Shown here: piece after piece, positions 1 to 64,000 of the stretch
Numbering within the stretch: the first letter of the stretch is position 1
Layout: every line of letters starts with the position of its first letter
Source: a virus
Length of the DNA stretch: 64,000 bases
Strand: one strand, 5' to 3'
IMG/VR virus record: IMGVR_UViG_3300048033_001096
Location: 105,232-169,231 of that record
The notes under the pieces: model-generated
Told to the model about the DNA's origin: nothing
The model's input: the letters and a program-made list of their open reading frames with translations, nothing else
The model's database searches: none
Program-made: the position numbers and the translations under genes

Positions 1-189
1 ATAATCACCGTGGACGCAGTGGCTCAGCCTAGCGCCCCTGGTGCATACCCAACACCAATCTACGAACATCTTATGAATGCTCGCGGAGGGTATAAGGCAT
101 ATGAATTAGCACAGGCAACAAAAGAAGATGCAAAGGCACAAAAATACTTAAAAGAATCACTGATTAACATAATCAGTCGACTCCAATAA
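1..189 (+). CDS. gp21: Prohead core protease (T4 gp21-like), 3' end only
   Basis: Frame 1 reads IITVDAVAQPSAPGAYPTPIYE...ISRLQ*. The D-x-V-x-x-PSAP-x-A motif is typical of gp21, and the gene lies directly upstream of scaffold and capsid. Confidence 0.85.
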   Translation: MITVDAVAQPSAPGAYPTPIYEHLMNARGGYKAYELAQATKEDAKAQKYLKESLINIISRLQ

Positions 190-197
190 CAGGAGAA

Positions 198-1307
198 ATG
201 ATAATGTTGGATGCACTAAAAACACTTTTTGAAAACGATGTAGTTTCCGAAGAAGTGCGCCACGAAATCGAAGAAGCGTGGGAATCGAAGATTAAAGAAA
301 ATCGTCGAGCTGCTACTGCTGAGCTTCGTGAAGAATTTGCTAAGAAGTATGAGCACGATAAAGCAACTATGGTAGAGTCAATTGATAAACTACTAGAAGA
401 GCGTCTTGCTTCAGAAATTCAAGAATTTGCAGAAGATCGTAATCAACTAGCTGAAGCAAAAGCGAAGTATGCTGTTGCGCAACGTGAAAATGCAAAATTA
501 ATGAAAAACTTTGTTTTAGAATCACTAAAGAAAGAAGTTAGCGAATTACACGAAGATCAAAAAGCAGCAGCAACAAAATTTTCACAGCTTGAAGAATTTG
601 TGGTAGAAGCACTTGCTAAAGAAATTGCAGAGTTCTACGAAGATAAAAAAGACTTAGCTGAAACAAAGGTAAAACTTGTACGTGAAGCTAAAGACAAATT
701 TGCAGAAGTTCAAAAGACTTTTGTACAAAAAAGTGCCGCATTAGTATCCGAAACAGTTGGTAAAAATCTTAACAAAGAAATGAAACAACTTAAAGAAGAT
801 ATTGAATCAGCACGTAAAAACGACTTTGGTCGTAAACTATTCGAAGCATTTGCTTCAGAATATGCTAACAGCTACTTAAACGAAAAATCAGAAACTGCTA
901 AACTTATGAAAGTGCTTGCACTTAAAGATCAGCAAGTTAATGAGGCAAAAGCGTTAGCTGTTAAGGCTAAGACTCTAGCAGAGACAGCTGCTTCTGAAAA
1001 GAAAGCACTAGTTGAATCGGCTAGAAGAGAAAAGAAATTACACGATTTAGTTTCACCGTTAGGTAAAGCTCAGCGTGATATAATGACAGACTTACTGGAA
1101 AGCGTACAGACTGATAGACTTCAGTCATCGTTTGACAAGTATCTACCAGCAGTTATTGATGGTAACACTCCAGCTAAGAAGAAGGCAGTTTTAGCAGAAG
1201 GCAAAGAAGTTACAGGCAACCGCGAAGAATCTTCGCAAACTAACGTTAGTTCAAAAGCAGGCGTAGACGGCAATGTCGTTGACATTAAACGTCTAGCTGG
1301 ATTATAA
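198..1307 (+). CDS. gp22: Prohead core scaffolding protein (gp22-like)
   Basis: Glu/Lys/Ala-rich coiled coil between protease and major capsid protein. SD AGGAG at 191-195 favours the ATG at 204. Confidence 0.8.
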   Translation: MIMLDALKTLFENDVVSEEVRHEIEEAWESKIKENRRAATAELREEFAKKYEHDKATMVESIDKLLEERLASEIQEFAEDRNQLAEAKAKYAVAQRENAKLMKNFVLESLKKEVSELHEDQKAAATKFSQLEEFVVEALAKEIAEFYEDKKDLAETKVKLVREAKDKFAEVQKTFVQKSAALVSETVGKNLNKEMKQLKEDIESARKNDFGRKLFEAFASEYANSYLNEKSETAKLMKVLALKDQQVNEAKALAVKAKTLAETAASEKKALVESARREKKLHDLVSPLGKAQRDIMTDLLESVQTDRLQSSFDKYLPAVIDGNTPAKKKAVLAEGKEVTGNREESSQTNVSSKAGVDGNVVDIKRLAGL

Positions 1308-1323
1308 TATAGGAGAAATCAAA

Positions 1324-2502
1324 ATGTCAGAACTATTAGAAAGTCGCTGGCAGGACACTAAAACTGCACTTGTAGAAGGTCTTAAAGGCAACAAGAAAGC
1401 TGTTATGGAAGCGACACTAGAAAATACTCGCAGGTATTTAAGTGAAACTGCAACAGCTGGTGCAACTTCTGCAGGTAACGTAGCTACACTTAACCGTGTT
1501 ATCCTACCAGTTATCAGACGTGTAATGCCAACAGTGATCGCAAACGAGTTGGTTGGTGTTCAGCCAATGACAGGCCCAGTGGGTCAAATTCACACACTAA
1601 GAGTACGTTATAGTGACGCATTCGACAGCACAAACGGTACAGACGTAGCTGCTGGCGAAGAAGCACTATCACCATTCAAAATTGCTGAAGGTTATTCAGG
1701 GGACGCTGCTACTGATCGTGCATCAGCTACAGCATCGCTTGAAGGACAAGCAGGCAATAGAATGTCAATCCAGATCTTGAAACAGACTGTAGAAGCTAAA
1801 ACACGCAAACTAAGCGCACGTTGGACCTTCGAAGCTGCTCAAGATGCACAATCGCAGCATGGTATTGACGTAGAAGCAGAAATCATGGCAGCACTTGCTC
1901 AAGAGATTACTGCTGAAATCGACCAAGAAGTTCTTGGTTCATTAGCTTCACTAGCAGGTAATGCTACTGAAACATACGATCAAGCAGCCGTATCAGGTAC
2001 TGCTACTTTCGTTGGTGATGAGCATGCTGCACTAGCAGTACAAATCAACCGCGTAAGTAACTTGATTGCACAGCGTACACGTAGAGGCGCAGGTAACTGG
2101 GCAGTGGTATCACCATTTGCACTAACTATCCTACAGTCAGCAACTACATCAGCGTTCGCTCGTACAACAGAAGGTACGTTTGAAGCACCAACTAACACTA
2201 AAATGGTTGGTACACTAAACAACGCAATGAAAGTATATGTTAACACATATGCAAACGATGCGTCACCAATTCTTATTGGTTACAAAGGTTCAAGTGAATC
2301 AGATGCAGCGGCATTCTACTGCCCATACATCCCACTAATGAGCTCAGGCGTTGTACTAGATCCAAGCACATTCGAGCCAACAGTTTCGTTCATGACACGT
2401 TATGGATATGTTGAGCTAACGAATACTGCTTCGTCTCTAGGTAACGCAGCTGATTACCTAGGTAAAGTTGCTATTACTAACGGTAACGTTAGCTTTAGCT
2501 AA
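1324..2502 (+). CDS. gp23: Major capsid protein (gp23-like)
   Basis: Motifs VIRRVMPTVIANELVGVQPMTGPVGQI, KTRKLSARWTFEAAQD, FYCPYIPL and FMTRYG; possible protease site YLSE/T. Confidence 0.97.
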   Translation: MSELLESRWQDTKTALVEGLKGNKKAVMEATLENTRRYLSETATAGATSAGNVATLNRVILPVIRRVMPTVIANELVGVQPMTGPVGQIHTLRVRYSDAFDSTNGTDVAAGEEALSPFKIAEGYSGDAATDRASATASLEGQAGNRMSIQILKQTVEAKTRKLSARWTFEAAQDAQSQHGIDVEAEIMAALAQEITAEIDQEVLGSLASLAGNATETYDQAAVSGTATFVGDEHAALAVQINRVSNLIAQRTRRGAGNWAVVSPFALTILQSATTSAFARTTEGTFEAPTNTKMVGTLNNAMKVYVNTYANDASPILIGYKGSSESDAAAFYCPYIPLMSSGVVLDPSTFEPTVSFMTRYGYVELTNTASSLGNAADYLGKVAITNGNVSFS

Positions 2503-2523
2503 GTTTTACTTAGAAAGCAAAAC

Positions 2524-2552
2524 AAAAAAGGCGGCTTATGTCGCCTTTTTTT
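2524..2552 (+). terminator. Intrinsic terminator after the capsid gene
   Basis: AAAAAAGGCGGC-TTAT-GTCGCCTTTTTTT hairpin with U-tract. Confidence 0.85.
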
Positions 2553-2574
2553 ATGACTTTTTTTAAAAAAGTGG

Positions 2575-2602
2575 TTGACTTTTATTGTAGTGATGCTATA
2601 TT
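2575..2602 (+). promoter_or_regulatory. sigma70-type (early) promoter
   Basis: TTGACT-N16-TATATT with extended TG; same GGTTGAC...GATGCTATA layout as the promoter at 50256. Confidence 0.7.
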
Positions 2603-2606
2603 AATA

Positions 2607-2813
2607 ATATAACAAGACGTTGTTATATGGGTTGGCGCTAATAATTTCCGCTCTAGAGGAGATAAGCGCACTTGGTTAGGGGTAGTGCCCGGCGTAGAGT
2701 TTGGAGACAAGCAGTACGCACACTGCGATACTAAGCAGAACTGAGGTTCTAGGCGATAGATGAAACGGTATCTGGACGCTTAGTTGGAGGTAAACCCAAG
2801 TCCTTCACCCACC
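2607..2813 (+). ncRNA. Putative structured non-coding RNA, family unknown
   Basis: About 50% GC island with no long ORF, between a promoter and a terminator. Shows many nested helices, a GAGA tetraloop and a long-range pseudoknot (see findings). Confidence 0.6.
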
Positions 2814-2821
2814 TTTATTAT

Positions 2822-2853
2822 AAAGCCCGATGCTTAACTGTGTCGGGCTTTTT
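2822..2853 (+). terminator. Intrinsic terminator of the putative ncRNA
   Basis: AAAGCCCGA...TCGGGCTTTTT. Confidence 0.8.
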
Positions 2854-2861
2854 CTTTATTT

Positions 2862-2960
2862 GATAAATACTATTGTCAGATAGTGTGCCGCAAGGCGGAC
2901 TTATGCTGTACCCACAGCGTAGCTCATAGAACGGGCATAGGACTACTTTTTATAGGAGAA
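2862..2960 (+). promoter_or_regulatory. Late promoter (GATAAATA) plus structured 5' leader
   Basis: GATAAATA at 2862-2869; hairpins GCC-GCAA-GGC and TTATGCTGT-ACCC-ACAGCGTAG; SD AGGAG. Confidence 0.65.
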
Positions 2961-2965
2961 AACAA

Positions 2966-3421
2966 ATGGGAAGACCACTCAATAAAAGATATTTCGGAAC
3001 GCCAACAGCCGGCGGCAACGAAATTAAAGTACAGTTTTGGAACGGAACTGCATCAGTAAACGGCTGGATTGTAAAGCAACTTGGAAGTAAAAAGTTTCGT
3101 TGCACAGACGGCACAGAAGTAGTAGATTGCTACCTAAGTACAAAAGCATCAGCTGACTTAGACGGTTCGCATGCTACAGTACCTAGTTTAGCTGAAATGT
3201 CTATTACAGTTAAAGACGACGGAGGCACTGCACAGCAAGTAACTAAAATTTCAGGACGCAAAGTAACACTTGAAGACGGTACAGTGATCCAGTGGAACTT
3301 CAGTGATGCTACAGATGATGGCGCAGTTGAAATGGAAGAAGCAGGCGATGATGCAGTTATGGATAACGACGATCTTGCACCAGATGCAGATGACTTCGAG
3401 TCAGACGATCCAACGGATTAA
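2966..3421 (+). CDS. Virion structural protein (possible head decoration), acidic C-tail
   Basis: Late promoter and SD; first protein gene after the capsid gene; MGRPLNKRYFG...WIVKQLGSKKF. Confidence 0.55.
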   Translation: MGRPLNKRYFGTPTAGGNEIKVQFWNGTASVNGWIVKQLGSKKFRCTDGTEVVDCYLSTKASADLDGSHATVPSLAEMSITVKDDGGTAQQVTKISGRKVTLEDGTVIQWNFSDATDDGAVEMEEAGDDAVMDNDDLAPDADDFESDDPTD

Positions 3422-3433
3422 GATAAAAGATAA

Positions 3434-3462
3434 AGTAGGGGAGAAATCCCCTACTACTTTTT
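3434..3462 (+). terminator. Hairpin terminator/attenuator
   Basis: AGTAGGGGA-GAAA-TCCCCTACT followed by ACTTTTT. Confidence 0.65.
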
Positions 3463-3474
3463 AAGGAATTATAA

Positions 3475-4761
3475 ATGTCAAAGATAGTAAGAACTACTGG
3501 TACAGATTATCGTATAATAACAGGTCAAGGTGGAGAAATAATACTCGACACTACTAATGGTTCTGACGATTTAAGCGGAAAAGTTATTGTTCGTGGCGAT
3601 TTACAAGTAAAAGGTGGAACGTCTACTATTGAATCTGTTGTTACTACTATTAATGATAATATAATAGTTTTAAGCGCAGGTAATGACCAACCTGGACTTC
3701 CACCAACGTTAGATAGACCTAGAAGTTCGGGTATTGAAATTGAAAGAGGATCTTTAGCAAATTCTCGTTGGGTATACGATGACGGAATATCTTGGGATTT
3801 AGGCGGACTTACTGGACTCGGTGCTTGGATAGGAACACAAGGCGATATTAACGCAGAACAAATTATTCCAATAAAAACTACAGGAATTATATCCGACGGA
3901 ACATTATATGTTGATACAAATGACGGAGTTATAAGTGTTGCTGGCACAAATAATTATGAATTAAAAATTTGGCGTTATGCAAACGGAGTAATTACTCCTG
4001 ATCCTGTAACAAACGAAATTATTCAAGACGATGACAATATTCCAAATACTAAAGCGGTTACAGATTTATTAGATTATAGATTATCTACTATTAATATTGA
4101 TACTATTAGAGAAGATAATTCGTCAGTAGAAGTTACTGATAAAAATAATATTATTAGTTCTATTTTAGAAGTTGGTACTAGAACATTGCTTAGTACACAA
4201 AACAGTCACGGTTATGCTATTAATGACACTGTTGTTATAACTGGTGTACAAAGTAGTCCAAATGATGCAATCATACAAGGACTTTTAGGCAGTTGGACTG
4301 TTACTGATGTTCCTTCTGCTACTTCATTTGAAATTGATGCTAATTCAATCGGTGCAAACATAAACAACTATGTATTAAATTCAGGAAGAACTGTATCAAC
4401 TGAATCAGAAATAAAAGTAACTGTTGAAAGTACTGAAATTGCAAGTTTCTTTAATAATAGAATAAATTTAGCTGATATTGAAATTAGAGGAACTGAAATA
4501 TTTACAGCGTCGAGTAACGACGATTTAATATTAAATGCAAATGGTGCCGGATCTGTTAAAGTTAAAGATACATTAGAGATAACAAAAACTCCAGGCGATG
4601 ACGATATTTTAATAAATCCAAATGCACCTTTAGATGGAATTAAGATTTATTCAAAAACACAAGGAACTGGTAAAACTGGTTTGTACTTCGTTAATGAAGA
4701 TAACTATCAAGACGAAATAATAAGTAAAAGTAGAGCATTGCTGTATAGCATGTTATTTTAA
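3475..4761 (+). CDS. Virion structural/fibre protein
   Basis: beta-rich, with V.GDL.V.G, I.DNII.L and DLILNANGAG motifs shared with the downstream giants; hydrophobic C-terminus. Confidence 0.6.
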   Translation: MSKIVRTTGTDYRIITGQGGEIILDTTNGSDDLSGKVIVRGDLQVKGGTSTIESVVTTINDNIIVLSAGNDQPGLPPTLDRPRSSGIEIERGSLANSRWVYDDGISWDLGGLTGLGAWIGTQGDINAEQIIPIKTTGIISDGTLYVDTNDGVISVAGTNNYELKIWRYANGVITPDPVTNEIIQDDDNIPNTKAVTDLLDYRLSTINIDTIREDNSSVEVTDKNNIISSILEVGTRTLLSTQNSHGYAINDTVVITGVQSSPNDAIIQGLLGSWTVTDVPSATSFEIDANSIGANINNYVLNSGRTVSTESEIKVTVESTEIASFFNNRINLADIEIRGTEIFTASSNDDLILNANGAGSVKVKDTLEITKTPGDDDILINPNAPLDGIKIYSKTQGTGKTGLYFVNEDNYQDEIISKSRALLYSMLF

Positions 4762-4771
4762 GGAAAACAAT

Positions 4772-5119
4772 ATGGCTTTAGAAAACGCAACATTAACAAA
4801 TACACAGTTAGATGTACTTGTTGTACCTGCAAATAAAATATATGCTATAACAAGTATAATGGTGTGTAATACATACTCTCCAACTGGCACAGATCCAAAT
4901 TTAGAAACTGCTAATTTTGATATGCATTTTTGTAAAGATAATCAACCAGTTGCTAACAGTCAAACAACAGTAATTAGAGAATTAGAATTGCCTGCAGGAG
5001 AAACATTTACATTTGACAGCGAAAAGGTTGTTTTAGAAGCTGGAGAAAAGTTATCATTTGTTGGCGATAATGTAAATGCAGCTAATTTGTCAGTATCAGT
5101 GAGTTATTTGGAAGTTTAA
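4772..5119 (+). CDS. Small beta-rich virion protein (paralog family with 15453 and 35370)
   Basis: Shared pattern: hydrophobic strand ending in N, then P(A/N)G/S-type turn, L..G..L.V and terminal (Y/V/G)(L/I)E. Confidence 0.55.
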   Translation: MALENATLTNTQLDVLVVPANKIYAITSIMVCNTYSPTGTDPNLETANFDMHFCKDNQPVANSQTTVIRELELPAGETFTFDSEKVVLEAGEKLSFVGDNVNAANLSVSVSYLEV

Positions 5120-5815
5120 ATGAGACTATTAAAAGCCCAAAACACCAATCTAAGAAATATTTACGGAAAAGGTGTAAAGTATGACGTAAATGGTCAAGTT
5201 ATAATGGACACTACAAATGTTATGCTTGTTCCTAAAGGAAATACTGATGAGTTTATTACATCACCTGTTGACGGGCATATAAGATATAACACTGATTTAA
5301 ATGAATTACAAGTTGTTTCTGAAAACGAATGGCGTAGTGTTAGATATAAAGAACCTAATAACGATCCGGGTATTATACAACAACCTTTAGGTAATGGTGC
5401 TGGAATTGGTACAGGAATAGTTTTATTTGGACCACTAGACAGCCAAGATCCTAATTTAGAATATACTGCTCCAGCAGCAGCGCAAAACATACTGGTGTTT
5501 GTTGAAAATGTATTTCAAATATCAACTACAAACTATACATTAGTACAAAATCCTAGCTCGACTGGAACAGGACAAGAAGTAGAATCAGGAAACTTTATTA
5601 TAGGCGAACAATATATTATTACTGCAACTGGAGTAACAGATTTTGTAACAGAACACGGTGCAGCAGACAATAATCCTGGAACAACATTTACAGCAGCAAG
5701 TGCTGGAACAAGTGATGCTACTGGTCTTGCAAGACTAACTGGGTATTACTTATCCTTTACTTCAGAACCTGATCTAAACAAACCTGTAACAGTGCTACAT
5801 AACTTCGATAAGTAA
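5120..5815 (+). CDS. Virion structural protein
   Basis: VPKG.T...G.IRYNTD motif (also in the giants) and an ILVFVENVFQ domain; coupled to the upstream gene. Confidence 0.55.
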   Translation: MRLLKAQNTNLRNIYGKGVKYDVNGQVIMDTTNVMLVPKGNTDEFITSPVDGHIRYNTDLNELQVVSENEWRSVRYKEPNNDPGIIQQPLGNGAGIGTGIVLFGPLDSQDPNLEYTAPAAAQNILVFVENVFQISTTNYTLVQNPSSTGTGQEVESGNFIIGEQYIITATGVTDFVTEHGAADNNPGTTFTAASAGTSDATGLARLTGYYLSFTSEPDLNKPVTVLHNFDK

Positions 5816-5847
5816 AATCAATAAATACTGTGTCAAGGAGAACATAA

Positions 5848-8800
5848 GTGGCACAAGTAGGTAGAATATCCGGACCATTACTAACAGAAAATCTAGAACG
5901 CAATGGTATAGATTTAGCATTTCGTAATGATTTAAACACAACCCAATTATTATATTTTGATGTTAATAACGGTAGAATTGCCGTTAATCATGATGTGCCG
6001 TCATACGAGTTAGATGTTATTGGGACTACCCAAACAACTAATTTAATTTCAAATTTTTCTAACGTTGCTGGCTATACTATTTCTAACTCGACTTTAAGTA
6101 CGATAGGAAACTTAAATCTTAATGCAGCAGAAGCTATTGTTATGGCTAATATGGAAAATGGAACCATCCGTATTAGTGATAATACTATTAGCACTATAAT
6201 TTCAAACGCAAATATTGATTTAACTCCTAACGGAACTGGAACTACTGAAGTAATCAATGACTTGAATGTGTTTGGCAACATTTACACACCAGGAAATATT
6301 ACATTCGATGGCACAATTACTTTAGGCGATGCAGATACAGACGATGTAACTTTTGAAACAGATGTAAACAGTGATATCATACCGGATCAAAATAATACTT
6401 ATGCTTTAGGTGCTGAAGACAGGCGCTGGGCAACTCTTTACACAAATCTAGTTAACGGTAGATCAGCAAGTGTTGACGGCTATATTCTTAATGAAGTCGA
6501 TCTTTTAACTAGACACGGCGGAATTATATATGTTGCACAAGAAGGCGATGACGCACACAGCGGCGACCATATTTTAGATCCTCTAGCAACTATTTCTGAA
6601 GCACTTTCTCGTGCAGAAGCAAGTGGTGATCAGCCATTTACAATTTTAGTAGCAGCAGGCGATTATCAAGAAGCACTTCCGTTAGTAGTACCTAACAATG
6701 TTAGTGTTATTGGACAAGATATACGTAATACTGTAATTACACCAGATACTAGCAGTCAAAGCGAAGATGTATTTCACCTAAACGATAAAACATTAATTGC
6801 AAATTTAACTATTAAAAATCATTACTATGATAGTGTAAATAACACAGGTTACGCTTTCCGTTTTGCACCAGATGCAATAATGACTGAGCGTTCACCGTAT
6901 ATTCAAAACATAACAGTAATAACAAGTGAAACAAGCGACGGAGACGGAGATGCAGGACGCGGTGCGTGGATCGACGGTGACGAGTTAAATGCAGCAACAG
7001 TGAATAAAACAATGCTGTTCCATAGTTGTACTTTTATATCTCCAGGCGCTGATGTAATTAATATGACAAACGATGTTAGAGTAGAATGGCTCAACTCGTT
7101 TACATATTATGCTAATAGAGGATTATATGCATTTGCTGGAGTAAGTGGCGGCGCAGAACTACGTTCAATTGGCTCAGCCAACGTATACGGTACATATGGT
7201 GCTGTAGCAGACGGTGCTGACACATTAATGTATCTAATACAACACAATTTTGGGTATATTGGTGCAGGTAATAAAAGCGACAATAATCAAGAAGATGCAA
7301 TACAAGCAAATGAAGTTGTTGAATTAAATTCAGGACAAATACATTTTGTTAGTACAGACCAAAAAGGCAACTTTAGAGTTGGAGACAATTTCTTTGTAGA
7401 TTTAGAATCAGGAAATTCTAGTATTAATATTGATACTGCTGATATTGAAACTTTAACAGGACTAATTATAAACACTCCTACCGGAACAACGGTTATTGAT
7501 GCGTCTTATATTACTACAGGAAATATAAGAATTTCAGATAATGAAATTCTTAGTTTTGTAGGAGATTTAAATTTAGAAGGTGCTACTAATACTATTAATA
7601 TTAGTAGTAATACTAATGTTAGCGGATCTCTTAATATTATAGATAACTTTAGTTTTGGCGGCACGTTAAACATTGCAGGAGATCAACCTGGGCGAGACAC
7701 AGCTTCAGATAGGTTAATATTCAATGTTCAATTCGAACAAAATTTTAATCCAAACTTACATTTAAAATATAGTTTAGGAGAAGTTCAACGACCGTGGCTC
7801 AATGCTTGGTTAAACAGGTTAGAAGTAGGAGACATTACTGTTGATGAAAACTATATTACTACTGATGTATCGAATGCAGATTTAGAACTACTTGCAAACG
7901 GCACTGGTATAATTAATATTCCAAACAACAATTTTGTAATTGACAATGCTCTATCAGTAAGCGGAACTACTAGTTTACAGGATGTTCCACTTACAGGAAC
8001 TTTAACTCAAACAGACGATTTTAGTATTACAGGAAATCTATTTACTACAAATGTTAATATTACAGGTAATTTAACTGCATTGTCACAACAACAATTTGAA
8101 GAAATACGGTTCGACGGCAATGTAATTACAACTACTACCTCTGATAGTAATTTAGAATTACGTGCTAGCGGGATTGGTCAAATATTATTACCTAATAATA
8201 GTGTACAAAATAATAACAATCTAAGTGCAGATAATATCTTTAACAATAGTAATATTAATATTACTTTACAAACAGAATTTGGAAGTGCTACTGTAAGCGA
8301 CATTAATATTATAGGAAATTATATTTCTACAAATAATAGCAATGCAGATTTAGAATTACGAGCCAACGGAACTGGTATTATTAGTGTTAACAATAATGTT
8401 AATATAGACAACAACTTAACTATTGGATCTAAAACATTTTTACAAGATGGTAATACAACATACGAATATGGTCCTGAGCTAGTAACTAACGGAACTTTTG
8501 ATAGTAACTTAAATGGTTGGGCACAATCAGGCGGAGGTACTGCTACTGCTACTAGCGGAAATTTAAGAATTAATTCAACAGGTGCAGCAAGAAACGTTTC
8601 TCAAGAAATTGCAGTAGTGCCGGGTAAAACATATGACTTTGAAGCACAATTTAGAAGCGTATCTAATGGAAATCCTTTTTATCTAAGAATATTTGAATCA
8701 GGAGTAGGTACATTACAGGAGTGGAACGAAACTACAGGTCTAGTACCAGATCAACTTTTAACTTTTAGCTTTGTACCGCAAACTACATCAATTGATATTA

Positions 8801-10818
8801 TTTTTCGTTCAGTAGATAATGTTATTGAATGGGATAACATATCTGCATTTGAGGATATTGGATTTGTTACTGCATTTACGCCTGTCGAAGTTGATGTAAC
8901 AGATATTACACAAACAGGAAATACTGTTAAAACCGGTGATATTGTACAAACAGGTAATACTGAAATTTTTGGAAACTTTACAGCAAATAATGATTTTTTC
9001 GGACCAGTAATTGATATTGACAATAACAAAATTATTAATACTCAAGAAGGTCTAAGAATGTCAACTAATTCTAGCGATGAATTTTCATTGCCAGAAATTG
9101 TAAAAGCTATTGTTAATGGTGCAACAGTTAATGACTATACTAATCAGCAAGAAAAAAATCTAGTAAACTTTTTAATAGATAATAATTATGTTGATGTTAA
9201 TCAAAGCGGAACACTTACAACTACAGATTATATCGCTTGGCTACAATATATAGTAAACGGATCAACTCCGGATGATAATTTTAATAATTTTTTAAAGCCA
9301 ATTATTGATGAAATAATTGCTTTAGAATATGAAACTCCAGGGTATTTTAATTTTATTTTATTCTTTGGTGATTACAATAATCCTAATTTAGAATTACGTG
9401 CTAACAGTTCGGGTCAAGTATTATTTCCAAACAATAACATCTTAATACAACAAAATTTATTCGCTTCAAGAATTATAGCACAAGACATTAATGTTGGAAG
9501 AGATTTAAATCTTAATGAAATTGTTATAACCGACAGTATAATAGAACTTGATGATAATTTTATTAGTACAACAATTTCTAATGAAAATTTAGAATTAAGG
9601 GCTAGTGAAAATAGGAATGTTACAACAAGTAATTTTTTAACTGTTAATAATACTCTAACAGTTAACAATAACAGTACAATTAAGAATTTAGATATTTTGG
9701 GAAATGTTATACAGACAGGGGACCGAAATCAAAATGGAAATTTAGCTGTTATAGGTAATGTAACAGTTAGTTCAACAAATATTGAAAGTGAAATACAATT
9801 TGACAATATTCTATTTAATGACAACTATATTACAACAACTGATTCGAATAGTAATTTAGAGTTAACAGCTAATGGATCAGGCGTTATTGATATAAATGGA
9901 ACTATTAATATTGATAACAATTTAGATGTTTTTGCAATAAATTCAGACGATATTAATAATTCATTAAACTTAGATTTTAAAAATGCCTTGATAAGTTCAA
10001 ATATTGAAATATTTGATAATGTTATTAGGACTACTGAAAGTAATTCTAATTTAGAATTAAGAACTTCTGACACTAGTAACATAAAATTATCAAATTTATA
10101 TTTTAATTTAGACACAATGTCTACACTAACGGATAATATTGTTATAACTAAAGACACGGTTCTTACGTCAAATAATAGTTTACAACTTCCAATCGGCACA
10201 ATTATTGATAGACAAAATACACCTGGTGGGTTACGATTTAATAGTGATACACAAGCATTTGAAGGGTATTATCAAAGTAATATTTCTTTAGGAGGAGTGT
10301 ATTCCGACGATAGAAGAACTAGTATTACTGCACATCCTACTAATAATACATTAATAGGTAGAACAAATAATGTTCAACGAATTGTTATCAACGATACATC
10401 TTTAAGAACACACGGATTGCAAGTTGACGATATATCAATACAAAATAATTTTATTAGTACAAATGTTTCTAATGCTGATTTAGATTTAAAAGCAGACGGC
10501 ACAGGAAAATTAATCTTAGACGACATTACAATTACAAATCAAACTATACTTAATAATTCTAATTCTGCTATTATTGTTAAAAATAATTTATACGGCAAAG
10601 CTAAGATTGCAGGTAATGCTGTTAAAATTCCATCTGGTACTGACGCTGAGCAACCGCCCTTTACTCCTGAAATTGGTATGACAAGATGGAATACTGAAAA
10701 CAATATTCTTGAAGCGTGGGATGGAAGTACATTCATAAGTGCAGCTGGTACTAGTGCATCTATCAGTGCAGAAGAAATGGACGATCTTATTTTAGAATAC
10801 ACTCTAATCTTTGGGTAA
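5848..10818 (+). CDS. Giant fibre/spike protein A1 (pectin-lyase-like beta-helix, NxDLELRANGxG repeats, carbohydrate-binding-like insert)
   Basis: GTG start after ATAAATA (5821) and SD; YVAQEGDD, RSPYIQNIT, EWLNSFTYYANR, STDQKGNFRVG; paralog of 10964. Confidence 0.7.
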   Translation: MAQVGRISGPLLTENLERNGIDLAFRNDLNTTQLLYFDVNNGRIAVNHDVPSYELDVIGTTQTTNLISNFSNVAGYTISNSTLSTIGNLNLNAAEAIVMANMENGTIRISDNTISTIISNANIDLTPNGTGTTEVINDLNVFGNIYTPGNITFDGTITLGDADTDDVTFETDVNSDIIPDQNNTYALGAEDRRWATLYTNLVNGRSASVDGYILNEVDLLTRHGGIIYVAQEGDDAHSGDHILDPLATISEALSRAEASGDQPFTILVAAGDYQEALPLVVPNNVSVIGQDIRNTVITPDTSSQSEDVFHLNDKTLIANLTIKNHYYDSVNNTGYAFRFAPDAIMTERSPYIQNITVITSETSDGDGDAGRGAWIDGDELNAATVNKTMLFHSCTFISPGADVINMTNDVRVEWLNSFTYYANRGLYAFAGVSGGAELRSIGSANVYGTYGAVADGADTLMYLIQHNFGYIGAGNKSDNNQEDAIQANEVVELNSGQIHFVSTDQKGNFRVGDNFFVDLESGNSSINIDTADIETLTGLIINTPTGTTVIDASYITTGNIRISDNEILSFVGDLNLEGATNTINISSNTNVSGSLNIIDNFSFGGTLNIAGDQPGRDTASDRLIFNVQFEQNFNPNLHLKYSLGEVQRPWLNAWLNRLEVGDITVDENYITTDVSNADLELLANGTGIINIPNNNFVIDNALSVSGTTSLQDVPLTGTLTQTDDFSITGNLFTTNVNITGNLTALSQQQFEEIRFDGNVITTTTSDSNLELRASGIGQILLPNNSVQNNNNLSADNIFNNSNINITLQTEFGSATVSDINIIGNYISTNNSNADLELRANGTGIISVNNNVNIDNNLTIGSKTFLQDGNTTYEYGPELVTNGTFDSNLNGWAQSGGGTATATSGNLRINSTGAARNVSQEIAVVPGKTYDFEAQFRSVSNGNPFYLRIFESGVGTLQEWNETTGLVPDQLLTFSFVPQTTSIDIIFRSVDNVIEWDNISAFEDIGFVTAFTPVEVDVTDITQTGNTVKTGDIVQTGNTEIFGNFTANNDFFGPVIDIDNNKIINTQEGLRMSTNSSDEFSLPEIVKAIVNGATVNDYTNQQEKNLVNFLIDNNYVDVNQSGTLTTTDYIAWLQYIVNGSTPDDNFNNFLKPIIDEIIALEYETPGYFNFILFFGDYNNPNLELRANSSGQVLFPNNNILIQQNLFASRIIAQDINVGRDLNLNEIVITDSIIELDDNFISTTISNENLELRASENRNVTTSNFLTVNNTLTVNNNSTIKNLDILGNVIQTGDRNQNGNLAVIGNVTVSSTNIESEIQFDNILFNDNYITTTDSNSNLELTANGSGVIDINGTINIDNNLDVFAINSDDINNSLNLDFKNALISSNIEIFDNVIRTTESNSNLELRTSDTSNIKLSNLYFNLDTMSTLTDNIVITKDTVLTSNNSLQLPIGTIIDRQNTPGGLRFNSDTQAFEGYYQSNISLGGVYSDDRRTSITAHPTNNTLIGRTNNVQRIVINDTSLRTHGLQVDDISIQNNFISTNVSNADLDLKADGTGKLILDDITITNQTILNNSNSAIIVKNNLYGKAKIAGNAVKIPSGTDAEQPPFTPEIGMTRWNTENNILEAWDGSTFISAAGTSASISAEEMDDLILEYTLIFG

Positions 10819-10840
10819 TCAACCTATTTTTTAATTAATC

Positions 10841-10963
10841 GATAAATACTATTAATGCAAAGTATGACCAATACTTGCAGGGTCAAACTGTGGTTAGCCA
10901 GCAAAGAACCTTAGGGGTGAAAATTCGGCTAGAGGGACAGGATCCCCGTATTGAGGAGAAAAG
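10841..10963 (+). promoter_or_regulatory. Late promoter plus structured (pseudoknotted) 5' leader
   Basis: GATAAATA at 10841-10848; a hairpin whose loop TGACC is complementary to GGTCA; SD GAGGAG. Confidence 0.6.
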
Positions 10964-13900
10964 ATGGCTGTTGGTCGCATATCCGGTCCGCTCTTAAAGT
11001 CCAATCTCATTCGTAATGGGATTGATCTAGCTTTTGAGACGGATCTACTATATCTAGATGTTAATAATCAGCACATCGGCATCAAGAATGCAACACCTCA
11101 ATACGAGTTAGATGTCCTTGGAACCACTAAAACTACAGATTTAATTGTTACTAATAGAGCAGACTTAGCAGATATTACTGTTGAAGGTAATACTATTAGT
11201 ACTACTCAACCTTATCTTAACCTTGCAACACTTGATACCGTAGTTGCACTTAATAAAATTAGAATTGACAGCATTGATATTGAAGGCAATGCTATCACAA
11301 CAAACGATTCAAACGCAAACCTAGAATTTCGTCCAAATGGCACTGGCAGTGTAGATATACACAGTGATTTAAATGTTGACGGAAATATTTACGCAAGTGG
11401 TAATATTACAGCAGACGGAAATATTACACTAGGTGATGCAGATACAGACAATGTTATCTTTAATGCAGATGTTGCATCAAACATTATTCCAGATATTGAC
11501 GATAGATATACATTAGGTAGTGACCCAGACGCTGGTGGAAAACAATGGAATGATGTATGGGTTAACAACCTACGTGCATCTAGTCTTATTGTTAGTGAAG
11601 AATTAGATGTTGGTGATATTGATTTTACACTAGTACACGGTAACACATACTATGTTGCAGTAAACGGTGACGATGCAAACGTCGGAGATCACTTCTTTGA
11701 TCCATTTGCAAGTGTAAAGCATGCACTAAGCGTAGCAGTTGTAGGCGACACTATTCTTATTAGTCCAGGTGTTTATACAGAAGAATTTCCATTAACAATT
11801 CCAGCAGGTGTTACAGTTAAAGGCGAAGGAATTCGTTCTGTAACAATAGAACCAACCTTAGCTACAAATACAAACAATGCATTTTTGCTTAATGGCGAAA
11901 CAACAGTTGAAGAATTAACAGTTAAAGGATTTTATAGTCCAGGATACGCATTTAGTTATGCACCAGGTTACACAGCAACAAGTCGCTCACCGTATATTAG
12001 AAACATTACAGTAATTACAGAAGGTAGCACAACAACAGCAGAAGATCCAAGAGGATTTAATGCAGGCGATGCAGGTAAAGGTGTGTTTTTAGATGGCGCA
12101 GTAGCAACAAGCACATCAGTTAACACAGCATTACTATTCCACTCAGTAACATTTATTACTCCAGGTGTTGATGCAGTAACTCTTACAAATGGTGCTAGAG
12201 TTGAGTGGCTAAACAGCTTTACATACTTTGCTAATCGTAGTATGTATGCATATGACAGTACACAAGGGCGTAGAGGCGCTGGTAAAACTAAGTTAACACT
12301 AAGTGGTATTACAGGAACCTTTACTCCAGGCAACACACTTACAATTACTTCAGCAGATGCATCAACTGTATTAGTAGGAACAATTGATAGTGTTGACGGT
12401 AATGATGTTTACGTTAGTAGCTATTTAGATTTTGACGGTTTTGATTTAACACCACAGAGTATTACAGATGGCACAGCAACAGCAACTACAATTGATAGTT
12501 TTGATTTAAGAGAGTTTGGTGCTGAAGTTAGACTTATTGCAAGTGCAAGTGTCTATGGTAACTTTGGGCTTGTAGGCCAAGGCCCGGGTGTTATTATGTA
12601 TGCCATTGGACACAACTTGGCATACATTGGTAACGGAAAAGAAGTTACAAACGATCCAAATACAGTTGTACAGGCAAACGAAATTGTAGAAACAGAAAGT
12701 GCAAAAATACGTTATAACTCAGTTGATCACAAAGGTGATTTTAGAGTAGGCGATTTGTTCTATGTTAATCAAGAAACAGGAAGTGTAACATTTGCTGTAA
12801 GTGATTTTGAAATTAACACTGAAAACGGTGTAACATTTACTACCGGCAGTGATACTACATTTGTAGATGGTACGAAAGTTGAAACTGGTGATTGGCGCAT
12901 TAGCGGAAACACTATTGAGACACTAACACAAGATGCTAACTTTGCAGGCGGAAGTGGAATTATTAATCTTAATTCGGATGTAAATGTAACTGGTAGTTTA
13001 GACGTAACCGGAAATGTTACAATTGGTGGTAATATTACAATCGGCGACGAAGCAACTGATACTATACAGATTATAGCAGGAATTGATTCAGACATTATTC
13101 CAAAAACTGCAAGTACTTATAGCTTAGGTACTGCAACAAAAACTTGGGCTAATTTGTTTGTTAACGAAATTAATGCAGACGATATTACTATTCGTGATAA
13201 TTTTATCGAAACAACATTATCAAACTCAGATTTAGAACTACGTGCTAACGGAACTGGTAATATTTTAATTCCAAGAAACGATGTTGTAATTAATAACGAC
13301 CTTGATGTTAATGGAACAGCAACACTTGCAAATACAAATATTACAGGAACACTTACACTCCTTGGAGATCTTAATCAAACAGGCGATTTTACTGTAACAG
13401 GTGATGTTACGGTATCACAGGATTTAGATGTTACTGGATCTGCGCAATTCGAAGAACTACTAGTTGACGATAACTTTATAACAACTACAACAAGTAATAC
13501 TGATCTTGAATTACGTGCTAATGGAACTGGTAATATTTTAATTCCAAACAATGATGTACAAATTACAAATGACTTAACTGTTGATAAAGATATTACTTCT
13601 AATAATTTAACAACTTCTGGCTTAGTTACTGCTAACAGTTTTACAACTGGCAATATTGTTATTAATGACAATTTTATAGAAACTACAGAATCAAATAGTA
13701 ATTTAGATTTACGTGCTAATGGTACAGGTAATATATATGTGCCGAACAACAATGTAGTAATTGACAATGACCTAACTGTAGACGGATCAACAAGTTTACA
13801 AGATGTTGATATCCAAGGTACAATTACACAAACTGGTAATACAACACAAACTGGTAATATTAATTTAACTGGTAACTTTGGAATTACTGGCAATATTACT

Positions 13901-15448
13901 ATTTCAGATACAGCACAATTTGAAAATATTAAAATTGAAGATAATTTTATTACAACAACTACAAGCACATCGGATTTAGAATTTCGTGCTACAGAATTTG
14001 GTGATATTGTTGTTCCTACTAACGATATGGTTGTATCAAATGATTTAATTGTAAGTGGAACAATTACTGTAGGAGATATTAATTCAGCAGGCACTATTAC
14101 TGCTAACAGATTTAGCACTGGTGATATATTAATAGACGATAACTTTATTACTACTACTTTAAGTAATTCGGATCTTGAATTACGTGCTAACGGAACTGGC
14201 AAAATATTAATTCCGAGTAATGATTTTGTTATTGATAATAATTTATCTGTTAACGGAAGTACAACATTAACTAATACCAATATTATAGGTGATATAACTC
14301 ATGTTGGTAATGTTACTCAAACTGGCGACATTAATTTAACAGGAAATTTAGATGTTACTGGTGAATTAGTTATTAGTGCTAGTGTTATACAATTTGAAGA
14401 CATTCAAGTTTCGGGAAATAAAATTACTACAACAGATAGTAATTCAAATCTTGAATTACGTGCAAACGGCTCTGGCAAAATTTATATTCCTGAAAATAAT
14501 GTTGTAATTAATAATGACCTTAATGTTAGCGGAATAATTACAGTAGAAAATATAGTTAGTACTGGAACAATAAGTTCTAATAGTTTTAGCACTGGTGATA
14601 TATTAATAGACGATAACTTTATTACTACTACTTTAAGTAATTCGGATCTTGAATTACGTGCTAACGGAACTGGTTCGATTATTATCGACGAATTTGATAT
14701 TAATGGATCAACAATAACAACTGTAAATGATTTAATATTACAACCAGGCAGCGGCAATGTTATAATAAACAGTACAGGGTCTTTAAAAATTCCAACTGGT
14801 GATACTAGCCAACGTCCTGTAGGACAAATAGGTCAAGTTAGATTTAATTCGCAACTAGAAAGATTTGAAGGGTACAACGGAACTAATTGGATTAACTTAA
14901 AAGGTGTAGAAGACCTAGATGGTGACACTAAAGTAACTGCCGAACTAACTGAAGGTGCAAATGACGGAATAATACGTTTTGATATTCAAGGTTCAACAAT
15001 TGTAACAATTAATGATACTGAATTAACAGCACCTAAATTAGTAGTTGACGATATACAAATTGACGGAAATGTTATTTCAACAACAACTACAGATACAGAT
15101 TTAATATTATCAGGTAACGGCACCGGAGAAGTAAGATTTAATAGTCTTTCTTTTAAAGGCTCTACAATTACTAACACAACTAATAACGGTATTACATTAT
15201 TTGAAAATACCGGAGACGGTTATGTTAAATTTGATGGGTCGTATGGAGTAGTAATACCGTCAGGTGCATCAGGTGATAGACCTCCAGCAGGATTTGTTGA
15301 AGTAGGACAAATGCGTTTTAATACAGACGACAGTCGTGTTGAAATTTTTGACGGAAGTAACTGGGTATCTGTTGCAGGTGCAGGTGCAGGTATTACTCGA
15401 GGCGATGCAGAAGAAATTGCACTTGCAACAGTATTGGTATTAGGATAA
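10964..15448 (+). CDS. Giant fibre/spike protein A2 (paralog of A1)
   Basis: MAVGRISGPLL...RNGIDLAF N-terminus as in A1; YYVAVNGDD; beta-helix; many DNFITTT.SNSDLELRANGTG repeats. Confidence 0.7.
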   Translation: MAVGRISGPLLKSNLIRNGIDLAFETDLLYLDVNNQHIGIKNATPQYELDVLGTTKTTDLIVTNRADLADITVEGNTISTTQPYLNLATLDTVVALNKIRIDSIDIEGNAITTNDSNANLEFRPNGTGSVDIHSDLNVDGNIYASGNITADGNITLGDADTDNVIFNADVASNIIPDIDDRYTLGSDPDAGGKQWNDVWVNNLRASSLIVSEELDVGDIDFTLVHGNTYYVAVNGDDANVGDHFFDPFASVKHALSVAVVGDTILISPGVYTEEFPLTIPAGVTVKGEGIRSVTIEPTLATNTNNAFLLNGETTVEELTVKGFYSPGYAFSYAPGYTATSRSPYIRNITVITEGSTTTAEDPRGFNAGDAGKGVFLDGAVATSTSVNTALLFHSVTFITPGVDAVTLTNGARVEWLNSFTYFANRSMYAYDSTQGRRGAGKTKLTLSGITGTFTPGNTLTITSADASTVLVGTIDSVDGNDVYVSSYLDFDGFDLTPQSITDGTATATTIDSFDLREFGAEVRLIASASVYGNFGLVGQGPGVIMYAIGHNLAYIGNGKEVTNDPNTVVQANEIVETESAKIRYNSVDHKGDFRVGDLFYVNQETGSVTFAVSDFEINTENGVTFTTGSDTTFVDGTKVETGDWRISGNTIETLTQDANFAGGSGIINLNSDVNVTGSLDVTGNVTIGGNITIGDEATDTIQIIAGIDSDIIPKTASTYSLGTATKTWANLFVNEINADDITIRDNFIETTLSNSDLELRANGTGNILIPRNDVVINNDLDVNGTATLANTNITGTLTLLGDLNQTGDFTVTGDVTVSQDLDVTGSAQFEELLVDDNFITTTTSNTDLELRANGTGNILIPNNDVQITNDLTVDKDITSNNLTTSGLVTANSFTTGNIVINDNFIETTESNSNLDLRANGTGNIYVPNNNVVIDNDLTVDGSTSLQDVDIQGTITQTGNTTQTGNINLTGNFGITGNITISDTAQFENIKIEDNFITTTTSTSDLEFRATEFGDIVVPTNDMVVSNDLIVSGTITVGDINSAGTITANRFSTGDILIDDNFITTTLSNSDLELRANGTGKILIPSNDFVIDNNLSVNGSTTLTNTNIIGDITHVGNVTQTGDINLTGNLDVTGELVISASVIQFEDIQVSGNKITTTDSNSNLELRANGSGKIYIPENNVVINNDLNVSGIITVENIVSTGTISSNSFSTGDILIDDNFITTTLSNSDLELRANGTGSIIIDEFDINGSTITTVNDLILQPGSGNVIINSTGSLKIPTGDTSQRPVGQIGQVRFNSQLERFEGYNGTNWINLKGVEDLDGDTKVTAELTEGANDGIIRFDIQGSTIVTINDTELTAPKLVVDDIQIDGNVISTTTTDTDLILSGNGTGEVRFNSLSFKGSTITNTTNNGITLFENTGDGYVKFDGSYGVVIPSGASGDRPPAGFVEVGQMRFNTDDSRVEIFDGSNWVSVAGAGAGITRGDAEEIALATVLVLG
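14111..14673 (+). repeat. Exact 89-bp direct repeat (14111-14199 and 14585-14673)
   Basis: Identical TTTAGCACTGG...CGGAACTGG copies 474 bp (158 codons) apart. Confidence 0.95.
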
Positions 15449-15452
15449 AGAT

Positions 15453-15782
15453 ATGGCAACAACATTTAAAAATAAAGTAGTACCTAGTGTAGGAACAGAA
15501 AGAACAGAAGTTCTTGCTACAAATGAAAATGCAAGAGTAACTGTTGTAGGATTTAGTTTAGCAAACACTACATCAGGAACAGTACTTGTAGATGTAGAAT
15601 TACAAGATTCAGATAGTGTATCAGGTTATTACGCTAAAGAAATTGTAGTACCACCTAACTCAAGTTTAAGAGTTTTAAACGGCGGTGAAAAATTAATTTT
15701 AACACCAGAAAATAACCTATATGTAACATCAAATGTTGATGACAGTATTGACATTATTATGAGTACAGTAGAGATTGTATAA
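15453..15782 (+). CDS. Small beta-rich virion protein (paralog family)
   Basis: MATTFKN...TVVGFSLAN...VPPNSSL...EKLIL...STVEIV. Confidence 0.55.
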   Translation: MATTFKNKVVPSVGTERTEVLATNENARVTVVGFSLANTTSGTVLVDVELQDSDSVSGYYAKEIVVPPNSSLRVLNGGEKLILTPENNLYVTSNVDDSIDIIMSTVEIV

Positions 15783-15792
15783 GGAGAAGTAA

Positions 15793-16167
15793 ATGGCATT
15801 TTATGTAGGCGCACAGCCAAGTATAACAGAACTATTAGGGGTTGGACAGCCAAGATACTTTTATGCTTTAAGAAGAACTGAGGACGGAACTTTATTTTTT
15901 GCTAAAATTGATCAGCTAAAAGATGTTGATTCGATTACAGTAAACAATCCTGGACCGTCTAGAGATGACTTTACAGAATTTGAATATGGTGTTGACTTCT
16001 TTGACGGAAGATTAGAAGAAGACCACAGTCGTCCATTTACAAACTTACAGTGGGATCAATATCGCTGGGATAACAAAAACATGTATTATTACGTAAACGA
16101 TGAGGGCGAACTAGTTGTTAGAATTAATCAAGCATACAATTATTTGCCATCTCAAATAGTCGAATAA
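15793..16167 (+). CDS. Hypothetical virion protein
   Basis: SD AGGAG; ORF within the structural operon; aromatic WDQYRWD...YYYV.GELVVRIN. Confidence 0.5.
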   Translation: MAFYVGAQPSITELLGVGQPRYFYALRRTEDGTLFFAKIDQLKDVDSITVNNPGPSRDDFTEFEYGVDFFDGRLEEDHSRPFTNLQWDQYRWDNKNMYYYVNDEGELVVRINQAYNYLPSQIVE

Positions 16168-16197
16168 ATATGTAAAAGAATTTAGGAAACCGCATAA

Positions 16198-19100
16198 ATG
16201 TCAGAATTTAAAATTAGTAGATTAAGATTTAGTTGGGTAGGCGAATGGAAAGACCAGTACGTTTACAATAAAGACGAAATTGTACAGTTTGAAGGTAAAG
16301 CGTATGTATGTTTAATACCTCATACATCAAACGGGTTTTACGCAGATTTAAGTAATATTGAACCAAAGTGGGAGTTAATGATGACTGGCCAGACTTGGAA
16401 AGGTCCTTGGCAACAGTTTACAAATTACGCTTTAGACAATATTGTAATTTTTGGTGGTGTTGTTTACAAATGTAACGAACAGCACCTAAGTGCAAGTATT
16501 ATTGATCCAGACATTGACAAGTGGGACGTTTATGCGGAGTCTAAAACTTGGAAAAGCGAATGGACATCTAATACAACATACGGTCCTGGTGATATTGTAA
16601 ACTATGGCGGCTCAGCTTACGAATGTATTATTGCTCATATATCTGCAGAAACAGATCTTTTAGGGTTAGAAGCTGACTATACTGATATTGACGATAGCAC
16701 AGAAAGATATTGGAAACTATCAACATACGGAGTCCAGTACAGGGGCGATTATTCTACATTTTCTGAAGACAGTACATATATTAGATATAAGTTAAATGAT
16801 GTTGTAAAATACGGGCCTAGCTTATATAAATGTATATGGGGACATTCTCCAGGCATTGCAATTGAAGATTTTTCGACTAATATGGAAATGGCCGATTCGT
16901 TTGTTCCAGAATATTGGGAAGAATGGCTACCTGGTTTAGACTTTGATAATGTATGGGATGTTGATACTTTCTATCAACCCGGTGATGTAGTACTATACGG
17001 TGGCTACTTATTCCAGAGTAAAATTATTAATAATCTTGGAAATAAACCTTCAACTACATACGGTGAAGATTCAACAGATGCTTGGGAAATTATATCAGAA
17101 GCATATAGTATTGACGGCGACTGGATAGTCGATTCTGAATATAAAGTAGGTAGTGTTGTTAGATACGGAGGCGACTTATATGTTGCCCTTACTGACAGTA
17201 TAGGTCAAAATCCAGGAAGTTTTGAAGTAACAATACCATACGAATCGGAAGGTTCGTCGGGTAATACTATCATTCTAAATGCTGAAGACTCTGTTCCGCT
17301 CGATGCAATTACTGTAGGTATGACAGTTACTGGTGAAGGGTTTGCTAGAGGTCAACAAGTTGAAGTAGTTGAAGTTGATGCCGAAACAAAACTAATTACA
17401 GTTACATTAAACTATCCGCCCGACGGAGCAATTAACGACGAAGCAGTTCTTACTCTAGCAGGAACAAATTATGCATTTTGGGAATTATTAATTCCAGGAT
17501 TCCAGTATGAAGGAAGATGGAGTGAAGGGCGTACATATAATGCAGATGACGTTGCATATTTTGGAAATGCAACATATAAGTGTACTAGAGAACATACATC
17601 TGCTCTTGTAAATAGACCTGATTTAGATTTACAAAATAATTATTGGATTATTTATTTACAGCACGATCAAAGAAATAGTCTTACAACTCCTGGGCAAATG
17701 ATTGTTTTTGATAAAGACGACGGCAACATACCTTTAGAAATCGGCGACGAAGCATCTATTTTAAAAGTTATTAACGGACTGCCAACTTGGAGTGATATTG
17801 ACTTTACACCAAATGTTTATTATGTTGCTACGAATGGTACTGATTTACCTGATAGAGGGACAACCCCCGATACAGCATGGGCATCGATTAAGTATGCATG
17901 TGAAATTATTAAAGAAGGTACTTTACAACAGAATGCTAAAGAATTAATTCAAAAAAACAAAGAGTGGATTGTGCAAGAAACATTTTATTGGTTCTTGTAT
18001 CAGCAAAATCAAGGTATAGCACCATTTGGTGACTCTTTTAATTTTGATAATGAAAAAGTTATAAGAGATTCTAGACAAATTGTAGATGCAGCAGTTAAAG
18101 ATCTTACACGCGGCGGCAATGCACAAACTGTTGCAGCAGCATTATCCTACTTTGATTTAGAAAGTACAAATAGATTTACAAATGATGAAATTGCAGCACA
18201 GGCTATATATTTTAAAATATTCTTTGTAAAACTATTTGAGCATATCGAATTTGCATTAACTAATACACCTTCAGGTACTAACTATCAACAGCTAGAAGGC
18301 GACAGACTTGGCGGCGATTTAAAACCCGGAATGATTCCATTTGCTACACAATACTTTAACACAAACTTAGTGTTGGATAGTAATACTTTAACAATAGTTA
18401 GAGCATTTGAAAGAATATATGTAGAATCGTTTACACTTGGATCACCAAATACAATTCCTCCAGCTAACGAATCAGCATACTCAACAATTAACATTAAAGC
18501 AGGTACTTATTTAGAAGAATTACCGATTGTTGTTCCTTGTAACTCAGCACTAAACGGTGACGAACTGCGTGGTACAACAGTACAGCCAGCTAATCCAGTT
18601 AACACATTATGTACAAAAACAACAGGCGATATAAATTTATTTACTGTTGGATCTACTGTTAATATGGAACATAATACTCCAGTGCAGTTTGTTTCATTAA
18701 ATCCAATAAACGAAATTAGTACCATTATTGGTGATGTAATTGCCGGACAGACATATTATGTAATTGGAGATTCAATTACGCCCACAGCATTTGCAGTTAG
18801 TGAAGAACCAGACGGTGTACCGTTTGAAATTAGAACTAACATTGGCGGAATGTATGTGTACGGCGGCAACGCACTAAGAGATATGTTCTATGTACAAAAT
18901 GCTACAGGCATACGTAATATGACTGTTAAAGGACTACGAGGAACACTAACAGTAGAAAACGAATACTTAACAAGACGCCCAACTGGCGGAGCATATGTTA
19001 GTTTAGATCCAGGCGAAGGACCGGATGACACAACAGCTTGGATTACTTATAAATCTCCATATATTCAAAACGTAACAACATTTGGTAAAGGCTGTGTTGG

Positions 19101-22100
19101 CCTTAAAATTGATAGTGATTTACATAATGGCGGTAACACTTCAGTTACATCTAATGACTTTACGCAGATTATATCTGACGGAATTGGTATTTGGGCTAAA
19201 GGCGGCGATGCATTAACAGAAGCAGTTTCGGTGTTCTCGTACTACAATTATGCAGGTTATTTTGCAGAAGATGGCGCAAAGATACGTGCAACAAATGGTA
19301 ACAGTTCTTATGGTACTTTTGGTGTTATTGCTGAAGGATTTGATGTAAATGAAGTCCCGGCAGTCGGAGTTGTAAACAACAGAGATAACGAAGCTACAGC
19401 AGAAGCAGTATCAGCATTAGGCCAAAACTCGGAAATTTTAAAAATTCAATATACACATGCAGGTGAAGAATATTACAACACTACAACAAATTTATTACGT
19501 TACTCTAACGATTTACTTGCTGATACGTTATGGCTTACTGATAGTAATTTGTCTATTACTAGAGCTGCAACAACGCCGTACGAAAACGAAGTAGCTTGGA
19601 GAGTTGTTGCAAATACATCACTTACTGATTCTTCTTACTTTTATCAAACAAGAGAAATATCTCCACAAGGAAGAACATATACTAATGTATCAGGATTTAA
19701 TATATCAGGTTCGGGTATTGAAGCTACATTTGATGTAACAGTTAACTCTGACGGATATGAAGTTTCAGTAAATAATGGCGGCAGCGGTTATGTTATTGGA
19801 AATCAAATACAATTAGACGGTAGAAGTTTTGGAGGAAGAAATCCAGAAAATGATATTATTATTACTGTTGAAGATCTAAGTATTACTTCGATATCGCAAA
19901 TACAACATGAAGGAATAGTTCCAGAAGGAAGTGCTTTACCTTATAATGTAAGTATTCATGCTAAGAAAGGTGATACACCGTATTTTGATTTAGTTACTGA
20001 ATTTTCAGGTGGCCCTACATCACAAACAAATTATGTAAGATATAATTTTGAAACTGATTTAGCTACTACAACATTTAATGGTAATACATATCCGCCTACG
20101 AACATAAAAGCTGACTTTTTAGAAGACGGATGGTATAGAATTTCTTATACAGTATTTGACGAGTCAGCATTAAACAATTTAATTACCTTTAAAATTTATC
20201 CAAGAGGTACAGATGGTATTGAAGGATTTACTAATTTTTATGGAGCTCAAATTACTATTGGTAGCGAAGATAAATTCTTTGTTAACACTAAAGATGACAC
20301 TTCTAGTGTATACGCAAATTTAAATATTTCAGGCGCAGGAACTGGTGTTGATGCTCGTGCAAACGAACTAAGAACAGGGTCAGTTTTTCAAGCAAGGCTT
20401 TTAGAAAGCGAACAGGTACGTTTAGGTGGATTAGGATATAATCTACAAACTAACAACGCACAAGCTGGTAATACTGAATATTTAACATTGGCACAGTCAG
20501 AAGTTGCAACAGCAGCTGAATACGAAGGTATGCGACTAGTTGTTAATTCTGGTAAAGGTGCAGGACAATACGGTATTATTTCAAACTATGACGAAACTAC
20601 TAAGTTTGCGTACATTGTTAAAGAATCTTTTGATCAACAAGAACTTGTTGCTGTTAATCCTGTAGAAAATTCATTAGTATTAGGATTAGATTCTGATTTT
20701 CATGGAGTTTATATAGGACAAAAAATTCAAGTTACTCCAACTTTCTACGATATTGGAGTGTCAAGTACTTCGCAAAGCGGTATTGATGTAACAGGAACAC
20801 TAGGCGATTTAAATAATTATATGTTTGTATCTAGTACAGACAGATTGCGTGTAGGACAAAAAATTAATTTTAGTGGCGTTCCTTTCGGCGGAGTTATTAT
20901 TGGATTTGACTATTATATTATTGACATCATTGACGAAAGATCAATACAGATTTCTACATCATTAGGTGGTGCAGTTTGGCCACTTACAAATGTCAATATT
21001 GAAGACCCAGATGATTCGCCAATTGTATTAACTGGAGAGGTTCCTTCGTTTACTTTAAATTATCCAGACGACACTAGCTATCTTACAGCAGATACAACTG
21101 ATAACATGCAAGTTACTTTGCCAATACAATTTACTGGTAAAGCTATTGGCGGAATTGAATTAGGTAGCGTTTATTACATTCAAGAAGTATTTAATGACAC
21201 GCAGTTTTCAATATCTGAATTTATTTTAACAGAGGACGTAACAGCAACTAACGCAGCTAACAATACTTTAATTACTCTTGATACATCAGGGCTAAATCCG
21301 TTAACTCCGATTATATTTAAAGAAGGCAATGTTTTAGGTGGGCTACAAGAAAAAACAAAATACTATGTTAACTCAATTGTAAGTGGTACTGAATTTACAT
21401 TAGCAAGTGATGTTATTACTAGAACTGCAACAGCATCAGAAGGAATTACTAACCTAATTACTGTTGATAGCACAGCAGGATTTATACCAAATTCTCCAAT
21501 AACATTTACTGGAGTAACATTTGGACAAATTGATAATGACAAAGTATACTATATTCAGGTTGTTAACGATGCAACTTCTTTTACAATCTCTGAAGCACCG
21601 GGCGGTGCAGCAGTTCCGTTAACAACAGCAGTTGGTGAAGTTTTTGTTAGGACTTCGTTAGATGAAGTTGTTATTAGCACTGATACCGGAACAATGGAAT
21701 TCCAAACAACAGGTACTAAATTTGTGTTAGATTCTGGCAGAGATATAATGGAAGGATCGTTCTTTACTGAAATATTTGCCGGACTTGAAACTGGTGTAAC
21801 TTATTATGTTGTTGATAAGTTTGATACAAATTCGTCAAAAGAAATTAAGATATCTGAAACAGAAGGTGGCGCAGCAATACTATTAACAGAAGAGTCGGGA
21901 TCAATGCAAGTTAACGAAGTTGGTTGGGATCACATTAACGCAGGAACTCCGTTAGTTACGACTTTTGATTCAACATCTGTTTATCAAATAGAACCAAGAA
22001 TAACATTTGATGCACCGCCATTTTATACAGAACTAATGCCTACCGTATCATTTGGTAACGGTAATGGTTTCTGTACAATTGTTGACGATAACGATAGTCA

Positions 22101-24072
22101 AATTCTTGCAATACCTAATGACGGCGACACTGTGCTCGGAACAACTGATTTTACAGATTGGGACGTTACATACAGATTGCCATTTGACGGTAATGACGGT
22201 ACAAATGGCGGATGGGTTGATGCTACCTACGGTAATAATACTTTCTTTATTATGTCAAAAGACGGTAGTGATTCTTTATATAGTAACTCAGCTGGGTTAA
22301 CTTGGCTTTCGGTTGATATGCCTACATTGCCTGAGGCCGGCCCTGGAGAAAAACAAGGTATTTGGAAATCAGTTGCATACGGTAATGGAAGATTTGTTGC
22401 TATTGCTAATAATGTAGAGAATAGTGCATATTCAACTAATAATTGTAATTCATGGACTGAAGTAACAGGTCCTATAGATATCGAAGGCGAAGAAGATTGG
22501 AGAGATATAGCATACGGTAACGAAATATTTGTAGCAATATCTGGATCAAGCGATACTGCAAAATATTCAACAGATGGCGGAGAAACATGGAACGCTACTG
22601 AAATCACAGGAACATCAACTGTTGATAATTGGAGAGCTATTGAATTTGGCAACGGAAGATTTGTTGCAATTTCAGAAGACGATCGTCCAGCAGTTTACAG
22701 CTTTGACGGCATTACATGGTATCCGTCAAATGTTGATGTATCTGGTAATATTTTAAAATATGCACAAGGAGTGTTTGTAGTTATTAATTCATCAACTGGA
22801 TTATGTTGTACTTCTGCAGACGGATTTACTTGGAATTTACAAACTGATACAGTAGGCGGAGACTACGATGTATGCGGATTTGGACTAGATCCAGATACGA
22901 AAAAAGGTTGGTTTATGACTATTAATGAAGTAGGTAATCAGGCATTTAAAATAAATGCAGGATGTAAAGCAATTGCTAGAGCAAGTGTTGCTAATGCAAG
23001 ACTTACAAGTATTAGCTTACTAGAACCTGGTTCGGGATACGAAGATGATAGCTTTGTTCCTAATGTAAAAATTACAGATCCAAATAATTCCGAAGAAGCT
23101 CTAATACAAGTGCGTGTCGGTAATGGAACATTAGGTGCACCAAACTTTGTAAGTTTCGGTAGTGGGTTTAATACAACGTCTACAGCTATTTCTATTAGGG
23201 GTAATGGTTTTAGTGATTCGTTCCAAACAGGTCTAACATTGATTGCAAAAGAAATTACTAGATTCCCAAGTCCAGGTGACAACTTACAGTTTGAAGGCAA
23301 TCCGGAAGTATATCGTGTTGCTAAAGCAGAAAGATTACGAGGTACCGAAATACCAAATCTTGAGACATTAATAACTTTAAGTCCACAGTTAACACAGGAA
23401 ACAGCACCAAATCATAATACGCCATTTACTATTCGTAGTAGATTTAGTCAATGTCGTATTACAAATCATGACTTCCTAAACATTGGATTTGGTAACGAAG
23501 TACAATCCAATTATCCATTCCTTCCTGAAGAGACAGGACTTGAGCCGCAAGACGAAATTCAAGAAACAAACAACGGGCGTGTGTTCTACTCAAGTACAGA
23601 CCAAGACGGTAACTTTAGAGTTGGTGACTTGTTTGCTGTAGAACAGGCAACAGGTGTCGTTACACTAAGTGCTTCAGAATTTGGACTAGAAGGTCTAACT
23701 GAATTAACAATTGGTGGTGTTGCACTTGGTGGCTCACCGGTTGTTGTTTCAGAATTTTCAACAGATGGTACATTTGTTGCTAACTCAAATAATATTGTTC
23801 CAACACAGAGAGCAATTAGAACATATTTGGCAAGTAGATTGTCACAAGGTGGTTCAGATACATTTACAGGATTGCTACAAGCAGGTACTGTTAAAGTAGG
23901 TGGACCAGACGAAATTACATCATCGGTACCAGAAGGCGGCGAGGGCTGGCAAGTTAAGATTGGTACTAAGGCAATGGTAGACGGACCATTTGCAGGTTGG
24001 AGCGGAGACGGACTAGCAATGTCTTATTTTATGAAGACATTTACCGATCCTACACGCGGCGACTTACAATAA
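16198..24072 (+). CDS. Giant virion protein B1 (CBM5/12-like W..Y..GD.V.Y repeats, interrupted beta-helix, YGNG/Asp-box propeller)
   Basis: ATAAATA at 16164; repeated W.....Y..GD.V.(Y/F)GG..Y.C; YYVATNGTD; GDELR; YGNGRFVA repeats; STDQDGNFRVG. Confidence 0.7.
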   Translation: MSEFKISRLRFSWVGEWKDQYVYNKDEIVQFEGKAYVCLIPHTSNGFYADLSNIEPKWELMMTGQTWKGPWQQFTNYALDNIVIFGGVVYKCNEQHLSASIIDPDIDKWDVYAESKTWKSEWTSNTTYGPGDIVNYGGSAYECIIAHISAETDLLGLEADYTDIDDSTERYWKLSTYGVQYRGDYSTFSEDSTYIRYKLNDVVKYGPSLYKCIWGHSPGIAIEDFSTNMEMADSFVPEYWEEWLPGLDFDNVWDVDTFYQPGDVVLYGGYLFQSKIINNLGNKPSTTYGEDSTDAWEIISEAYSIDGDWIVDSEYKVGSVVRYGGDLYVALTDSIGQNPGSFEVTIPYESEGSSGNTIILNAEDSVPLDAITVGMTVTGEGFARGQQVEVVEVDAETKLITVTLNYPPDGAINDEAVLTLAGTNYAFWELLIPGFQYEGRWSEGRTYNADDVAYFGNATYKCTREHTSALVNRPDLDLQNNYWIIYLQHDQRNSLTTPGQMIVFDKDDGNIPLEIGDEASILKVINGLPTWSDIDFTPNVYYVATNGTDLPDRGTTPDTAWASIKYACEIIKEGTLQQNAKELIQKNKEWIVQETFYWFLYQQNQGIAPFGDSFNFDNEKVIRDSRQIVDAAVKDLTRGGNAQTVAAALSYFDLESTNRFTNDEIAAQAIYFKIFFVKLFEHIEFALTNTPSGTNYQQLEGDRLGGDLKPGMIPFATQYFNTNLVLDSNTLTIVRAFERIYVESFTLGSPNTIPPANESAYSTINIKAGTYLEELPIVVPCNSALNGDELRGTTVQPANPVNTLCTKTTGDINLFTVGSTVNMEHNTPVQFVSLNPINEISTIIGDVIAGQTYYVIGDSITPTAFAVSEEPDGVPFEIRTNIGGMYVYGGNALRDMFYVQNATGIRNMTVKGLRGTLTVENEYLTRRPTGGAYVSLDPGEGPDDTTAWITYKSPYIQNVTTFGKGCVGLKIDSDLHNGGNTSVTSNDFTQIISDGIGIWAKGGDALTEAVSVFSYYNYAGYFAEDGAKIRATNGNSSYGTFGVIAEGFDVNEVPAVGVVNNRDNEATAEAVSALGQNSEILKIQYTHAGEEYYNTTTNLLRYSNDLLADTLWLTDSNLSITRAATTPYENEVAWRVVANTSLTDSSYFYQTREISPQGRTYTNVSGFNISGSGIEATFDVTVNSDGYEVSVNNGGSGYVIGNQIQLDGRSFGGRNPENDIIITVEDLSITSISQIQHEGIVPEGSALPYNVSIHAKKGDTPYFDLVTEFSGGPTSQTNYVRYNFETDLATTTFNGNTYPPTNIKADFLEDGWYRISYTVFDESALNNLITFKIYPRGTDGIEGFTNFYGAQITIGSEDKFFVNTKDDTSSVYANLNISGAGTGVDARANELRTGSVFQARLLESEQVRLGGLGYNLQTNNAQAGNTEYLTLAQSEVATAAEYEGMRLVVNSGKGAGQYGIISNYDETTKFAYIVKESFDQQELVAVNPVENSLVLGLDSDFHGVYIGQKIQVTPTFYDIGVSSTSQSGIDVTGTLGDLNNYMFVSSTDRLRVGQKINFSGVPFGGVIIGFDYYIIDIIDERSIQISTSLGGAVWPLTNVNIEDPDDSPIVLTGEVPSFTLNYPDDTSYLTADTTDNMQVTLPIQFTGKAIGGIELGSVYYIQEVFNDTQFSISEFILTEDVTATNAANNTLITLDTSGLNPLTPIIFKEGNVLGGLQEKTKYYVNSIVSGTEFTLASDVITRTATASEGITNLITVDSTAGFIPNSPITFTGVTFGQIDNDKVYYIQVVNDATSFTISEAPGGAAVPLTTAVGEVFVRTSLDEVVISTDTGTMEFQTTGTKFVLDSGRDIMEGSFFTEIFAGLETGVTYYVVDKFDTNSSKEIKISETEGGAAILLTEESGSMQVNEVGWDHINAGTPLVTTFDSTSVYQIEPRITFDAPPFYTELMPTVSFGNGNGFCTIVDDNDSQILAIPNDGDTVLGTTDFTDWDVTYRLPFDGNDGTNGGWVDATYGNNTFFIMSKDGSDSLYSNSAGLTWLSVDMPTLPEAGPGEKQGIWKSVAYGNGRFVAIANNVENSAYSTNNCNSWTEVTGPIDIEGEEDWRDIAYGNEIFVAISGSSDTAKYSTDGGETWNATEITGTSTVDNWRAIEFGNGRFVAISEDDRPAVYSFDGITWYPSNVDVSGNILKYAQGVFVVINSSTGLCCTSADGFTWNLQTDTVGGDYDVCGFGLDPDTKKGWFMTINEVGNQAFKINAGCKAIARASVANARLTSISLLEPGSGYEDDSFVPNVKITDPNNSEEALIQVRVGNGTLGAPNFVSFGSGFNTTSTAISIRGNGFSDSFQTGLTLIAKEITRFPSPGDNLQFEGNPEVYRVAKAERLRGTEIPNLETLITLSPQLTQETAPNHNTPFTIRSRFSQCRITNHDFLNIGFGNEVQSNYPFLPEETGLEPQDEIQETNNGRVFYSSTDQDGNFRVGDLFAVEQATGVVTLSASEFGLEGLTELTIGGVALGGSPVVVSEFSTDGTFVANSNNIVPTQRAIRTYLASRLSQGGSDTFTGLLQAGTVKVGGPDEITSSVPEGGEGWQVKIGTKAMVDGPFAGWSGDGLAMSYFMKTFTDPTRGDLQ

Positions 24073-24105
24073 GATAAATACATTAACACGGAGTTAAAAT
24101 AAAAA

Positions 24106-27100
24106 ATGGCAGAGTTTAAACTAGGTAGAATTAGATTTGTTTGGCAGGGCGACTGGAGTGCTGATCGAACATATGTTGCAGACGATGTTGTAAGTTTTGG
24201 TGGTAAATCATACATTTGTATTAGAAACCATACATCAACAGCATCATTCCAAAATGATTTTGATAGTGAAATCAAGAAATGGGATATTGTTTCAGATGGT
24301 ACAGCTTGGCAAGGTGATTGGGAACCAGAATTTAGTTATGCACCAGGTGACGTTGTGCGTTATGGTGCAATTGTTTACATTGCAGAAACTGGGCATGTTT
24401 CTGCAACATTTGAATCACCTGACTTCTTAGGACTAGAAGCTGACTTAGACAAATGGACACCTTTTGCTACATCCTTTGATTGGAAAAGCGATTGGGAAAC
24501 CGCAACTAGATATAAAATTAACGACCTAGTACGTTATGGTGGATTTGTTTATCTGTGTAATACTGCTCATGTTTCTGCCGCAACAGTAGCACTTGGATTA
24601 GAAAACGATCAAGGTAAATGGACTTTATTCAGTGACGGATTAGTATACTTAGGAGAATGGGTAACTGAAAATCGTTATCGTTTAAACGATGTTGTTAAGT
24701 ACGGCGGCAACGTGTTTATCTGTACTACTCCGCACACATCAAATGACTTTATAAGTGATGAAGTAAACTGGGATGTATTTATTGAAGGCTTCCAGTTTGA
24801 AGATAGTTGGAATAATTCTACTGTTTATCAAATTGGTGATACTATTACATACGGTGGTTATGTATATGTTGCTAAGACTAACAATACAAACGCACAGCCA
24901 ACAGCAAGTCCAGATGATTGGGAAGTGTTTACAACTGGATTTGCGTTTCAAGGTGATTGGAGTTCGTTAGATAGTTACAAAGTAGGCGATGTTGTACGTT
25001 TGGGAGGCAATACTTATGTAGGTATCGCCGACAGCTTAGATCAAGAACCGCCAAATGATACTTATTGGAGTAGATTAAACTCTGGCATCAATTGGACTAG
25101 AAGCGTCGAATCTTTCTCACAAGTAGCTGGTACAAATGCAGCAGGGCAGTCAGGTTCAGGAGCACGATTTGACGTTGTTAAATCAAATACAGTTTACACT
25201 GTAAGTGTTTCAACAGGCTTTACTGGTACAGGTTATGCCGAAAATGATGTTATTACATTGTCAGGCGCAGATGTAGGCGGAACAACTCCGGCTAACGATA
25301 TTGTTGTAACTGTAACAGGAGTCACAGCCGGTGCAGTTGATTCAATTACTCATACTGGATTCTCGTCCTCTTGGATTGCTGGAAAAGATTACCATGTTGG
25401 TGATGTAGTTATATATGGAGCAAGTTCGTTTATTTGTGTAACTAAAAATACTTCAGAAACTGATAATAGACCAGACAATGACACTGAAGCAGTTTACTGG
25501 AACATTTTAACAATTGGATCCGAAGCACTATCGCTTGAAGTATCTGGCGACATGGTTTACTACGGTAATAATGGTCCAACTAGACTCCCAATCGGAGTTG
25601 ACGGACAAATTTTACGTGCAACTGACGGATTTCCTGAATGGGCAAACTATGGCCTAATTGACAACGTTGTTTATGTTGGCCCACTAGGTACTGATATTCC
25701 TGCACCTGAATCAGGACTAACAATTGACAAACCTTTTGCTAGTGTACGTTATGCACTTGATCAAATTCGTAACGGATATCTAAATCCTAAGACACGAGAT
25801 GTATTAAGAAATAATAAACAGTTTTTAATCAAAGAAGCATCTGAATGGGTAAAATATAATTATAATGTGCAGATTACTGCATCGGCAAGTGGCACACGTA
25901 CATTTACTTGTAACAGTACAGAAAATTTACGTGACGGGATTCCGTTTGTGTTTAGTGGAGACGTATTTGGAGGAGTTACTGCTGGAACAACATATTACAT
26001 CGATGCTATTATAAGCTCAACTGAATTTAGAATTAGTGACACTCAAGGTGGTATATCAATAATACTTACAGACGACACTGGTACTATGGAAGGTAATGCA
26101 TCTGTAAACTTTGACAATTTAGAAGCAGACTGTGCTAGAATTGTTGATGGTATAATTTATGATGTTTCAAGAGGCGGAACATTAAAGACTACTACTGCTA
26201 CAAACTTATATTATGTGAATACATATACATTTAGTGTTGAAAGCAATAATTATGTTTCACAAGAAGTTCAAGAACAAAAAACAATTAACCAAGAAGTATA
26301 TACAAAATTAAAAGATATTATTGACGATGTTGTAAATAATAGACACCCTGTTAATTATCAAGCTCTTAATGATATTAGTGTAGAAGACAGAGCACAGCAA
26401 GTACTTGATCTTGATCTAGTTGCTGAAGACCGCGGCAAGGAAAAAGCCGGCGACCTTCTTGACATTGTTGTTAATGGTATTGTTGCAGGATCTAACACAG
26501 CAATTGCTTTACCTGTACTTCCAAATACTACAGTGTTTATCAAGACAGGTACTTATAACGAAGTATTGCCAATGATTCTTCCAGAATACACTGCGGTAGT
26601 TGGAGACGAACTACGTACAAGTGTTGTACAACCTCGACCTGCTATTGCAAAACTAGCAAACGACAAAAATAAAACAACTAGTGCATTAAACAGAATTAAA
26701 GATCTTGCTCCTAAAGTAATACAAAATATTGAAGTAGAAAAAACAGCTGGAAACACTGCTATACAACAATATGTTAACGGTTATGGCGGCACAACTACTA
26801 CAACAAATAGATTAAACAATGGTATTGAAAAACTATCTGATATTTTAGAAAAAGGATTAACAGAAGTAGACCTATTACCTAACGTAGGACCTGTTCCTAC
26901 TAGTGGATCAAATAATGCAAGTGATAGTGGCTTTGCAAATGCTATTGCACAAATTGAAGCTAACGTTGACTTTATTGTTGCAGAGCAAACTGCTTGGATC
27001 CAAGCACAAGTAGACGGCGAGATTGCACCTTTTGCATCAGACTTTACGTTTGATACTGCAAACTGTGAAAGAGATACACGTTATATCTTAGATGCACTAC

Positions 27101-30100
27101 GTTACGATTTAACTTACGGTGGCAACTTAGAAACAACGGTTGCAGCAAGAAGTTATTTTGTAGACGGAAATCCAGTATACGGTACTGGCAAAAAAGAAGA
27201 AACACTTGCAACGTATGCTCATCTAAAATTGATTGTTAGCGATATAATTATTGAAGCTGCAATTACACCAACAGTCGGCAATGATGTAACACAAAATACA
27301 GACGGCGATGCAGGTTCAGCAGCAGCAGAAACATTTGCAGATACACGTATTCAAGAAATTTATGATACTATTGACACAGACGGTACACTACCTACACCTG
27401 TATTACCTGATACAAGTTGGGTTGACGGGGTTGTAAGTTCAGTTGTGTCAGACTTTGTTGCTGTAAAAGCAGACATTCAATCTGGAGCTATTGAATGGGT
27501 AAACGAAAATTATCCAACACTTGATTATAACCAAACTAAGTGCGAACGCGATGTAGGATACTTTGTAGATGCGTTAGAATATGATATACTATTTGGAAGT
27601 ACATTCCGTTCTACTAAAGCAGGCATGTCTTATCGTAGAGCAATTAGTTCTGCAGAAGTAGTAATTGATAGTCAATTAGAACCTACAATCGGAACTGTTG
27701 ATTATACTAGAGATAGAATTAAGTATTACACTACTAGGACTGCTAAAGTTGACGAAAGTACAGATTTAATTCTTGACATTTTAGAGAATGGTTCGGGATC
27801 TATTCCGTCTAGTTATACATACACAGATCCTGCAGGTTATGATACAGGATTTTTAAATGCTAGAAGATTAATTTCAGTAAATAAAGATTTTATTGTCTCT
27901 GAAATTGATGCATTCATGACTGACAACTACGGAGCATTTTGGGTGGCTTTAGATTCAGATTCAAAGGCACAGTGGTTAGAAGATTTAGACGAACAAGTTG
28001 AAGCTCTTAAGTATGATTTAACATACAGAGGTAACTTAGCAACTATTATACAATCAAGACTGTATTATGATTTACAAGGTGCGTTTGTGAGAGGCGCTAA
28101 TGAAAAAACAGAATCTTTAGCAGCACAGCAAAGACTAATTGATATTATTTCAGATATTGCATTAGGTACATTAATTACAAAGTCAACAAGCAATGCTGAT
28201 ACACAAGACAATACTGGAACAGCTGGGTCTGCAGGTGCAGCAGCATTTGCTCAAGATAGAGCTCAAGAAATTTATGAGTCTGCTGATAGTGGATTAGAAC
28301 CTGCATTAATTAGTCCATCAACAGCATGGACTGATGCTGCATTACAAGATCTTAAAACAGTACTTGATTCTAGATCAGAAACAATACAACTAGCTGCAAC
28401 AGATTATATTGATTTCTTATATCCTACACTAGATTATGATACATCACTATGCCAACGCGATGTTGGTTATATGATTGACGGTATTGGATACGATGTTATT
28501 TTTGATAGTAATTACTTAACAGTACAAAATGCTATAGCATATCGTAGAGGAACAGTTTCAACAGAACTAGTATTAAGTTCTCAACTACAAGAAACATTGT
28601 CTACAATTAGATTTGTAAACTCAACACTTACAGAAATTACTAAAGGTGTTGTTAGCGATACTGGTACAAGAGCTGCTGGCGATGCTGCATTTAAACTAGT
28701 TAAGGACATGAATACTATTATTCAAAATGGATTAGAAGCATTGCCGCCAATTAGTTATCCAACTGCTCCAGGCTACAATACTGCTGATTTTGCAGACACT
28801 GCATATGCAACAACATCAAATACAACCGGTGCAACAACAACTTATGGTGATGCAGCGGATCAGATTGTTGCTAACTACGAGTTTATACAAGATGAAGTTC
28901 GAAAGTGGTTAGAAGATTCAAATAACGGTTATGATGTTATTTGGGGATCTATTACTCCAGATGGGCAAGACCGTTGTATACGAGATGTAGGGTATATTTT
29001 AGATGCAGTGCGTTATGATTTAACATACGGTGGCAACACACAGTCATTAATTGCAGGCAGTGCATATTATTCAAATTTTGTATTAACAATTTCAGCAGCT
29101 GAGCTTCCGGCTACACTTGCAGCATATGCAAGACTAAAAGAAGTTGTTGAAGAAGTAATTGCTGAAACTACAGTAACTACAAGTCCAGGCGTGACTGAAG
29201 TACAAGACACAAGTGGAACACCTGGTAATACATCTTCAATTGAATTTGCTGGTGATAGAATTGACGATGTTCTTGACTACATTAATAATGCAAATCCAAA
29301 TGATACTATTGAAATTGCAAATAGTTGGCAACAAAAAGGAATTACAAAATCTTATAACAGAATTAAAAATCGTAAAGATGAAATTGTTGAAGATGTTGTA
29401 TTTTATGTTGAAAAATTCCATCAAGAATTGCAATACAATCAAGATACATGTCGTAGAGATGCAGCACTAATGGTTGATGCAATTGCACGTGATCTTTATA
29501 CTGGATCAAATTTTGCTACAACTAAAGCAGGTATGAGCTATTATAGATTAATAGCAAGTGCTTTAGAAGTTGTTAATAACGAACTGTATGCAACTGTAAA
29601 TAGTGTTGAGTTCTTAGCACAAAAAATAAGAAAAGTTGCAACTGTATCAGCTAATGCATCAATTGATTTGCTGATAACTGATATTACGTCATTTATTAAC
29701 GGTGGCAAAGTTCCAATTAATAAATGGGTTATAGCTGATGATTCAGACACAGCAGATGTTGCTGCGGCATCAATTATCTGGGAAAATAAAGCATATATTG
29801 TAGCAGAAGTTATTGCATTCTTAGATGATGCATACCCAGAGTTGACATATAATAAAGATAAATGTCGTAGAGATACAGGAATGCTTGTTGATGCAGTGCG
29901 TTATGATCTAACTTATGGAAGTAACTATGCAACACAAAAATTTGCAGAATTTTATTATCAGAAAAACTTTAACGAAGAATTTGAAATTGTTATTAGTACC
30001 GACGAAAAGGCAGCTACACTTGCAGCATATGATTATGCTAAACAAATCTTAACAGGATTAGCAGTAAACGATATTACTAGCCCTGGTGCAATACAAAATA

Positions 30101-33100
30101 AAGTAACAGTTAAAAGTAGAGATTCGTTACAGCTAGTTGGTGATGCAGGTTCTTTAGCAAGAGTAGAAGAATTATTAACTGATGTTTATAATTCTTTAGA
30201 AGATTTAGAAACTCAGCGCCCGTCATTAACTGTTATAGCAACTACGGATTCTACAAACGCACTTACTACAGATGCACCGCACGGATTAGTTGAAGGCAGT
30301 TTAATTAGCTTTACAGATACATTCCAAGATGTTGATACTTATTATGTTAAAGAGGTACTTAGCTCAACACAGCTAACAATTTCAACATACTTTGGCGGAC
30401 CAGTTGTAGAAGTATCAGATCAAGTAGACTTAATAATTACTGGATATTCGTTAAAAACAGCCAGTGTAGCTGAAACACCAGCTACACTTAAACAACAGTT
30501 TACAAACTTATCTGGTTCGATTGCAGCAATCAAAGGTGCAGTTACTGATTTTATTAATGATAAGTATCCTACACTTGATTACGATGTTGCAAAGTGTGAA
30601 AGAGACGTTGGATACATTGTTGAAGCAGTTGGAAGAGACATGATGTCTAATTCTAATTACTTAACTCAAATTGCATCTCAAGCATACTTTAGAGGAACTC
30701 AAGCTGATAAAGTTTTAGGCGATCAAAAAAATGCAACTGTACAATCTTATAGAGAGCTTAAAAATGTAATTGCAACATATATTAGTGGTGTTGACTTAGC
30801 TAAAAAGCGCACAAATGCATTAATGGATATTATTATTAATATGCTTGACAAAGGTAATGGCAATACTCCGGAAATTCACGGAACTGTTACATACTTTAAT
30901 GATAAAGAAACAATTAATGCTGTTGACATACTAAAAGCTAACAAAAACTTCTTAGCAAACGAAGCAACTGCTTGGATTACTGCATCATTTGGTGGTACAG
31001 TTACTGACATTGAAGGATCGCCGGGAACTATTAGATTTGCTAATGATCATAACTTAATTGTTGGTGACCCAATTGTATTTGATGATAATGCATTTGGTGA
31101 CTTAGTAGCAGGACAAACATACTATGTTGTAAATGTAACTGACACATCAGGAGTTGAAATTTCAGACGAGGTAGACGGCGAGGCACTGGTCCTTGACGTA
31201 GCTTCAGGGTCGAGCGTAGCATTATATGATTATGATCCTGCATTGTGTCGTAGAGACATGGAGCGTTATATTGAGGCTATTGTTTATGACTTACAATATC
31301 CAGGAAATCATAAATCTTGGAAAGCAGCAGAACTTTATTTAAATGCTGTTAATGGTTCAGAAAAATCAGATATGTATCATGTACGTAATGCAACTGGTGT
31401 TCGTAATCAAACTGTTAACGGGTTGCGCGGCAACTTAACAGAGCTTAATGATTTTGGTACAAGACGCCCAACAGCTGGTGCATATGTATCACTAGATCCT
31501 GGGTTTGGTCCAAATGATACTGAAGCCTGGGTAACTAATAAATCGTGTTATGTACAAAACGTATCAACATTTGGTGTAGGATGCGTAGGTTGTAAAATTG
31601 ACGGTGCTATCCATTCAGGCGGTAACAGATCAATTGTTAGTAACGACTTTACACAGATTCTAAGTGACGGTATTGGAGTATGGTGTAGTGGTAACAACTC
31701 ACTAACAGAGCTTGTTTCAGTATTCGCATATTATAACTATTCAGGTTACTTAGCAGACTTTGGCGGAAGAATTCGTGCAACAAATGGTAACAGTTCTTAC
31801 GGTACATACGGTGTTATTGCTGAAGGTACTGACACTGGTGAAGAACCAATTACAGCAACTATTGATAACCTTTCTCAAGATGCAATAATTTACGGTGTAC
31901 CAACTGACGGTGAAGAAGAAGTACTTGGTTTTGAATTTGCAAACGTGGGTACAGGATACACTAATGCCGAAGTTGCTATTAGCGGTACTGGATTTAATGC
32001 AGCCGTTAAAGTAGACGAGTTCCGTGACCGAGCTGTTGTTGAAACACGTATTATTGATCTAAACGACGGTAACGGAATTGGCGGCTCTGATTATATTACT
32101 GCACAAAACGTTGCACAGGGCGGCAGTGCTGTACACTTGCAACTCGCTGCAACTGATTTTGCTTTAAGTACTGCATATGTAGGAATGAATGCACAAATAA
32201 CAGCAGGTACAGGAGTTGGACAATATGCTAAAATATTAGCGTTTAACAACGGTACAAAAAATGCAACAGTTTATAAACCAAGCATTGATCCGTTTACAAT
32301 TACTGGAACAACTGCAAGTACTGATATTGTTACAATTACAGGAAATTACGAGCAACTTAGTGTAAACGACCCAGTTTATGTTGCTGAAGCAGTAGGTGGA
32401 CTTGATGCAGGTACAACTCCAAGTCGCGTTTACTATGTTATTACTAATAACTTAGACGGAACTATTCAGTTAAGTGACGAAGAAGGAGGAGCAGCAGTAA
32501 CGCTTACAACTACAGTAGGACAGTCTGTTAAACTGTATGTTGCAGGATGGGACAATGTTATTCCGGGCAAGTTGGCAGAAGTTGAATTAAACTTAACAAC
32601 AGGTTATACAATTGAACCTTCGGTTCATTATACAGAGCCAGGATTTACAACTAATTCTAGTACAACAGCAGATGCCATTGGTTTTGATAGAGTTGAATAT
32701 GCTCTTGGTAGATATGTAGCATTTCCAAATAATGGTACACAAACTAACTACTCACTAGACGGTAAGACTTGGATACAAGGTGGCGTACTACCAGCAACAG
32801 GCAATTGGAGTGCAAGTGCATACGGCGGAGGCGACGGCGCAATTGCAACTGCTATTGTTGGCGGACTAGGTGGTTCGGGTGCAGTACTTGAAGCAGAACT
32901 AGGTGAGATTAATAGTATTGGTCTTCCAGGACCAACACAGATTGCAAGAATAAATGTAATTAATGGCGGAACTGGATTTGTAACTGCACCAACTATTGTG
33001 TTTACTTCAGTCCAAGGCGGCGGCGGCGCAAGTGCTGTTGCAACTGTTAAAGACGGATCGATTCAAAGCATTATTATTACAAGTACAGGAGCTGGTTACG

Positions 33101-35352
33101 CAGCAGCACCAACAGTAACAGCAGAAACTGACAGAGTTACAGAAATTATTGTAAATGCTCGCGGTAGAGGATATTTAAGTGCTCCAACAGTGACACTTTC
33201 CGGCGGTGGCGCAAGCACACAAGCTCAAGTAACTGCTATTACAGAAAATCAAGGCGTAACAATTATTAGCATTGATGAAGATGAAGATAATAATCCTTTA
33301 AGAGGCAGCGGCTACACTAGTGCTCCAACAGTAACTATTACAGATACTGATGCAAAATGGGTAGCAATAGCACCGGGTTCTATTAACAATGCATATTTGT
33401 TGCAGTCAGATGCAGCTAATGCAGTTTGGACAGTTGGCAATCCTTTACCAAACTCAGGAATAGCAGATATTGCATATGGTAATGGTACGTGGACTGTAGT
33501 TGGCGGTGCAGGAGGCACAGGAAGTGCAGGAACGTCAACTGACGGTATTACTTGGGTGTCAAGAACTAATACAACACCAGCAGCTGGTGATTTTGTAAGT
33601 GTTGCATACGGAAGTACAAGGTTTGTTGCAATTAACGACAACGGATTTACATCGTATAGTTCCAATGGTATTACTTGGACTGCAGGCGGATCACTACCTG
33701 GTACAGAAACAGATTGGAAAAAAGTTGTTTACGGTAACGGTCGATTTGTTGCAATAAGCAGCAGCGGTGACCAAGCTATAAGTTATGACTTTGGTGAAAA
33801 CTGGTTTGCAGGATCAACATCTCTTGCTAATATTTCTAGTAATCCAAATGACTGGGAAACAGTAGAATACGGACAAGGTTTATTCCTTGCAAGTGGATCA
33901 TCTGGAGGAATTTTTGCAACTTCACAAGATGGTGTAATTTGGACAGATAGAACAATTGGAGGAACAGCAGGTTATGCAGGAATAGCATTTGGTAACACAT
34001 CAAATACTCCATTATGGGTAGCTGTAACAGGAAGTGGATCTAATGACGCAAGATGGATTGAAACTGGTGCTAGACCGAATGGTAGAACTTATGTTGACGA
34101 TGATAATATTGTACAGTTTACGTTAAGAGAACCAGGCTCAGGATTCCCCGAAGGTAACATTGTAAGTACAACAGCACCAAATACTATTGAAGTAGACACA
34201 ACATCAAACTTGTTTATTGGTCAACCAATTACATTTGACGGTAGTGATATTGATGCAGTTGGATTAGATTCAGAAGTTGTGTATTATATTTCCGACATAC
34301 CAACAAGTACTACTATTGAAGTATCGTTAATTAAAGGAAGTGATCCGTTTGACATTACATCGGTTAACGCAAATAATATTGGAACAATAATATTCCAAGC
34401 AGGCCCTTCTGTAACAATTGGAGATCCAAACGCAACTGTAGAAGTAGCAGTAAATCCAAGAATTAGAAGTGGAACATTAGCACAACCGTCATTTACTAAT
34501 AGAGGTGCAGGATATACTACTGCAACTGCTGAATTAGGCGGCGACGGTAATGCTGATTTGTATCAGCCAAGTACATTTATATCATTACGTGGATTATTTG
34601 AATTACCAGAGCCAGGCTCAAACGTTGTATTTGATAATATTCTAAACAGATGGTATAAATTGGTTACAATTAGTAATGTTATTGGACAACCGGGTGAATA
34701 CACAGCAACGTTCCAAATTAGTCCAGGACTTAATACACTTAATGCTCCTAAGGACGGAACTAAAATTACAACTACTAACAAATATTCGCAAGTACGCCTA
34801 ACAGGACATGACTTCTTGTATATTGGTACAGGCAACCAAGCTAAAACAAACTATCCGTTTGTTGATATTACAACAGCAAGTATTGATAGACAACAGTTAA
34901 GCAGTGGCGGCGGACGAGTATTCTTTACAAGTACTGACCAAGATGGTAACTTTAACGTTGGTGGCTTGTTTGGAGTCCAACAGTCCACAGGTACTGCGAC
35001 ATTGGATGCTGATGCATTTAACTTAGCAGGATTGCAGTCATTGCAACTTGGTGGTATTGCTGTTGGTATTGGATCGGCTATTATTACACAGTTTAGTACA
35101 GACCCGTTCTTTACTGAAAATAGTGATAGTATTGTTCCAACACAACGTGCTATTAAGAGTTATATTACAGCACAGATTGGTGGTGGTCAGTCAAGTCTAA
35201 ACGTTAACACATTAACAGCAGGTGTTGTGTTTATTGCAAATGACGAAATTACTACAACAAGCGGCGGACAGCTAAATATTAAAGCGAAAATGAATTTTAC
35301 AGGTGGTATTGACGGAGCTCCAGTAGCACTTGGATACTTCTTATCTAGATAA
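24106..35352 (+). CDS. Giant virion protein B2 (paralog of B1) with tandem phycobiliprotein-like helical repeats
   Basis: GATAAATA at 24073; MAEFKLGRIRFVWQGDW resembles B1; CBM-like repeats; 8 CxRD..Y..DA..YDL repeats; propeller; shared C-terminal domain. Confidence 0.7.
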   Translation: MAEFKLGRIRFVWQGDWSADRTYVADDVVSFGGKSYICIRNHTSTASFQNDFDSEIKKWDIVSDGTAWQGDWEPEFSYAPGDVVRYGAIVYIAETGHVSATFESPDFLGLEADLDKWTPFATSFDWKSDWETATRYKINDLVRYGGFVYLCNTAHVSAATVALGLENDQGKWTLFSDGLVYLGEWVTENRYRLNDVVKYGGNVFICTTPHTSNDFISDEVNWDVFIEGFQFEDSWNNSTVYQIGDTITYGGYVYVAKTNNTNAQPTASPDDWEVFTTGFAFQGDWSSLDSYKVGDVVRLGGNTYVGIADSLDQEPPNDTYWSRLNSGINWTRSVESFSQVAGTNAAGQSGSGARFDVVKSNTVYTVSVSTGFTGTGYAENDVITLSGADVGGTTPANDIVVTVTGVTAGAVDSITHTGFSSSWIAGKDYHVGDVVIYGASSFICVTKNTSETDNRPDNDTEAVYWNILTIGSEALSLEVSGDMVYYGNNGPTRLPIGVDGQILRATDGFPEWANYGLIDNVVYVGPLGTDIPAPESGLTIDKPFASVRYALDQIRNGYLNPKTRDVLRNNKQFLIKEASEWVKYNYNVQITASASGTRTFTCNSTENLRDGIPFVFSGDVFGGVTAGTTYYIDAIISSTEFRISDTQGGISIILTDDTGTMEGNASVNFDNLEADCARIVDGIIYDVSRGGTLKTTTATNLYYVNTYTFSVESNNYVSQEVQEQKTINQEVYTKLKDIIDDVVNNRHPVNYQALNDISVEDRAQQVLDLDLVAEDRGKEKAGDLLDIVVNGIVAGSNTAIALPVLPNTTVFIKTGTYNEVLPMILPEYTAVVGDELRTSVVQPRPAIAKLANDKNKTTSALNRIKDLAPKVIQNIEVEKTAGNTAIQQYVNGYGGTTTTTNRLNNGIEKLSDILEKGLTEVDLLPNVGPVPTSGSNNASDSGFANAIAQIEANVDFIVAEQTAWIQAQVDGEIAPFASDFTFDTANCERDTRYILDALRYDLTYGGNLETTVAARSYFVDGNPVYGTGKKEETLATYAHLKLIVSDIIIEAAITPTVGNDVTQNTDGDAGSAAAETFADTRIQEIYDTIDTDGTLPTPVLPDTSWVDGVVSSVVSDFVAVKADIQSGAIEWVNENYPTLDYNQTKCERDVGYFVDALEYDILFGSTFRSTKAGMSYRRAISSAEVVIDSQLEPTIGTVDYTRDRIKYYTTRTAKVDESTDLILDILENGSGSIPSSYTYTDPAGYDTGFLNARRLISVNKDFIVSEIDAFMTDNYGAFWVALDSDSKAQWLEDLDEQVEALKYDLTYRGNLATIIQSRLYYDLQGAFVRGANEKTESLAAQQRLIDIISDIALGTLITKSTSNADTQDNTGTAGSAGAAAFAQDRAQEIYESADSGLEPALISPSTAWTDAALQDLKTVLDSRSETIQLAATDYIDFLYPTLDYDTSLCQRDVGYMIDGIGYDVIFDSNYLTVQNAIAYRRGTVSTELVLSSQLQETLSTIRFVNSTLTEITKGVVSDTGTRAAGDAAFKLVKDMNTIIQNGLEALPPISYPTAPGYNTADFADTAYATTSNTTGATTTYGDAADQIVANYEFIQDEVRKWLEDSNNGYDVIWGSITPDGQDRCIRDVGYILDAVRYDLTYGGNTQSLIAGSAYYSNFVLTISAAELPATLAAYARLKEVVEEVIAETTVTTSPGVTEVQDTSGTPGNTSSIEFAGDRIDDVLDYINNANPNDTIEIANSWQQKGITKSYNRIKNRKDEIVEDVVFYVEKFHQELQYNQDTCRRDAALMVDAIARDLYTGSNFATTKAGMSYYRLIASALEVVNNELYATVNSVEFLAQKIRKVATVSANASIDLLITDITSFINGGKVPINKWVIADDSDTADVAAASIIWENKAYIVAEVIAFLDDAYPELTYNKDKCRRDTGMLVDAVRYDLTYGSNYATQKFAEFYYQKNFNEEFEIVISTDEKAATLAAYDYAKQILTGLAVNDITSPGAIQNKVTVKSRDSLQLVGDAGSLARVEELLTDVYNSLEDLETQRPSLTVIATTDSTNALTTDAPHGLVEGSLISFTDTFQDVDTYYVKEVLSSTQLTISTYFGGPVVEVSDQVDLIITGYSLKTASVAETPATLKQQFTNLSGSIAAIKGAVTDFINDKYPTLDYDVAKCERDVGYIVEAVGRDMMSNSNYLTQIASQAYFRGTQADKVLGDQKNATVQSYRELKNVIATYISGVDLAKKRTNALMDIIINMLDKGNGNTPEIHGTVTYFNDKETINAVDILKANKNFLANEATAWITASFGGTVTDIEGSPGTIRFANDHNLIVGDPIVFDDNAFGDLVAGQTYYVVNVTDTSGVEISDEVDGEALVLDVASGSSVALYDYDPALCRRDMERYIEAIVYDLQYPGNHKSWKAAELYLNAVNGSEKSDMYHVRNATGVRNQTVNGLRGNLTELNDFGTRRPTAGAYVSLDPGFGPNDTEAWVTNKSCYVQNVSTFGVGCVGCKIDGAIHSGGNRSIVSNDFTQILSDGIGVWCSGNNSLTELVSVFAYYNYSGYLADFGGRIRATNGNSSYGTYGVIAEGTDTGEEPITATIDNLSQDAIIYGVPTDGEEEVLGFEFANVGTGYTNAEVAISGTGFNAAVKVDEFRDRAVVETRIIDLNDGNGIGGSDYITAQNVAQGGSAVHLQLAATDFALSTAYVGMNAQITAGTGVGQYAKILAFNNGTKNATVYKPSIDPFTITGTTASTDIVTITGNYEQLSVNDPVYVAEAVGGLDAGTTPSRVYYVITNNLDGTIQLSDEEGGAAVTLTTTVGQSVKLYVAGWDNVIPGKLAEVELNLTTGYTIEPSVHYTEPGFTTNSSTTADAIGFDRVEYALGRYVAFPNNGTQTNYSLDGKTWIQGGVLPATGNWSASAYGGGDGAIATAIVGGLGGSGAVLEAELGEINSIGLPGPTQIARINVINGGTGFVTAPTIVFTSVQGGGGASAVATVKDGSIQSIIITSTGAGYAAAPTVTAETDRVTEIIVNARGRGYLSAPTVTLSGGGASTQAQVTAITENQGVTIISIDEDEDNNPLRGSGYTSAPTVTITDTDAKWVAIAPGSINNAYLLQSDAANAVWTVGNPLPNSGIADIAYGNGTWTVVGGAGGTGSAGTSTDGITWVSRTNTTPAAGDFVSVAYGSTRFVAINDNGFTSYSSNGITWTAGGSLPGTETDWKKVVYGNGRFVAISSSGDQAISYDFGENWFAGSTSLANISSNPNDWETVEYGQGLFLASGSSGGIFATSQDGVIWTDRTIGGTAGYAGIAFGNTSNTPLWVAVTGSGSNDARWIETGARPNGRTYVDDDNIVQFTLREPGSGFPEGNIVSTTAPNTIEVDTTSNLFIGQPITFDGSDIDAVGLDSEVVYYISDIPTSTTIEVSLIKGSDPFDITSVNANNIGTIIFQAGPSVTIGDPNATVEVAVNPRIRSGTLAQPSFTNRGAGYTTATAELGGDGNADLYQPSTFISLRGLFELPEPGSNVVFDNILNRWYKLVTISNVIGQPGEYTATFQISPGLNTLNAPKDGTKITTTNKYSQVRLTGHDFLYIGTGNQAKTNYPFVDITTASIDRQQLSSGGGRVFFTSTDQDGNFNVGGLFGVQQSTGTATLDADAFNLAGLQSLQLGGIAVGIGSAIITQFSTDPFFTENSDSIVPTQRAIKSYITAQIGGGQSSLNVNTLTAGVVFIANDEITTTSGGQLNIKAKMNFTGGIDGAPVALGYFLSR

Positions 35353-35369
35353 AAGGACGGAGATAAAAA

Positions 35370-35690
35370 ATGGCAACAGGAAGACTAGGAGTACAAGACT
35401 TAACGGCAGATACAGATACCACTGTATATACTGTTCCAGTCGGTACATATGCAGTAGCAAACGTTTCTATTACTAATAGAAATGAAGCAGCGATTTCGAT
35501 GAAATTGGCAATGGCAACAACAGGCATACCTACAGACGAAGAATGGGTCGAATGGAATACAATTATTATTCCAAACGGTGTTTTTGAACGTACAGGGTTA
35601 GTTATGCAAGGCGGGCTAAATATAGTAGTAAATACTAATGCAAGCAATGTTGGAGTAACAGTCTATGGCATCGAAACATCAACAACGTAA
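35370..35690 (+). CDS. Small beta-rich virion protein (paralog family)
   Basis: TVYTVP...NVSITN...IPNGVFERTGLVM..G..IVV...VYGIE. Confidence 0.55.
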   Translation: MATGRLGVQDLTADTDTTVYTVPVGTYAVANVSITNRNEAAISMKLAMATTGIPTDEEWVEWNTIIIPNGVFERTGLVMQGGLNIVVNTNASNVGVTVYGIETSTT

Positions 35691-35708
35691 TCGATAGGGG
35701 AATAAAGA

Positions 35709-37916
35709 ATGGCACGTTATAATACAGCACCACAAACACTGGAAGTAGATGGCGAAACTGAATTCACCTATGCGTTTACAGGTGGAATTATTAGTTTAAC
35801 TGGAACACCAGGGTATACTGTTACAATGGTAAGTCCGGTGTTCTTCCCAGGCAGTAGACAAACATTTTATAATGCTACTGCTGACATGATTACTATATCT
35901 ACATCAGCAGGACAAATTACAGGTAACGGTGTAACACTTGGATCGTCAGTAGATATTCCAACAAACTCTACATACCAATTAACTTCAGATGGTGCAAACT
36001 ACGTACTGACAAGTGCGTTAGCAGGTACTACAGTATTTGAATTACCAGTTACATTTAATGATGTACTAAATGCAGATGGCCCAGTAGAACTTAACCCAGC
36101 AGACCAAGATGTACAATTAAAACCTACAGGCACAGGTACAGTTGACATTAGTCCACAATCCTCCGTTTCAATTCAGCCAGGTGGACAAGCAACTATTCGA
36201 CCTTCAGGTAACTTAACATTAAGTTCGTCTACAGGAACACTTTCGATAGGTGATGCAGGAAAAGAAACAGCATTTCCGGGTAATATTTCTTTTACAACAA
36301 ATGGTCAAACAGTTACACTATCACCTACAGGGGCAACTAGCGCAGTTACCATTGATCCAGAAGGACCAGTTGTAATTGGCTCAGGTGATACTGTATCTAT
36401 TAGTTCGGACAGTGCAGGAACTATTGATGGATTAAATATTGGCGCAACTACTCCGGGTACAGGTAGATTTACTACATTATCAGCAAGTGGAAATACTACT
36501 TTTAGTTCTTCAACAGCAAGCTCAGGAACAGGTAGCGGAGCTGTAGTTGTTACAGGTGGAGTTGGCATTGGTGGTGCATTATATGCAGGGTCAATTGACG
36601 GCACACCAATTGGCGGAACTACAAAAGCAGCAGGCGGATTTACAACATTAACTGCAAGTGATGCAGTAACGTTTACAAAAAATACAGCATCAACTAATAC
36701 TACAAGCGGTACACTGGTCATAACAGGCGGCTTAGGTGTAAGCGGAGCACTTTATTCAGGTAGCTTTCAAGGTCCAATTGGTAACGTAAGCAGTAACACC
36801 GGCACATTTACAAGCGTTAATGCAAGTGGTGTTGTTGATATTACAGGAACAGGCGATGCAACAAATGCAACAGGCGACACAGGTCAATTGCGTTGTGAAG
36901 GCGGTGCAAGTATTGCTAAACGTGTTTACTCAGGAGGCGGCTTTGTAGGTGCAATTGGTAACATATCAAGAAGCACAGGTGCATTTACTACACTAACTGC
37001 AAACGACACAGTTACATTTAGTCCGTCAAATAAAAATGTTACACTATCGCCAACAGGAACAGGTACAGTTACAATTTCACCTGCAGGGTCTTTAACACTA
37101 AATCCAGGCAGTGGTACAATTAACAATATGTCAATTGGTGCTAGTAGTGCAAGCTCAGGTAGTTTTACATCTTTAAGTGCAAGTGGTAATTTTAGTTACA
37201 ACGGTAATGGTACACTAGGTAATGCTACAAGTGATACACATACCATGAATGGCATATTAAATATTAATAGAGGCCTTATTAACTTATACGGTACTGCTAA
37301 TCCAAGTATTACATTTAACGGATCAAGTGACGCAGGCGTTGATGCAGAAATTAGAGCAACTCCTGAAGGATTAGACTTTAGAGAGCCAGAAGATTCAAAT
37401 AAAATTTGGTTCCAAATTAAAGATGACACGGGCTGTAACATAAATGTTGGGTCATTCCAAATGGCAGGCTCAGATGTTATTGACTCATCTAAGAATATGA
37501 CAAGTATACGTTGTATTGGTGTTAACACAGCTGATCCAAACGTTGCAGGACGTATTACTGCTACTGAAAACATTATTTCAAACACGTCAGATAAAAGACT
37601 TAAGACAAATGTTAAAAACATCGATAGTGCATTGGATAAAGTTATGTCACTTAATGGTATAACATATAACTGGAACGAAACAGCAATTGCAGCCGGCTTT
37701 AACGCTGAAGTTGAAGAAGTAGGTTTAATTGCTCAAGAAGTACAAGCAATTCTTCCACAAGTAATACATGATGCACCTTTTGATAGGGGCGAAGAAGGTG
37801 AAAGTATTTCAGGCGAAAATTATATAACGCTGCAATACGAAAGAATTGTACCTTTATTAGTTGAAGCAATTAAAGAATTAAAAGAACAAATAAATACATT
37901 AAAGGGAGACAAATAA
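35709..37916 (+). CDS. Tail fibre with C-terminal intramolecular chaperone (Peptidase S74)
   Basis: Ser/Thr/Gly-rich G.FTTL.A repeats; SDKRLKTNV...GLIAQEVQ..LP..V...Y..IVPLLVEAIKEL starting near 37587. Confidence 0.85.
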   Translation: MARYNTAPQTLEVDGETEFTYAFTGGIISLTGTPGYTVTMVSPVFFPGSRQTFYNATADMITISTSAGQITGNGVTLGSSVDIPTNSTYQLTSDGANYVLTSALAGTTVFELPVTFNDVLNADGPVELNPADQDVQLKPTGTGTVDISPQSSVSIQPGGQATIRPSGNLTLSSSTGTLSIGDAGKETAFPGNISFTTNGQTVTLSPTGATSAVTIDPEGPVVIGSGDTVSISSDSAGTIDGLNIGATTPGTGRFTTLSASGNTTFSSSTASSGTGSGAVVVTGGVGIGGALYAGSIDGTPIGGTTKAAGGFTTLTASDAVTFTKNTASTNTTSGTLVITGGLGVSGALYSGSFQGPIGNVSSNTGTFTSVNASGVVDITGTGDATNATGDTGQLRCEGGASIAKRVYSGGGFVGAIGNISRSTGAFTTLTANDTVTFSPSNKNVTLSPTGTGTVTISPAGSLTLNPGSGTINNMSIGASSASSGSFTSLSASGNFSYNGNGTLGNATSDTHTMNGILNINRGLINLYGTANPSITFNGSSDAGVDAEIRATPEGLDFREPEDSNKIWFQIKDDTGCNINVGSFQMAGSDVIDSSKNMTSIRCIGVNTADPNVAGRITATENIISNTSDKRLKTNVKNIDSALDKVMSLNGITYNWNETAIAAGFNAEVEEVGLIAQEVQAILPQVIHDAPFDRGEEGESISGENYITLQYERIVPLLVEAIKELKEQINTLKGDK

Positions 37917-38780
37917 ATGGCTACTTGTTTATATGTAGATGGTATTAGGTTCCCAAACGGAACTTGCCAAAGAACACAAGGCGTCACATCGGGCGGAATG
38001 TTTCAGTGCTATAACACATGTATGGTGTGTTGCGGACCACACAGATGTAGATCACACTGCGGACGTTGTGGTACTTGGACTGCACCAACATGTGCTTCAG
38101 AAATAAAATTTGAAGTATGGAGCGGCGGCGGCAGTGGCGCTGGATTTTGTTGTAGAAACTGTTTTTGCGACATTGCTAGTTGTGGTGCGTTAAGCGGTTA
38201 TTATGGCACAAAAACTATTAGACGAATTGACGGACAGTTTGTACCGGGATGTACTTATAACTTCTGTGTAGGTGCAGGCGGTAACGGGACAACAAACAAC
38301 GGATGTGGTTGTTTTACTGCATGTTGTGATGCGCCAAGGGGTTGCACATCATGGGTTAGTGGTTCAGGATTATGTTGTACGTGTATGACAGGTGGCCGAG
38401 GTGGATATAATATCTATTGTGTATGTTACTGTATTAACCAAGGTAACAGAACAGACGGCATGTGTAACAACGGACTGTGTATTGGTTGTAAATGGGATTT
38501 CGTTGACTTAGGTAACGAACCTTATTTTAATAGATATCGATCAAATGTTAACTGTGCATCACGTTCGTCTGGTATTTCTGAATCTTGGGGTATAAAAAAC
38601 GGACATATGCATTCGATGCAAACAGGTACTAAGTACTGTGGTTGTACAAATTGCTGTAGAGGATTTAGACAAATTGCTAAAGCAGGATCTAACTTAATTA
38701 AAGCGGTATGCGGCCAAGACTTAGGAAACTGTCGTGGAACACCTGGTAACCCTGGATTAGTAAGAATTACTTGGAGATAA
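37917..38780 (+). CDS. Cys-rich, Gly-rich adhesin-like protein (T-even gp38-like position)
   Basis: W.AP...IKFEVWSGGGSG, CVGAGG and G.PGLVRITW Gly-rich domain signature; 38 Cys in 287 aa; internal ATAAATA at 37890. Confidence 0.6.
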   Translation: MATCLYVDGIRFPNGTCQRTQGVTSGGMFQCYNTCMVCCGPHRCRSHCGRCGTWTAPTCASEIKFEVWSGGGSGAGFCCRNCFCDIASCGALSGYYGTKTIRRIDGQFVPGCTYNFCVGAGGNGTTNNGCGCFTACCDAPRGCTSWVSGSGLCCTCMTGGRGGYNIYCVCYCINQGNRTDGMCNNGLCIGCKWDFVDLGNEPYFNRYRSNVNCASRSSGISESWGIKNGHMHSMQTGTKYCGCTNCCRGFRQIAKAGSNLIKAVCGQDLGNCRGTPGNPGLVRITWR

Positions 38781-39599
38781 ATGATAATGAATGATAATAT
38801 TGATAACGAAGAACTAGAAAGTGAAGTAGTTGATTATCGCACTCTCGAATTAACCGACGAACATGGTACTGAATGGGTTGAGGTTAATTACACATACGAC
38901 TGTCCTATTAGTAATTACTTAGACGGTGAAGAAACTGAAACAATTGACATGGTATATAAAGGTCCTAGATATTTGTATATGTATGTTAATAAAGACGATG
39001 AAGAGTTAGATAGAAATGGAGAGTTTGAAACGGTATTGAGAGAATTTGAAGTACGTCTCGAAACTAGTGATTTTACAAATCTTCCTGGAGAAGTAGAAAT
39101 TATTAAGTTGGATGCTACAAAGGATCCGTTAGGAGCAGAAGTATTATCTGATTATCATAATAACTATATGGACATGGAAGAATGGGAAGAAACACCTAGC
39201 GAAAAAACAATCCCAGAAACTCCAATTGACGGTTATGGCTATTTTTCATACGAATATCCAATTCATCCAGACGAGTTATATGACGATAAAAAGACACGCT
39301 GGAACTTCGAAACAGGCGAACTCGATTTATACAAAAACACTAATAGTGATGTATTAGGTGAAACACGAACTTGGAAAAGTATTAAGGTAGAGAGAAATGA
39401 AAGACTAGCCGAAGCTGATGTTCCGGCAATGACTTTTGCTGTTGTAGACCCTGATAGAGCAGCAGGTATAGAAACATATAAACAGCTTCTCAGAGATTTC
39501 CCACAAAAAATGGCAGAAGCAGGAATTGATATGATTTTTGTTGATTCATGCTGGCCTGAATGTGCAGAATTAGATGACGATTACGGTCTAGACGATTAA
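38781..39599 (+). CDS. Tail fibre assembly chaperone-like protein
   Basis: C-terminal W..IK.ERN.RL...D....Y.Q.LRDFPQ motif; acidic. Confidence 0.65.
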   Translation: MIMNDNIDNEELESEVVDYRTLELTDEHGTEWVEVNYTYDCPISNYLDGEETETIDMVYKGPRYLYMYVNKDDEELDRNGEFETVLREFEVRLETSDFTNLPGEVEIIKLDATKDPLGAEVLSDYHNNYMDMEEWEETPSEKTIPETPIDGYGYFSYEYPIHPDELYDDKKTRWNFETGELDLYKNTNSDVLGETRTWKSIKVERNERLAEADVPAMTFAVVDPDRAAGIETYKQLLRDFPQKMAEAGIDMIFVDSCWPECAELDDDYGLDD

Positions 39600-39623
39600 T
39601 ATATAATTTAAAAATCTTACTTT

Positions 39624-39650
39624 AAAAGGCTTGGCAACAAGCCTTTTTTT
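39624..39650 (+). terminator. Intrinsic terminator
   Basis: AAAAGGCTTG-GCAA-CAAGCCTTTTTTT. Confidence 0.85.
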
Positions 39651-39683
39651 GTGCCAGATCTAAATTTATTTGTAAGAAGGTAC

Positions 39684-39691
39684 TATAAATA
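39684..39691 (+). promoter_or_regulatory. T4-type late promoter for the GT/carbamoyltransferase/oxygenase operon
   Basis: Perfect TATAAATA, 27 nt upstream of the ATG at 39719. Confidence 0.7.
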
Positions 39692-39718
39692 TTTTGTAAT
39701 TACAAAAAGGTATCCTTA

Positions 39719-40705
39719 ATGACAAGATCAACAGCTTTCTTTATCAACGGCGGCGCAGGCCGTGTTATAACATCAATACCAGCATTAGAACTTTACGAAA
39801 AAGAAAATCCTAACGATGATTTTATTATTGTGTGCGAGGGCGGAACTGATTTTTATAAAGGTCATCCAACTTTGCATAACCGTGCATACGATACGTGGCA
39901 TAAAGGATTATTTGAGCAATATATTAAAGACAGAAATTGTGTAAGTCCTGAGCCTTATCGTATTTGGGAATATTATAATCAAAAGTGCAGTTTAGCACAA
40001 GCATTTGATATTGAAATTAACAAACAGGGAATTAGAGAAGTACATATACCGTCTATATATCTTAACAAAGCAGAAGAATATAATGGAAAAACAGTTGTTG
40101 ATGAAGTTAAGTCTGTTACTGGATTTAATAAGGTAGTTGTAATTCAACCATTTGGTAGAGGCGTTGAAGAAACACTCATTGATCAAACATCTAGAAGTTT
40201 TAGAGCTGACGACATGTTAGATATTGCTAATCAATTAAAACAAGATTACGGTGTAATTATTATGAGTGAATTGCCATTACCTTTATATAACGAAGATGGT
40301 GATCCTACTCCTTTAGCACAGCCGCAAATACCGGATATAAGAATATGGGCCGGAGTAATTAAAGAAGCAGATCATTTCTTAGGTTGCGATAGTGTAGGGC
40401 AACATATAGCAAAGTCTCTTGGAACTACTGCTACAGTAATAACAGGTAGTACTTACCCTATTAATACATCATATGTTAACGACAAAGATGTTGACATCTT
40501 TGACGTTGGAGACGGACGACGAGTATATAGTCCAATACGTGTATCTACAGAAGAAGAGCCCGACAGGTTGAATGATAAAGCTATGAATATGAGTAAAGAA
40601 CATGTTAATGATATTGTTAAATCAATTAAAAATCGTGTAGGGAAATCAATAAAGACTACACCAAAACCACCTAACGAACAGATGAATAATGGAGGAAATC
40701 TATGA
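39719..40705 (+). CDS. GT-B glycosyltransferase, family 9 (heptosyltransferase)-like
   Basis: N-terminal GGAGRVITSIPAL (cf. GD.l...P.l), VVIQPFG and FLGCDSVGQHIAKSLG (cf. DSG..H.A.A.G). Confidence 0.7.
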   Translation: MTRSTAFFINGGAGRVITSIPALELYEKENPNDDFIIVCEGGTDFYKGHPTLHNRAYDTWHKGLFEQYIKDRNCVSPEPYRIWEYYNQKCSLAQAFDIEINKQGIREVHIPSIYLNKAEEYNGKTVVDEVKSVTGFNKVVVIQPFGRGVEETLIDQTSRSFRADDMLDIANQLKQDYGVIIMSELPLPLYNEDGDPTPLAQPQIPDIRIWAGVIKEADHFLGCDSVGQHIAKSLGTTATVITGSTYPINTSYVNDKDVDIFDVGDGRRVYSPIRVSTEEEPDRLNDKAMNMSKEHVNDIVKSIKNRVGKSIKTTPKPPNEQMNNGGNL

Positions 40706-42501
40706 GCATGTGGATAGCAGGCCTTTCTAGAGGCCACAACGCCGGAGTATGTTTACTTAAAGACGGTGAAATTGTTTTTTCTATTGAAGAAGAACGATTA
40801 ACTCGAAAAAAATACGACGGTGGACCTCTAGCGTCTATTCTAAAAATATTAGAATATACAGACAAGCTAGATTATATGGTTATTTCACACACACAAACTA
40901 TCGAACAAACAGCAGGTAAGATTGACTACACAGCTGAAGATTATATGACTGCACTTGCTCGTAAAGTTGGATTAATTGATTATCATCCTCCATGGGAACC
41001 ACATCCGCAAGTAATTGACGTATCTAAACTTCATCATAAAATGCATGCTTCGTTAGCTTTTTATAGATCAGGTTTTGAAAAGGCTATTGCAGTTATTGTC
41101 GACGGTGCAGGTACAGAGTTTGCTATTGAAGCTGATGACCAAATAAAAAGTATGTGGGAAACAGAAACTATTTACGAATGCTCATATCCTGATAATATTA
41201 AAACACTTTTTAAGACATTAGGATGTAGAGACTATATGCCATTAATGCCTATGGATGCACCGGACCAAGATATATTTGGAAATCCAACAGGTGATAAATT
41301 TCCGTGTGCATTGCATGATAGAGCTGGAATTGTAAAGTGCTATGAAGGCGTTACTGAGTATTGTGGATGGGATGCAATTGAAGCAGGTAAAACTATGGGG
41401 TTATTTCCATACGGCAACTCTAACGATGATATTCCGCCTATCTTTGATTATCAATCAGATTTTGGTGCTCCGTTAAGTAATCGTAATTTATTTGTACCAA
41501 GATACCCAAATGGATCTATTGTAAACGAACACTATTATAGTTACTTAATTGACAAAGGCGAAGAAGACGCTACACAAGAACAAAATCGACGAGATTTAGC
41601 ATATGCTGTACAAGTTGAATCTCAAGCAGCAGTTACAAAATTAATAAAAGATGCTGTTGAAAATACTGGCATTAAAAATATTGTTGTCAGTGGAGGATAT
41701 GGATTAAATTGTGTTGCAAACTATCATTATTTAAAAGAATTAGACGATGATATAAATCTTTATGTAGAACCAGTGTCAAATGACGGTGGTACAGCTATGG
41801 GTGCAGCATTATGGTTATACAGAAGTATTACTAAGGACAGTAAAATTGAAAAACAATCAGATAATGTGTATTTAGGTCCTAAATACAATATTGTCGACAG
41901 TGATATAGAACAATTAGCAACAAAGTATAATGCTACGGTTACAGATGCAACCCATCAAGATGTAATTGATTTAATTACAAGCAAAAATATTGTTACATTG
42001 TTTCAAGGAAGATCAGAAAACGGTCCTCGTGCATTAGGTAACAGAAGTATTATGTACGATCCAACTGACCCTCATGGTAAAGATTTTGTTAATATGGTTA
42101 AGCATCGTGAATATTTTCGACCATTTGCTGGTAGTATTTTAGAAGAAGATGTACACGAATGGTTTGACTTACGTGGCATGGAAAGTTCGCCTACAATGAT
42201 GTATGCTGTTAACTGTCTACCCGGCGTTGAAGAAAAGATTCCTGCTATTATTCACGTAGACGGAACCTGTCGTATTCAAACTGTAAACAGAGAACAAAAT
42301 CCACATTACTATGATATTATTAAAACTTTTAAAGAAAAAACTGGATGTCCTATTATCTTTAATACTAGTTTTAATTTAGGAGGAGACCCATTAGTCGAAA
42401 CACTAGAAGATGCATTTATAACACTTTCAAAAAGTGACATTAACTATTTATATTTGCCAGAAAATGGTAAACTAATAAGGATAACAGCAAATGAGTCTTA
42501 A
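40702..42501 (+). CDS. O-carbamoyltransferase (NodU/CmcH/TobZ family)
   Basis: GHNAG, EEERLTRKK, HHKMHA, DGAG, GKTMGL, SGGYGLNC, GPRALGNRS, REYFRPFA, HVDGTCRIQTV, NTSFN. Confidence 0.95.
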   Translation: MSMWIAGLSRGHNAGVCLLKDGEIVFSIEEERLTRKKYDGGPLASILKILEYTDKLDYMVISHTQTIEQTAGKIDYTAEDYMTALARKVGLIDYHPPWEPHPQVIDVSKLHHKMHASLAFYRSGFEKAIAVIVDGAGTEFAIEADDQIKSMWETETIYECSYPDNIKTLFKTLGCRDYMPLMPMDAPDQDIFGNPTGDKFPCALHDRAGIVKCYEGVTEYCGWDAIEAGKTMGLFPYGNSNDDIPPIFDYQSDFGAPLSNRNLFVPRYPNGSIVNEHYYSYLIDKGEEDATQEQNRRDLAYAVQVESQAAVTKLIKDAVENTGIKNIVVSGGYGLNCVANYHYLKELDDDINLYVEPVSNDGGTAMGAALWLYRSITKDSKIEKQSDNVYLGPKYNIVDSDIEQLATKYNATVTDATHQDVIDLITSKNIVTLFQGRSENGPRALGNRSIMYDPTDPHGKDFVNMVKHREYFRPFAGSILEEDVHEWFDLRGMESSPTMMYAVNCLPGVEEKIPAIIHVDGTCRIQTVNREQNPHYYDIIKTFKEKTGCPIIFNTSFNLGGDPLVETLEDAFITLSKSDINYLYLPENGKLIRITANES

Positions 42502-43117
42502 TCTAATATTTGGAACTCCGGTATATAAAACTAAAATGCCAAATCATGAAGAAATAGTAGAGGGGTTTATGCCCTTTATTGAAAATAAAGAAAATTTTGA
42601 CATATCAACATTTTGGGACTGTGAATGTAGAACAACTATTCAAAATGATGATAAGAATGAAAAATTTCCGTGGCAATTATTTTTTGAAAATGTATATAAA
42701 GAAGTTGATAACTATTCTGATGCAATTGGATTGTCAGAATGGGGGAAAGATAACATGTATGCCCAAGCCTGGATTAATAGATACGACGAAGGACAATATC
42801 AAGAAGTTCATTCACACGGTGGCGGCAACTTATTAATTAGTTGTGCATATATGTTAAAACTGCCCGAAGAAAGTGCAAAATTTTCTTTTTATAAATCAAA
42901 TTATGAAGAATTTCCAGTACATCTTGCACAAGCATTTACTGGTACTCCGCCATATTTTGGAAGAAGAGTTACACCACCGTTAGAAGAAGGAGATATTATA
43001 TTTTTTCCTTCAAGTCTAGATCATTATGTATCAACACATAAATCATCACAACTAAGATCAACAATTAGTGCAAATTTTGGTGTTGCTATCGAGAAGCTAA
43101 CCATTCAGCAAAGCTAG
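42491..43117 (+). CDS. 2OG-Fe(II) oxygenase (TIGR02466-like)
   Basis: W.N.Y..G.YQ..HSH...IS..Y and EGDIIFFPS.L.H.V...R.TIS.N. Confidence 0.85.
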   Translation: MSLNLIFGTPVYKTKMPNHEEIVEGFMPFIENKENFDISTFWDCECRTTIQNDDKNEKFPWQLFFENVYKEVDNYSDAIGLSEWGKDNMYAQAWINRYDEGQYQEVHSHGGGNLLISCAYMLKLPEESAKFSFYKSNYEEFPVHLAQAFTGTPPYFGRRVTPPLEEGDIIFFPSSLDHYVSTHKSSQLRSTISANFGVAIEKLTIQQS

Positions 43118-43772
43118 CTAGATCGTCAAAGATAATAGTTTTTTTCTTAATTTTTTGATTACTAAATTTATTAAGTTCTTTTAATGTTTCTAACCCGTAA
43201 CCAGTTTTTACTAGTACAGGCTTTGCTCCTATTTTAAATGCAGCTTTTAAATCAGATATTTTGTCACCGACATAAAATCCTCTTTTAAATTTAATAAAAG
43301 AAAATTCTTCTTCGCATCTTTTAAACATGCCGGTATTAGGTTTTGCAAATTGATCCCATCTTGCACTTGTTTCGCTATAATATAGTGCATCAATACTAGC
43401 GCATCCGGCTTCGCCTAGTAACTCAAACATATGATTATGGACAGTGTTTACATCGTTTTGGGTATAGATACCTTTGCCTATACCTCCTTGATTAGTAATT
43501 ATAACAATTTTATGTCCTAAGCGACGAAGTTTAGCAATTGCTTCTAAACTTCCCGAAATAGGTTCGAAGTCTTCTACCTTGTAAGTGTACTCGCCTCTAT
43601 CAACATTAATAACACCGTCTCTGTCTAGACCAATCACACATTTAGGAGCAATGTTGTGTACAGTGTCATAGTAAGGAATATTGTAGTCGTCTTTTTCTTT
43701 ATCAGTACTATATTTAATTTGGGAAGTTTTAGATTTAGTAACAGGAGTATTACCCCACATATTATAACTCAT
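43086..43772 (-). CDS. gmhB: D-glycero-D-manno-heptose-1,7-bisphosphate phosphatase (HAD)
   Basis: LDRDGVIN, ITNQGGI, KPNTGM, VGDKISD, LVKTGYG. Confidence 0.9.
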   Translation of the reverse strand: MSYNMWGNTPVTKSKTSQIKYSTDKEKDDYNIPYYDTVHNIAPKCVIGLDRDGVINVDRGEYTYKVEDFEPISGSLEAIAKLRRLGHKIVIITNQGGIGKGIYTQNDVNTVHNHMFELLGEAGCASIDALYYSETSARWDQFAKPNTGMFKRCEEEFSFIKFKRGFYVGDKISDLKAAFKIGAKPVLVKTGYGLETLKELNKFSNQKIKKKTIIFDDLASFAEWLASR

Positions 43773-43773
43773 A

Positions 43774-44166
43774 TTACTCTCCAGAGTTAACTAGTGTTTG
43801 ACTATCTCCAGCCGCAATTCTATAATTGTCTTCAACTGAATCAGGCGTACTAACTTCAGTAACACTGCCTTCTTTTGTTAAACAAATTAATTGATGTGGC
43901 TGCAATGGAGGATTACGCCACACTTCGCCTTCCTTTAATTCTTTTTCGTGTAATGTAGAATCTTTTGTATCAATATACGCAACTTTAAATTTTCCACTAT
44001 TTACAAACCAAGTTTCGTCTTTTTCTTTATGAAAGTGCATACTTGTCTTAGCCATTTCTCTAGTAAAGACCATAATTTTTCCACAGTATAAATCATTAGT
44101 TGCCCAAATCATTTCGTAGCCCCAGCCTTTTTTATCTACACCGCTTAGTCTAGTTGGTTGATCCAT
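43774..44166 (-). CDS. Cupin, sugar(-phosphate) isomerase-like
   Basis: KGWGYE, YCGK, SMHFHKEKDETW, P...H and EVST...DNYR. Confidence 0.75.
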   Translation of the reverse strand: MDQPTRLSGVDKKGWGYEMIWATNDLYCGKIMVFTREMAKTSMHFHKEKDETWFVNSGKFKVAYIDTKDSTLHEKELKEGEVWRNPPLQPHQLICLTKEGSVTEVSTPDSVEDNYRIAAGDSQTLVNSGE

Positions 44167-44968
44167 TTATGTACTCCTCTACTGTTGTAAATTTTAGATC
44201 TGTAACATTACTTAATTTAGTAATATCTGCGCATGTGTATTCTTGATATTGCCCTTTTAATTTATCAGGCATTGGTATATACTTTATTTTAGCATTGTGT
44301 TTTTTAGAAATTATTTCAGCAACATCTTGAAAACTTGTAGTTTTGCCTGTTCCGATATTGTAAATGTCAGATATATCAGATTTTAGCAGTTGTTTGTGTA
44401 TTTTACAAATGTCGCCTACATATATAAAATCTCGTTTGTAATTGTCACTATCTTCAAATAACTCAATAGTACTAGTATCTTCTGCTTGTTTTGTAAATTT
44501 AGTAATAGGACTTGCTTGGTTTTCTTTGTGTTCTTCAAAAGGTCCATATGCATTAAAATATCTAAAACCTTGTACAACAACATTACGATTAGATAACCCT
44601 AGCACCCATCGATCGAATAAGTACTTACTCCATGCATATGGACTTTGCGGCTGCTTAGGGTCATCTTCGCCAAATTTTTCATATGGTCCGTATACGCTTG
44701 CACTAGAGGCATATTGAAAATTTACTCCCTTTGTATTGCATTGATTAAATAACCATTTACTAAATTCATAATTTTGTAACATAATTTTATCAACATTGTT
44801 CTCAGTAGTACTAGATATTGCACCTAAATGTATAACCCAGTCATATCCTTCTACTTCTGGAAGCATTTCATCTTGCCATTCGTACCCAAACAACTCATGT
44901 TCGTCTTGTAACGCTAAAGTTAGATTTTGTCCTATAAATCCTTTGTGACCTGTAATTAATATTTTCAT
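44150..44968 (-). CDS. hldD: ADP-L-glycero-D-manno-heptose-6-epimerase
   Basis: TGHKGFIG, HLGAISSTTE, YASSASVYG, YAWSK, FRYFNAYGP, RDFIYV, YQEYTCAD. Confidence 0.9.
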   Translation of the reverse strand: MKILITGHKGFIGQNLTLALQDEHELFGYEWQDEMLPEVEGYDWVIHLGAISSTTENNVDKIMLQNYEFSKWLFNQCNTKGVNFQYASSASVYGPYEKFGEDDPKQPQSPYAWSKYLFDRWVLGLSNRNVVVQGFRYFNAYGPFEEHKENQASPITKFTKQAEDTSTIELFEDSDNYKRDFIYVGDICKIHKQLLKSDISDIYNIGTGKTTSFQDVAEIISKKHNAKIKYIPMPDKLKGQYQEYTCADITKLSNVTDLKFTTVEEYINGSTN

Positions 44969-46107
44969 TTTTTATTCTCTAAAATTTTTGTTGTAGAATG
45001 ACCTTCTACTGTTGGAATAATATGTACAGGCGCAATGTCATGTCCTACAACATCTCCAGCAGAATAATCACCGCCTTTTACAATTAGATCTGGTTTTAAA
45101 TTTTTAATTAATTCGTATGGTGTTTCGTCATCGAAAATTATAATTTCGTCAACATATGGAAGGAGTTCTAATTGTTCTCTTCTAACACTAACTGAATTAA
45201 ACGGACGGTCTTGCCCTTTATTTAATTGCACACTATGGTCGCTATTAAGACCGACAACTAATTTATCTCCCATGCTTTTAGCTTCTTTAAGTAGTGTAAG
45301 GTGTCCAGTATGTAATATGTCAAAACAACCGTTAGTAAAAACTGTTTTCCTACTTAAATCTTGCAAAGTTAATGTATATGTACCTACATGCTTAACACTT
45401 TCTGTCGATGCCCTATTTGCTAAATCTAATGCTTTCTGATAATCAAAATTGTTTATTAGTGCATAAACAAATGCAGCAAGAAAACAATCTCCAGCACCAG
45501 TAACATCATTTACTTCAACAGGGTCAGTAACTGATATATATCTCTTAGAGTCAAATTCAGCAGTAACAGGTTTATCGGCATTTGTAACTATAATGTTGTT
45601 ATGCCATTTATTAAACTCAAACTCGTTAAACTCTTTATTATTAGGCTTTACTAACCAAGCACCCTTATAGTGTTTTGCGTGTCTTTTTGGGTCAACAATT
45701 ACTTTACAGTCAAACTTGTTACAATGTGCAATCATTTTTTCTACATTGTCAAGTACACCTTTATTATAATCACTAAAAATTACATACTTGTATTCGGATA
45801 AATCCATTTTAACAAAGTTTTCAAGAATGTCAAAACTATCTGCAATATGATCGTCGTCAATTCTTGATATATAATGACCGTCACAAATTATACGAGTTTT
45901 TGTACATTTCGGTTGATCATAATCGAGTATATGAGCATCTACACCTAAATTTATTAGATTGTCGTATACTAGTCCTGCTCCACCTGCAATCTCATCTGTG
46001 TAAATTTGTTTAACTACAGGAACTGGAGCTTCAGGACTTAATCGATCTGAAGTTCCGTAAATGTATTTGTCATTGATAATATCTCCGAGAACTAAAACTT
46101 TATTCAT
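44965..46107 (-). CDS. hldE: Bifunctional heptose-7-P kinase / heptose-1-P adenylyltransferase
   Basis: RLSPEAPVPV, SDYNKG, DVTGAGD (PfkB kinase) plus TNGCFDILHTGH, VGLNSD, KGGDY, STT (nucleotidyltransferase). Confidence 0.95.
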   Translation of the reverse strand: MNKVLVLGDIINDKYIYGTSDRLSPEAPVPVVKQIYTDEIAGGAGLVYDNLINLGVDAHILDYDQPKCTKTRIICDGHYISRIDDDHIADSFDILENFVKMDLSEYKYVIFSDYNKGVLDNVEKMIAHCNKFDCKVIVDPKRHAKHYKGAWLVKPNNKEFNEFEFNKWHNNIIVTNADKPVTAEFDSKRYISVTDPVEVNDVTGAGDCFLAAFVYALINNFDYQKALDLANRASTESVKHVGTYTLTLQDLSRKTVFTNGCFDILHTGHLTLLKEAKSMGDKLVVGLNSDHSVQLNKGQDRPFNSVSVRREQLELLPYVDEIIIFDDETPYELIKNLKPDLIVKGGDYSAGDVVGHDIAPVHIIPTVEGHSTTKILENKK

Positions 46108-46112
46108 AGTTT

Positions 46113-46141
46113 ATTATACTACCTTTATTATATCTAGTCAA
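46113..46141 (-). promoter_or_regulatory. sigma70 promoter for the hldE operon, leaderless
   Basis: Minus strand reads TTGACT-N17-TATAAT-AAACT-ATG(46107). Confidence 0.75.
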
Positions 46142-46565
46142 GTAAATTTATTACGTCAATTACTGTTTTTAATTTTGTTATATTACTTTTACGAGATAGT
46201 GTACTTTGAAGACCGGAGTGTAAAGGCTTTGGCCACTTGTTGAAAGTAACCCAAGCAAAGCCGTCGTGTTCGTTGTTTAATTTTGGTATAAATGTGTTTT
46301 CAACAACACACAAATAAGTATGAAACTGAAAGTGTTCGTCGTTGCTTACAAAAGTTTCTAAAGGAATAGTTTTCTTTATATCAATTTCGCCAATTTCTTC
46401 AGATATCTCACGACGAAGACCTTCCCACGGAGTTTCTTTTCCTTCATTAGTGCCGCCAACTAACCCCCATACGTTATTTCGGCTTCCATTTGCTCTGTGC
46501 AAAAATAGAAACATTTTTGTTTTTAAAGAATATACGAGGGCTCCACTACAAACAATTTCTTTCAT
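46134..46565 (-). CDS. NUDIX hydrolase
   Basis: WGLVGGTNEGKETPWEGLRREISEEIG Nudix box. Start placed at MKEIV (46565), 5 nt after GATAATTA, rather than 46604. Confidence 0.85.
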   Translation of the reverse strand: MKEIVCSGALVYSLKTKMFLFLHRANGSRNNVWGLVGGTNEGKETPWEGLRREISEEIGEIDIKKTIPLETFVSNDEHFQFHTYLCVVENTFIPKLNNEHDGFAWVTFNKWPKPLHSGLQSTLSRKSNITKLKTVIDVINLLD

Positions 46566-46578
46566 ACTAATAATTATC

Positions 46579-48012
46579 TTAGTATGAAATCCTCCAAGAG
46601 CCATTTGGATATTCGCCTTCGTAAGAGAGTATCCAATATTCTCCAGTCCATTTATACTGTGTTTGTGTGTTTATATTTGTAACAAATTCTTCTGACAGAT
46701 TCTCACTAGCATCAAATACAATATGCCAATTTAATCCATCCCATTCGATAATATCATTTTCACTGGCAACAAAGTCTGTATTATCTGCATTTTTCCAAGC
46801 TTCAGCTCCGTTAGAATTATCAGCATTTCCAATATTTCCTAACAATAATAGTCGATTACTTGATGATGAGTCCTGTACTTGTCTTGGATCAAATCTCTGA
46901 GGATCTATAATAAAATCTACATACGTTTTATCACCGCCTGGACCGTTTATAATACTGTCAGCTGGTAATGTTTCAACATCAGGACTTTGTAATATTAATT
47001 TAGTTTCGTCTGTATTGTCAACTGAATCAATTGTAAACACAATATCTAAGTCGTTTGATCGCTGTAATCTTAATTGTGTAATTCCGGGCTCAAAAGTACT
47101 TGGATGAGCAAGAAGCCACTGTGTCCAATTAGTTTTCCCTGCAATTCCGTTTTTCATTAATCTTGCAACTCCGTCAAGTACTTCTAAATCATAATCTTGA
47201 TATGTAGTTACAACTAGTGCTGATTCGTTAGTAAGTGCTTCGTCTGGCTGAATATTTACCTTAGTAGTATCTTCATTTTCTTTAATTTTCTGTTCGACTA
47301 AACTTTGTGTGTAAGCATTTTCGTCAATATTAACTTCTAGTCCATTGTCATTAAATATTGCTGTAATAATTTTAGTTATGACTCCTAACTTTTTAACTTT
47401 TGCAGGTGGACTAATAAAAATAGGAGTAGTTAGTGAAATAGTAGCTACGTCAATTTCGGATTCGGTACCGGTTGGTATACTTCTGCTAGAAAATGTAATG
47501 TTTTCCATATTTAATACACTTAAACTTGTCCAGTCTATATAATTATCAGTAGTTTGTATTTCTAAACTTGGATTAAACAACATAAAAATTTGCTCTAATA
47601 GCTGTAGTTTTTGATCTGTGTTAGTACTCCAAATATCTACGTTAACTGTAAGTGTATAAGGTGTAGGCATTAATCGCTCAACAGTATAATTTTTTCCGCC
47701 TGCATTAAGATATTCGTCACCGTTTTCATTTAACGCACGTTCTCGTATATTCATTTTGTTAACGTAACTTGAATCAGCTAATCGTGTAGTGTCCATTTCT
47801 AAACCAGTGATATATACTGCCATCCGGGGAGCACTTGGCAACTTATTTTCCGAGTTATCTCGCATTATGCTACCAACTTGTCGAGTTAAATCACCATATG
47901 TTACTGGTACTTGTACTAACCGACCTTGTCCGTCCTTATAACTAAATTGTCCAAATAATCTAACTATTTGTGTTAAGTACCTACGTATTTGTCCGTCATA
48001 AAAATGTTGCAT
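46579..48012 (-). CDS. gp15: Tail sheath stabiliser / completion protein (gp15-like)
   Basis: FYDGQIRRY, VPVTYG, P.PY.L...V.IW..NTDQ.LQ.LEQI...F.P. Confidence 0.8.
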   Translation of the reverse strand: MQHFYDGQIRRYLTQIVRLFGQFSYKDGQGRLVQVPVTYGDLTRQVGSIMRDNSENKLPSAPRMAVYITGLEMDTTRLADSSYVNKMNIRERALNENGDEYLNAGGKNYTVERLMPTPYTLTVNVDIWSTNTDQKLQLLEQIFMLFNPSLEIQTTDNYIDWTSLSVLNMENITFSSRSIPTGTESEIDVATISLTTPIFISPPAKVKKLGVITKIITAIFNDNGLEVNIDENAYTQSLVEQKIKENEDTTKVNIQPDEALTNESALVVTTYQDYDLEVLDGVARLMKNGIAGKTNWTQWLLAHPSTFEPGITQLRLQRSNDLDIVFTIDSVDNTDETKLILQSPDVETLPADSIINGPGGDKTYVDFIIDPQRFDPRQVQDSSSSNRLLLLGNIGNADNSNGAEAWKNADNTDFVASENDIIEWDGLNWHIVFDASENLSEEFVTNINTQTQYKWTGEYWILSYEGEYPNGSWRISY

Positions 48013-49115
48013 TAGTTATCTGCCTTAGGTCTAAGTGCTTTAGACAAAGACTGTCTTTCAGCTACTTCTTCACCTGCAATATTGTTTGTATTAGTGTTAT
48101 TAATAAAGTTACCTTTTTGTGTATTTGTATCGTCATCGCCGTAAACAAATGCACGTTTTACATCATATACTTTATTCCATTTATTATTTTTAAACTGAAA
48201 TAATCTGTTAGGTAAAAAATCTGTTCTTAAAAAATAATCATTACTTTCAGGGTCTGCTGGAAATTGTGTTCCAAAGCCAAAAGTTCCGCCATTAGGTGCA
48301 ATTGAGTCGCCTATTATATAACCTTTATAACCGGCTCTGTCCGGTGCAGCCATTGTCGACAATCCGTCTACATCTTTAACTTGAGATAGTTCGACAATAC
48401 CATCGTCGTCGACAGCAACAGAAAAATAATGACTAACATCATAACCGCTTTTATCTAATTCATCTGTTGCTTCTTGTATAACACCTGTTGTAATATTCAT
48501 TTCTCTTTCATAAGTAGATAATATATCTCTCAAACTATCGCCTTCTGGCTCTTCTTCGTTAGCAGGCAAATCTAATATATCTTTAAATTCTTGTCCGTCG
48601 TATATTTGTTTTAATTTAACACGATATAGATGCGGATACCAAGTATGACTAAATCCTTCTGCTGCCCTATTAATATCTTCTACAACATAAAATCTTTTTA
48701 ATGCAACACTAGCATCATTTTCAGCATATTCGTCTATTAAATGCGGTAGTTCAAAAACGTCCCCAGGCATAATTTTTCGCCCAATTGTTTTAACACTACT
48801 TCGAATATGTATAGTCATAAACAATGTGTCATTTGATAAAAACAAACCAAATTGGCTTAAGTCAAAATCAATGTCTTGCACATTGTATATTCCTCTAAGT
48901 CGATAAATATCTGGATCGTACTTTCTGTCTCTATTTTCTAGAAACATTAGATCTTGTATCTGGGTATGATCTTTTACTGTTGTTCCGTCGTCGGTACCTA
49001 TATACTTGTATATGTGTATATCAGTCCCGCCAATAGTAAACATTTCTAGAATTTGTTTATCTAGAAATTCATAATCATTACCGCGCTCTGGTTTGTATAA
49101 ACTTAATCTTGGCAT
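48012..49115 (-). CDS. gp14: Neck protein (gp14-like)
   Basis: DLSQFGLFLSND.LF.TIH and GD..ELPH; divergent from gp13; start MPRL at 49115 (the 49121 ATG overlaps the promoter). Confidence 0.7.
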   Translation of the reverse strand: MPRLSLYKPERGNDYEFLDKQILEMFTIGGTDIHIYKYIGTDDGTTVKDHTQIQDLMFLENRDRKYDPDIYRLRGIYNVQDIDFDLSQFGLFLSNDTLFMTIHIRSSVKTIGRKIMPGDVFELPHLIDEYAENDASVALKRFYVVEDINRAAEGFSHTWYPHLYRVKLKQIYDGQEFKDILDLPANEEEPEGDSLRDILSTYEREMNITTGVIQEATDELDKSGYDVSHYFSVAVDDDGIVELSQVKDVDGLSTMAAPDRAGYKGYIIGDSIAPNGGTFGFGTQFPADPESNDYFLRTDFLPNRLFQFKNNKWNKVYDVKRAFVYGDDDTNTQKGNFINNTNTNNIAGEEVAERQSLSKALRPKADN

Positions 49116-49120
49116 ATACA

Positions 49121-49140
49121 TATTTATCGAAAGATAAATA
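49121..49140. promoter_or_regulatory. Back-to-back divergent late promoters (perfect palindrome)
   Basis: TATTTATC-GAAA-GATAAATA. Confidence 0.8.
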
Positions 49141-49158
49141 CTATACGGAGAATAAATT

Positions 49159-49908
49159 ATGGCAACACAAACACAAGAAATTTTTGACTATGTTAATGCA
49201 ATGTTAGGCGGCGGCATGGTTGATGTTGAGCTAGATCCAATACATTATAATACTGCATTAGAGAAAGCACTATCTAAATTTCGTCAACGTTCTGATAACA
49301 GTGTCGAAGAATCATATATATTTTTAGATACTGACAAAGATCAAAATGAATATACATTGCCAAACGAAGTAATTGAAGTTCGTAAAATTTTCCGTAGATC
49401 GATTGGATCACGCACAGGCGGCGGCGATGGCGGTACACTATTCGAACCGTTTAACCTTGCATACACAAACACTTATTTACTATCAAGCAGTAACATGGGC
49501 GGCCTAGCAACATATGATATGTTTAGTCAATATCAAGAATTAGTAGGGCGCATGTTTGGATCGTTTATTGAATTTAAATGGAATTCAGCAACACATAAAT
49601 TAACATTATTACAGCGTCCAAGAACTAACGAAACATTATTGATGATGTGTTATAATTATAGACCTGACGAACAATTATTAAGTGATTATCTAGCAAAGCA
49701 ATGGATTAAAGACTACACACTTGCAACCTGCAAATATATGTTAGGTGAAGCACGTAGTAAGTTTGCTACTATTGCAGGCCCACAAGGCGGATCAACACTT
49801 AACGGAAATGATTTAAAAAACGAAGCTATGGCAGAGATTGAAAAACTTGAAAAAGATGTTATCGAGCAAGTTTCGGGCGGTATTGGTTACGGATTTACTA
49901 TCGGCTAA
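49159..49908 (+). CDS. gp13: Neck protein (gp13-like)
   Basis: LGGGMVDVEL, WIKDYTLA..K..LG..RSKF..I.GP.GG.TLNG. Confidence 0.85.
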   Translation: MATQTQEIFDYVNAMLGGGMVDVELDPIHYNTALEKALSKFRQRSDNSVEESYIFLDTDKDQNEYTLPNEVIEVRKIFRRSIGSRTGGGDGGTLFEPFNLAYTNTYLLSSSNMGGLATYDMFSQYQELVGRMFGSFIEFKWNSATHKLTLLQRPRTNETLLMMCYNYRPDEQLLSDYLAKQWIKDYTLATCKYMLGEARSKFATIAGPQGGSTLNGNDLKNEAMAEIEKLEKDVIEQVSGGIGYGFTIG

Positions 49909-50022
49909 CTTATTGAAATCATTAAAAAAAATAATCTAATAATTTCAATGACTTAAAAACACCTTGAGTTTACGCTAACATTTACATATGTTGTAAATAC
50001 AATATAACAAGGAGGTCCCACC

Positions 50023-50253
50023 ATGTGCAGTCCATTTGTACGTAAAGAAGCCAACCGCTTTTACTGGATAGTAAAAGGTTCATTAATCCCCCAATCATGG
50101 TCAGATAAAGATGTAGAAGGAATATACGATTCGTATATGAAACGCATCTGGGGCAACCACGAAAACTGTGTGCATGAAAGAGGATTTCCTGCTGCATGGG
50201 CAGAGCGAGAAGCAGAAGAAATAAACAAAGTTGCTGTTTTAGGTTACGATTAA
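50023..50253 (+). CDS. Hypothetical 76-aa protein
   Basis: Strong SD AGGAGG and an upstream GTAAATA at 49993. Confidence 0.6.
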   Translation: MCSPFVRKEANRFYWIVKGSLIPQSWSDKDVEGIYDSYMKRIWGNHENCVHERGFPAAWAEREAEEINKVAVLGYD

Positions 50254-50255
50254 GG

Positions 50256-50283
50256 TTGACAAGCTAAACTAAGATGCTATAAT
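50256..50283 (+). promoter_or_regulatory. sigma70-type (early) promoter
   Basis: TTGACA-N16-TATAAT with extended TG. Confidence 0.8.
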
Positions 50284-50307
50284 ATATATATTCTTAGAGG
50301 AGTTTGT

Positions 50308-50868
50308 ATGTTACCTAAATTGTTAGTTGTAGGACACGGCCGTCACGGCAAAGATACTGTATGCGAGATGTTAGAAGCATACGGATATAAATTCCAATCT
50401 AGTTCTAAGTTTTGTTCTGAGCTGTTTATATTCGACGAGCTAAAAGACAAGTATGGTTATGCAGACGAAGAAGCATGTTATGCAGATCGACATAATCATC
50501 GTACACTATGGTACAACATGATTCACGATTATTGTAAAGATGACCTAGCACGCCTCGGACGTAACTTATTTGCAGAACACAATATCTATTGCGGATTACG
50601 TAATAAACGTGAATACTTTGCTATGAAAAATGAGCAAATTTTTGATTATGCTATTTGGGTGGATCGTACAGATCATTTGCCTAAAGAAGATCCTGACTCG
50701 ATGAGCATCGAACAATGGATGTGTGATTATACTATTGACAACAATGGCGATTTAGTTCGTCTTGAAAAGAACGTAGCAATCCTTATGCGTACTATCTTTA
50801 GAAATCAGGGACTAAGTCTCCCTGCTTCCACTTCACCCCTGTTTTTTGAAGAATCCTTTGACAGTTAG
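50308..50868 (+). CDS. Deoxynucleoside monophosphate kinase (T4 gp1-like)
   Basis: P-loop VVGHGRHGKDTV, R...E, DYTIDNNG. Confidence 0.75.
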   Translation: MLPKLLVVGHGRHGKDTVCEMLEAYGYKFQSSSKFCSELFIFDELKDKYGYADEEACYADRHNHRTLWYNMIHDYCKDDLARLGRNLFAEHNIYCGLRNKREYFAMKNEQIFDYAIWVDRTDHLPKEDPDSMSIEQWMCDYTIDNNGDLVRLEKNVAILMRTIFRNQGLSLPASTSPLFFEESFDS

Positions 50869-51133
50869 CACATATAGTTTTTAAATTACTAGGCCGACAA
50901 TTAGTTAGATCACCGTCTATGTGAAATACATTAAACTGTTCGGAATAATTTGAGCGATACCCACATTTTTCGCATGTGGTTTTCTTTTCATATCCTGCTT
51001 GCTTCCATTTAGGAATACCATGTCCGACTCCATTACGTAAACACGTTTCGCAAAGTTTACGATAGTAAGTTTTTTTTCCTTTTTTATAATTTATAGCTGC
51101 TGGACGTTGTCCGCACTTGCATAATGGTCTCAT
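50798..51133 (-). CDS. HNH-like zinc-finger protein
   Basis: CKC, CETC, CEKCG and HIDG...N....NL..ICANC; leaderless TAAATA-CAAT-ATG. Confidence 0.7.
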   Translation of the reverse strand: MRPLCKCGQRPAAINYKKGKKTYYRKLCETCLRNGVGHGIPKWKQAGYEKKTTCEKCGYRSNYSEQFNVFHIDGDLTNCRPSNLKTICANCQRILQKTGVKWKQGDLVPDF

Positions 51134-51247
51134 ATTGTATTTAGCTCACCTTTTCGGTCCCTTTTTTACCGGTATTTGTGTAGAGTTTTTTCTTTTAATT
51201 GGTAAATACATGTAATAAACAATACACTATCCAATAGGAGAAATAGA

Positions 51248-54200
51248 ATGGCATTAGTATCACCAGGTGTACAAGTTAGCGTTATAGATGAGAGTTTTTA
51301 TACTCCAGCTGAACCGGGAACTGTACCAGTAATTTTTGTTGCATCACAGGAGAACAAACTAAATGCTTCAGGCTCAGGAACAGCAATAGGAACACTAGCA
51401 GAAAATGTTGGTAAACCTTATTTACTGACATCTCAAAGAGATCTAGCTGAAACATTTGGCGACCCAGCATTTCAAACAGATGCAAGCAACAATCCAATTC
51501 ATGGATCAGAATTAAATGAGTATGGATTACAAGCAGCTTACTCGTTCTTAGGAGTAAGTAACAGAGCATACGTTGTAAGAGCAGGGGTTGATTTAGGACA
51601 GCTTGTTCCACGTTCGTCAACACCAACAGCATATCCAAATGAAGGGGCATATTGGTTAGATACAGCATCATCTGTATTTGGTATTCAGCAATGGAATAAC
51701 GCAGATGAGAGCGTTTCAGGTGGCCAAACATTTGTTGCAAAAACTCCTATTGTAATTGAAGATAAAACACAAGTTGTTGATTATGATAACAGCGATTATA
51801 CTCCACTAGGGTCAATTGGTGTAATAGGCGACTATGCAATGGTTTCAGTTACTACTTTAAACACTATTTGGTATAGATCAACATTAGGGTGGTTAGAACT
51901 AGGTTCTGAAGAATGGAAAGGATCAATTCCAACTATTACTAGCTCTAAGACAGGAACAGTATTTGGTGACGATTCAACTGACGAAGGATCAGATGTATTT
52001 TTATTAAACGGTACTGTAGTCACTGTTGCAGTTGACGACGATATTGCAGCAATTGCTCAATCAATTAACGATCTTGGTATATCAGGAGTTAGTGCAGCAG
52101 TAGCTAGCGGAGAACTTGTTGTTTACAATAATGGTTCGACAACAACAAGTCTTACATTTGCACCAGGACCGAATAGTTCGACAAAGGTATTAGAATTTTT
52201 AGGAATTTCCGAAGGGCAATATTTAATTCCAGCAGTGCAAGTTAGCAAACATACTGAAATTCCTGATACGTTTAAAACAGGCACAGGATACAACGGACGT
52301 CCAACAGGAAGTATTTGGTTAAAAACAACTACACCAAATGGCGGCGCACGTTGGAGAGTAAAGCGTTGGAACAACGAGTCAAAACTTTGGGATTCTGTTG
52401 AAGCACCGATTTATCCAACAGCGGAAGAAGCACTTGTATCATTAGACAGAACAGGCGGCGGAAAAAACCTACAATTAGGTGATTTGTTTATTCAAAGTAA
52501 TGTTGCTGGAGATTCAAATCCATTAGGAACATTTAAAATCTTCCAAAGAGCAAAAGTAGGTACAACTGCTATTACAAGTTCTCCTGTTACTTCATCAAAC
52601 TTTGTTGACGGCAATAACTATCAAATGGTTATTACATCAACAACTCCAGGTTCGGCTGTGTTTAGTAGTGATGTTTCTGGATTAATTAGTGTTGAAGGGA
52701 AATCTTTAGCAGCTGATACTGCAATCGCAATTGCTGCAAAAATTACAGACGCAAACATTCCGTATGTAAGTGCAACTGTAAATGACAACAATGCTGTTGT
52801 TATTACACACAGCGAAGGTGGCGAAATGAAACTAGTTACAGTCCCTGGAGAAGGTGACATGCTACTTGGTTTAGGAATTACACCTTATGTTATGATGTCG
52901 GGCGCAGGTACAAGATTTGTAAGTTACGAACCAGGTACTGGCGAAGGTACAAGTCCTTTACAATACAGAGCAAGTAATTGGGAAGTATTAAATTATACTG
53001 CATCAAACGACGAATTAACAAATACTGCTGATGCAGGAACATTATGGTATAACTCAATTGTTGACGAAGCTGATATTATGATCAATAACGGCAACATTTG
53101 GGTTGGCTATCATAATTTTGATAATTATAGTTCGTGTGACATAGCAGGACCTATTGTTAGTGCTACGAAACCAACCAAGCAATCAAATGGCGACGACTTA
53201 GTAGCTGGTGATCTTTGGATTGATACTAGCGATTTAGAAAATTATCCAGTAATTTATAAGTACAGAGGTCCGTTACTTGATCGTTGGGATTTAGTTGATA
53301 ATACTGACCAAACTTCAGAAAATGGTATTGTATTTGCAGATGCACGTTATGGTTCGTCTGGCGCAACAGGAAATACAGCAGCAACAATTAGTTCTCTACT
53401 TACAACTAACTTTGTAGACCCAGATTGTCCAGATCCAGCATTATATCCAAAAGGTACGTTACTGTTTAACACACGTAGGAGCGGTTTTAATGTTAAACGT
53501 TTTGAAGTTAATTACATTGATAATACTGATGTTAACTTACGTTTTGGTGACGAAGATATGTCAACATATGCTAGAGATCGTTGGGTTACTGAATCAGCTA
53601 ATAACGAAGACGGTTCTGGAACATTTGGACGTAACGCACAACGTAAAGTTGTTATACAAAAATTACAAGCAGTAGTTAACAGCAATGATGATATTCGTAA
53701 TGAAGATGCACGTAGATTTAATTTAATTGCATGTCCAGGATATCCAGAACTTATTGGTGAAATGGTTATACTTAATGCTGATAGAGGTCTAACAGCATTT
53801 GTATTAGGCGACTCGCCAGCAAGATTAACACCAGATGCTACATCACTAAATGAATGGGCAACTAACGTTCGCTCGGCAGTAGAAGATAATGACAACGGTC
53901 TTGTTACTAATGACGAATATTTAGGAGTATTTTATCCATGGGGCTTTACAAGTGATAACTTTGGTAACAATGTAGTTATTCCACCAAGTCACATGATGCT
54001 ACGCACTATTGCACTAAGCGATCAAGTTAGCTATCCGTGGTTTGCACCAGCAGGCACAAGACGCGGCGGAGTTAACAATGCAAGTTCGACAGGTTATATT
54101 AATAACGAAGGAGAATTTGTTGCAACATCGCTTAACGAAGGACAAAGAGATACATTGTATGCACAAGGTGTAAACCCAATTACGTTTATTACTGGTGCAG

Positions 54201-54568
54201 GTCTTGTTAACTTTGGACAAAAAACTCGTGCAAGAGGTGCAAGTTCGCTAGATAGAATTAACGTTGCAAGACTTGTTGTATACTTACGTTCGCAACTTAG
54301 TCAGCTTGCTAAGCCTTACATCTTTGAACCTAATGATAAAATCACTAGAGACGAGATGAAACAGCAAGTAGAAAGTTTACTACTAGAGCTTGTTGGACAA
54401 AGAGCACTATATGACTTCTTAGTTGTATGTGACGAAACGAACAATACTCCGTCAAGAATTGATCGCAATGAGCTTTATGTTGACATTGCTATCGAACCAG
54501 TTAAGTCAATTGAATTTATTTACATTCCATTGAGACTTAAGAACACTGGCGAAATAGCAGGAACATAA
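51248..54568 (+). CDS. gp18: Tail sheath protein (gp18-like) with large insertions
   Basis: LVSPGVQV..IDES, PWFAPAG..RG, RDTLY...VNPI, FGQKT, DRINVARL, FEPND, C...NNTP..ID; GTAAATA at 51202. Confidence 0.95.
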   Translation: MALVSPGVQVSVIDESFYTPAEPGTVPVIFVASQENKLNASGSGTAIGTLAENVGKPYLLTSQRDLAETFGDPAFQTDASNNPIHGSELNEYGLQAAYSFLGVSNRAYVVRAGVDLGQLVPRSSTPTAYPNEGAYWLDTASSVFGIQQWNNADESVSGGQTFVAKTPIVIEDKTQVVDYDNSDYTPLGSIGVIGDYAMVSVTTLNTIWYRSTLGWLELGSEEWKGSIPTITSSKTGTVFGDDSTDEGSDVFLLNGTVVTVAVDDDIAAIAQSINDLGISGVSAAVASGELVVYNNGSTTTSLTFAPGPNSSTKVLEFLGISEGQYLIPAVQVSKHTEIPDTFKTGTGYNGRPTGSIWLKTTTPNGGARWRVKRWNNESKLWDSVEAPIYPTAEEALVSLDRTGGGKNLQLGDLFIQSNVAGDSNPLGTFKIFQRAKVGTTAITSSPVTSSNFVDGNNYQMVITSTTPGSAVFSSDVSGLISVEGKSLAADTAIAIAAKITDANIPYVSATVNDNNAVVITHSEGGEMKLVTVPGEGDMLLGLGITPYVMMSGAGTRFVSYEPGTGEGTSPLQYRASNWEVLNYTASNDELTNTADAGTLWYNSIVDEADIMINNGNIWVGYHNFDNYSSCDIAGPIVSATKPTKQSNGDDLVAGDLWIDTSDLENYPVIYKYRGPLLDRWDLVDNTDQTSENGIVFADARYGSSGATGNTAATISSLLTTNFVDPDCPDPALYPKGTLLFNTRRSGFNVKRFEVNYIDNTDVNLRFGDEDMSTYARDRWVTESANNEDGSGTFGRNAQRKVVIQKLQAVVNSNDDIRNEDARRFNLIACPGYPELIGEMVILNADRGLTAFVLGDSPARLTPDATSLNEWATNVRSAVEDNDNGLVTNDEYLGVFYPWGFTSDNFGNNVVIPPSHMMLRTIALSDQVSYPWFAPAGTRRGGVNNASSTGYINNEGEFVATSLNEGQRDTLYAQGVNPITFITGAGLVNFGQKTRARGASSLDRINVARLVVYLRSQLSQLAKPYIFEPNDKITRDEMKQQVESLLLELVGQRALYDFLVVCDETNNTPSRIDRNELYVDIAIEPVKSIEFIYIPLRLKNTGEIAGT

Positions 54569-54602
54569 AATGATAAATACTACTGAACTAGGAGCAAACT
54601 AA

Positions 54603-55229
54603 ATGGCAATTTCATCATTATCAAAAATTACAGTTCCATTAGCTAGCGGCGACTCAGCTGCTAGCCAGGGATTGTTGATGCCAAAGCTCCAGTACCGCTT
54701 TAGGGTGTCGCTGGAAAACTTTGGTGTGTCGACACCAACAACGGAACTAACGAAACAAGTTGTAGATGTTACTCGTCCAACGGTTGCATTTGAACCAATG
54801 GAAATACATGCATACAACTCAAAAGCATACTTAGCAGGTAAGCATACTTGGTCACCAATTACACTTAACTTACGCGAAGATGTAAACAATGCTGTACAAA
54901 AACTTGTAGGCGAGCAGCTACAGAAGCAGTTTGACTTTATGGAACAATCAAGTCCAGTATCAGGACAAGATTACAAGTTTACAACACGTATTGAGATCTT
55001 AGACGGTGGTAACGGTGTATACACACCGAATGTACTTGAAACATTCGAACTTTATGGATGTTTTATTACTAATGCTAACTATAATACGCTAGCATACCAA
55101 ACTAACGAACCTGTAACTGTTACACTTGAAATCCAATACGATAACGCTATTCAAACAGACACAGACGGCGGCATTGGTGTACAAGTACCAAGAGGCAACG
55201 GCAGCTTAATTACAGGCGGCGGTTCTTAA
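54603..55229 (+). CDS. gp19: Tail tube protein (gp19-like)
   Basis: Follows the sheath gene; YRFRV, RP.V.F, AGK.TW.PIT, L.GCF, .YD.A; GATAAATA at 54572. Confidence 0.85.
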   Translation: MAISSLSKITVPLASGDSAASQGLLMPKLQYRFRVSLENFGVSTPTTELTKQVVDVTRPTVAFEPMEIHAYNSKAYLAGKHTWSPITLNLREDVNNAVQKLVGEQLQKQFDFMEQSSPVSGQDYKFTTRIEILDGGNGVYTPNVLETFELYGCFITNANYNTLAYQTNEPVTVTLEIQYDNAIQTDTDGGIGVQVPRGNGSLITGGGS

Positions 55230-55251
55230 AAAGTCTTAAAATTTTAAAAAC

Positions 55252-55279
55252 AAAAAGGGGGCATAATGCCTCCTTTTTT
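55252..55279 (+). terminator. Intrinsic terminator
   Basis: AAAAAGGGGGCA-TAA-TGCCTCCTTTTTT. Confidence 0.8.
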
Positions 55280-55317
55280 ATTATCTACGCACATAAAAGA
55301 TATAGATAAATATTAGT

Positions 55318-56574
55318 ATGACAAACAGTTACGGCAATAATTTAAACTCAGCTCAAGACAAGATTACACTTGTTGATTATAATCATGCGTCTAGGCTATA
55401 TGTTGATCAAAACTTTAAGTTTGCACCAAAAACTAAATTTCTTTATCACTGTTATTTTTCAATTGATCCTGGTATTAAGGATATTGCAAAAACTTTAACA
55501 GAAAAGTATGGAACAGAAATTGGTTTACTAGTAAAGCAAGCCGACTTACCTAAGTTTTCTGCTACTGTTGAAACTAGAAAAAAATATAACAGAACGAAAA
55601 ATATTCAAACAGCTATACAGTATAATCCAATAACAATTACATTTCATGACGACAATCATGGAGTAACTACAGCATTGTTAGAATCTTATTATAGATGGTA
55701 CTACGCTGATGGTTGGTATGGTGATACTAGCTCTAGTGTAGGTGCCTATAATAAAGCAGGCGACGGAGATAATACGTATAAGGGTAGAGGACGAAATCAA
55801 TATAGATTTGGTTTAGACAACAATCTAAGTGTACCATTTTTTAAAAATATACAAATATCACAATTAGCTCGTACAAATTATACAACATATACAATAGTTA
55901 ATCCTATTATTACAGATTGGCAACACGATAGTGTTGATAATTCAGACGGAAATGGCATGATGCAAAATACAATAACTTTGCAATATGAGGCTGTACATTA
56001 TTCGCGTGGTATCATTGAAGCAGGCAGTGACGGAGAACCAACAGCATTTGGTGCAGCACATTATGACTATTATCCAAGTCCGATTGCTCCTGCTGATTCT
56101 TCAGCGCCGTCAGCTTCTAATGGAACTAACAGTAGCGCCGAGTTATCAAATTCTCGACCAACATCTAATACTAGCACACCGCCAGATCAACAATCAGTAA
56201 CATCAAATTATCAAAGCTCTAGCGCAAATCCTAATTATTCAGCAATATCATTAATTGATAATGGTGATAATTTAGGAGGATTGGCAAATATCATAATTCC
56301 AAAAACACGCGGCCGTGGCGGAAATCAAAGTCAAACAGTTTCTACGCCAACAACTATTACTACTAGATCAAATATTGGTTTACAAACTGAATATGCTTTA
56401 AATTTACAAAGTAATCCAGAAAAATTAGAATCATTAGCAAAGTCTTTATATAAAAGCGATTTTTTATTAAATGGCGGAAATGGTGGAATTAACGGTTTAA
56501 GCACTGCTTGGGATAATTTATCTGAAGTGCAAAAAGAGTTATATAGAAAACAAATATTGGAAAATGCAAAATGA
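55318..56574 (+). CDS. Tube-fold baseplate / tube-initiator protein (gp48/gp54-like)
   Basis: LVKQADLPKF...KYNR...I.YNPITITFHDD tube-like fold; Ser/Thr-rich C-terminal linker; leaderless GATAAATA-N5-ATG. Confidence 0.55.
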   Translation: MTNSYGNNLNSAQDKITLVDYNHASRLYVDQNFKFAPKTKFLYHCYFSIDPGIKDIAKTLTEKYGTEIGLLVKQADLPKFSATVETRKKYNRTKNIQTAIQYNPITITFHDDNHGVTTALLESYYRWYYADGWYGDTSSSVGAYNKAGDGDNTYKGRGRNQYRFGLDNNLSVPFFKNIQISQLARTNYTTYTIVNPIITDWQHDSVDNSDGNGMMQNTITLQYEAVHYSRGIIEAGSDGEPTAFGAAHYDYYPSPIAPADSSAPSASNGTNSSAELSNSRPTSNTSTPPDQQSVTSNYQSSSANPNYSAISLIDNGDNLGGLANIIIPKTRGRGGNQSQTVSTPTTITTRSNIGLQTEYALNLQSNPEKLESLAKSLYKSDFLLNGGNGGINGLSTAWDNLSEVQKELYRKQILENAK

Positions 56575-57041
56575 GCGGATTACCTTTAAGAAATATTTCA
56601 AAAAATACAAATAATAAAACTACACAATACTTTGATACATATTATACAACACCAATAAATTTATCTGATAATGATTTAAATAGTGTAGTATCATTTTTTG
56701 AAAGAAGAGGATTTGAAAAAACAGCAGCAATTGCAGTTGCAAATGTATTATTACAACAAGCAAAACTCGAAAATATAAAAATATATAAATTAATTGATAC
56801 ACTTAAGAGTTACGATTCAGGTAATAAATTAAGCTCAGTAGTTGCAGAAATATTAAATTATAATAGAAAACGAACAAGTGTTATTGGATATAAAACAACA
56901 CGCCAAAAGAAAACACTAGAATCAAGAAATATAATCGAAGGAAACCCAATTAGTACACTTGATGTGCTGACTAATTTATTAGATTTAAGCAGTACAGAAT
57001 ATACTATGGACAGCGGTTCGCAAACATTAGACGGAGAGTAA
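56571..57041 (+). CDS. Hypothetical (baseplate-associated) protein
   Basis: ATGA-coupled to the upstream gene; FFE.RGF...AA..VA..LL.QA. Confidence 0.5.
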   Translation: MSGLPLRNISKNTNNKTTQYFDTYYTTPINLSDNDLNSVVSFFERRGFEKTAAIAVANVLLQQAKLENIKIYKLIDTLKSYDSGNKLSSVVAEILNYNRKRTSVIGYKTTRQKKTLESRNIIEGNPISTLDVLTNLLDLSSTEYTMDSGSQTLDGE

Positions 57042-57042
57042 C

Positions 57043-58416
57043 ATGGCAAAAGAAGTCCTTAATAGAGGTACTAATCCAAATGACGGATCGGGAGATTCAC
57101 TAAGATTAGCATCAGGAAAAATTAATAATAACTTTGATGAATTATATAACGCTTTAGGCGACGGGTCGTCATTATTAAGTTCTAATATTGATTTTGGTAA
57201 TAAAAAACTTTACTTTAGTAATACAGTAGAAACATTTTCTGATTTAGCAAATATATCAACCTCAACTTATGAAGGATTAATTCTACATGTACACGACGAA
57301 GGATCATTATATTTTGCTCATTCTGGGTCATGGCACAAATTATTATTAGATACTTCTGTAACTACTCCATCTAATTATGAAACACCGTTATCAAATTCTG
57401 CATATTCAGGTAGCTGGGACGACTTAGAAGACAAACCAACTATTGCTACTACTATTTTAGATTTAGGAATAGATGACGGTCTCGCTGGACAATATCTAGT
57501 AACTGACGGATTTGGTAACTTTACATTTGTTAATCCGCTGCCAGGCAGCTATAATGATTTAACTGACAAGCCTAATTTGTTTGATGGTAATTATGAAAGT
57601 TTGTCTAACACTCCAGATTTATCTGTATATCAATTACAAGACGATGCGTTTGATGGAGACTATTTTAGTTTAACAGGCCGTCCAAATATTCCAGGAGATG
57701 TTAACGAACTTGAAGATGTAAATAATTTGTTAGCAGGATTTAGTGGCGATTATAGTGACTTAATTAATACTCCTGATTTATCACAATATGCTACGGAATC
57801 ATTTGTGACAGGCCAAGATTATGCTACGGAATCATTTGTGACAGGCCAAGGATATATAACTCCTGGAGATTTATCATCGTATGCAACACAATCGTATGTA
57901 CAAAGCCAAGGATTTATCACTAGCGAAACTGACAGTCAAACATTAACCTTAGCTGGAAATAATTTGTCTATTACTAATGGCAATACTGTTGATTTGTCAT
58001 CTATTGTAGGTGATAGTGTAGGTAACTTTACATTTGCATCAAGTATTATTAATACTTCTGATAATTCTGCAATTACAATAACACCAGCAGTTACAACAAC
58101 TTCAACTCTAACTGTTGGAACTGATTTAACTGTTAATAACGATGTTACTATTACTAATGATTTAACTGTTAACGGAGAAATAAACACCGCCGGAGCAGGA
58201 GATCCAGAATTATTTTCTGAATCAGATATTTTATTAACAGCTACTGACCGAGTATCGATAACACAAAGTCCATTTAAATTGGCAAGTTTTACTGACGCTG
58301 AGAGAGATGCACTAACTGCTGAAAATGGCGATATGATATATAACACAGATAATAATAGAATTGAAGCATACATAAACGGTGCTTGGAGAATTCTAGATAC
58401 AAGTCCAATAGTTTAA
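57043..58416 (+). CDS. Fibre/connector with gp9/gp10-type N-terminus
   Basis: GT.PNDG.GDSLR.A..KIN.NF.ELY N-terminal motif; (F/Y)SG.Y.DL...P and YAT.S.V repeats. Confidence 0.65.
   Translation: MAKEVLNRGTNPNDGSGDSLRLASGKINNNFDELYNALGDGSSLLSSNIDFGNKKLYFSNTVETFSDLANISTSTYEGLILHVHDEGSLYFAHSGSWHKLLLDTSVTTPSNYETPLSNSAYSGSWDDLEDKPTIATTILDLGIDDGLAGQYLVTDGFGNFTFVNPLPGSYNDLTDKPNLFDGNYESLSNTPDLSVYQLQDDAFDGDYFSLTGRPNIPGDVNELEDVNNLLAGFSGDYSDLINTPDLSQYATESFVTGQDYATESFVTGQGYITPGDLSSYATQSYVQSQGFITSETDSQTLTLAGNNLSITNGNTVDLSSIVGDSVGNFTFASSIINTSDNSAITITPAVTTTSTLTVGTDLTVNNDVTITNDLTVNGEINTAGAGDPELFSESDILLTATDRVSITQSPFKLASFTDAERDALTAENGDMIYNTDNNRIEAYINGAWRILDTSPIV
57787..57850 (+). repeat. 33-bp tandem duplication (YATESFVTGQ x2)
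   Basis: TATGCTACGGAATCATTTGTGACAGGCCAAG at 57787 and 57820. Confidence 0.95.
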
Positions 58417-58424
58417 GGTGATTC

Positions 58425-60485
58425 ATGAGCGAAAGATATTATACATTAAGTACACATACTGCCGAACAGTTTGAACAAATTCATAATGAATTAGTTGACC
58501 CAAACGGATTAGGTGCTGTACCGGTTAGATCAGTAGAATGTACAAATTATACTTTACACAGTCTAACTAGAGGCGAATATCTGTTACTTGACGAAGAAGC
58601 TGAAGATTTAAAATTAGACAATCGTATAAAATTTATAAACTTAACACCAAGTCGATATCCAGAAATTTTTAATGCTACAGAAGACGACTTACGTATGGAT
58701 GTAGCTGTTACTGATACTAGATACGATAATACAACTGTTAAGAACTGGCAGTATTGGGCAAACAATGGAGCTATACTAGGATCGTTTACAGAAGATACAG
58801 CAGCTGATGTAGGTCGTGCAAGTAATCAGTTATTACGCTGCAAACAAAAAAGAAATCCTTGGATTAGTGGCGGACTAACTAATTTTGATGTTATTGAAGA
58901 AAATCCAGCCAAGGCCGGAGCAGGAGAAAACGTAGATGTTATTTGTATGGATAACGGAACCTGGATAGGACACGTAGAATTTATTAATCCTAACAGAGTA
59001 AACTACGATGCCGGTGCTACAATAAGTCCAAAAGATTATATCGGAGGGAATGTTTTACCAGGTGAAGGATACTGTGACGTATTAGATGTTATCTTAGATA
59101 GTCCTTACTATATCGATCCAGACTGGTTTAATGCTGATCCTGATAATAGACTTACTACAAGATGGGATGGTACTATTGTTCCGGTAGAAAGTGAAGTTCG
59201 TAACTGGTGGCGCATTACATCAAACAGAAGTTCTCAGTTTGCAGCATTTGGTAGTATCTTTATTTCTAGCTCGTATACCCGCACAGGTGTCCACGGATCT
59301 AATACAACACATCCTACAACTGCTAGTGCAACACACGGCACTCAGTGTGGTAGTTTAATATACGGACGTACACACGGATGGGCATATAATGCTAACAAGT
59401 GGCATCTAAACTTGTATGGCGGTGGCTCTAATAGTATTGAAACAGGGTTTGATGTATGTAAAATATTCCATCAGTACAAACCAGTTAATTCTATTTATGG
59501 TACACAAGATCCTACAATAGGATCTAACAGCTGGGGGTTTAGAGCAAGTAAAAGCTCCTCAAATTATTTTTTCCAAAGCGCAACAGGTACACCTTATTCG
59601 GGCTCGTCTAACGAACCAGAGTTTATGAGATATATGGGCGCAGACGGTGATCAAGGAAGATGGAAATCAGAAATGTTTGACAATTCTATGACACAAGCTG
59701 GCGAAGAACTTGTAAACAGTGGATTTATCTTTGTAGCTGCCGCTGGTAATAGCGGACAAATGCAAACAAACCCAAATGATCCTAATTATGATAATCACAT
59801 TGGTCCAAATACAGATGACGGAGTTTACGATACTACATTTTTTGAATTTGGATATGAAGTTACTGGCTCAACAAATAGACGAGGATTCCCTCAACATGTT
59901 GGTAAAACTGAATCACAAATTTTTCAAGGAAATACAACTGCAGAATTTCCTGTTATTAACATTGGCGCACTAGACGATGCGTTTGCTTCTGGTAATAAAG
60001 AGCGTAAAGTAAATTATAGTGATATGGGAAATGCTATTGATTTATATGCACCAGCAGACGGCACGTTAGCCGCAACTGTAGGATCGTATGGTACCGACGT
60101 TGCACGTTATGATGATAGTTATATAGGACTAACAACAACTGATTGTAGAGACACGCGGTTTAGTGGAACTTCGGCTGCATGCCCGGTAGCAGCTGGCTTC
60201 TTGGCAACTATTGTACAATATAATCGAAACTGGACTTATAATGACTTACGAAACTGGATTCAAACAAGTGTAGAAATACAAGACAGCGACGACTTCTATG
60301 ATGATACAAGAGGTACTACAGCAAGCGGCCCGGAATGGAGTGATCGTAATAGACTGCAAGGCGGTGTTGCTAGGGTAGCCTATGCAACTAGTGTTCCGGT
60401 ATCAACGCCAGTACCGGGAACAGCTTTAACTATATCAGGATCCTTAATTTTTAAAAACGGATTGTTATTAAAACGAAATGCCTAG
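58425..60485 (+). CDS. Subtilisin-like serine protease (S8)
   Basis: Catalytic motifs in order: VICMDNG, HGTQCG, AAAGN, FSGTSAACP; N-terminal prodomain-like segment. Confidence 0.9.
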   Translation: MSERYYTLSTHTAEQFEQIHNELVDPNGLGAVPVRSVECTNYTLHSLTRGEYLLLDEEAEDLKLDNRIKFINLTPSRYPEIFNATEDDLRMDVAVTDTRYDNTTVKNWQYWANNGAILGSFTEDTAADVGRASNQLLRCKQKRNPWISGGLTNFDVIEENPAKAGAGENVDVICMDNGTWIGHVEFINPNRVNYDAGATISPKDYIGGNVLPGEGYCDVLDVILDSPYYIDPDWFNADPDNRLTTRWDGTIVPVESEVRNWWRITSNRSSQFAAFGSIFISSSYTRTGVHGSNTTHPTTASATHGTQCGSLIYGRTHGWAYNANKWHLNLYGGGSNSIETGFDVCKIFHQYKPVNSIYGTQDPTIGSNSWGFRASKSSSNYFFQSATGTPYSGSSNEPEFMRYMGADGDQGRWKSEMFDNSMTQAGEELVNSGFIFVAAAGNSGQMQTNPNDPNYDNHIGPNTDDGVYDTTFFEFGYEVTGSTNRRGFPQHVGKTESQIFQGNTTAEFPVINIGALDDAFASGNKERKVNYSDMGNAIDLYAPADGTLAATVGSYGTDVARYDDSYIGLTTTDCRDTRFSGTSAACPVAAGFLATIVQYNRNWTYNDLRNWIQTSVEIQDSDDFYDDTRGTTASGPEWSDRNRLQGGVARVAYATSVPVSTPVPGTALTISGSLIFKNGLLLKRNA

Positions 60486-60915
60486 ATTTGCCCAAGGAAA
60501 GTTTACACCAAAAAACCCAGCAAAGTATGTAGGCAATAAAACACCTACATACAGGAGTAGTTGGGAGTTTGCATTTATGAGATTTTGTGACGAGCATAGT
60601 AGTGTAAGTCAATGGGCAAGCGAAGCAATACGTATACCTTATCGAAATCCATTAACAGGCAAACACACAATTTATGTGCCTGATTTTTTTATTGTATATA
60701 GTGATAAACTTGGAAAGCAGCGGGTAGAACTTATTGAAGTAAAACCAGCCAATCAAACAATAAAAGAAAAGTTAGGCCGAAGTAGAGCAAACCAAGTACA
60801 CTATGTTGTTAATCAAGCAAAATGGGAAGCTGCTAGGATTTGGTGTAAACAAAAAGGAATATATTTTCGTATAGTAAATGAAGGAGACATGTTCCATCAA
60901 GGTCGCAAGAGATGA
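60478..60915 (+). CDS. gp4: Head completion nuclease (gp4-like)
   Basis: F.PKNP.KY.G, YRSSWE..FM..CD, W.SE...IPY, Y.PDF, IEVKP, AKW.AA. Confidence 0.9.
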   Translation: MPRFAQGKFTPKNPAKYVGNKTPTYRSSWEFAFMRFCDEHSSVSQWASEAIRIPYRNPLTGKHTIYVPDFFIVYSDKLGKQRVELIEVKPANQTIKEKLGRSRANQVHYVVNQAKWEAARIWCKQKGIYFRIVNEGDMFHQGRKR

Positions 60916-61478
60916 ATATAGCATTTGTACATATTCCTAAAACAGGTGGAGGCAGTGTTATTGAGTGGTTTAATAAAAATAATTTAAACAATCATTTAAT
61001 ATTTTACGGACATAAAAATCTTAATCAGATAAAAAATTTAACTACAAAAAAAATAGATACTAGTTTTTGTGTAGTGCGTAATACGTATGAAAGACTTATA
61101 AGTGCATATACATTTACACACAATAAAGTAAAAAAGAAAATCTCAAAAAATGAAAATATAGAAATTAATCAAGCTATCTTAAATACTTATAATAGTGGAA
61201 TAGTTTCATTTATAGAATACATGCATTCTATTAATCATGTTACAACAGCTAATCAATTAGAATTTAGTAATGGTGTTGACTTTGTTTTGCAAAGTGATCA
61301 ACTGTGTTCTATTAATAAATTAAATCATCTATTTAATACTAATATATTAATAGAAAAAGAACGTAGAGTACGCAAATACAATGATAAAAAATATTATACA
61401 AAAGATTTTATAGATGTTGTAAATGACCTTTATCAAAACGAAATTAATTATTTTAACTTCACACCAAAATATAGATAA
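60912..61478 (+). CDS. Sulfotransferase family 2
   Basis: FVHIPKTGGGS (5'-PSB) and VRN.YERL.SAY (3'-PB); very AT-rich. Confidence 0.8.
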   Translation: MNIAFVHIPKTGGGSVIEWFNKNNLNNHLIFYGHKNLNQIKNLTTKKIDTSFCVVRNTYERLISAYTFTHNKVKKKISKNENIEINQAILNTYNSGIVSFIEYMHSINHVTTANQLEFSNGVDFVLQSDQLCSINKLNHLFNTNILIEKERRVRKYNDKKYYTKDFIDVVNDLYQNEINYFNFTPKYR

Positions 61479-61508
61479 ATAATACTAGCATATAATGGTA
61501 TAGGAACA

Positions 61509-62012
61509 ATGACCAAAAAATTAGAAGAATTATTAAATTTGCCAGAAAGCAAAGAAATTATTGATAAAGCTGAAGAACAAGAACAGCAGCAACACTCTCA
61601 TGAATTAGAGCGCCAACAAGAAACAATGAGAGACATTGCTGAATTTGATAAAATTTCAAGTGCATTGCCGCACGTCAAGGGCCTAGGCGACATGGCAGAT
61701 AAAGAACTTAATGAAGTTGCAGACAAAGCAATGCAAGCATATGAAGAATTATTTGACTTAGGTATGAATGTTGAAAGCCGTTATAGTGGAAGAGTTTTTG
61801 AAACTGCAAGCACTATGTTAAAAACATCGTTAGATGCTAAAGTAGCTAAATTAGACAAAAAACTTAAAATGGTTGAACTACAACTTAAAAAAGAAAAGCA
61901 AGACAAAGATTCTAAGCCACAAGGCGACGGTATGATAGAAGGCGAAGGCTACGTTGTAACTGATCGTAATAGTCTACTTGAGAGGCTTAAAGGTCTAGAT
62001 AAAGATAAATAA
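61509..62012 (+). CDS. Terminase small subunit-like (gp16-like)
   Basis: Helical L..LG..V...R.FE.A..ML..; GATAAATA at 61474; upstream of the large terminase. Confidence 0.5.
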   Translation: MTKKLEELLNLPESKEIIDKAEEQEQQQHSHELERQQETMRDIAEFDKISSALPHVKGLGDMADKELNEVADKAMQAYEELFDLGMNVESRYSGRVFETASTMLKTSLDAKVAKLDKKLKMVELQLKKEKQDKDSKPQGDGMIEGEGYVVTDRNSLLERLKGLDKDK

Positions 62013-62032
62013 CATATAACGGGATAACAAAC

Positions 62033-62590
62033 ATGCGTACATTTACTGATATTTTAACAGAATCTAAAAAAACTTATAATTTTATTATTAGAGTTGCAGG
62101 AGACCTACCAGAAGGTTGCGAACAGACTATGAAAACTAGTTTGGAGAAGTTTAATTTAATTAGTTTTAATGGTCCAAAAAGATCACCTATTCAAGAAACA
62201 CCGATGGATTTCCCGCAGTTACAAAATATGGAAGTACATACTTTTGAAGCAGAAGTAGGTTATCCAACAGTTGGACATATTTTAGAGCGTTATCTCGTAG
62301 ATTGTTGCTGTATCGATCATACTCATTTAAATGTTAGAGTTCCGGGCGAACCAGTAGAGCTAGAACAACAAGAAGAAACTAGTGAAGTATACACTCCGGT
62401 AATAGGTAATGACGACATGGGCGGTGAAAGCGCACAAGAATCAGTAGGCGAAAATAGAGTAATGGATCTACTTAAAGAACTAGAAGTTGCCCGTAAAGAA
62501 AGAGGTTACGATCCAATCGACGGAATAGAGCCAGGAACATCTAAAGATATAGACAACACAGAAAACAGTGCAAGTACTGTAGGGAGTTAA
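62033..62590 (+). CDS. Putative internal head protein with capsid-targeting sequence
   Basis: N-terminus MRTFTDILTE/S resembles the T4 internal-protein targeting sequence MKTYQEFIAE; GATAAATA at 62004. Confidence 0.5.
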   Translation: MRTFTDILTESKKTYNFIIRVAGDLPEGCEQTMKTSLEKFNLISFNGPKRSPIQETPMDFPQLQNMEVHTFEAEVGYPTVGHILERYLVDCCCIDHTHLNVRVPGEPVELEQQEETSEVYTPVIGNDDMGGESAQESVGENRVMDLLKELEVARKERGYDPIDGIEPGTSKDIDNTENSASTVGS

Positions 62591-62592
62591 AA

Positions 62593-63339
62593 ATGAGCAA
62601 CAGCATGCTAGACATATTAAAGAACTTTGATTCGGCTGAAAAAGGCAATGCTCCGAGCGTTGCTAGAGAATCAACAAATGAAATGAAAACTATTTTAGAG
62701 TCTTTTAATAGTATTCAAGAATGTGGTATGGAAGGCATGGAAATGTCTGAACCAACACAAGAAGGACATCCAGTTACTGTAAGTGTAACAGCATCAGGAA
62801 AAGAAAATGTTTCTGACCTAATTGCATTAATGCAACAAGCGGCTGGAATTGAACAGCATGTTGATATGCCAATGGCTCATGATGCACATATTGACAAAGA
62901 TTCGCATAATGATACCGGTGAGCCAGATATGGCAGCTATGAAAAGAGCTATTCTAGGACCAATGGAAGAAGACGAGGACGAGGACGAGGATTTTGCAAAC
63001 TCACCAGAAGATTCTGAAGGTTCTCCAGAATACATAGATCATAATTTTATGACTAAAGATTTAAGTGGCGGGATTAATAGACAAAAACCAAAAGGTTCTG
63101 AGCGTGTTAAAGATCCAGCAGTTGAGTCAATTAAAGAACAATTGATGAAAGCACTTGAAGGAAAATATGCTAACGATGCACAGCGTAAAGCAGTACACGC
63201 AGCAAAGTCAAAAAAAAAGAATGAGTCAGACGTAGACGAAGCACACGGTAACAGTAAAAAGTATGACGATTGCTGGGATGGATATGAAAGAGTGCCAGGC
63301 ACAACAAGAGGCGAGCCAGGCTCTTGCAGAAAAAAATAA
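62593..63339 (+). CDS. Putative internal head protein (acidic, many hydrophobic-x-E sites, CWxGY motif)
   Basis: ILES, IQEC, ALEG and VDEA sites; C-terminal CWDGYERVPG...SC. Confidence 0.45.
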   Translation: MSNSMLDILKNFDSAEKGNAPSVARESTNEMKTILESFNSIQECGMEGMEMSEPTQEGHPVTVSVTASGKENVSDLIALMQQAAGIEQHVDMPMAHDAHIDKDSHNDTGEPDMAAMKRAILGPMEEDEDEDEDFANSPEDSEGSPEYIDHNFMTKDLSGGINRQKPKGSERVKDPAVESIKEQLMKALEGKYANDAQRKAVHAAKSKKKNESDVDEAHGNSKKYDDCWDGYERVPGTTRGEPGSCRKK

Positions 63340-63362
63340 AATAGCTACGATGGGGTAGTATC

Positions 63363-63390
63363 AAATAGGACCTTCGGGTCCTATTTTTTT
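63363..63390 (+). terminator. Intrinsic terminator with C(UUCG)G tetraloop
   Basis: AAATAGGACC-TTCG-GGTCCTATTTTTTT. Confidence 0.9.
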
Positions 63391-63403
63391 GGTTAAATAC
63401 AAT

Positions 63404-64000
63404 ATGGCAGCATCATTAGACGGCGTCTTAATTAAAAAGGCGAATAAACAAGAAACATATACAGAAGCACAGATGCAGGACTTAATGCAGTGTATGGATC
63501 CTGACGAAGGGTACCTACACTTTGCAAAACACTTTGCATTTATTCAGCATCCTGTAAAAGGCAAACTATTGTTTGATCCTTACGAGTATCAGTTACGCTT
63601 AATGCACAGTTATCATAACTATCGCTTTAACATTAATATGATGCCTAGACAAACAGGCAAGACTACGTGTGCTAGTATCTATCTAGCATGGTATGCAATG
63701 TTTAATCCAGACCAAACTATTCTTGTTGCTGCACACAAGTACACAGGCGCACAAGAGATTATGTCACGTATACGCTTTGTGTATGAAACTTGTCCAGATC
63801 ATATTAGAGCAGGTGTTACTAGTTACAACAAACAGTCCATTGAGTTTGAAAACGGTTCACGTATTGTAGCACAGACTACAACGGGCAACACAGGACGTGG
63901 TATGAGTATCTCGCTACTATACTGTGACGAGTTTGCATTTGTGCAACCCAACATTGCTGAAGAGTTTTGGACTTCAATATCACCTACACTAGCAACAGGT
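63404..64000 (+). CDS. gp17: Terminase large subunit (gp17-like), 5' part, runs off the window
   Basis: Not in the ORF track. MAASLDG...YEYQ (Q motif), MPRQTGKTT (Walker A), FENGS, LLYCDEFAF (Walker B); leaderless TAAATA-CAAT-ATG. Confidence 0.95.
   Translation, partial: MAASLDGVLIKKANKQETYTEAQMQDLMQCMDPDEGYLHFAKHFAFIQHPVKGKLLFDPYEYQLRLMHSYHNYRFNINMMPRQTGKTTCASIYLAWYAMFNPDQTILVAAHKYTGAQEIMSRIRFVYETCPDHIRAGVTSYNKQSIEFENGSRIVAQTTTGNTGRGMSISLLYCDEFAFVQPNIAEEFWTSISPTLATG

Follow-up and report, generated by a model that had tools for sequence, protein, structure and literature searches.

The locus studied here raises the question of what is made from a GC-rich stretch behind the major capsid gene of an uncultured giant T4-like phage, and whether its product serves the neighboring gene or acts in its own right. 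The window, that is, the whole 64,000-nt stretch of DNA that was analyzed, comes from IMG/VR record IMGVR_UViG_3300048033_001096, which is 169 kb long at an estimated completeness of 46%, figures that suggest a giant phage as the source. On the 3' side of the capsid gene there follow, in this order, a terminator, a sigma70-type promoter, the GC-rich stretch, and a second terminator (Table 1). A first-pass annotation, made from the letters of the DNA, had read this arrangement as a stand-alone structured non-coding RNA that could not be matched to tRNA, tmRNA, RNase P, or SRP, and had proposed a new phage RNA family. The first half of that reading stands, as the RNA folds beyond shuffled controls, its helices covary, and the small ORF inside it is not conserved. 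The GC excess on which it drew is also real, with 91 of 180 nt (50.6%) being G or C over positions 2631-2810 compared to a window mean of 36.0% (sd 4.9), a level that just 0.05% of 180-nt windows reach. The second half does not stand, for reasons given next.

Table 1. Features around the GC-rich stretch, in window coordinates, and the two classical cyanophage manA RNAs, in the coordinates of their own genomes
Feature	Position	Strand	Basis and details
Major capsid protein ORF	1324-2502	+	Pfam Gp23 PF07068, E 5.8e-99; phrog_138
Intrinsic terminator of the major capsid gene	2524..2551	+	Terminator scan
sigma70-type promoter, extended -10	2575..2602	+	TTGACT 2575-2580, 16-nt spacer, TG 2594-2595, TATATT 2597-2602
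manA RNA, nine helices	2610..2816 (5' hairpin from 2607)	+	cmscan, covariation in relatives, MFE
manA loops	L5 GUAGUG 2682-2687; L6 GAGA (GNRA); L7 AUACUA 2728-2733; L8 2762-2769; L9 2791-2801	+	
Intrinsic terminator of the manA unit	2822..2857	+	Hairpin 2822-2851, 11-12 bp stem, then U-run
T4-type late promoter of the next gene, GATAAATAC	2862..2870	+	Conserved in relatives with and without manA
freshwater-2 RNA RF02980	2884..2968	+	cmscan 68.6 bits vs cut-off 49.9, full length; ends on ATG 2966
ORF of 151 aa, downstream neighbor with freshwater-2 leader	2966..3421	+	Without Pfam or PHROG match
Classical manA, Prochlorococcus phage P-SSM2	142837-143034		Rfam model
Classical manA, Prochlorococcus phage P-SSM4	164829-165014		Rfam model

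A cmscan search against Rfam 15 identified window positions 2610-2816 (+) as a manA RNA (RF01745), with 85.7 bits against a gathering cut-off of 55.2 and an E value of 1.8e-22, and the match spans the whole model (positions 1-192 of 192). Because this is a full-length match to RF01745, the claim of a new family fails. The assignment also holds in the opposite direction: a model built from the window's own clade (R2) scores the classical manA RNAs of the Prochlorococcus phages P-SSM4 and P-SSM2 with 76.7 and 68.3 bits, at the same positions as Rfam's model; Syn9, S-RSM4, and S-SM1 yielded no manA match. We therefore regard membership in the manA family as virtually certain, and it is well supported that the stretch is a real structured RNA gene and a new copy of an already known family. 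manA was described by Weinberg et al. in 2010 as a probable cis-regulatory element and riboswitch candidate in 5' UTRs, from marine metagenomes, T4-like cyanophages, and two gamma-proteobacteria (PMC2864571), and Rfam places it in the class Cis-reg.

To put this copy into a comparative perspective, we turned to its relatives. IMG/VR holds at least 599 capsid-protein relatives, the best 80 loci of which were used. Searched with the Rfam model, 16 of 50 records had manA 3' of the capsid gene in the same orientation, the majority of these matches lying below the cut-off. The Rfam structure was mapped onto the window RNA to yield a first model, whose matches yielded the second model, R2; the latter found 26 manA copies among the best 80 capsid loci and, after a pattern scan of viral contigs, the collection came to 64 matches, representing 48 distinct sequences, 41 of them full length. 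About 80 loci were fetched by the 14-mer GATAGTGCAAGGAA, many without a manA match, and these may be chance matches. The relatives that carry manA are uncultured giant phages with a Gp23-type capsid. Their closest cultured counterparts, judged by the capsid protein (67-72% aa), are the jumbo phages Sinorhizobium phage Phosso, Vibrio phage 2.275.O, Pseudomonas phage PA5oct, and Erwinia phage pEa_SNUABM_19, all four of which have ~100-150 nt and no more behind the capsid gene and lack manA genome-wide in a covariance-model search. The cultured phage records likewise gave zero blastn matches to the manA unit, so that neither blastn of these records nor the nearest capsid relatives revealed a cultured host-phage system with a manA cassette.

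The fold of the window RNA can be read from two sides. Its minimum free energy (MFE) is -71.7 kcal/mol (z of -3.37 relative to shuffles), and the unaided MFE fold has the same nine-helix architecture as the manA consensus. Among 25 distinct relatives, the consensus pairs are formed in 91.7% of cells against 37-45% after shifting the partners by 1-3 columns, both-sided changes occur in 48 of the 54 pairs, and the observed values were reached in 0 of 500 shuffles; the alignments behind these pair counts were fitted to the model's structure and are thus biased in its favor, and the margin is large. The nine helices drawn by the first-pass annotation were right in part. Five of them match both the Rfam consensus and the MFE fold, namely, the 5' hairpin (2607-2628) with its GACG loop, the closing stem TGGGT/ACCCA, GCGCT/AGCGC, GCGTA/TACGC with the inner GTTTG-GAGA-CAAGC, and the 3' hairpin GGAGG/CCTTC. 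The helices GTAGTG/CACTGC, ACTAAGC/GCTTAGT, and AGAAC/GTTCT do not, and the long-range pseudoknot ACTTGG/CCAAGT finds no covariation support in the relatives either; taken together, these four candidates are paired in 68.8% of cells compared to 67.0% in shuffles, again among 25 distinct relatives and with no covariation, and were rejected. The supported fold contains instead a four-way junction closed by UUGGUU/AACUGA (2672-2677/2739-2744), together with GGG/CCC, CUGC/GCAG, CUAGGC/GCUUAG, which is the outer stem of the penultimate arm, and AGAU/AUCU, with GUAGUG forming the loop of a 3-bp hairpin.

Several loops of this fold are complementary to each other. In the window, L5 (G-UAGU-G) is complementary to L7 (ACUA), with UAGU(G) facing (U)ACUA, and the relatives have either UAGU/ACUA or UGGU with ACCA/ACCG. 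At the central pair, the 41 distinct sequences show A-U in 24 cases, G-C in 9, G-U in 3, and a mismatch in 5. The complementary runs of L8 and L9 are more varied (AGGAU/AUCCU, CUGAU/AUCAG, AAUGAU/AUCAUU, GAGA/UCUC, CGAGA/UCUCG, and CAGA/UCUG); the best run averages 4.51 within sequences compared to 3.70 ± 0.14 with permuted partners, a mean reached in 0 of 2,000 permutations, and the window RNA's own L8-L9 complementarity is limited to 3 bp (GGU/ACC). L6 is a GNRA loop in every relative (GAGA, GAAA, GUGA, or GCGA). The complementary loops correspond to the element marked "pseudoknot?" by Weinberg et al. in 2010 and to L5-L7 of a recent cryo-EM preprint (10.64898/2026.07.01.735769), and they are present here. 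This preprint, which is not peer-reviewed, describes three in vitro assemblies of manA RNAs obtained at high RNA and Mg concentrations (pentamers, decamers, and a 60-subunit cage), held together either by L5-L7' and L8-L9' kissing loops or by L3-L8' plus an L6-P6' GNRA contact. Our helices are numbered from 5' to 3', which makes the GNRA hairpin P6, and we inferred the mapping onto the preprint's helix numbers from helix order and the GNRA loop. With this mapping, the covarying L5-L7 and L8-L9 pairs would be the kissing loops of the reported cages. In what we consider its most likely mode of action, an abundant manA RNA would bind copies of itself via L5-L7, L8-L9, and the GNRA loop L6. We put self-assembly of manA in infected cells at somewhat below even odds. 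A fuller picture, in which manA in giant T4-like phages would be an early, host-polymerase-made, and highly abundant RNA whose kissing-loop pentamers and cage-like shells have a role in infection, appears unlikely; if true, the capsid-side position and the covarying contact loops would provide the first comparative evidence of natural selection for RNA cages.

Covariation is blind to whether loop contacts form within or between molecules, and it is thus equally compatible with an RNA that works as a monomer, its loop pairs being intramolecular, and that has its effect in trans through a partner of host or phage origin, for instance as a protein decoy or sponge, without homo-oligomers in vivo. 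Such contacts are geometrically plausible, since the arms that carry L5 and L7 are neighbors at the same junction and the L8 hairpin lies next to that of L9, and the cages have been observed in vitro only. However, the preprint finds the same contacts to be intermolecular in several manA RNAs (10.64898/2026.07.01.735769), and a partner for such a monomer is not known. We consider a purely monomeric manA possible but doubtful, and self-association remains part of the reading that we prefer.

Regardless of how the RNA molecules meet, the arrangement of the locus bears on whether manA is a gene or part of one. The promoter and terminator that the first-pass annotation had assigned to the unit were recovered as predicted sites (Table 1), and both recur among the relatives. 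All 41 distinct full-length relatives have a promoter of the form TTGAC(T/A), 16-18 nt, TAnnnT, ending ~11 nt before the motif and extended by TGn in 34 of the 41. An intrinsic terminator follows manA in 32 of 40 relatives, starting 6 to ~20 nt past the motif (6 nt in the window), and its stem sequence differs among them. In two of the exceptions, L052 and L110, a tRNA-Gly(UCC) gene lies 7 nt 3' of manA; the remaining ones have further conserved, ORF-less, and apparently structured modules, followed by a terminator.

What takes the terminator's place deserves a separate description. The tRNA-Gly(UCC) genes occupy positions 4499-4573 in L052 and 4366-4439 in L110, a layout that suggests a transcript shared with manA and processed at the tRNA. 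At least three kinds of structured-looking, ORF-less modules are found in the 60-260 nt directly past manA in L157, L099, L138, L121, L040, L145, and L135, with a hairpin module of ~100 nt common to L157 and L099 and another module common to L138, L121, and L099; none of these post-manA modules matches an Rfam family. L099 also harbors, on the same viral contig as manA, a permuted two-piece tmRNA at 12888-13275 (RF04321, 118 bits; alpha_tmRNA, 98 bits). On the other side of the unit, several relatives have glutamine riboswitch aptamers (RF01739, 43-58 bits) in the space that separates manA from the capsid gene, namely, L027 (4233-4280), L018, L050, L015, L060, and L082; the L027 aptamer precedes an ORF of 28 codons, the stop of which overlaps the -35 box of manA. 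The window itself contains another sigma70 promoter that is close to consensus and has an extended -10 (TTGACA ... TGCTATAAT), at 50256-50283, ~25 nt 5' of the ORF at 50308-50868.

The gene downstream of the unit is served independently. The T4 late-promoter consensus is TATAAATA, and GATAAATAC fits both this consensus and a phage of the Gp23 type; in the window, all five of its copies are on the + strand, intergenic, and 20-125 nt before an ORF start. Behind the manA terminator, freshwater-2 starts ~14 nt past GATAAATAC and, as it reaches from this late promoter to the ATG of the 151-aa ORF, it makes up the complete 5' leader of a late gene. freshwater-2 is thus a separate neighbor with its own late promoter and not part of the manA unit; it is present irrespective of manA and immediately precedes a phage ORF without a recognizable domain. 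A full-text literature search for freshwater-2 returned unrelated papers only, and the motif is absent from the main text of Weinberg 2017. A link between the manA loops and those of freshwater-2 was considered and dropped after inspection by eye, as the freshwater-2 loop is a constant ACCC and L8 and L9 are variable.

The comparison of capsid loci points in the same direction. Where at least 1 kb of downstream sequence is available, manA is present in 18 of 46 loci and absent in 28, and most of the latter keep the late promoter and the freshwater-2 leader, in several cases directly behind the capsid terminator. Since manA comes and goes while its neighbors are kept, the promoter-manA-terminator cassette behaves as a discrete insertion or deletion. 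One of the loci without manA, L030, has two consecutive terminator hairpins behind the capsid gene (4158-4290), which looks like the remnant of a lost cassette.

These observations have to be weighed against the role under which manA is catalogued. If the RNA were a riboswitch or another cis-regulatory leader, its expression platform would be the hairpin at 2822-2851, and the 151-aa gene would be controlled by read-through that depends on a ligand. This would agree with the Cis-reg label in Rfam and with the original proposal of a probable riboswitch in 5' UTRs (PMC2864571), riboswitches are usually built as an aptamer with a terminator behind it, the 151-aa gene lies on the same strand, and in P-SSM2 the start of purL is located 16 nt past manA. 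The terminator, however, starts 6-19 nt past the fold and shares no bases with it, whereas a riboswitch termination platform shares or competes for aptamer bases. The window's terminator hairpin (-17.9 kcal/mol) forms in the full-length MFE structure, as it does in every full-length MFE structure of the relatives where a terminator was delimited. Adding its 5' arm to manA gains -1.5 kcal/mol compared to -2.5 ± 2.1 for shuffled arms, with similar values in 18 relatives, so that the arm pairs with manA no better than shuffles, and the stems vary freely among relatives. The energies of fold and terminator are nearly additive, and this, together with the lack of competition between arm and fold, leaves no sign of an expression platform. 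The position in a 5' UTR, on which the Cis-reg label is based, is a contextual rather than a structural feature and is not found here: the downstream gene has its own late promoter, promoter and leader of this gene persist in most relatives without manA, and what comes after manA in some relatives is a tRNA or other non-coding modules rather than a gene. A leader function in the window is therefore improbable.

The cyanophage copies differ in this respect. In both P-SSM2 and P-SSM4, manA is immediately preceded by a consensus TTGACA-17-TATAAT promoter and a clean terminator is missing; P-SSM2 has its purL start at most 16 nt farther on. A promoter is thus common to the window clade and both cyanophage copies, whereas an own terminator is a feature of the window clade, and the free-standing layout does not extend to the whole family; some read-through role for manA may exist.

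Two further readings can be dealt with briefly; the ribozyme and anti-defence roles also named in the first-pass annotation are speculative. A tRNA-like mimic, suggested by the 3' hairpin stacked on the closing stem and the ACC that follows, rests on a loose resemblance and is very improbable: ARAGORN found no tRNA or tmRNA, no tRNA, tmRNA, or RNase P family appeared in Rfam even at an E value of 10, in line with what had been stated from the letters, and the ACC past the closing stem is not kept in relatives, most of which have CUAUC and then ACAU or AUAU. As for a small Arg-rich protein from the 20-codon ORF (TTG, 2672-2734), which does exist and has a GAGGAG upstream, its chances are negligible, as even the two nearest relatives differ in its frame, start, and length, the frame being shifted there by a 1-nt deletion, the ORFs of the others share neither start, frame, length, nor peptide, and the GAGGAG is the 3' strand of a covarying helix, conservation thus following the helices rather than the codons.

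Taken together, an own promoter and terminator, a terminator that does not compete with the fold, and a next gene that is independently served lead us to conclude that manA is here a free-standing gene and not a gene-leader switch. In the mechanism that we propose, the host-type sigma70 promoter with its extended -10 would start transcription at ~2609, the foot of the 5' hairpin, the transcript would fold into the nine-helix manA structure (2607-2816), and the strong intrinsic terminator would end it at ~2853-2857, giving a non-coding RNA with a predicted length of ~245 nt. Flanked by the terminator of the Gp23-type capsid gene on one side and by the next gene's T4-type late promoter on the other, the unit would be an optional cassette, and manA would act as an RNA product, not as a leader for its neighbor. 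That manA is a free-standing RNA gene rather than a cis-regulator, with transcript ends and abundance being predictions, is in our judgment highly probable; for the complete reading, an independent manA RNA gene in an uncultured giant phage that acts as an RNA product and likely associates with itself, we estimate a probability of about 0.75.

Since 2010, manA has stood as an orphan "riboswitch candidate"; with the preprint of 2026, it is the first natural RNA for which in vitro formation of an icosahedral cage has been reported. The present work indicates that a large group of uncultured giant phages carries manA as a gene of its own, with a strong host-type promoter, its own terminator, and sometimes a tRNA beside it, and that the presence or absence of manA leaves the neighboring gene unaffected. 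About 40 relatives and the window copy thus argue against the catalogued cis-regulatory role, so that our analysis adds two things to what was known of the family, namely, evidence against cis-regulation in the window clade and the finding that loops serving as contacts in the reported cages covary.

How far the window RNA resembles the RNAs of the cage preprint can be stated loop by loop. The contacts named in the preprint, L5-L7' and L8-L9', correspond to loops that are complementary and covary in the window clade, and L6 is a GNRA loop. In contrast, the RNAs that were imaged are other sequences, and the window RNA has an L8-L9 complementarity of just 3 bp.

With the classical manA RNAs of P-SSM2 and P-SSM4, the window copy shares the nine-helix fold, matched along the entire model, the signature loops (L1 GACG, L5 GURGUR, L6 GNRA, and L7 with ACY), and a near-consensus sigma70 promoter directly 5'. 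It differs from them in several regards: (i) it scores 85.7 bits compared to ~182-184 bits for the cyanophage copies, with most of the window clade falling under the Rfam cut-off; (ii) its P6 is longer, and an intrinsic terminator belongs to the unit; and (iii) it follows the capsid gene of a giant phage that is not cyanophage-like and has a GC content of 36%, with no gene start abutting it.

A further parallel is offered by the species 1 and 2 RNAs from the tRNA region of T4, which we take to be stable, ORF-less RNAs of a T4-type phage made by the host polymerase, as proposed here for manA. We know of no relation in sequence or structure between these RNAs and manA; in the window's clade, manA does adjoin a tRNA gene in two relatives, L052 and L110.

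Follow-up and report, generated by a model that had tools for sequence, protein, structure and literature searches.

A tandem array of phycobiliprotein-like globin domains in a predicted giant phage tail-fibre protein

The virus record IMGVR_UViG_3300048033_001096 (169 kb, 46% complete) encodes a predicted tail-fibre-type protein, P0001, whose residues from about 660 to 2430 form, very probably, a string of globin-fold domains homologous to the branch that comprises phycobiliproteins and BBAGs, the bilin biosynthesis-associated globins of heterotrophic bacteria (Rockwell, Martin and Lagarias 2023, PMC10151467). Positions given here are those of the window, the whole 64,000-nucleotide stretch of this record that was analysed. 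Since the pigment-attachment motif is retained in the array, the virus particle may carry bilin pigment via these domains. In the literature, no paper describing a phycobiliprotein-like domain array in a phage fibre was found. Bilin in these domains would make P0001 the first pigmented phage tail fibre, with a bearing on the light sensor behind the light-dependent adsorption of cyanomyoviruses, on the target of phage cpeT genes, and on the purpose of phage-made bilins in phages of non-photosynthetic bacteria, a purpose that has been left open, with BBAG-like globins named as one possibility (PMC11480375). If they are free of pigment, virus fibres would still have recruited an antenna-protein fold as a structural unit, and a widespread one, with 533 giant homologs in metagenomes.

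Tail-fibre type is predicted for P0001, as is its location in the virion, from matches to the PHROG tail-fibre families 9851 (E 5.6e-178, best stretch aa 123-335), 4527 (E 5.2e-51) and 5342 (E 1e-50) and from a gene position among baseplate-wedge, fibre-paralog, distal-fibre and sheath genes, in keeping with the sequence-only reading, which had taken the carrier for a virion protein. Pfam PF02839 matches P0001 with 108.8 bits over six stretches, the best at aa 17-47.

24106..35352, + strand: giant tail-fibre-type ORF P0001, 3748 aa (ORF list, translation, PHROG)
24106..25110 (approximate), + strand: CBM5/12-like repeats at the P0001 N-terminus (Pfam PF02839, PHROG 9851)

We are confident that the source phage, an uncultured aquatic virus, falls within a lineage of jumbo myoviruses with genomes of about 360-400 kb, and that Proteobacteria are the hosts of this lineage's nearest cultured relatives; by capsid protein it stands closest to jumbo phages that infect Sinorhizobium, Vibrio, Pseudomonas and Erwinia. 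A cyanophage origin is unlikely, given this capsid kinship and the absence of psbA from the five large records searched, and a cyanobacterial host is improbable. A DNA-level search of isolate phages with the array region returned no match.

The repeat unit of the array is a helical module of about 150 aa, present in P0001 as eight full copies (one without Cys) and two partial ones; an HMM built from the copies recovers the full copies with E-values of 1e-17 to 1e-57. The E-values listed below for individual copies are those of the A4 profile. For scanning IMG/VR, profile A1 was too diverse and was replaced by an alignment of 28 orthologs; a single-protein pattern scan of IMG/VR gave no match.

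26077..26559, + strand: copy 0, partial (helices E to H), motif C-A-R-I; E 1.1e-09, profile positions 45-148
26893..27429, + strand: copy 1, CERD, Cys codon 27064; profile E 1.1e-38, motif
27394..27861, + strand: copy 2, CERD, Cys codon 27541; profile E 1.7e-50, motif
27811..28311, + strand: copy 3, full length (aa about 1246-1389), motif-less, W-L-E-D; E 1.9e-28, alignment
28303..28797, + strand: copy 4, CQRD, Cys codon 28450; profile E 1.9e-46, motif
28804..29313, + strand: copy 5, CIRD, Cys codon 28975, first domain of the two-domain model; E 9.7e-39, AF2 model
29302..29760, + strand: copy 6, CRRD, Cys codon 29449, single-domain model; E 2.9e-43, AF2, fold searches
29716..30273, + strand: copy 7, CRRD, Cys codon 29863; profile E 2.2e-40, motif
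30448..30921, + strand: copy 8, CERD, Cys codon 30595; profile E 8.2e-50, motif
31204..31401, + strand: copy 9, partial (helices E and F' only), CRRD, Cys codon 31246; E 1e-08, positions 44-84
17890..18219, + strand: single Cys-less copy, V-I-R-D, in the paralogous fibre ORF 16198-24072; E 1.1e-12, triad VRD

All eight C-x-R-D motifs of P0001 lie exactly where the sequence-only reading had placed them, with Cys codons at 27064, 27541, 28450, 28975, 29449, 29863, 30595 and 31246. By chance a mean of 0.045 and a maximum of 2 would be expected (20,000 shuffles of P0001), and the protein contains only 18 Cys in total (0.5% of residues), eight of them within the motif. The count of full copies includes the motif-less copy 3, and the eighth motif (31246) therefore falls in a partial domain, near 31228. 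Of the two copies described as degenerate, near 26120 and 27970, the first is indeed a partial C-A-R-I copy (near 26110), but the second is the full-length W-L-E-D copy. The Cys-less copy that had been seen in the paralog near 18060 was recovered by the HMM, near 17900-18200. Copy 0 (aa 669-748), which reads C-A-R-I in the source phage and CERD in the orthologs, is preceded by a small beta-rich module. A non-helical insert follows copy 7, to about 30447; copy 9 has a beta-rich module before it and a conserved Cys- and Gly-rich segment after it.

In the phycocyanin alpha chain, Cys84 attaches the bilin and Arg86 and Asp87 stabilise it. We accept the phycobiliprotein fold for the array because three lines of evidence agree: Pfam matches in homologs, profile matches to PDB sequences, and the ranking of folds by AF2 models. 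A Pfam search with P0001 or its single copies gave no match to PF00502; in homologs this family scored, against a gathering score of 22.2, 26.0 bits in P0012, 33.3 bits in P0062 and 30.6 bits in one copy from the complete relative G057, and the match in P0012 and P0062 spans profile positions 72-154, well past the motif. When 117 single copies were compared with Pfam, ten matched PF00502 at E <= 0.01 and no other family recurred. With HMMER, the profile matches in PDB were phycocyanin alpha chains in 28 of 32 cases (8-copy profile) and 30 of 32 (117-copy profile), with a best E-value of 0.016 and the repeat Cys aligned on Cys84. Identity to C-phycocyanin alpha around the motif reaches about 11/21 residues, and the local resemblance which the sequence-only reading had pointed out is reproduced in alignments to PDB chains.

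AF2 models built without templates reached a pLDDT of 85 for two domains (28738-29790) and a pLDDT of 90.2 with a pTM of 0.85 for a single domain (29305-29775). All of the top 50 Foldseek matches of the single-domain model are phycobiliproteins (probability 1.0), and VIA ranks eight phycobiliproteins first (Z 13.2-15.3; 116-133 of 157 residues aligned, rmsd 2.1-3.6 A), followed by photocobilins (Z about 12), globin-coupled sensors (about 10.7) and haemoglobins (about 7); the cofactor-free globin-like domains RsbR and pXO2-61 score about 11. Phycoerythrin beta (5aqd_M) aligns to residues 16-183 of the two-domain model with Z 13.6. Judged by these models, the closest solved fold of the array domains is that of phycobiliproteins, globin-like, as had been proposed. 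With high confidence, each domain has helices matching B, E, F', F, G and H, the Cys-x-Arg-Asp motif beginning helix E. A search of the ESM Atlas with one copy gave no usable match. A three-copy complex prediction for one domain scored 0.10 against a mark of 0.42, a result without bearing on whether the fibre is trimeric.

We consider it very improbable that the likeness is convergent, an unrelated helical bundle having acquired C-x-R-D by chance. In favour of convergence, HMMER matches to PDB sequences reach E-values of only 0.016-0.3, P0001's own copies have no Pfam match, and helical models often reach a Z of about 13 through chance arrangement. Against this, the three independent lines agree in register, the PF00502 match extends well past the motif, the profile matches are almost all phycocyanin alpha, and the folds rank in the order phycobiliproteins, photocobilins, sensor globins, haemoglobins.

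Like phycobiliprotein alpha and beta subunits and the bilin-binding domain of ApcE (for instance allophycocyanin 8or7_A, ApcE 4xxi_A, phycoerythrin 5aqd and C-phycocyanin alpha), the array domains have the globin-like helices B to H, with C-x-R-D at the start of helix E in the register of Cys84/Arg86/Asp87. Antenna subunits pair, in alpha-beta dimers and ring assembly, through an N-terminal X-Y helix hairpin. The array domains lack this hairpin, with alignments that begin at about chain residue 29-49 and no matching helices in the models, and we therefore rejected their identity as canonical antenna subunits. They further differ from phycobiliproteins in a reduced helix A, in the head-to-tail fusion of about ten copies in one 3748-aa phage protein, and in an invariant Y-D-L Asp and a G-G-N motif of their own. 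Linker proteins are likewise absent, and a search for lyases of the S-type and T-type (PF06206, PF09367) found none in the source record or in the complete genomes G055 and G057. Phycobiliproteins, and some BBAGs, bind bilin at a CXRD motif, and BBAGs need no lyase to do so (PMC10151467). Compared by description, the array domains resemble BBAGs in being phycobiliprotein kin outside antennae, some with CXRD, and BBAG organisms have a PcyA-type reductase and no phycobilisome. BBAGs, in contrast, are small, stand-alone, cytoplasmic and encoded beside pre-PcyA/HO, whereas the array consists of tandem structural modules; such an HO/PcyA neighbourhood is absent from the source record, and in relatives the cassette lies in the same genome, in a chaperone cluster, with more than 100 kb between it and the fibre genes.

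The Cys that had been proposed as a pigment attachment site is conserved in homologs, in 24-27 of 28 orthologs per site and in 80-82% of all copies. Of 459 copies (70 loci), 357 have the full C/R/D triad, as do 35 of 43 in G057 and 10 of 11 in G055, a retention of 78-91% over about 500 diverged copies whose pairwise identity is only about 25%. The most conserved columns (Asp 100%, Asp 97%, Tyr 94%, Arg 90%, Asn 82%, Cys 82%) are all polar and all on helix E/F'. Only the Asp of Y-D-L is invariant, and phycobiliproteins have no equivalent residue. Haem binding was rejected because no His is conserved: no column exceeds 8% His among 524 copies.

These observations are consistent with a mechanism in which each domain would take up a linear tetrapyrrole in the infected cell, made by a phage heme oxygenase and a PcyA/PcyX-like reductase, genes known from relatives. 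The bilin genes of the source phage would presumably lie in that half of its genome which has yet to be sequenced, unless its host supplies the pigment. The bilin would be gripped by Arg/Asp and linked to Cys by a thioether with no known lyase involved, as for BBAGs and ApcE, so that an assembled fibre would hold roughly eight pigments per chain, which might stabilise the domains, shield against light or oxidants, or sense light. We give this whole chain, from phage or host bilin through domain loading to a pigmented fibre, a little under an even chance.

It is also quite possible, though short of probable, that the fold was exapted and is free of pigment, the domains extending the fibre as rigid helical beads and Cys, Arg, Asp, Asn, Tyr and the invariant Asp forming a structural network. 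The domains are serial in the fibre shaft and adjoin other spacer-type modules, phycobiliproteins share neither the invariant Asp nor the conserved Asn and Tyr, and RsbR and pXO2-61 are precedents for cofactor-free globin-like domains. In about 20% of copies the Cys is missing, mostly replaced by Thr, Ala, Val or Ser with Arg/Asp retained, which fits a packing role and equally non-covalent binding. A pigment-free spacer accounts poorly for a Cys kept at 80-96% per site in a protein with 0.5% Cys and about 25% identity between copies, and for conservation that peaks at polar residues of the chromophore helix instead of the hydrophobic core. Decidedly unlikely, in our estimate, is a third reading, that the polar face binds a non-bilin ligand (for example a metal, a sugar of the host surface or a different small molecule) and the domains act as adhesin or sensor modules. 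The strongly conserved Asp/Asp/Asn/Tyr cluster and the sugar-binding CBM5/12 repeats at the N-terminus of this fibre-borne protein would suit it, but the phycobiliprotein CxRD register is exactly retained, the scarcity of His makes globin-type haem ligation unlikely, and the fold searches returned no known glycan-binding globin fold.

The distribution of bilin genes bears on both the pigmented and the pigment-free reading. No HO (ho1/hemO), FDBR, CpeT or CpeS was found in the 169-kb source record (46% complete), which favours a pigment-free spacer; this is weak counter-evidence to pigment because the DnaK-IbpA-ClpS-HO-FDBR region of relatives lies outside the source contig. Each of the nine contigs that bear FDBR and measure at least 128 kb has array domains, both 100%-complete genomes among them, and HO was detected in all five such large contigs tested; the capsid proteins of these relatives are 83-85% identical to that of the source phage, and their reductase is PcyA-like. 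The presence of HO and FDBR in all large same-lineage records that sample the region speaks against a pigment-free spacer. Pelagibacter phage Mosig, in contrast, has HO and an FDBR, the latter 50% identical to that of the lineage, and no detectable array domain in its complete genome, which again counts for a pigment-free spacer, and none was found in P-SSM2. The strict rule that bilin genes always accompany array domains was rejected on these two counterexamples, and phage bilin synthesis accordingly serves other purposes as well. The co-occurrence that the sequence-only reading had suggested checking is thus strong inside the lineage but missing from the source record and broken in Mosig, and within a single lineage it may reflect kinship only. 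No PHY, GAF or stand-alone PF00502 genes were found in the HO/FDBR-bearing relatives. The late-promoter word TATAAATA is absent upstream of HO/FDBR in 63 loci and there is therefore no sign of co-regulation with structural genes.

The same domain family occurs in giant fibre/baseplate proteins of T4-like cyanophages, namely S-PM2 'short tail fiber'/VrlC-type ORFs, P-HM2 gp7 and hypothetical proteins of DSL-LC03. Array domains with CxRD number nine in S-PM2, four in P-HM2 and four in DSL-LC03, fewer per protein than in P0001, and the proteins are annotated only as structural or hypothetical. The hosts of cyanophages make bilins themselves, and some domain-bearing cyanophages carry cpeT; a rule that array domains always come with cpeT was rejected, as DSL-LC03 has none. 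S-PM2 and P-HM2 adsorb only in light, independently of photosynthesis, and P-SSM2 and P-SSP7 adsorb in the dark. Among these four phages only, the first two carry the domain and the last two lack it. This pattern would be explained if the fibre were a virion-borne bilin photoreceptor, its domains loaded with phage-made or host-made bilin and changed by absorbed light in a way that permits adsorption only in light, a reading that we regard as unlikely. Were it true, it would also provide an acceptor for phage HO/PcyX in phages of heterotrophs. With tblastn, matches were found in 391 isolate records, and the pigment idea is directly testable because cultured phages such as S-PM2, P-HM2, Syn1 and S-WAM2 bear the domain.

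The sequence-only reading had described eight C-x-R-D motifs in the giant fibre protein, and all eight were confirmed, with Cys codons at 27064, 27541, 28450, 28975, 29449, 29863, 30595 and 31246. They account for 8 of the 18 cysteines of the 3748-aa protein, whereas 20,000 shuffled versions of it contained a mean of 0.045 and a maximum of two such motifs. The motifs are set in a repeated module of approximately 150 amino acids, and a profile search recovered eight full copies of this module in the protein, one of them motif-less. The features concerned are as follows.

24106-35352, + strand: giant fibre ORF, 3748 aa, a single open frame containing the repeat region
16198-24072: fibre paralog, 2624 aa, neighbour of the giant ORF, with PHROG tail-fibre families 9851 and 5073 in common
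near 26077-26559: partial copy (profile match), motif decayed here and CERD in orthologs
near 27811-28311: full copy without the motif (profile match)
near 31204-31401: partial copy (profile match)
near 17890-18219: Cys-less copy in the paralog (profile match), its single globin-like copy, reading V-I-R-D

The motif-less copy at 27811-28311, taken to be degenerate in the sequence-only reading, is of full length. Each partial copy is preceded by a small β-rich module that stands in for the first helices. These two modules (window 25920-26130 and 31050-31230) are alike, with motifs such as G-D-P-I-V-F ... A-G-T-T-Y-Y-V.

The 3748-aa ORF is called as a tail fibre by PHROG profiles (phrog_9851, E 5.6e-178; also 4527, 5342 and 701), and in Pfam it matches only six CBM5/12 repeats, all N-terminal. 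A major head protein, a distal fibre, a sheath, a tube and two baseplate-wedge proteins are encoded around it, and this neighbourhood represents the structural gene block of a T4-type myovirus. The source record is a 169-kb IMG/VR contig with a CheckV completeness of 46%, and the nearest capsid proteins (67–72% identity) are those of jumbo phages of Sinorhizobium, Vibrio, Pseudomonas (PA5oct) and Erwinia.

The window's own copies are below detection for the phycobiliprotein family PF00502 in Pfam scans of the whole protein and of single copies. Of 533 giant homologs the 120 top-ranked were inspected, and a precomputed PF00502 match exists for 19 of them; in a re-scan two homologs, P0012 and P0062, scored 26.0 and 33.3 bits (cut-off 22.2), with matches that cover profile positions 72–154 and thus extend well past the motif. 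One copy from a complete related genome, G057, scored 30.6 bits, and 10 of 117 diverse single copies matched PF00502 at E <= 0.01, with no second family recurring. When a profile of the eight window copies was compared with PDB sequences, 28 of 32 matches were phycocyanin alpha chains (best E 0.017); a profile of the 117 copies gave 30 of 32 (best E 0.016). In these alignments helices B and E are matched, and the motif Cys falls on Cys84.

Structures were predicted without templates, from alignments of phage sequences only, for two domains (aa 1545-1895, 47 sequences; pLDDT 85, pTM 0.82) and for one (aa 1734-1890, 117 sequences; pLDDT 90.2, pTM 0.85). The single-repeat structure check proposed in the sequence-only reading returned phycobiliproteins as the nearest folds: in Foldseek, the top 50 hits of the single domain were phycobiliproteins or their derivatives at probability 1.0, with E-values of only ~0.03-0.1, and smURFP superimposed with TM 0.66/0.76 and an rmsd of 2.8 Å. 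In a VIA-align search of 48,161 representative chains, phycobiliproteins occupied ranks 1–8 (Z 13.2-15.3, 116–133 residues aligned), followed by bilin-binding photocobilins (12.5 and 11.9), sensor globins and RsbR (10–11) and haemoglobins (~7); the two-domain model gave the same order. Since helical models may, according to the tool's own warning, reach Z ~13 through arrangement alone, the case rests not on Z but on the agreement of three independent lines, PF00502 in homologs, PDB profile matches and predicted structures, which together bear out the phycobiliprotein-like fold. The repeats are thus very probably homologous to the branch formed by phycobiliproteins and bilin biosynthesis-associated globins (BBAGs). 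Canonical antenna subunits possess an X-Y hairpin that is used in pairing, whereas the modeled window domains lack it, alignments to solved phycobiliprotein chains starting at about residue 29; on the predicted structure, they are not canonical antenna subunits.

Conservation of the motif Cys in homologs was borne out at two levels. At every one of the eight sites, 24–27 of 28 orthologs retain Cys, and 25–28 retain Arg and Asp. Among 398–524 non-identical copies from 70 related loci, retention is 80–82% for Cys, 90–93% for Arg and 97% for Asp, and the complete triad is present in 78%; in the commonest variant Arg and Asp stay while Cys is replaced by Thr, Ala, Val or Ser. A Y-D-L motif farther downstream retains its Asp in 100% of copies. 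The best-conserved columns are polar without exception and are confined to helix E and the beginning of F'. Haem ligation was considered and judged unlikely because His never exceeds 8% in any column of the copy alignment.

The suggested co-occurrence with bilin genes was not seen in the 169-kb source record, where ferredoxin-dependent bilin reductase (FDBR), heme oxygenase (HO), CpeT and CpeS are all lacking, and held in relatives from the same lineage. HO and a PcyA-like FDBR lie side by side in one of 50 related records, G020 (278 kb, 75% complete), the most complete of the set. A reverse search found homologs of this reductase on 340 IMG/VR stretches; all nine reductase-bearing contigs of at least 128 kb, both 100%-complete genomes included, encode phycobiliprotein-like domains, and seven fragments of 96 kb or less do not. 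The complete genomes are G055 (364 kb, 11 copies) and G057 (400 kb, 42 matches, mostly within one 6682-aa ORF). In the latter (G057:C1:103000-125000; L170, L171) this ORF has ~35 tandem copies, and two other ORFs, 4122 and 2381 aa long, contain further ones. HO was found in all five cassette-bearing records tested. Capsid proteins of the records bearing reductase and domain are 83–85% identical to the window's, by which measure these genomes and the window phage form one lineage. In the relatives, the cassette belongs to a conserved block, DnaK-IbpA-ClpS-HO-FDBR. DnaK and another flanking gene are also absent from the source record and from four other large cassette-less records, so the cassette region lies outside the source contig, and the lack of bilin genes there tells little. 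The large cassette-bearing genomes encode no PHY or GAF domain, stand-alone PF00502 gene or S- or T-type lyase, and psbA was not found in five large records. At five loci (L081, L092, L102, L106 and L135, about 60-3680 of each), the block reads DnaK, an IbpA-like small heat-shock protein, ClpS, HO and PcyA-like reductase; lipoprotein genes follow, some with CsgF/CsgG-like N-termini.

The cultured Pelagibacter phage Mosig (complete genome) encodes HO, together with a reductase 50% identical to that of the lineage, and has no phycobiliprotein-like domain by copy profile or PF00502; none is present in P-SSM2 either. Phages can therefore make bilin without the domain, and the nine-of-nine co-occurrence may reflect only kinship inside one lineage. 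In Mosig (L178; MT647606.1, 35653-44330), the HO/reductase pair is immediately upstream of neck genes and is preceded by ferrochelatase and four 2OG-Fe(II) oxygenases.

Chromophore binding is the only known role of the CXRD motif (PMC10151467). Given its retention, the lyase-free attachment of bilin in BBAGs, applied here by analogy, and the lineage's own bilin genes, it is tentatively suggested that the window domains bind bilin; a purely structural, pigment-free role is nearly as likely. Full-text literature searches found no paper on phycobiliprotein-like domains in phage structural proteins.

The domain extends to cultured phages. A copy from DSL-LC03, used as a tblastn query, matched 391 isolate records, annotated as short tail fibre, gp7 baseplate wedge, VrlC or virion structural protein, which indicates that the domain is common among T4-like cyanophages. 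Profile searches gave the following counts.

S-PM2 (NC_006820.1): 9 copies
P-HM2 (NC_015284.1): 4 copies
DSL-LC03: 4 copies
P-SSM2 (NC_006883.2): 0 copies
P-SSP7 (NC_006882.2): 0 copies

CxRD-bearing copies occur in S-PM2, P-HM2 and DSL-LC03. Liu et al. 2019 (PMC6628666) report no adsorption of P-HM2 in darkness, whereas P-SSP7 and, less well, P-SSM2 adsorb without light. The reported dark non-adsorbers, S-PM2 and P-HM2, have the domain and the two dark adsorbers lack it; agreement in four of four phages is too few for more than a lead. S-PM2 and P-HM2 also carry cpeT (in S-PM2 the gene lies upstream of the giant ORF, at a distance of 1.5 kb), and DSL-LC03, P-SSM2, P-SSP7 and Mosig do not; cpeT occurs in more than 60% of T4-like cyanophages (PMC10665884), which makes the association weak. 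The RefSeq entry of S-PM2 places 16 tRNA genes inside an 11-kb 'short tail fiber' CDS (L184; NC_006820.1 163870-176349), which has a tRNA-style locus tag and a frame open for ~3790 aa, and the annotated coordinates seem to conflict with the sequence.

Follow-up and report, generated by a model that had tools for sequence, protein, structure and literature searches.

Organization of the heptose cassette

The window, a stretch of 64,000 nucleotides, is located on a 169-kb contig of a giant marine phage that is 46% complete by CheckV. Near-identical DNA was not found in GenBank phages. On the minus strand, the window holds a cassette of heptose genes in the order HldE-HldD-cupin-GmhB, which is flanked by further genes on both sides:

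39719..40705, plus strand: GT-B glycosyltransferase with the GT9 (heptosyltransferase) fold (faint Pfam GT9 match, E 0.098; structure model; Foldseek)
40702..42501, plus strand: NodU/NolO-type carbamoyltransferase (Carbam_trans_C 194 bits; Carbam_trans_N 84 bits)
42491..43117, plus strand: 2OG-Fe(II) oxygenase, convergent with the cassette (2OG-FeII_Oxy_5 48.8 bits)
43086..43772, minus strand: GmhB-like HAD-IIIA heptose-1,7-bisphosphate 7-phosphatase, 228 aa (PRK08942 142 bits; TIGR00213 91 bits)
43774..44166, minus strand: cupin P0001, candidate sedoheptulose-7-phosphate isomerase, 130 aa (ORF; Cupin_2; phrog_7851; structure model)
44150..44968, minus strand: HldD-like ADP-glycero-manno-heptose 6-epimerase, 272 aa (TIGR02197 247.8 bits, cut-off 274.6; PRK11150 207 bits)
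44965..46107, minus strand: HldE-like bifunctional heptose-7-P kinase (PfkB) and heptose-1-P adenylyltransferase, 380 aa (PRK11316 273 bits; rfaE_dom_I 180; rfaE_dom_II 149; PfkB and CTP_transf_like)
46134..46604, minus strand: NUDIX hydrolase, upstream of HldE (NUDIX 59.5 bits)

Judged by their sequences, the HldE-like, HldD-like and GmhB-like proteins clearly belong to these families; as all of their scores fall below the equivalog cut-offs, we infer their individual specificities. The HldD-like protein carries the GxxGxxG, Ser and YxxxK motifs, and the GmhB-like protein has a DxDG motif as well as some 45 extra N-terminal residues that are not conserved. The HldE-like protein is shorter than the PRK11316 HldE model (475 positions). 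Matches to the kinase, adenylyltransferase, phosphatase and 6-epimerase of the ADP-L-glycero-beta-D-manno-heptose pathway are all present in the cassette. The pathway has one hole, and the cupin is the only enzyme of the cassette without an assigned role.

The model of the GT9-fold transferase (pLDDT 82.6) finds GT9 enzymes as its top-ranked Foldseek matches in the PDB (3tov, TibC, WaaC and WaaF, E 6e-10 to 4e-7), and homologues bear the JGI label 'ADP-heptose:LPS heptosyltransferase'. This enzyme is likely the consumer of ADP-heptose. The carbamoyltransferase accompanies heptose genes in cyanophages as well as in the present phage group; it adjoins the cassette in P-SSM2 and S-CAM1, and is found in 66 of 160 loci. 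The 2OG-Fe(II) oxygenase, the 3' end of which overlaps the GmhB-like gene, changes place between relatives and is a variable companion. The NUDIX hydrolase probably lies outside the heptose module: its gene adjoins a gp15-like gene in PA5oct-type jumbo phages too, and there were no NUDIX matches in 80 cyanophage-type loci.

Fold and putative active site of the cupin

The original prediction described a metal-binding cupin with an HFH...E...H pattern that overlaps hldD and abuts gmhB, and this was confirmed. The 5' end of the cupin gene lies within the HldD-like ORF, with an overlap of 17 nt, and the GmhB-like ORF follows 1 nt beyond its end on the same minus strand, while HldE is located upstream. 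The protein matches Cupin_2 (PF07883) with 28.0 bits against a gathering cut-off of 27.2, and phrog_7851 with an E-value of 8e-34. AlphaFold2 predicts a confident beta-barrel (mean pLDDT 93.2). Together, the score, the motif and the all-beta barrel model, which returns hundreds of cupin matches, place the protein in the cupin superfamily.

The translation shows H44-F-H46, K49-x-E51 and H91. Cupin motif 1 thus reads H44-x-H46-x4-E51-x6-G58, i.e. HxH(x4)E(x6)G, and H91 is the histidine of motif 2. The putative metal ligands are H44, H46, E51 and H91, with K49 two residues ahead of E51. The protein keeps a full set of metal ligands; the active site of the RmlC type is metal-free. The Mn ion in the D-lyxose isomerase of Thermofilum has H75, H77, E88 and H143 as ligands, with E88 acting as proton acceptor and K86 stabilizing the enediol (PMC8378251). 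The same arrangement of three histidines and one glutamate, with a lysine two positions before the glutamate, is found in the window cupin as H44, H46, K49, E51 and H91.

The H-x-H, K-x-E and H set is invariant in seven of seven aligned copies, which comprise cassette-type, fused and Marinoscillum proteins, and was found in 52 of the 71 family representatives. The remaining 19 lack both H44 and E51, and the two of them for which the gene context was read are located outside heptose cassettes; function thus varies within the family. K13, K30 and R116 are further invariant basic residues in the aligned copies and would suit an anionic substrate.

Relatives of the cupin family

The cupin type II phosphomannose isomerases (PMI) and the D-lyxose/D-mannose isomerases appear to be the nearest characterized sequence relatives of the family; both catalyze an aldose-ketose conversion of the proposed kind on sugars of manno configuration. 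At E<0.01, PF01050 (PMI type II) matches 30 of the 71 representatives, as does TIGR01479, and PF07385 (D-lyxose isomerase) matches 29. NF051472 matches four. One representative, P0130, reaches 31 bits with PF01050, above the gathering threshold of 23.6 bits, and the P-SSM2 homologue scores 17.4 bits with the D-lyxose/D-mannose isomerase model (cut-off 20.8). For the window cupin itself, no match at E<0.01 was seen with PF01050 or PF07385, and none with NF051472. Many homologues carry the JGI label 'mannose-6-phosphate isomerase-like'. As precedents for isomerase activity among cupins, the original prediction had named phosphomannose isomerase, D-lyxose isomerase and the cupin-type phosphoglucose isomerase (cupin-PGI). 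The likeness to the first two was recovered, but the cupin-PGI model is not among the Pfam/NCBIfam matches of the 71 members, and neither are the RmlC and FdtA models; absence from these lists does not by itself speak against a family.

The most common named match is WbuC (TIGR04366), which was found for 50 of the 71 representatives, in all cases weakly. The window cupin scores 23.9 bits here, below the cut-off of 42 bits, and alignment with one true WbuC by hhalign gives a probability of 86% over 64 columns. These values suggest a distant relationship that falls short of membership. The top structural match of the model is the cupin of CapF (2ZKL, residues 216-369 of 369), an epimerase domain for keto sugars. 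The window protein is not a bifunctional reductase/epimerase of the CapF type, as it stands alone and a partner that makes a keto sugar is not present. Sequence searches of the PDB, both with the single sequence and with a profile, retrieved generic cupins only (oxalate decarboxylase, quercetinase, MncA).

Linkage of the cupin to heptose genes

Among 160 viral loci chosen by the cupin, 156-157 contain an HldD-like gene, 146 the kinase/adenylyltransferase and 140 the phosphatase, and minimal cassettes among the relatives consist of HldE, HldD, cupin and GmhB. Besides the order seen in the window, cyanophages have adenylyltransferase-kinase-HAD-cupin and encode the epimerase mostly on the other strand, and the relative G004 has cupin-adenylyltransferase-kinase-epimerase. 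Across the 160 loci and these three gene orders, the linkage survives gene shuffling, and the cupin is a constant part of the heptose cassette. Ten kinase loci have no cupin; they are uninformative, since they lie on short contigs with 1.7-5 kb downstream, from one sub-lineage, and are without phosphatase or epimerase matches as well.

The immediate neighbors differ between phage groups. The epimerase adjoins the cupin in 67 of 80 jumbo-type loci, whereas in cyanophages it is mostly found on the other strand or kilobases away, and the phosphatase is the same-strand neighbor in 70 of 70 loci. HAD+cupin fusions occur in four representative clusters (P0130, P0149, P0151 and P0238), some of which could be gene-calling artifacts of overlapping genes, and an adenylyltransferase+cupin fusion occurs in P0208. 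No SDR-cupin fusion was seen among the long representatives examined. The family is very abundant in ocean viromes, with about 2,900 clusters at 90% identity among about 2,900 word-index candidates, and more than 500 matching IMG/VR stretches were obtained for each of two query types.

Absence of GmhA from cupin-bearing phages

The original prediction started from the presence of HldE, GmhB and HldD in the window and the lack of GmhA, which holds true. SIS_2 (PF13580) and GmhA (TIGR00441) gave no match even at E ≤ 1 across the entire 169-kb contig, which, being 46% complete, does not prove absence from the whole genome. The cupin does not belong to the GmhA/SIS family itself, as it is an all-beta cupin without an SIS match. 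SIS/GmhA was likewise not found in G004, a 364-kb relative that is 100% complete, nor in the complete cyanomyophages P-SSM2, S-SM2 and Sf-CH8, all of which carry the same cassette. A gmhA gene elsewhere in the genome beside the cupin would have spoken against a replacement, and none was seen in the contig, the complete relative or the three cyanomyophages. On related MAG contigs of 335 kb and 153 kb, GmhA was also not found; the sole GmhA match of this MAG is on another contig.

At the level of loci, GmhA was found within 10 kb in 0 of the 160 viral loci chosen by the cupin and in none of 80 loci chosen by the kinase. The 35 cupin-bearing and 13 GmhA-matching GenBank phage records do not overlap. 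In a reciprocal scan with GmhA queries, we obtained 13 viral GmhA loci, mostly with GmhA alone. Mutual exclusivity of cupin and gmhA in phages is seen here, with the cupin in 0 of 13, but this count says little because the GmhA loci come from different phage lineages. One example is Caulobacter phage Cr30, which has GmhA, a heptose kinase, a glycosyltransferase and an epimerase but no cupin, and no annotated phosphatase or adenylyltransferase within the region read. As Cr30 illustrates, phages need not carry entire pathways, and a host GmhA could thus feed the cassette.

For cyanobacteria, the hosts of the cyanophage versions, the lipopolysaccharide has been reported to be free of heptose (PMC4515613), and in a Synechococcus elongatus control TIGR00441 did not match even with the threshold relaxed to E ≤ 1. 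Among bacteria, we looked at 14 Marinoscillum genomes, in which HldD is present in 14 of 14, GmhA in 2-3 and the cupin in 3. In M. pacificum, HldD, the two RfaE halves and the cupin are present, and GmhA is absent. This species was dropped as independent support, since most of its GmhA-negative congeners are without the cupin (8-9 of 11, all HldD-positive), and we count the bacterial case as neutral to negative. The cupin is also absent from two GmhA-negative family members. Where it occurs in Marinoscillum, it is located amid glycosyltransferase and radical-SAM/methyltransferase genes, away from heptose genes. In Cytophagales as a whole the cupin is rare, with one strong match in 301 genomes. 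The bacteria sampled for the PMI type II alignment yielded the nucleotidyltransferase part only.

Proposed function and alternative readings

The original prediction allowed for two roles, replacement of GmhA or further modification of the heptose. The absence of GmhA, the linkage, the fusions and the relatives lend support to the first role, and the CapF match fits the second. On balance, we lean toward the cupin being a metal-dependent sedoheptulose-7-phosphate isomerase that is non-homologous to GmhA. Gene content, linkage, fusions, fold, conserved residues and the absence of GmhA from phage genomes are observed; from these we infer substrate, reaction and metal. The support from gene context and sequence likeness is circumstantial, and a literature search returned no paper linking a cupin to the isomerization of sedoheptulose 7-phosphate.

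As an isomerase, the cupin would convert sedoheptulose 7-phosphate to D-glycero-D-manno-heptose 7-phosphate, the reaction usually carried out by GmhA. These two sugars relate to each other as fructose 6-phosphate does to mannose 6-phosphate. A divalent metal on H44, H46, E51 and H91 would bind O1 and O2 of the open-chain sugar, E51 would move a proton between C1 and C2, and K49 would stabilize the cis-enediolate; D-lyxose/D-mannose isomerase and phosphomannose isomerase provide the precedent. The HldE-like protein would phosphorylate the product and, at a later step, adenylylate it, with the GmhB-like phosphatase removing the C7 phosphate. Epimerization by the HldD-like enzyme would give ADP-L-glycero-beta-D-manno-heptose for use by the neighboring GT9-fold transferase.

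It is unlikely, in our estimate, that the cupin instead acts after ADP-heptose as a tailoring enzyme. It would then be a CapF/WbuC-like metal-dependent epimerase that works with the HldD-like SDR on a nucleotide-linked keto-heptose and gives a non-L-glycero-D-manno heptose isomer, with the first step supplied by host GmhA. The CapF and WbuC matches point in this direction, as does the HldD-like SDR gene, which lies directly upstream, overlaps the cupin and is its neighbor in most jumbo-type loci; the adenylyltransferase+cupin fusion is compatible as well. This SDR, however, is close to HldD (TIGR02197 248 bits versus 34 bits for the CapF-type reductase model), which needs no partner, and a dehydratase or dehydrogenase that releases a keto sugar is not present. 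In cyanophages the constant neighbor is the phosphatase rather than the epimerase, and it is also the usual fusion partner, whereas fusions to an SDR were not seen among the long representatives examined. Moreover, under this reading the first pathway enzyme would be missing in hosts reported to lack heptose.

Even less probable is an isomerase with a different substrate, i.e. a small phosphomannose isomerase or an enzyme of the lyxose/mannose type that feeds or recycles another sugar of the same glycan while heptose 7-phosphate comes from the host. The PMI type II and D-lyxose isomerase matches, the JGI label and the surroundings of the Marinoscillum cupin are consistent with such an activity, but the cassette contains neither phosphomannomutase nor GDP-mannose pyrophosphorylase, 146-157 of the 160 phage loci place the cupin with heptose genes, and an HldD-type 6-epimerase would have no role on a hexose. 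That the cupin is no sugar enzyme at all, and travels with the cassette as a dioxygenase or as a small-molecule-binding or regulatory cupin, we consider very improbable. The phrog_7851 label is cysteine dioxygenase, generic cupin oxygenases and decarboxylases lead the sequence and Foldseek lists, and a 2OG oxygenase is near. Yet cysteine dioxygenase families are absent from the Pfam/NCBIfam matches of the 71 members, and the label looks like an inherited annotation. The metal site of cysteine dioxygenase is made up of three histidines, unlike the site of three histidines and one glutamate with K-x-E described here. Finally, the fusions to a sugar phosphatase and a sugar-1-phosphate adenylyltransferase and the strict linkage to the cassette argue for a pathway enzyme.

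Implications for phage metabolism

Building on the isomerase assignment, we tentatively propose that this mostly viral cupin family constitutes a second, structurally unrelated class of sedoheptulose-7-phosphate isomerases. Marine phages might thereby make ADP-heptose alone, from sedoheptulose 7-phosphate of the Calvin cycle or pentose-phosphate pathway of the host, even in hosts free of heptose. The GT9/TibC-like transferase among the tail-fiber genes would take up the sugar and possibly heptosylate virion proteins. If true, EC 5.3.1.28 would gain a second non-homologous family, and the replacement would clearly exemplify non-orthologous gene displacement. T4-like cyanophages, like marine jumbo phages, would carry a self-sufficient ADP-heptose pathway drawing on sedoheptulose 7-phosphate, toward which cyanophages are known to push host metabolism. 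Another route to heptose 7-phosphate would also matter outside phage biology, since ADP-heptose acts as an agonist of innate immunity and GmhA is a target for drugs. Two labels would also be corrected: the cyanophage 'phosphoheptose isomerase (gmhA)' would become a HAD phosphatase, and the candidate isomerase would be the protein hidden as 'cysteine dioxygenase' or 'nucleotidyltransferase'.

Comparison with known systems

GmhA (LpcA; EC 5.3.1.28) catalyzes the reaction proposed for the cupin, at the same pathway step, which precedes those of HldE, GmhB and HldD. Its alpha/beta SIS fold is unrelated to the beta-barrel of the cupin, with no homology between the two. If the isomerase reading is right, the relationship would be one of non-orthologous displacement, an analogy and not membership.

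In CapF the cupin forms the C-terminal portion of a longer polypeptide, whereas the window cupin stands alone. The N-terminal part of CapF is an SDR, and the protein acts on a 4-keto sugar that a dedicated dehydratase supplies; a dehydratase of this kind is not present in the cassette. The WbuC member compared has an asparagine at the position of H46, and no established function was found for WbuC (TIGR04366).

The PMI type II cupin (PF01050), the C-terminal domain of GMP/PMI (TIGR01479), is similar over the N-terminal half, including the W-G and metal motifs. It performs the same chemistry on a hexose that is the counterpart of the proposed substrate and is fused to a nucleotidyltransferase, as in one cluster of the cupin family. 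The window cupin differs as a standalone protein of 130 aa, in the cytidylyltransferase-like fold of its adenylyltransferase partner and in its proposed substrate, a heptulose phosphate. The D-lyxose/D-mannose isomerases (PF07385; 7NZO, 2Y0O, 3KMH) are specific for lyxo- and manno-configured sugars and have three histidines, one glutamate and a lysine two positions before the glutamate (PMC8378251). These enzymes are longer (170-230 aa) and catabolic and act on unphosphorylated sugars, whereas the cupin family keeps the extra basic residues K13, K30 and R116.

The closest parallel at the level of the module is the heptose set of cyanomyoviruses (T4-like gene clusters 303-308; P-SSM2, S-SM2, S-CAM1, P-TIM68 and others), which is the same module located near tail-fiber genes. 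Its members are a carbamoyltransferase, an adenylyltransferase, a PfkB kinase, a HAD phosphatase, an HldD-like epimerase and a cupin (33-40% identical). Cyanophages encode HldE in two pieces, of which the adenylyltransferase comes first, and their phosphatase is an EcbF/BcbF-like HAD protein of 110 aa, whereas the window has a bifunctional HldE-like protein and a phosphatase of the GmhB type. In public cyanophage records, the HAD protein goes by the name 'phosphoheptose isomerase', whereas the cupin is entered as 'cysteine dioxygenase' or 'nucleotidyltransferase'. The three 'phosphoheptose isomerase' proteins tested, from P-SSM2, S-SM2 and Sf-CH8, are HAD phosphatases, and virome papers use the label 'phosphoheptose isomerase (gmhA)' to mark auxiliary metabolic genes (PMC9238414, PMC7378029).

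Organization of the heptose cassette

The window is the final 64 kb of a 169-kb IMG/VR virus contig with a CheckV completeness of 46%. Its gp15-like tail-sheath completion gene has its closest relatives in PA5oct, Atu_ph07 and Phosso-type jumbo phages, and the same region is found on contigs of about 350-364 kb; the source phage is therefore a marine jumbo myovirus. The cassette and the genes convergent with it are arranged as follows:

46134-46604, minus strand: NUDIX, first in minus-strand order
44965-46107, minus strand: HldE-like kinase/adenylyltransferase (380 aa; PRK11316, 273 bits)
44150-44968, minus strand: HldD-like epimerase (272 aa; TIGR02197, 248 bits)
43774-44166, minus strand: cupin (130 aa; above the Cupin_2 threshold)
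43086-43772, minus strand: GmhB-like phosphatase (228 aa; PRK08942, 142 bits)
42491-43117, plus strand: 2OG-Fe(II) oxygenase, convergent with the cassette
40702-42501, plus strand: NodU-type carbamoyltransferase, convergent with the cassette
39719-40705, plus strand: GT-B transferase, convergent with the cassette

The original prediction placed a metal-binding cupin between hldD and gmhB, which is confirmed by the open reading frame, its motif residues, the Cupin_2 match and the junctions with HldD (17-nt overlap) and GmhB (1 nt apart). A further 4-nt overlap joins HldE and HldD, and with this tight spacing the cassette looks like a single translationally coupled operon. The NUDIX gene adjoins the gp15-like gene (46579-48012, minus strand), a position that it also holds in PA5oct-type Pseudomonas jumbo phages, and is probably part of the structural region, not of the heptose module. 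In the GmhB-like phosphatase, an N-terminal extension of ~45 aa is not conserved, and no cysteines occur in the stretch directly ahead of the conserved 'KP' motif, the site of a zinc-binding Cys/His cluster in canonical GmhB.

No GmhA match in the cupin-bearing phages searched

The lack of gmhA, previously noted for the window, extends to complete genomes. With the SIS_2 and GmhA models, no match at E<=1 was found in the 169-kb contig, in a 364-kb relative rated 100% complete, or in three complete cyanophage genomes with this module (P-SSM2, S-SM2 and Sf-CH8); four further fragments, searched with PF13580 only, gave no match at E<=1. Two related jumbo-phage contigs of 335 kb and 153 kb with the cassette (PBPT01000016.1 and PBPT01000082.1) likewise had no GmhA match. 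Both were assigned to a 'Candidatus Neomarinimicrobiota' MAG whose GmhA lies on a different contig, and this binning is either a host hint or an artefact. Co-occurrence of the cupin and gmhA, proposed as a check on the replacement, was assessed by tblastn against 50,697 phage records: 13 records match GmhA, 35 carry the cupin, and none is shared.

In cyanophages, the gap at the isomerase step is concealed by misannotation. A 'phosphoheptose isomerase (gmhA)' is listed in cyanophage genomes and several papers, and the label serves virome papers as a 'gmhA' auxiliary-metabolic-gene marker (PMC9238414, PMC7378029). These proteins (T4-GC 306, phrog_1238) are 103-116 aa long. Four were tested:

P-SSM2, L003:6646-6990: HAD phosphatase, starting with the HAD motif DxDGT
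S-SM2, L002:6661-6990 and 5020-5331: two HAD phosphatases
Sf-CH8, L001:6652-7002: HAD phosphatase

All four match HAD families (TIGR01689, HAD-IIIA, HAD_PNKP; TIGR01689 in three or four) and none matches SIS. They are the phosphatase of the heptose pathway, and the adjoining cupin carries the labels 'cysteine dioxygenase', 'nucleotidyltransferase' or 'hypothetical'.

Conserved linkage of the cupin with the heptose genes

Neighbors within 10 kb were counted at 160 IMG/VR loci picked by cupin, 80 near the window protein and 80 near the P-SSM2 protein. An HldD-like gene was present at 156-157 loci, HldE (or a kinase plus an adenylyltransferase) at 146, a phosphatase at 140 and GmhA at none; most missing neighbors probably reflect contig ends. 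When loci were sampled instead by the cyanophage kinase, the cupin was present in 61 of the 71 that had 1.5 kb or more of downstream sequence; the ten others, all short contigs, have neither the phosphatase nor the epimerase.

This linkage persists through changes in gene order: HldE-HldD-cupin-GmhB in the window, cupin-adenylyltransferase-kinase-epimerase in the 364-kb genome, and, for cyanophages, adenylyltransferase-kinase-HAD-cupin, where the epimerase is mostly encoded on the other strand or, in S-SM2, 6 kb off. The phosphatase is the same-strand neighbor of the cupin in 62/70 jumbo-type and 70/70 cyanophage-type loci, its type varying between GmhB-like and a 110-aa HAD. Four clusters of the 50%-identity set join the cupin to a HAD phosphatase, and another joins it to an HldE-type adenylyltransferase; no SDR-cupin fusion was seen among the representatives examined.

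The 364-kb relative (IMGVR_UViG_3300042350_002797, 364,554 bp, complete) has a cupin 72% identical to that of the window, with HldE and HldD parts just 33-41% identical and no phosphatase match near the cupin; its cupin appears to be better conserved than the partner genes or to have been exchanged more recently. One HAD-cupin fusion (P0130, 299 aa; ena:ERZ27245627:k141_326915, 2217-3116) lies in a T4-like phage replication module after clamp-loader, clamp-loader-subunit (Phage_clamp_A) and RegA-like genes, with no heptose genes visible on its 6-kb contig.

Cellular copies and a putative ADP-heptose consumer

The cupin is rare in cells, with one strong match in 301 Cytophagales genomes. Three Marinoscillum species carry a copy ~59% identical, not beside heptose genes. 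Across 14 Marinoscillum species genomes, a full-scoring HldD is found in 14, a GmhA match in 2-3 and the cupin in 3; both RfaE halves are present in the two genomes checked (G001 and G003). Given this distribution, either the heptose-7-P step must be supplied by something else or the HldD homolog must have another role, which makes it less safe to assign the step to the cupin wherever GmhA is missing. Around the cupin, a 6.6-Mb MAG labeled Rickettsiales (PBTY01000054.1) shares synteny with Marinoscillum, and genome search places it in that genus, so its label looks wrong. On host GmhA there are two pointers: cyanobacterial LPS is reviewed as lacking heptose (PMC4515613), and a Synechococcus elongatus control genome gave no GmhA match.

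For the 328-aa protein at 39719-40705, the Pfam signal is limited to a faint GT9 match. The best-ranked PDB matches of its model (pLDDT 82.6) are the GT9 heptosyltransferases 3TOV, TibC, WaaC and WaaF (E 6e-10 to 4e-7), TibC being a protein heptosyltransferase, and JGI names its homologs heptosyltransferases. The model and these labels therefore point to a putative ADP-heptose consumer of GT9 fold encoded beside the cassette. Its gene comes after a glycine-rich protein and a tail-fiber assembly chaperone homolog (37917-39599), which makes heptosylation of a virion protein possible.

The cupin as a candidate sedoheptulose-7-phosphate isomerase

The most probable reading, which we consider slightly more likely than not, makes the cupin a metal-dependent sedoheptulose-7-phosphate isomerase that replaces GmhA. 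The cassette would then be a self-contained ADP-L,D-heptose pathway; no description of a cupin with this activity was found in the literature searched. The cupin could instead be a CapF/WbuC-like epimerase that tailors a keto-heptose together with the HldD-like SDR. We regard this as unlikely, because the SDR is closely related to HldD, no keto-sugar-releasing enzyme is present, cyanophages do not keep the SDR and the cupin adjacent, and the first step of the pathway would be left unfilled.

The cupin belongs to a large family: one search gave 2,918 clusters, and a second gave 1,844 representatives at E<=1e-3; the nearest ESM-Atlas clusters are 90-100% viral. The model is a confident beta-barrel (pLDDT 93). 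Among 71 representatives compared with family models at E<0.01, 50 match the WbuC cupin (TIGR04366, with no function established), 30 the type II phosphomannose isomerase cupin (PF01050; also TIGR01479) and 29 D-lyxose isomerase (PF07385); RmlC, FdtA and cupin-PGI models are not among the matches. The PF01050 threshold is exceeded by one fused relative. The tests applied place the cupin outside GmhA, WbuC, CapF and cysteine dioxygenase. It may work most like the type II phosphomannose isomerase and D-lyxose isomerase cupins, and is at most a possible member of those families. Conversion of sedoheptulose-7-P to D-glycero-D-manno-heptose-7-P is the heptose homolog of that of fructose-6-P to mannose-6-P.

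The family is not uniform, since H44 and E51 are lost together in 19/71 representatives, and the two such proteins read sit outside heptose cassettes. In this sub-branch, with the pattern I/T/F-H-K-K-H, P0126 and P0152 lie behind a 1,114-aa GT1/GT2/methyltransferase fusion or behind a NUDIX gene.

The window cupin has H44-F-H46, K49, E51 and H91. The residues H44, H46, K49, E51 and H91 are invariant in cassette-type, fused and Marinoscillum copies, as are K13, W15, G16, E18, Y27, K30, E104, D113 and R116. In the Thermofilum D-lyxose isomerase, Mn is bound by H75, H77, E88 and H143; proton abstraction is carried out by E88, and the cis-enediol is stabilized by K86, which lies two residues ahead of E88 (PMC8378251). 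The same K-x-E arrangement is present in the phage cupin.
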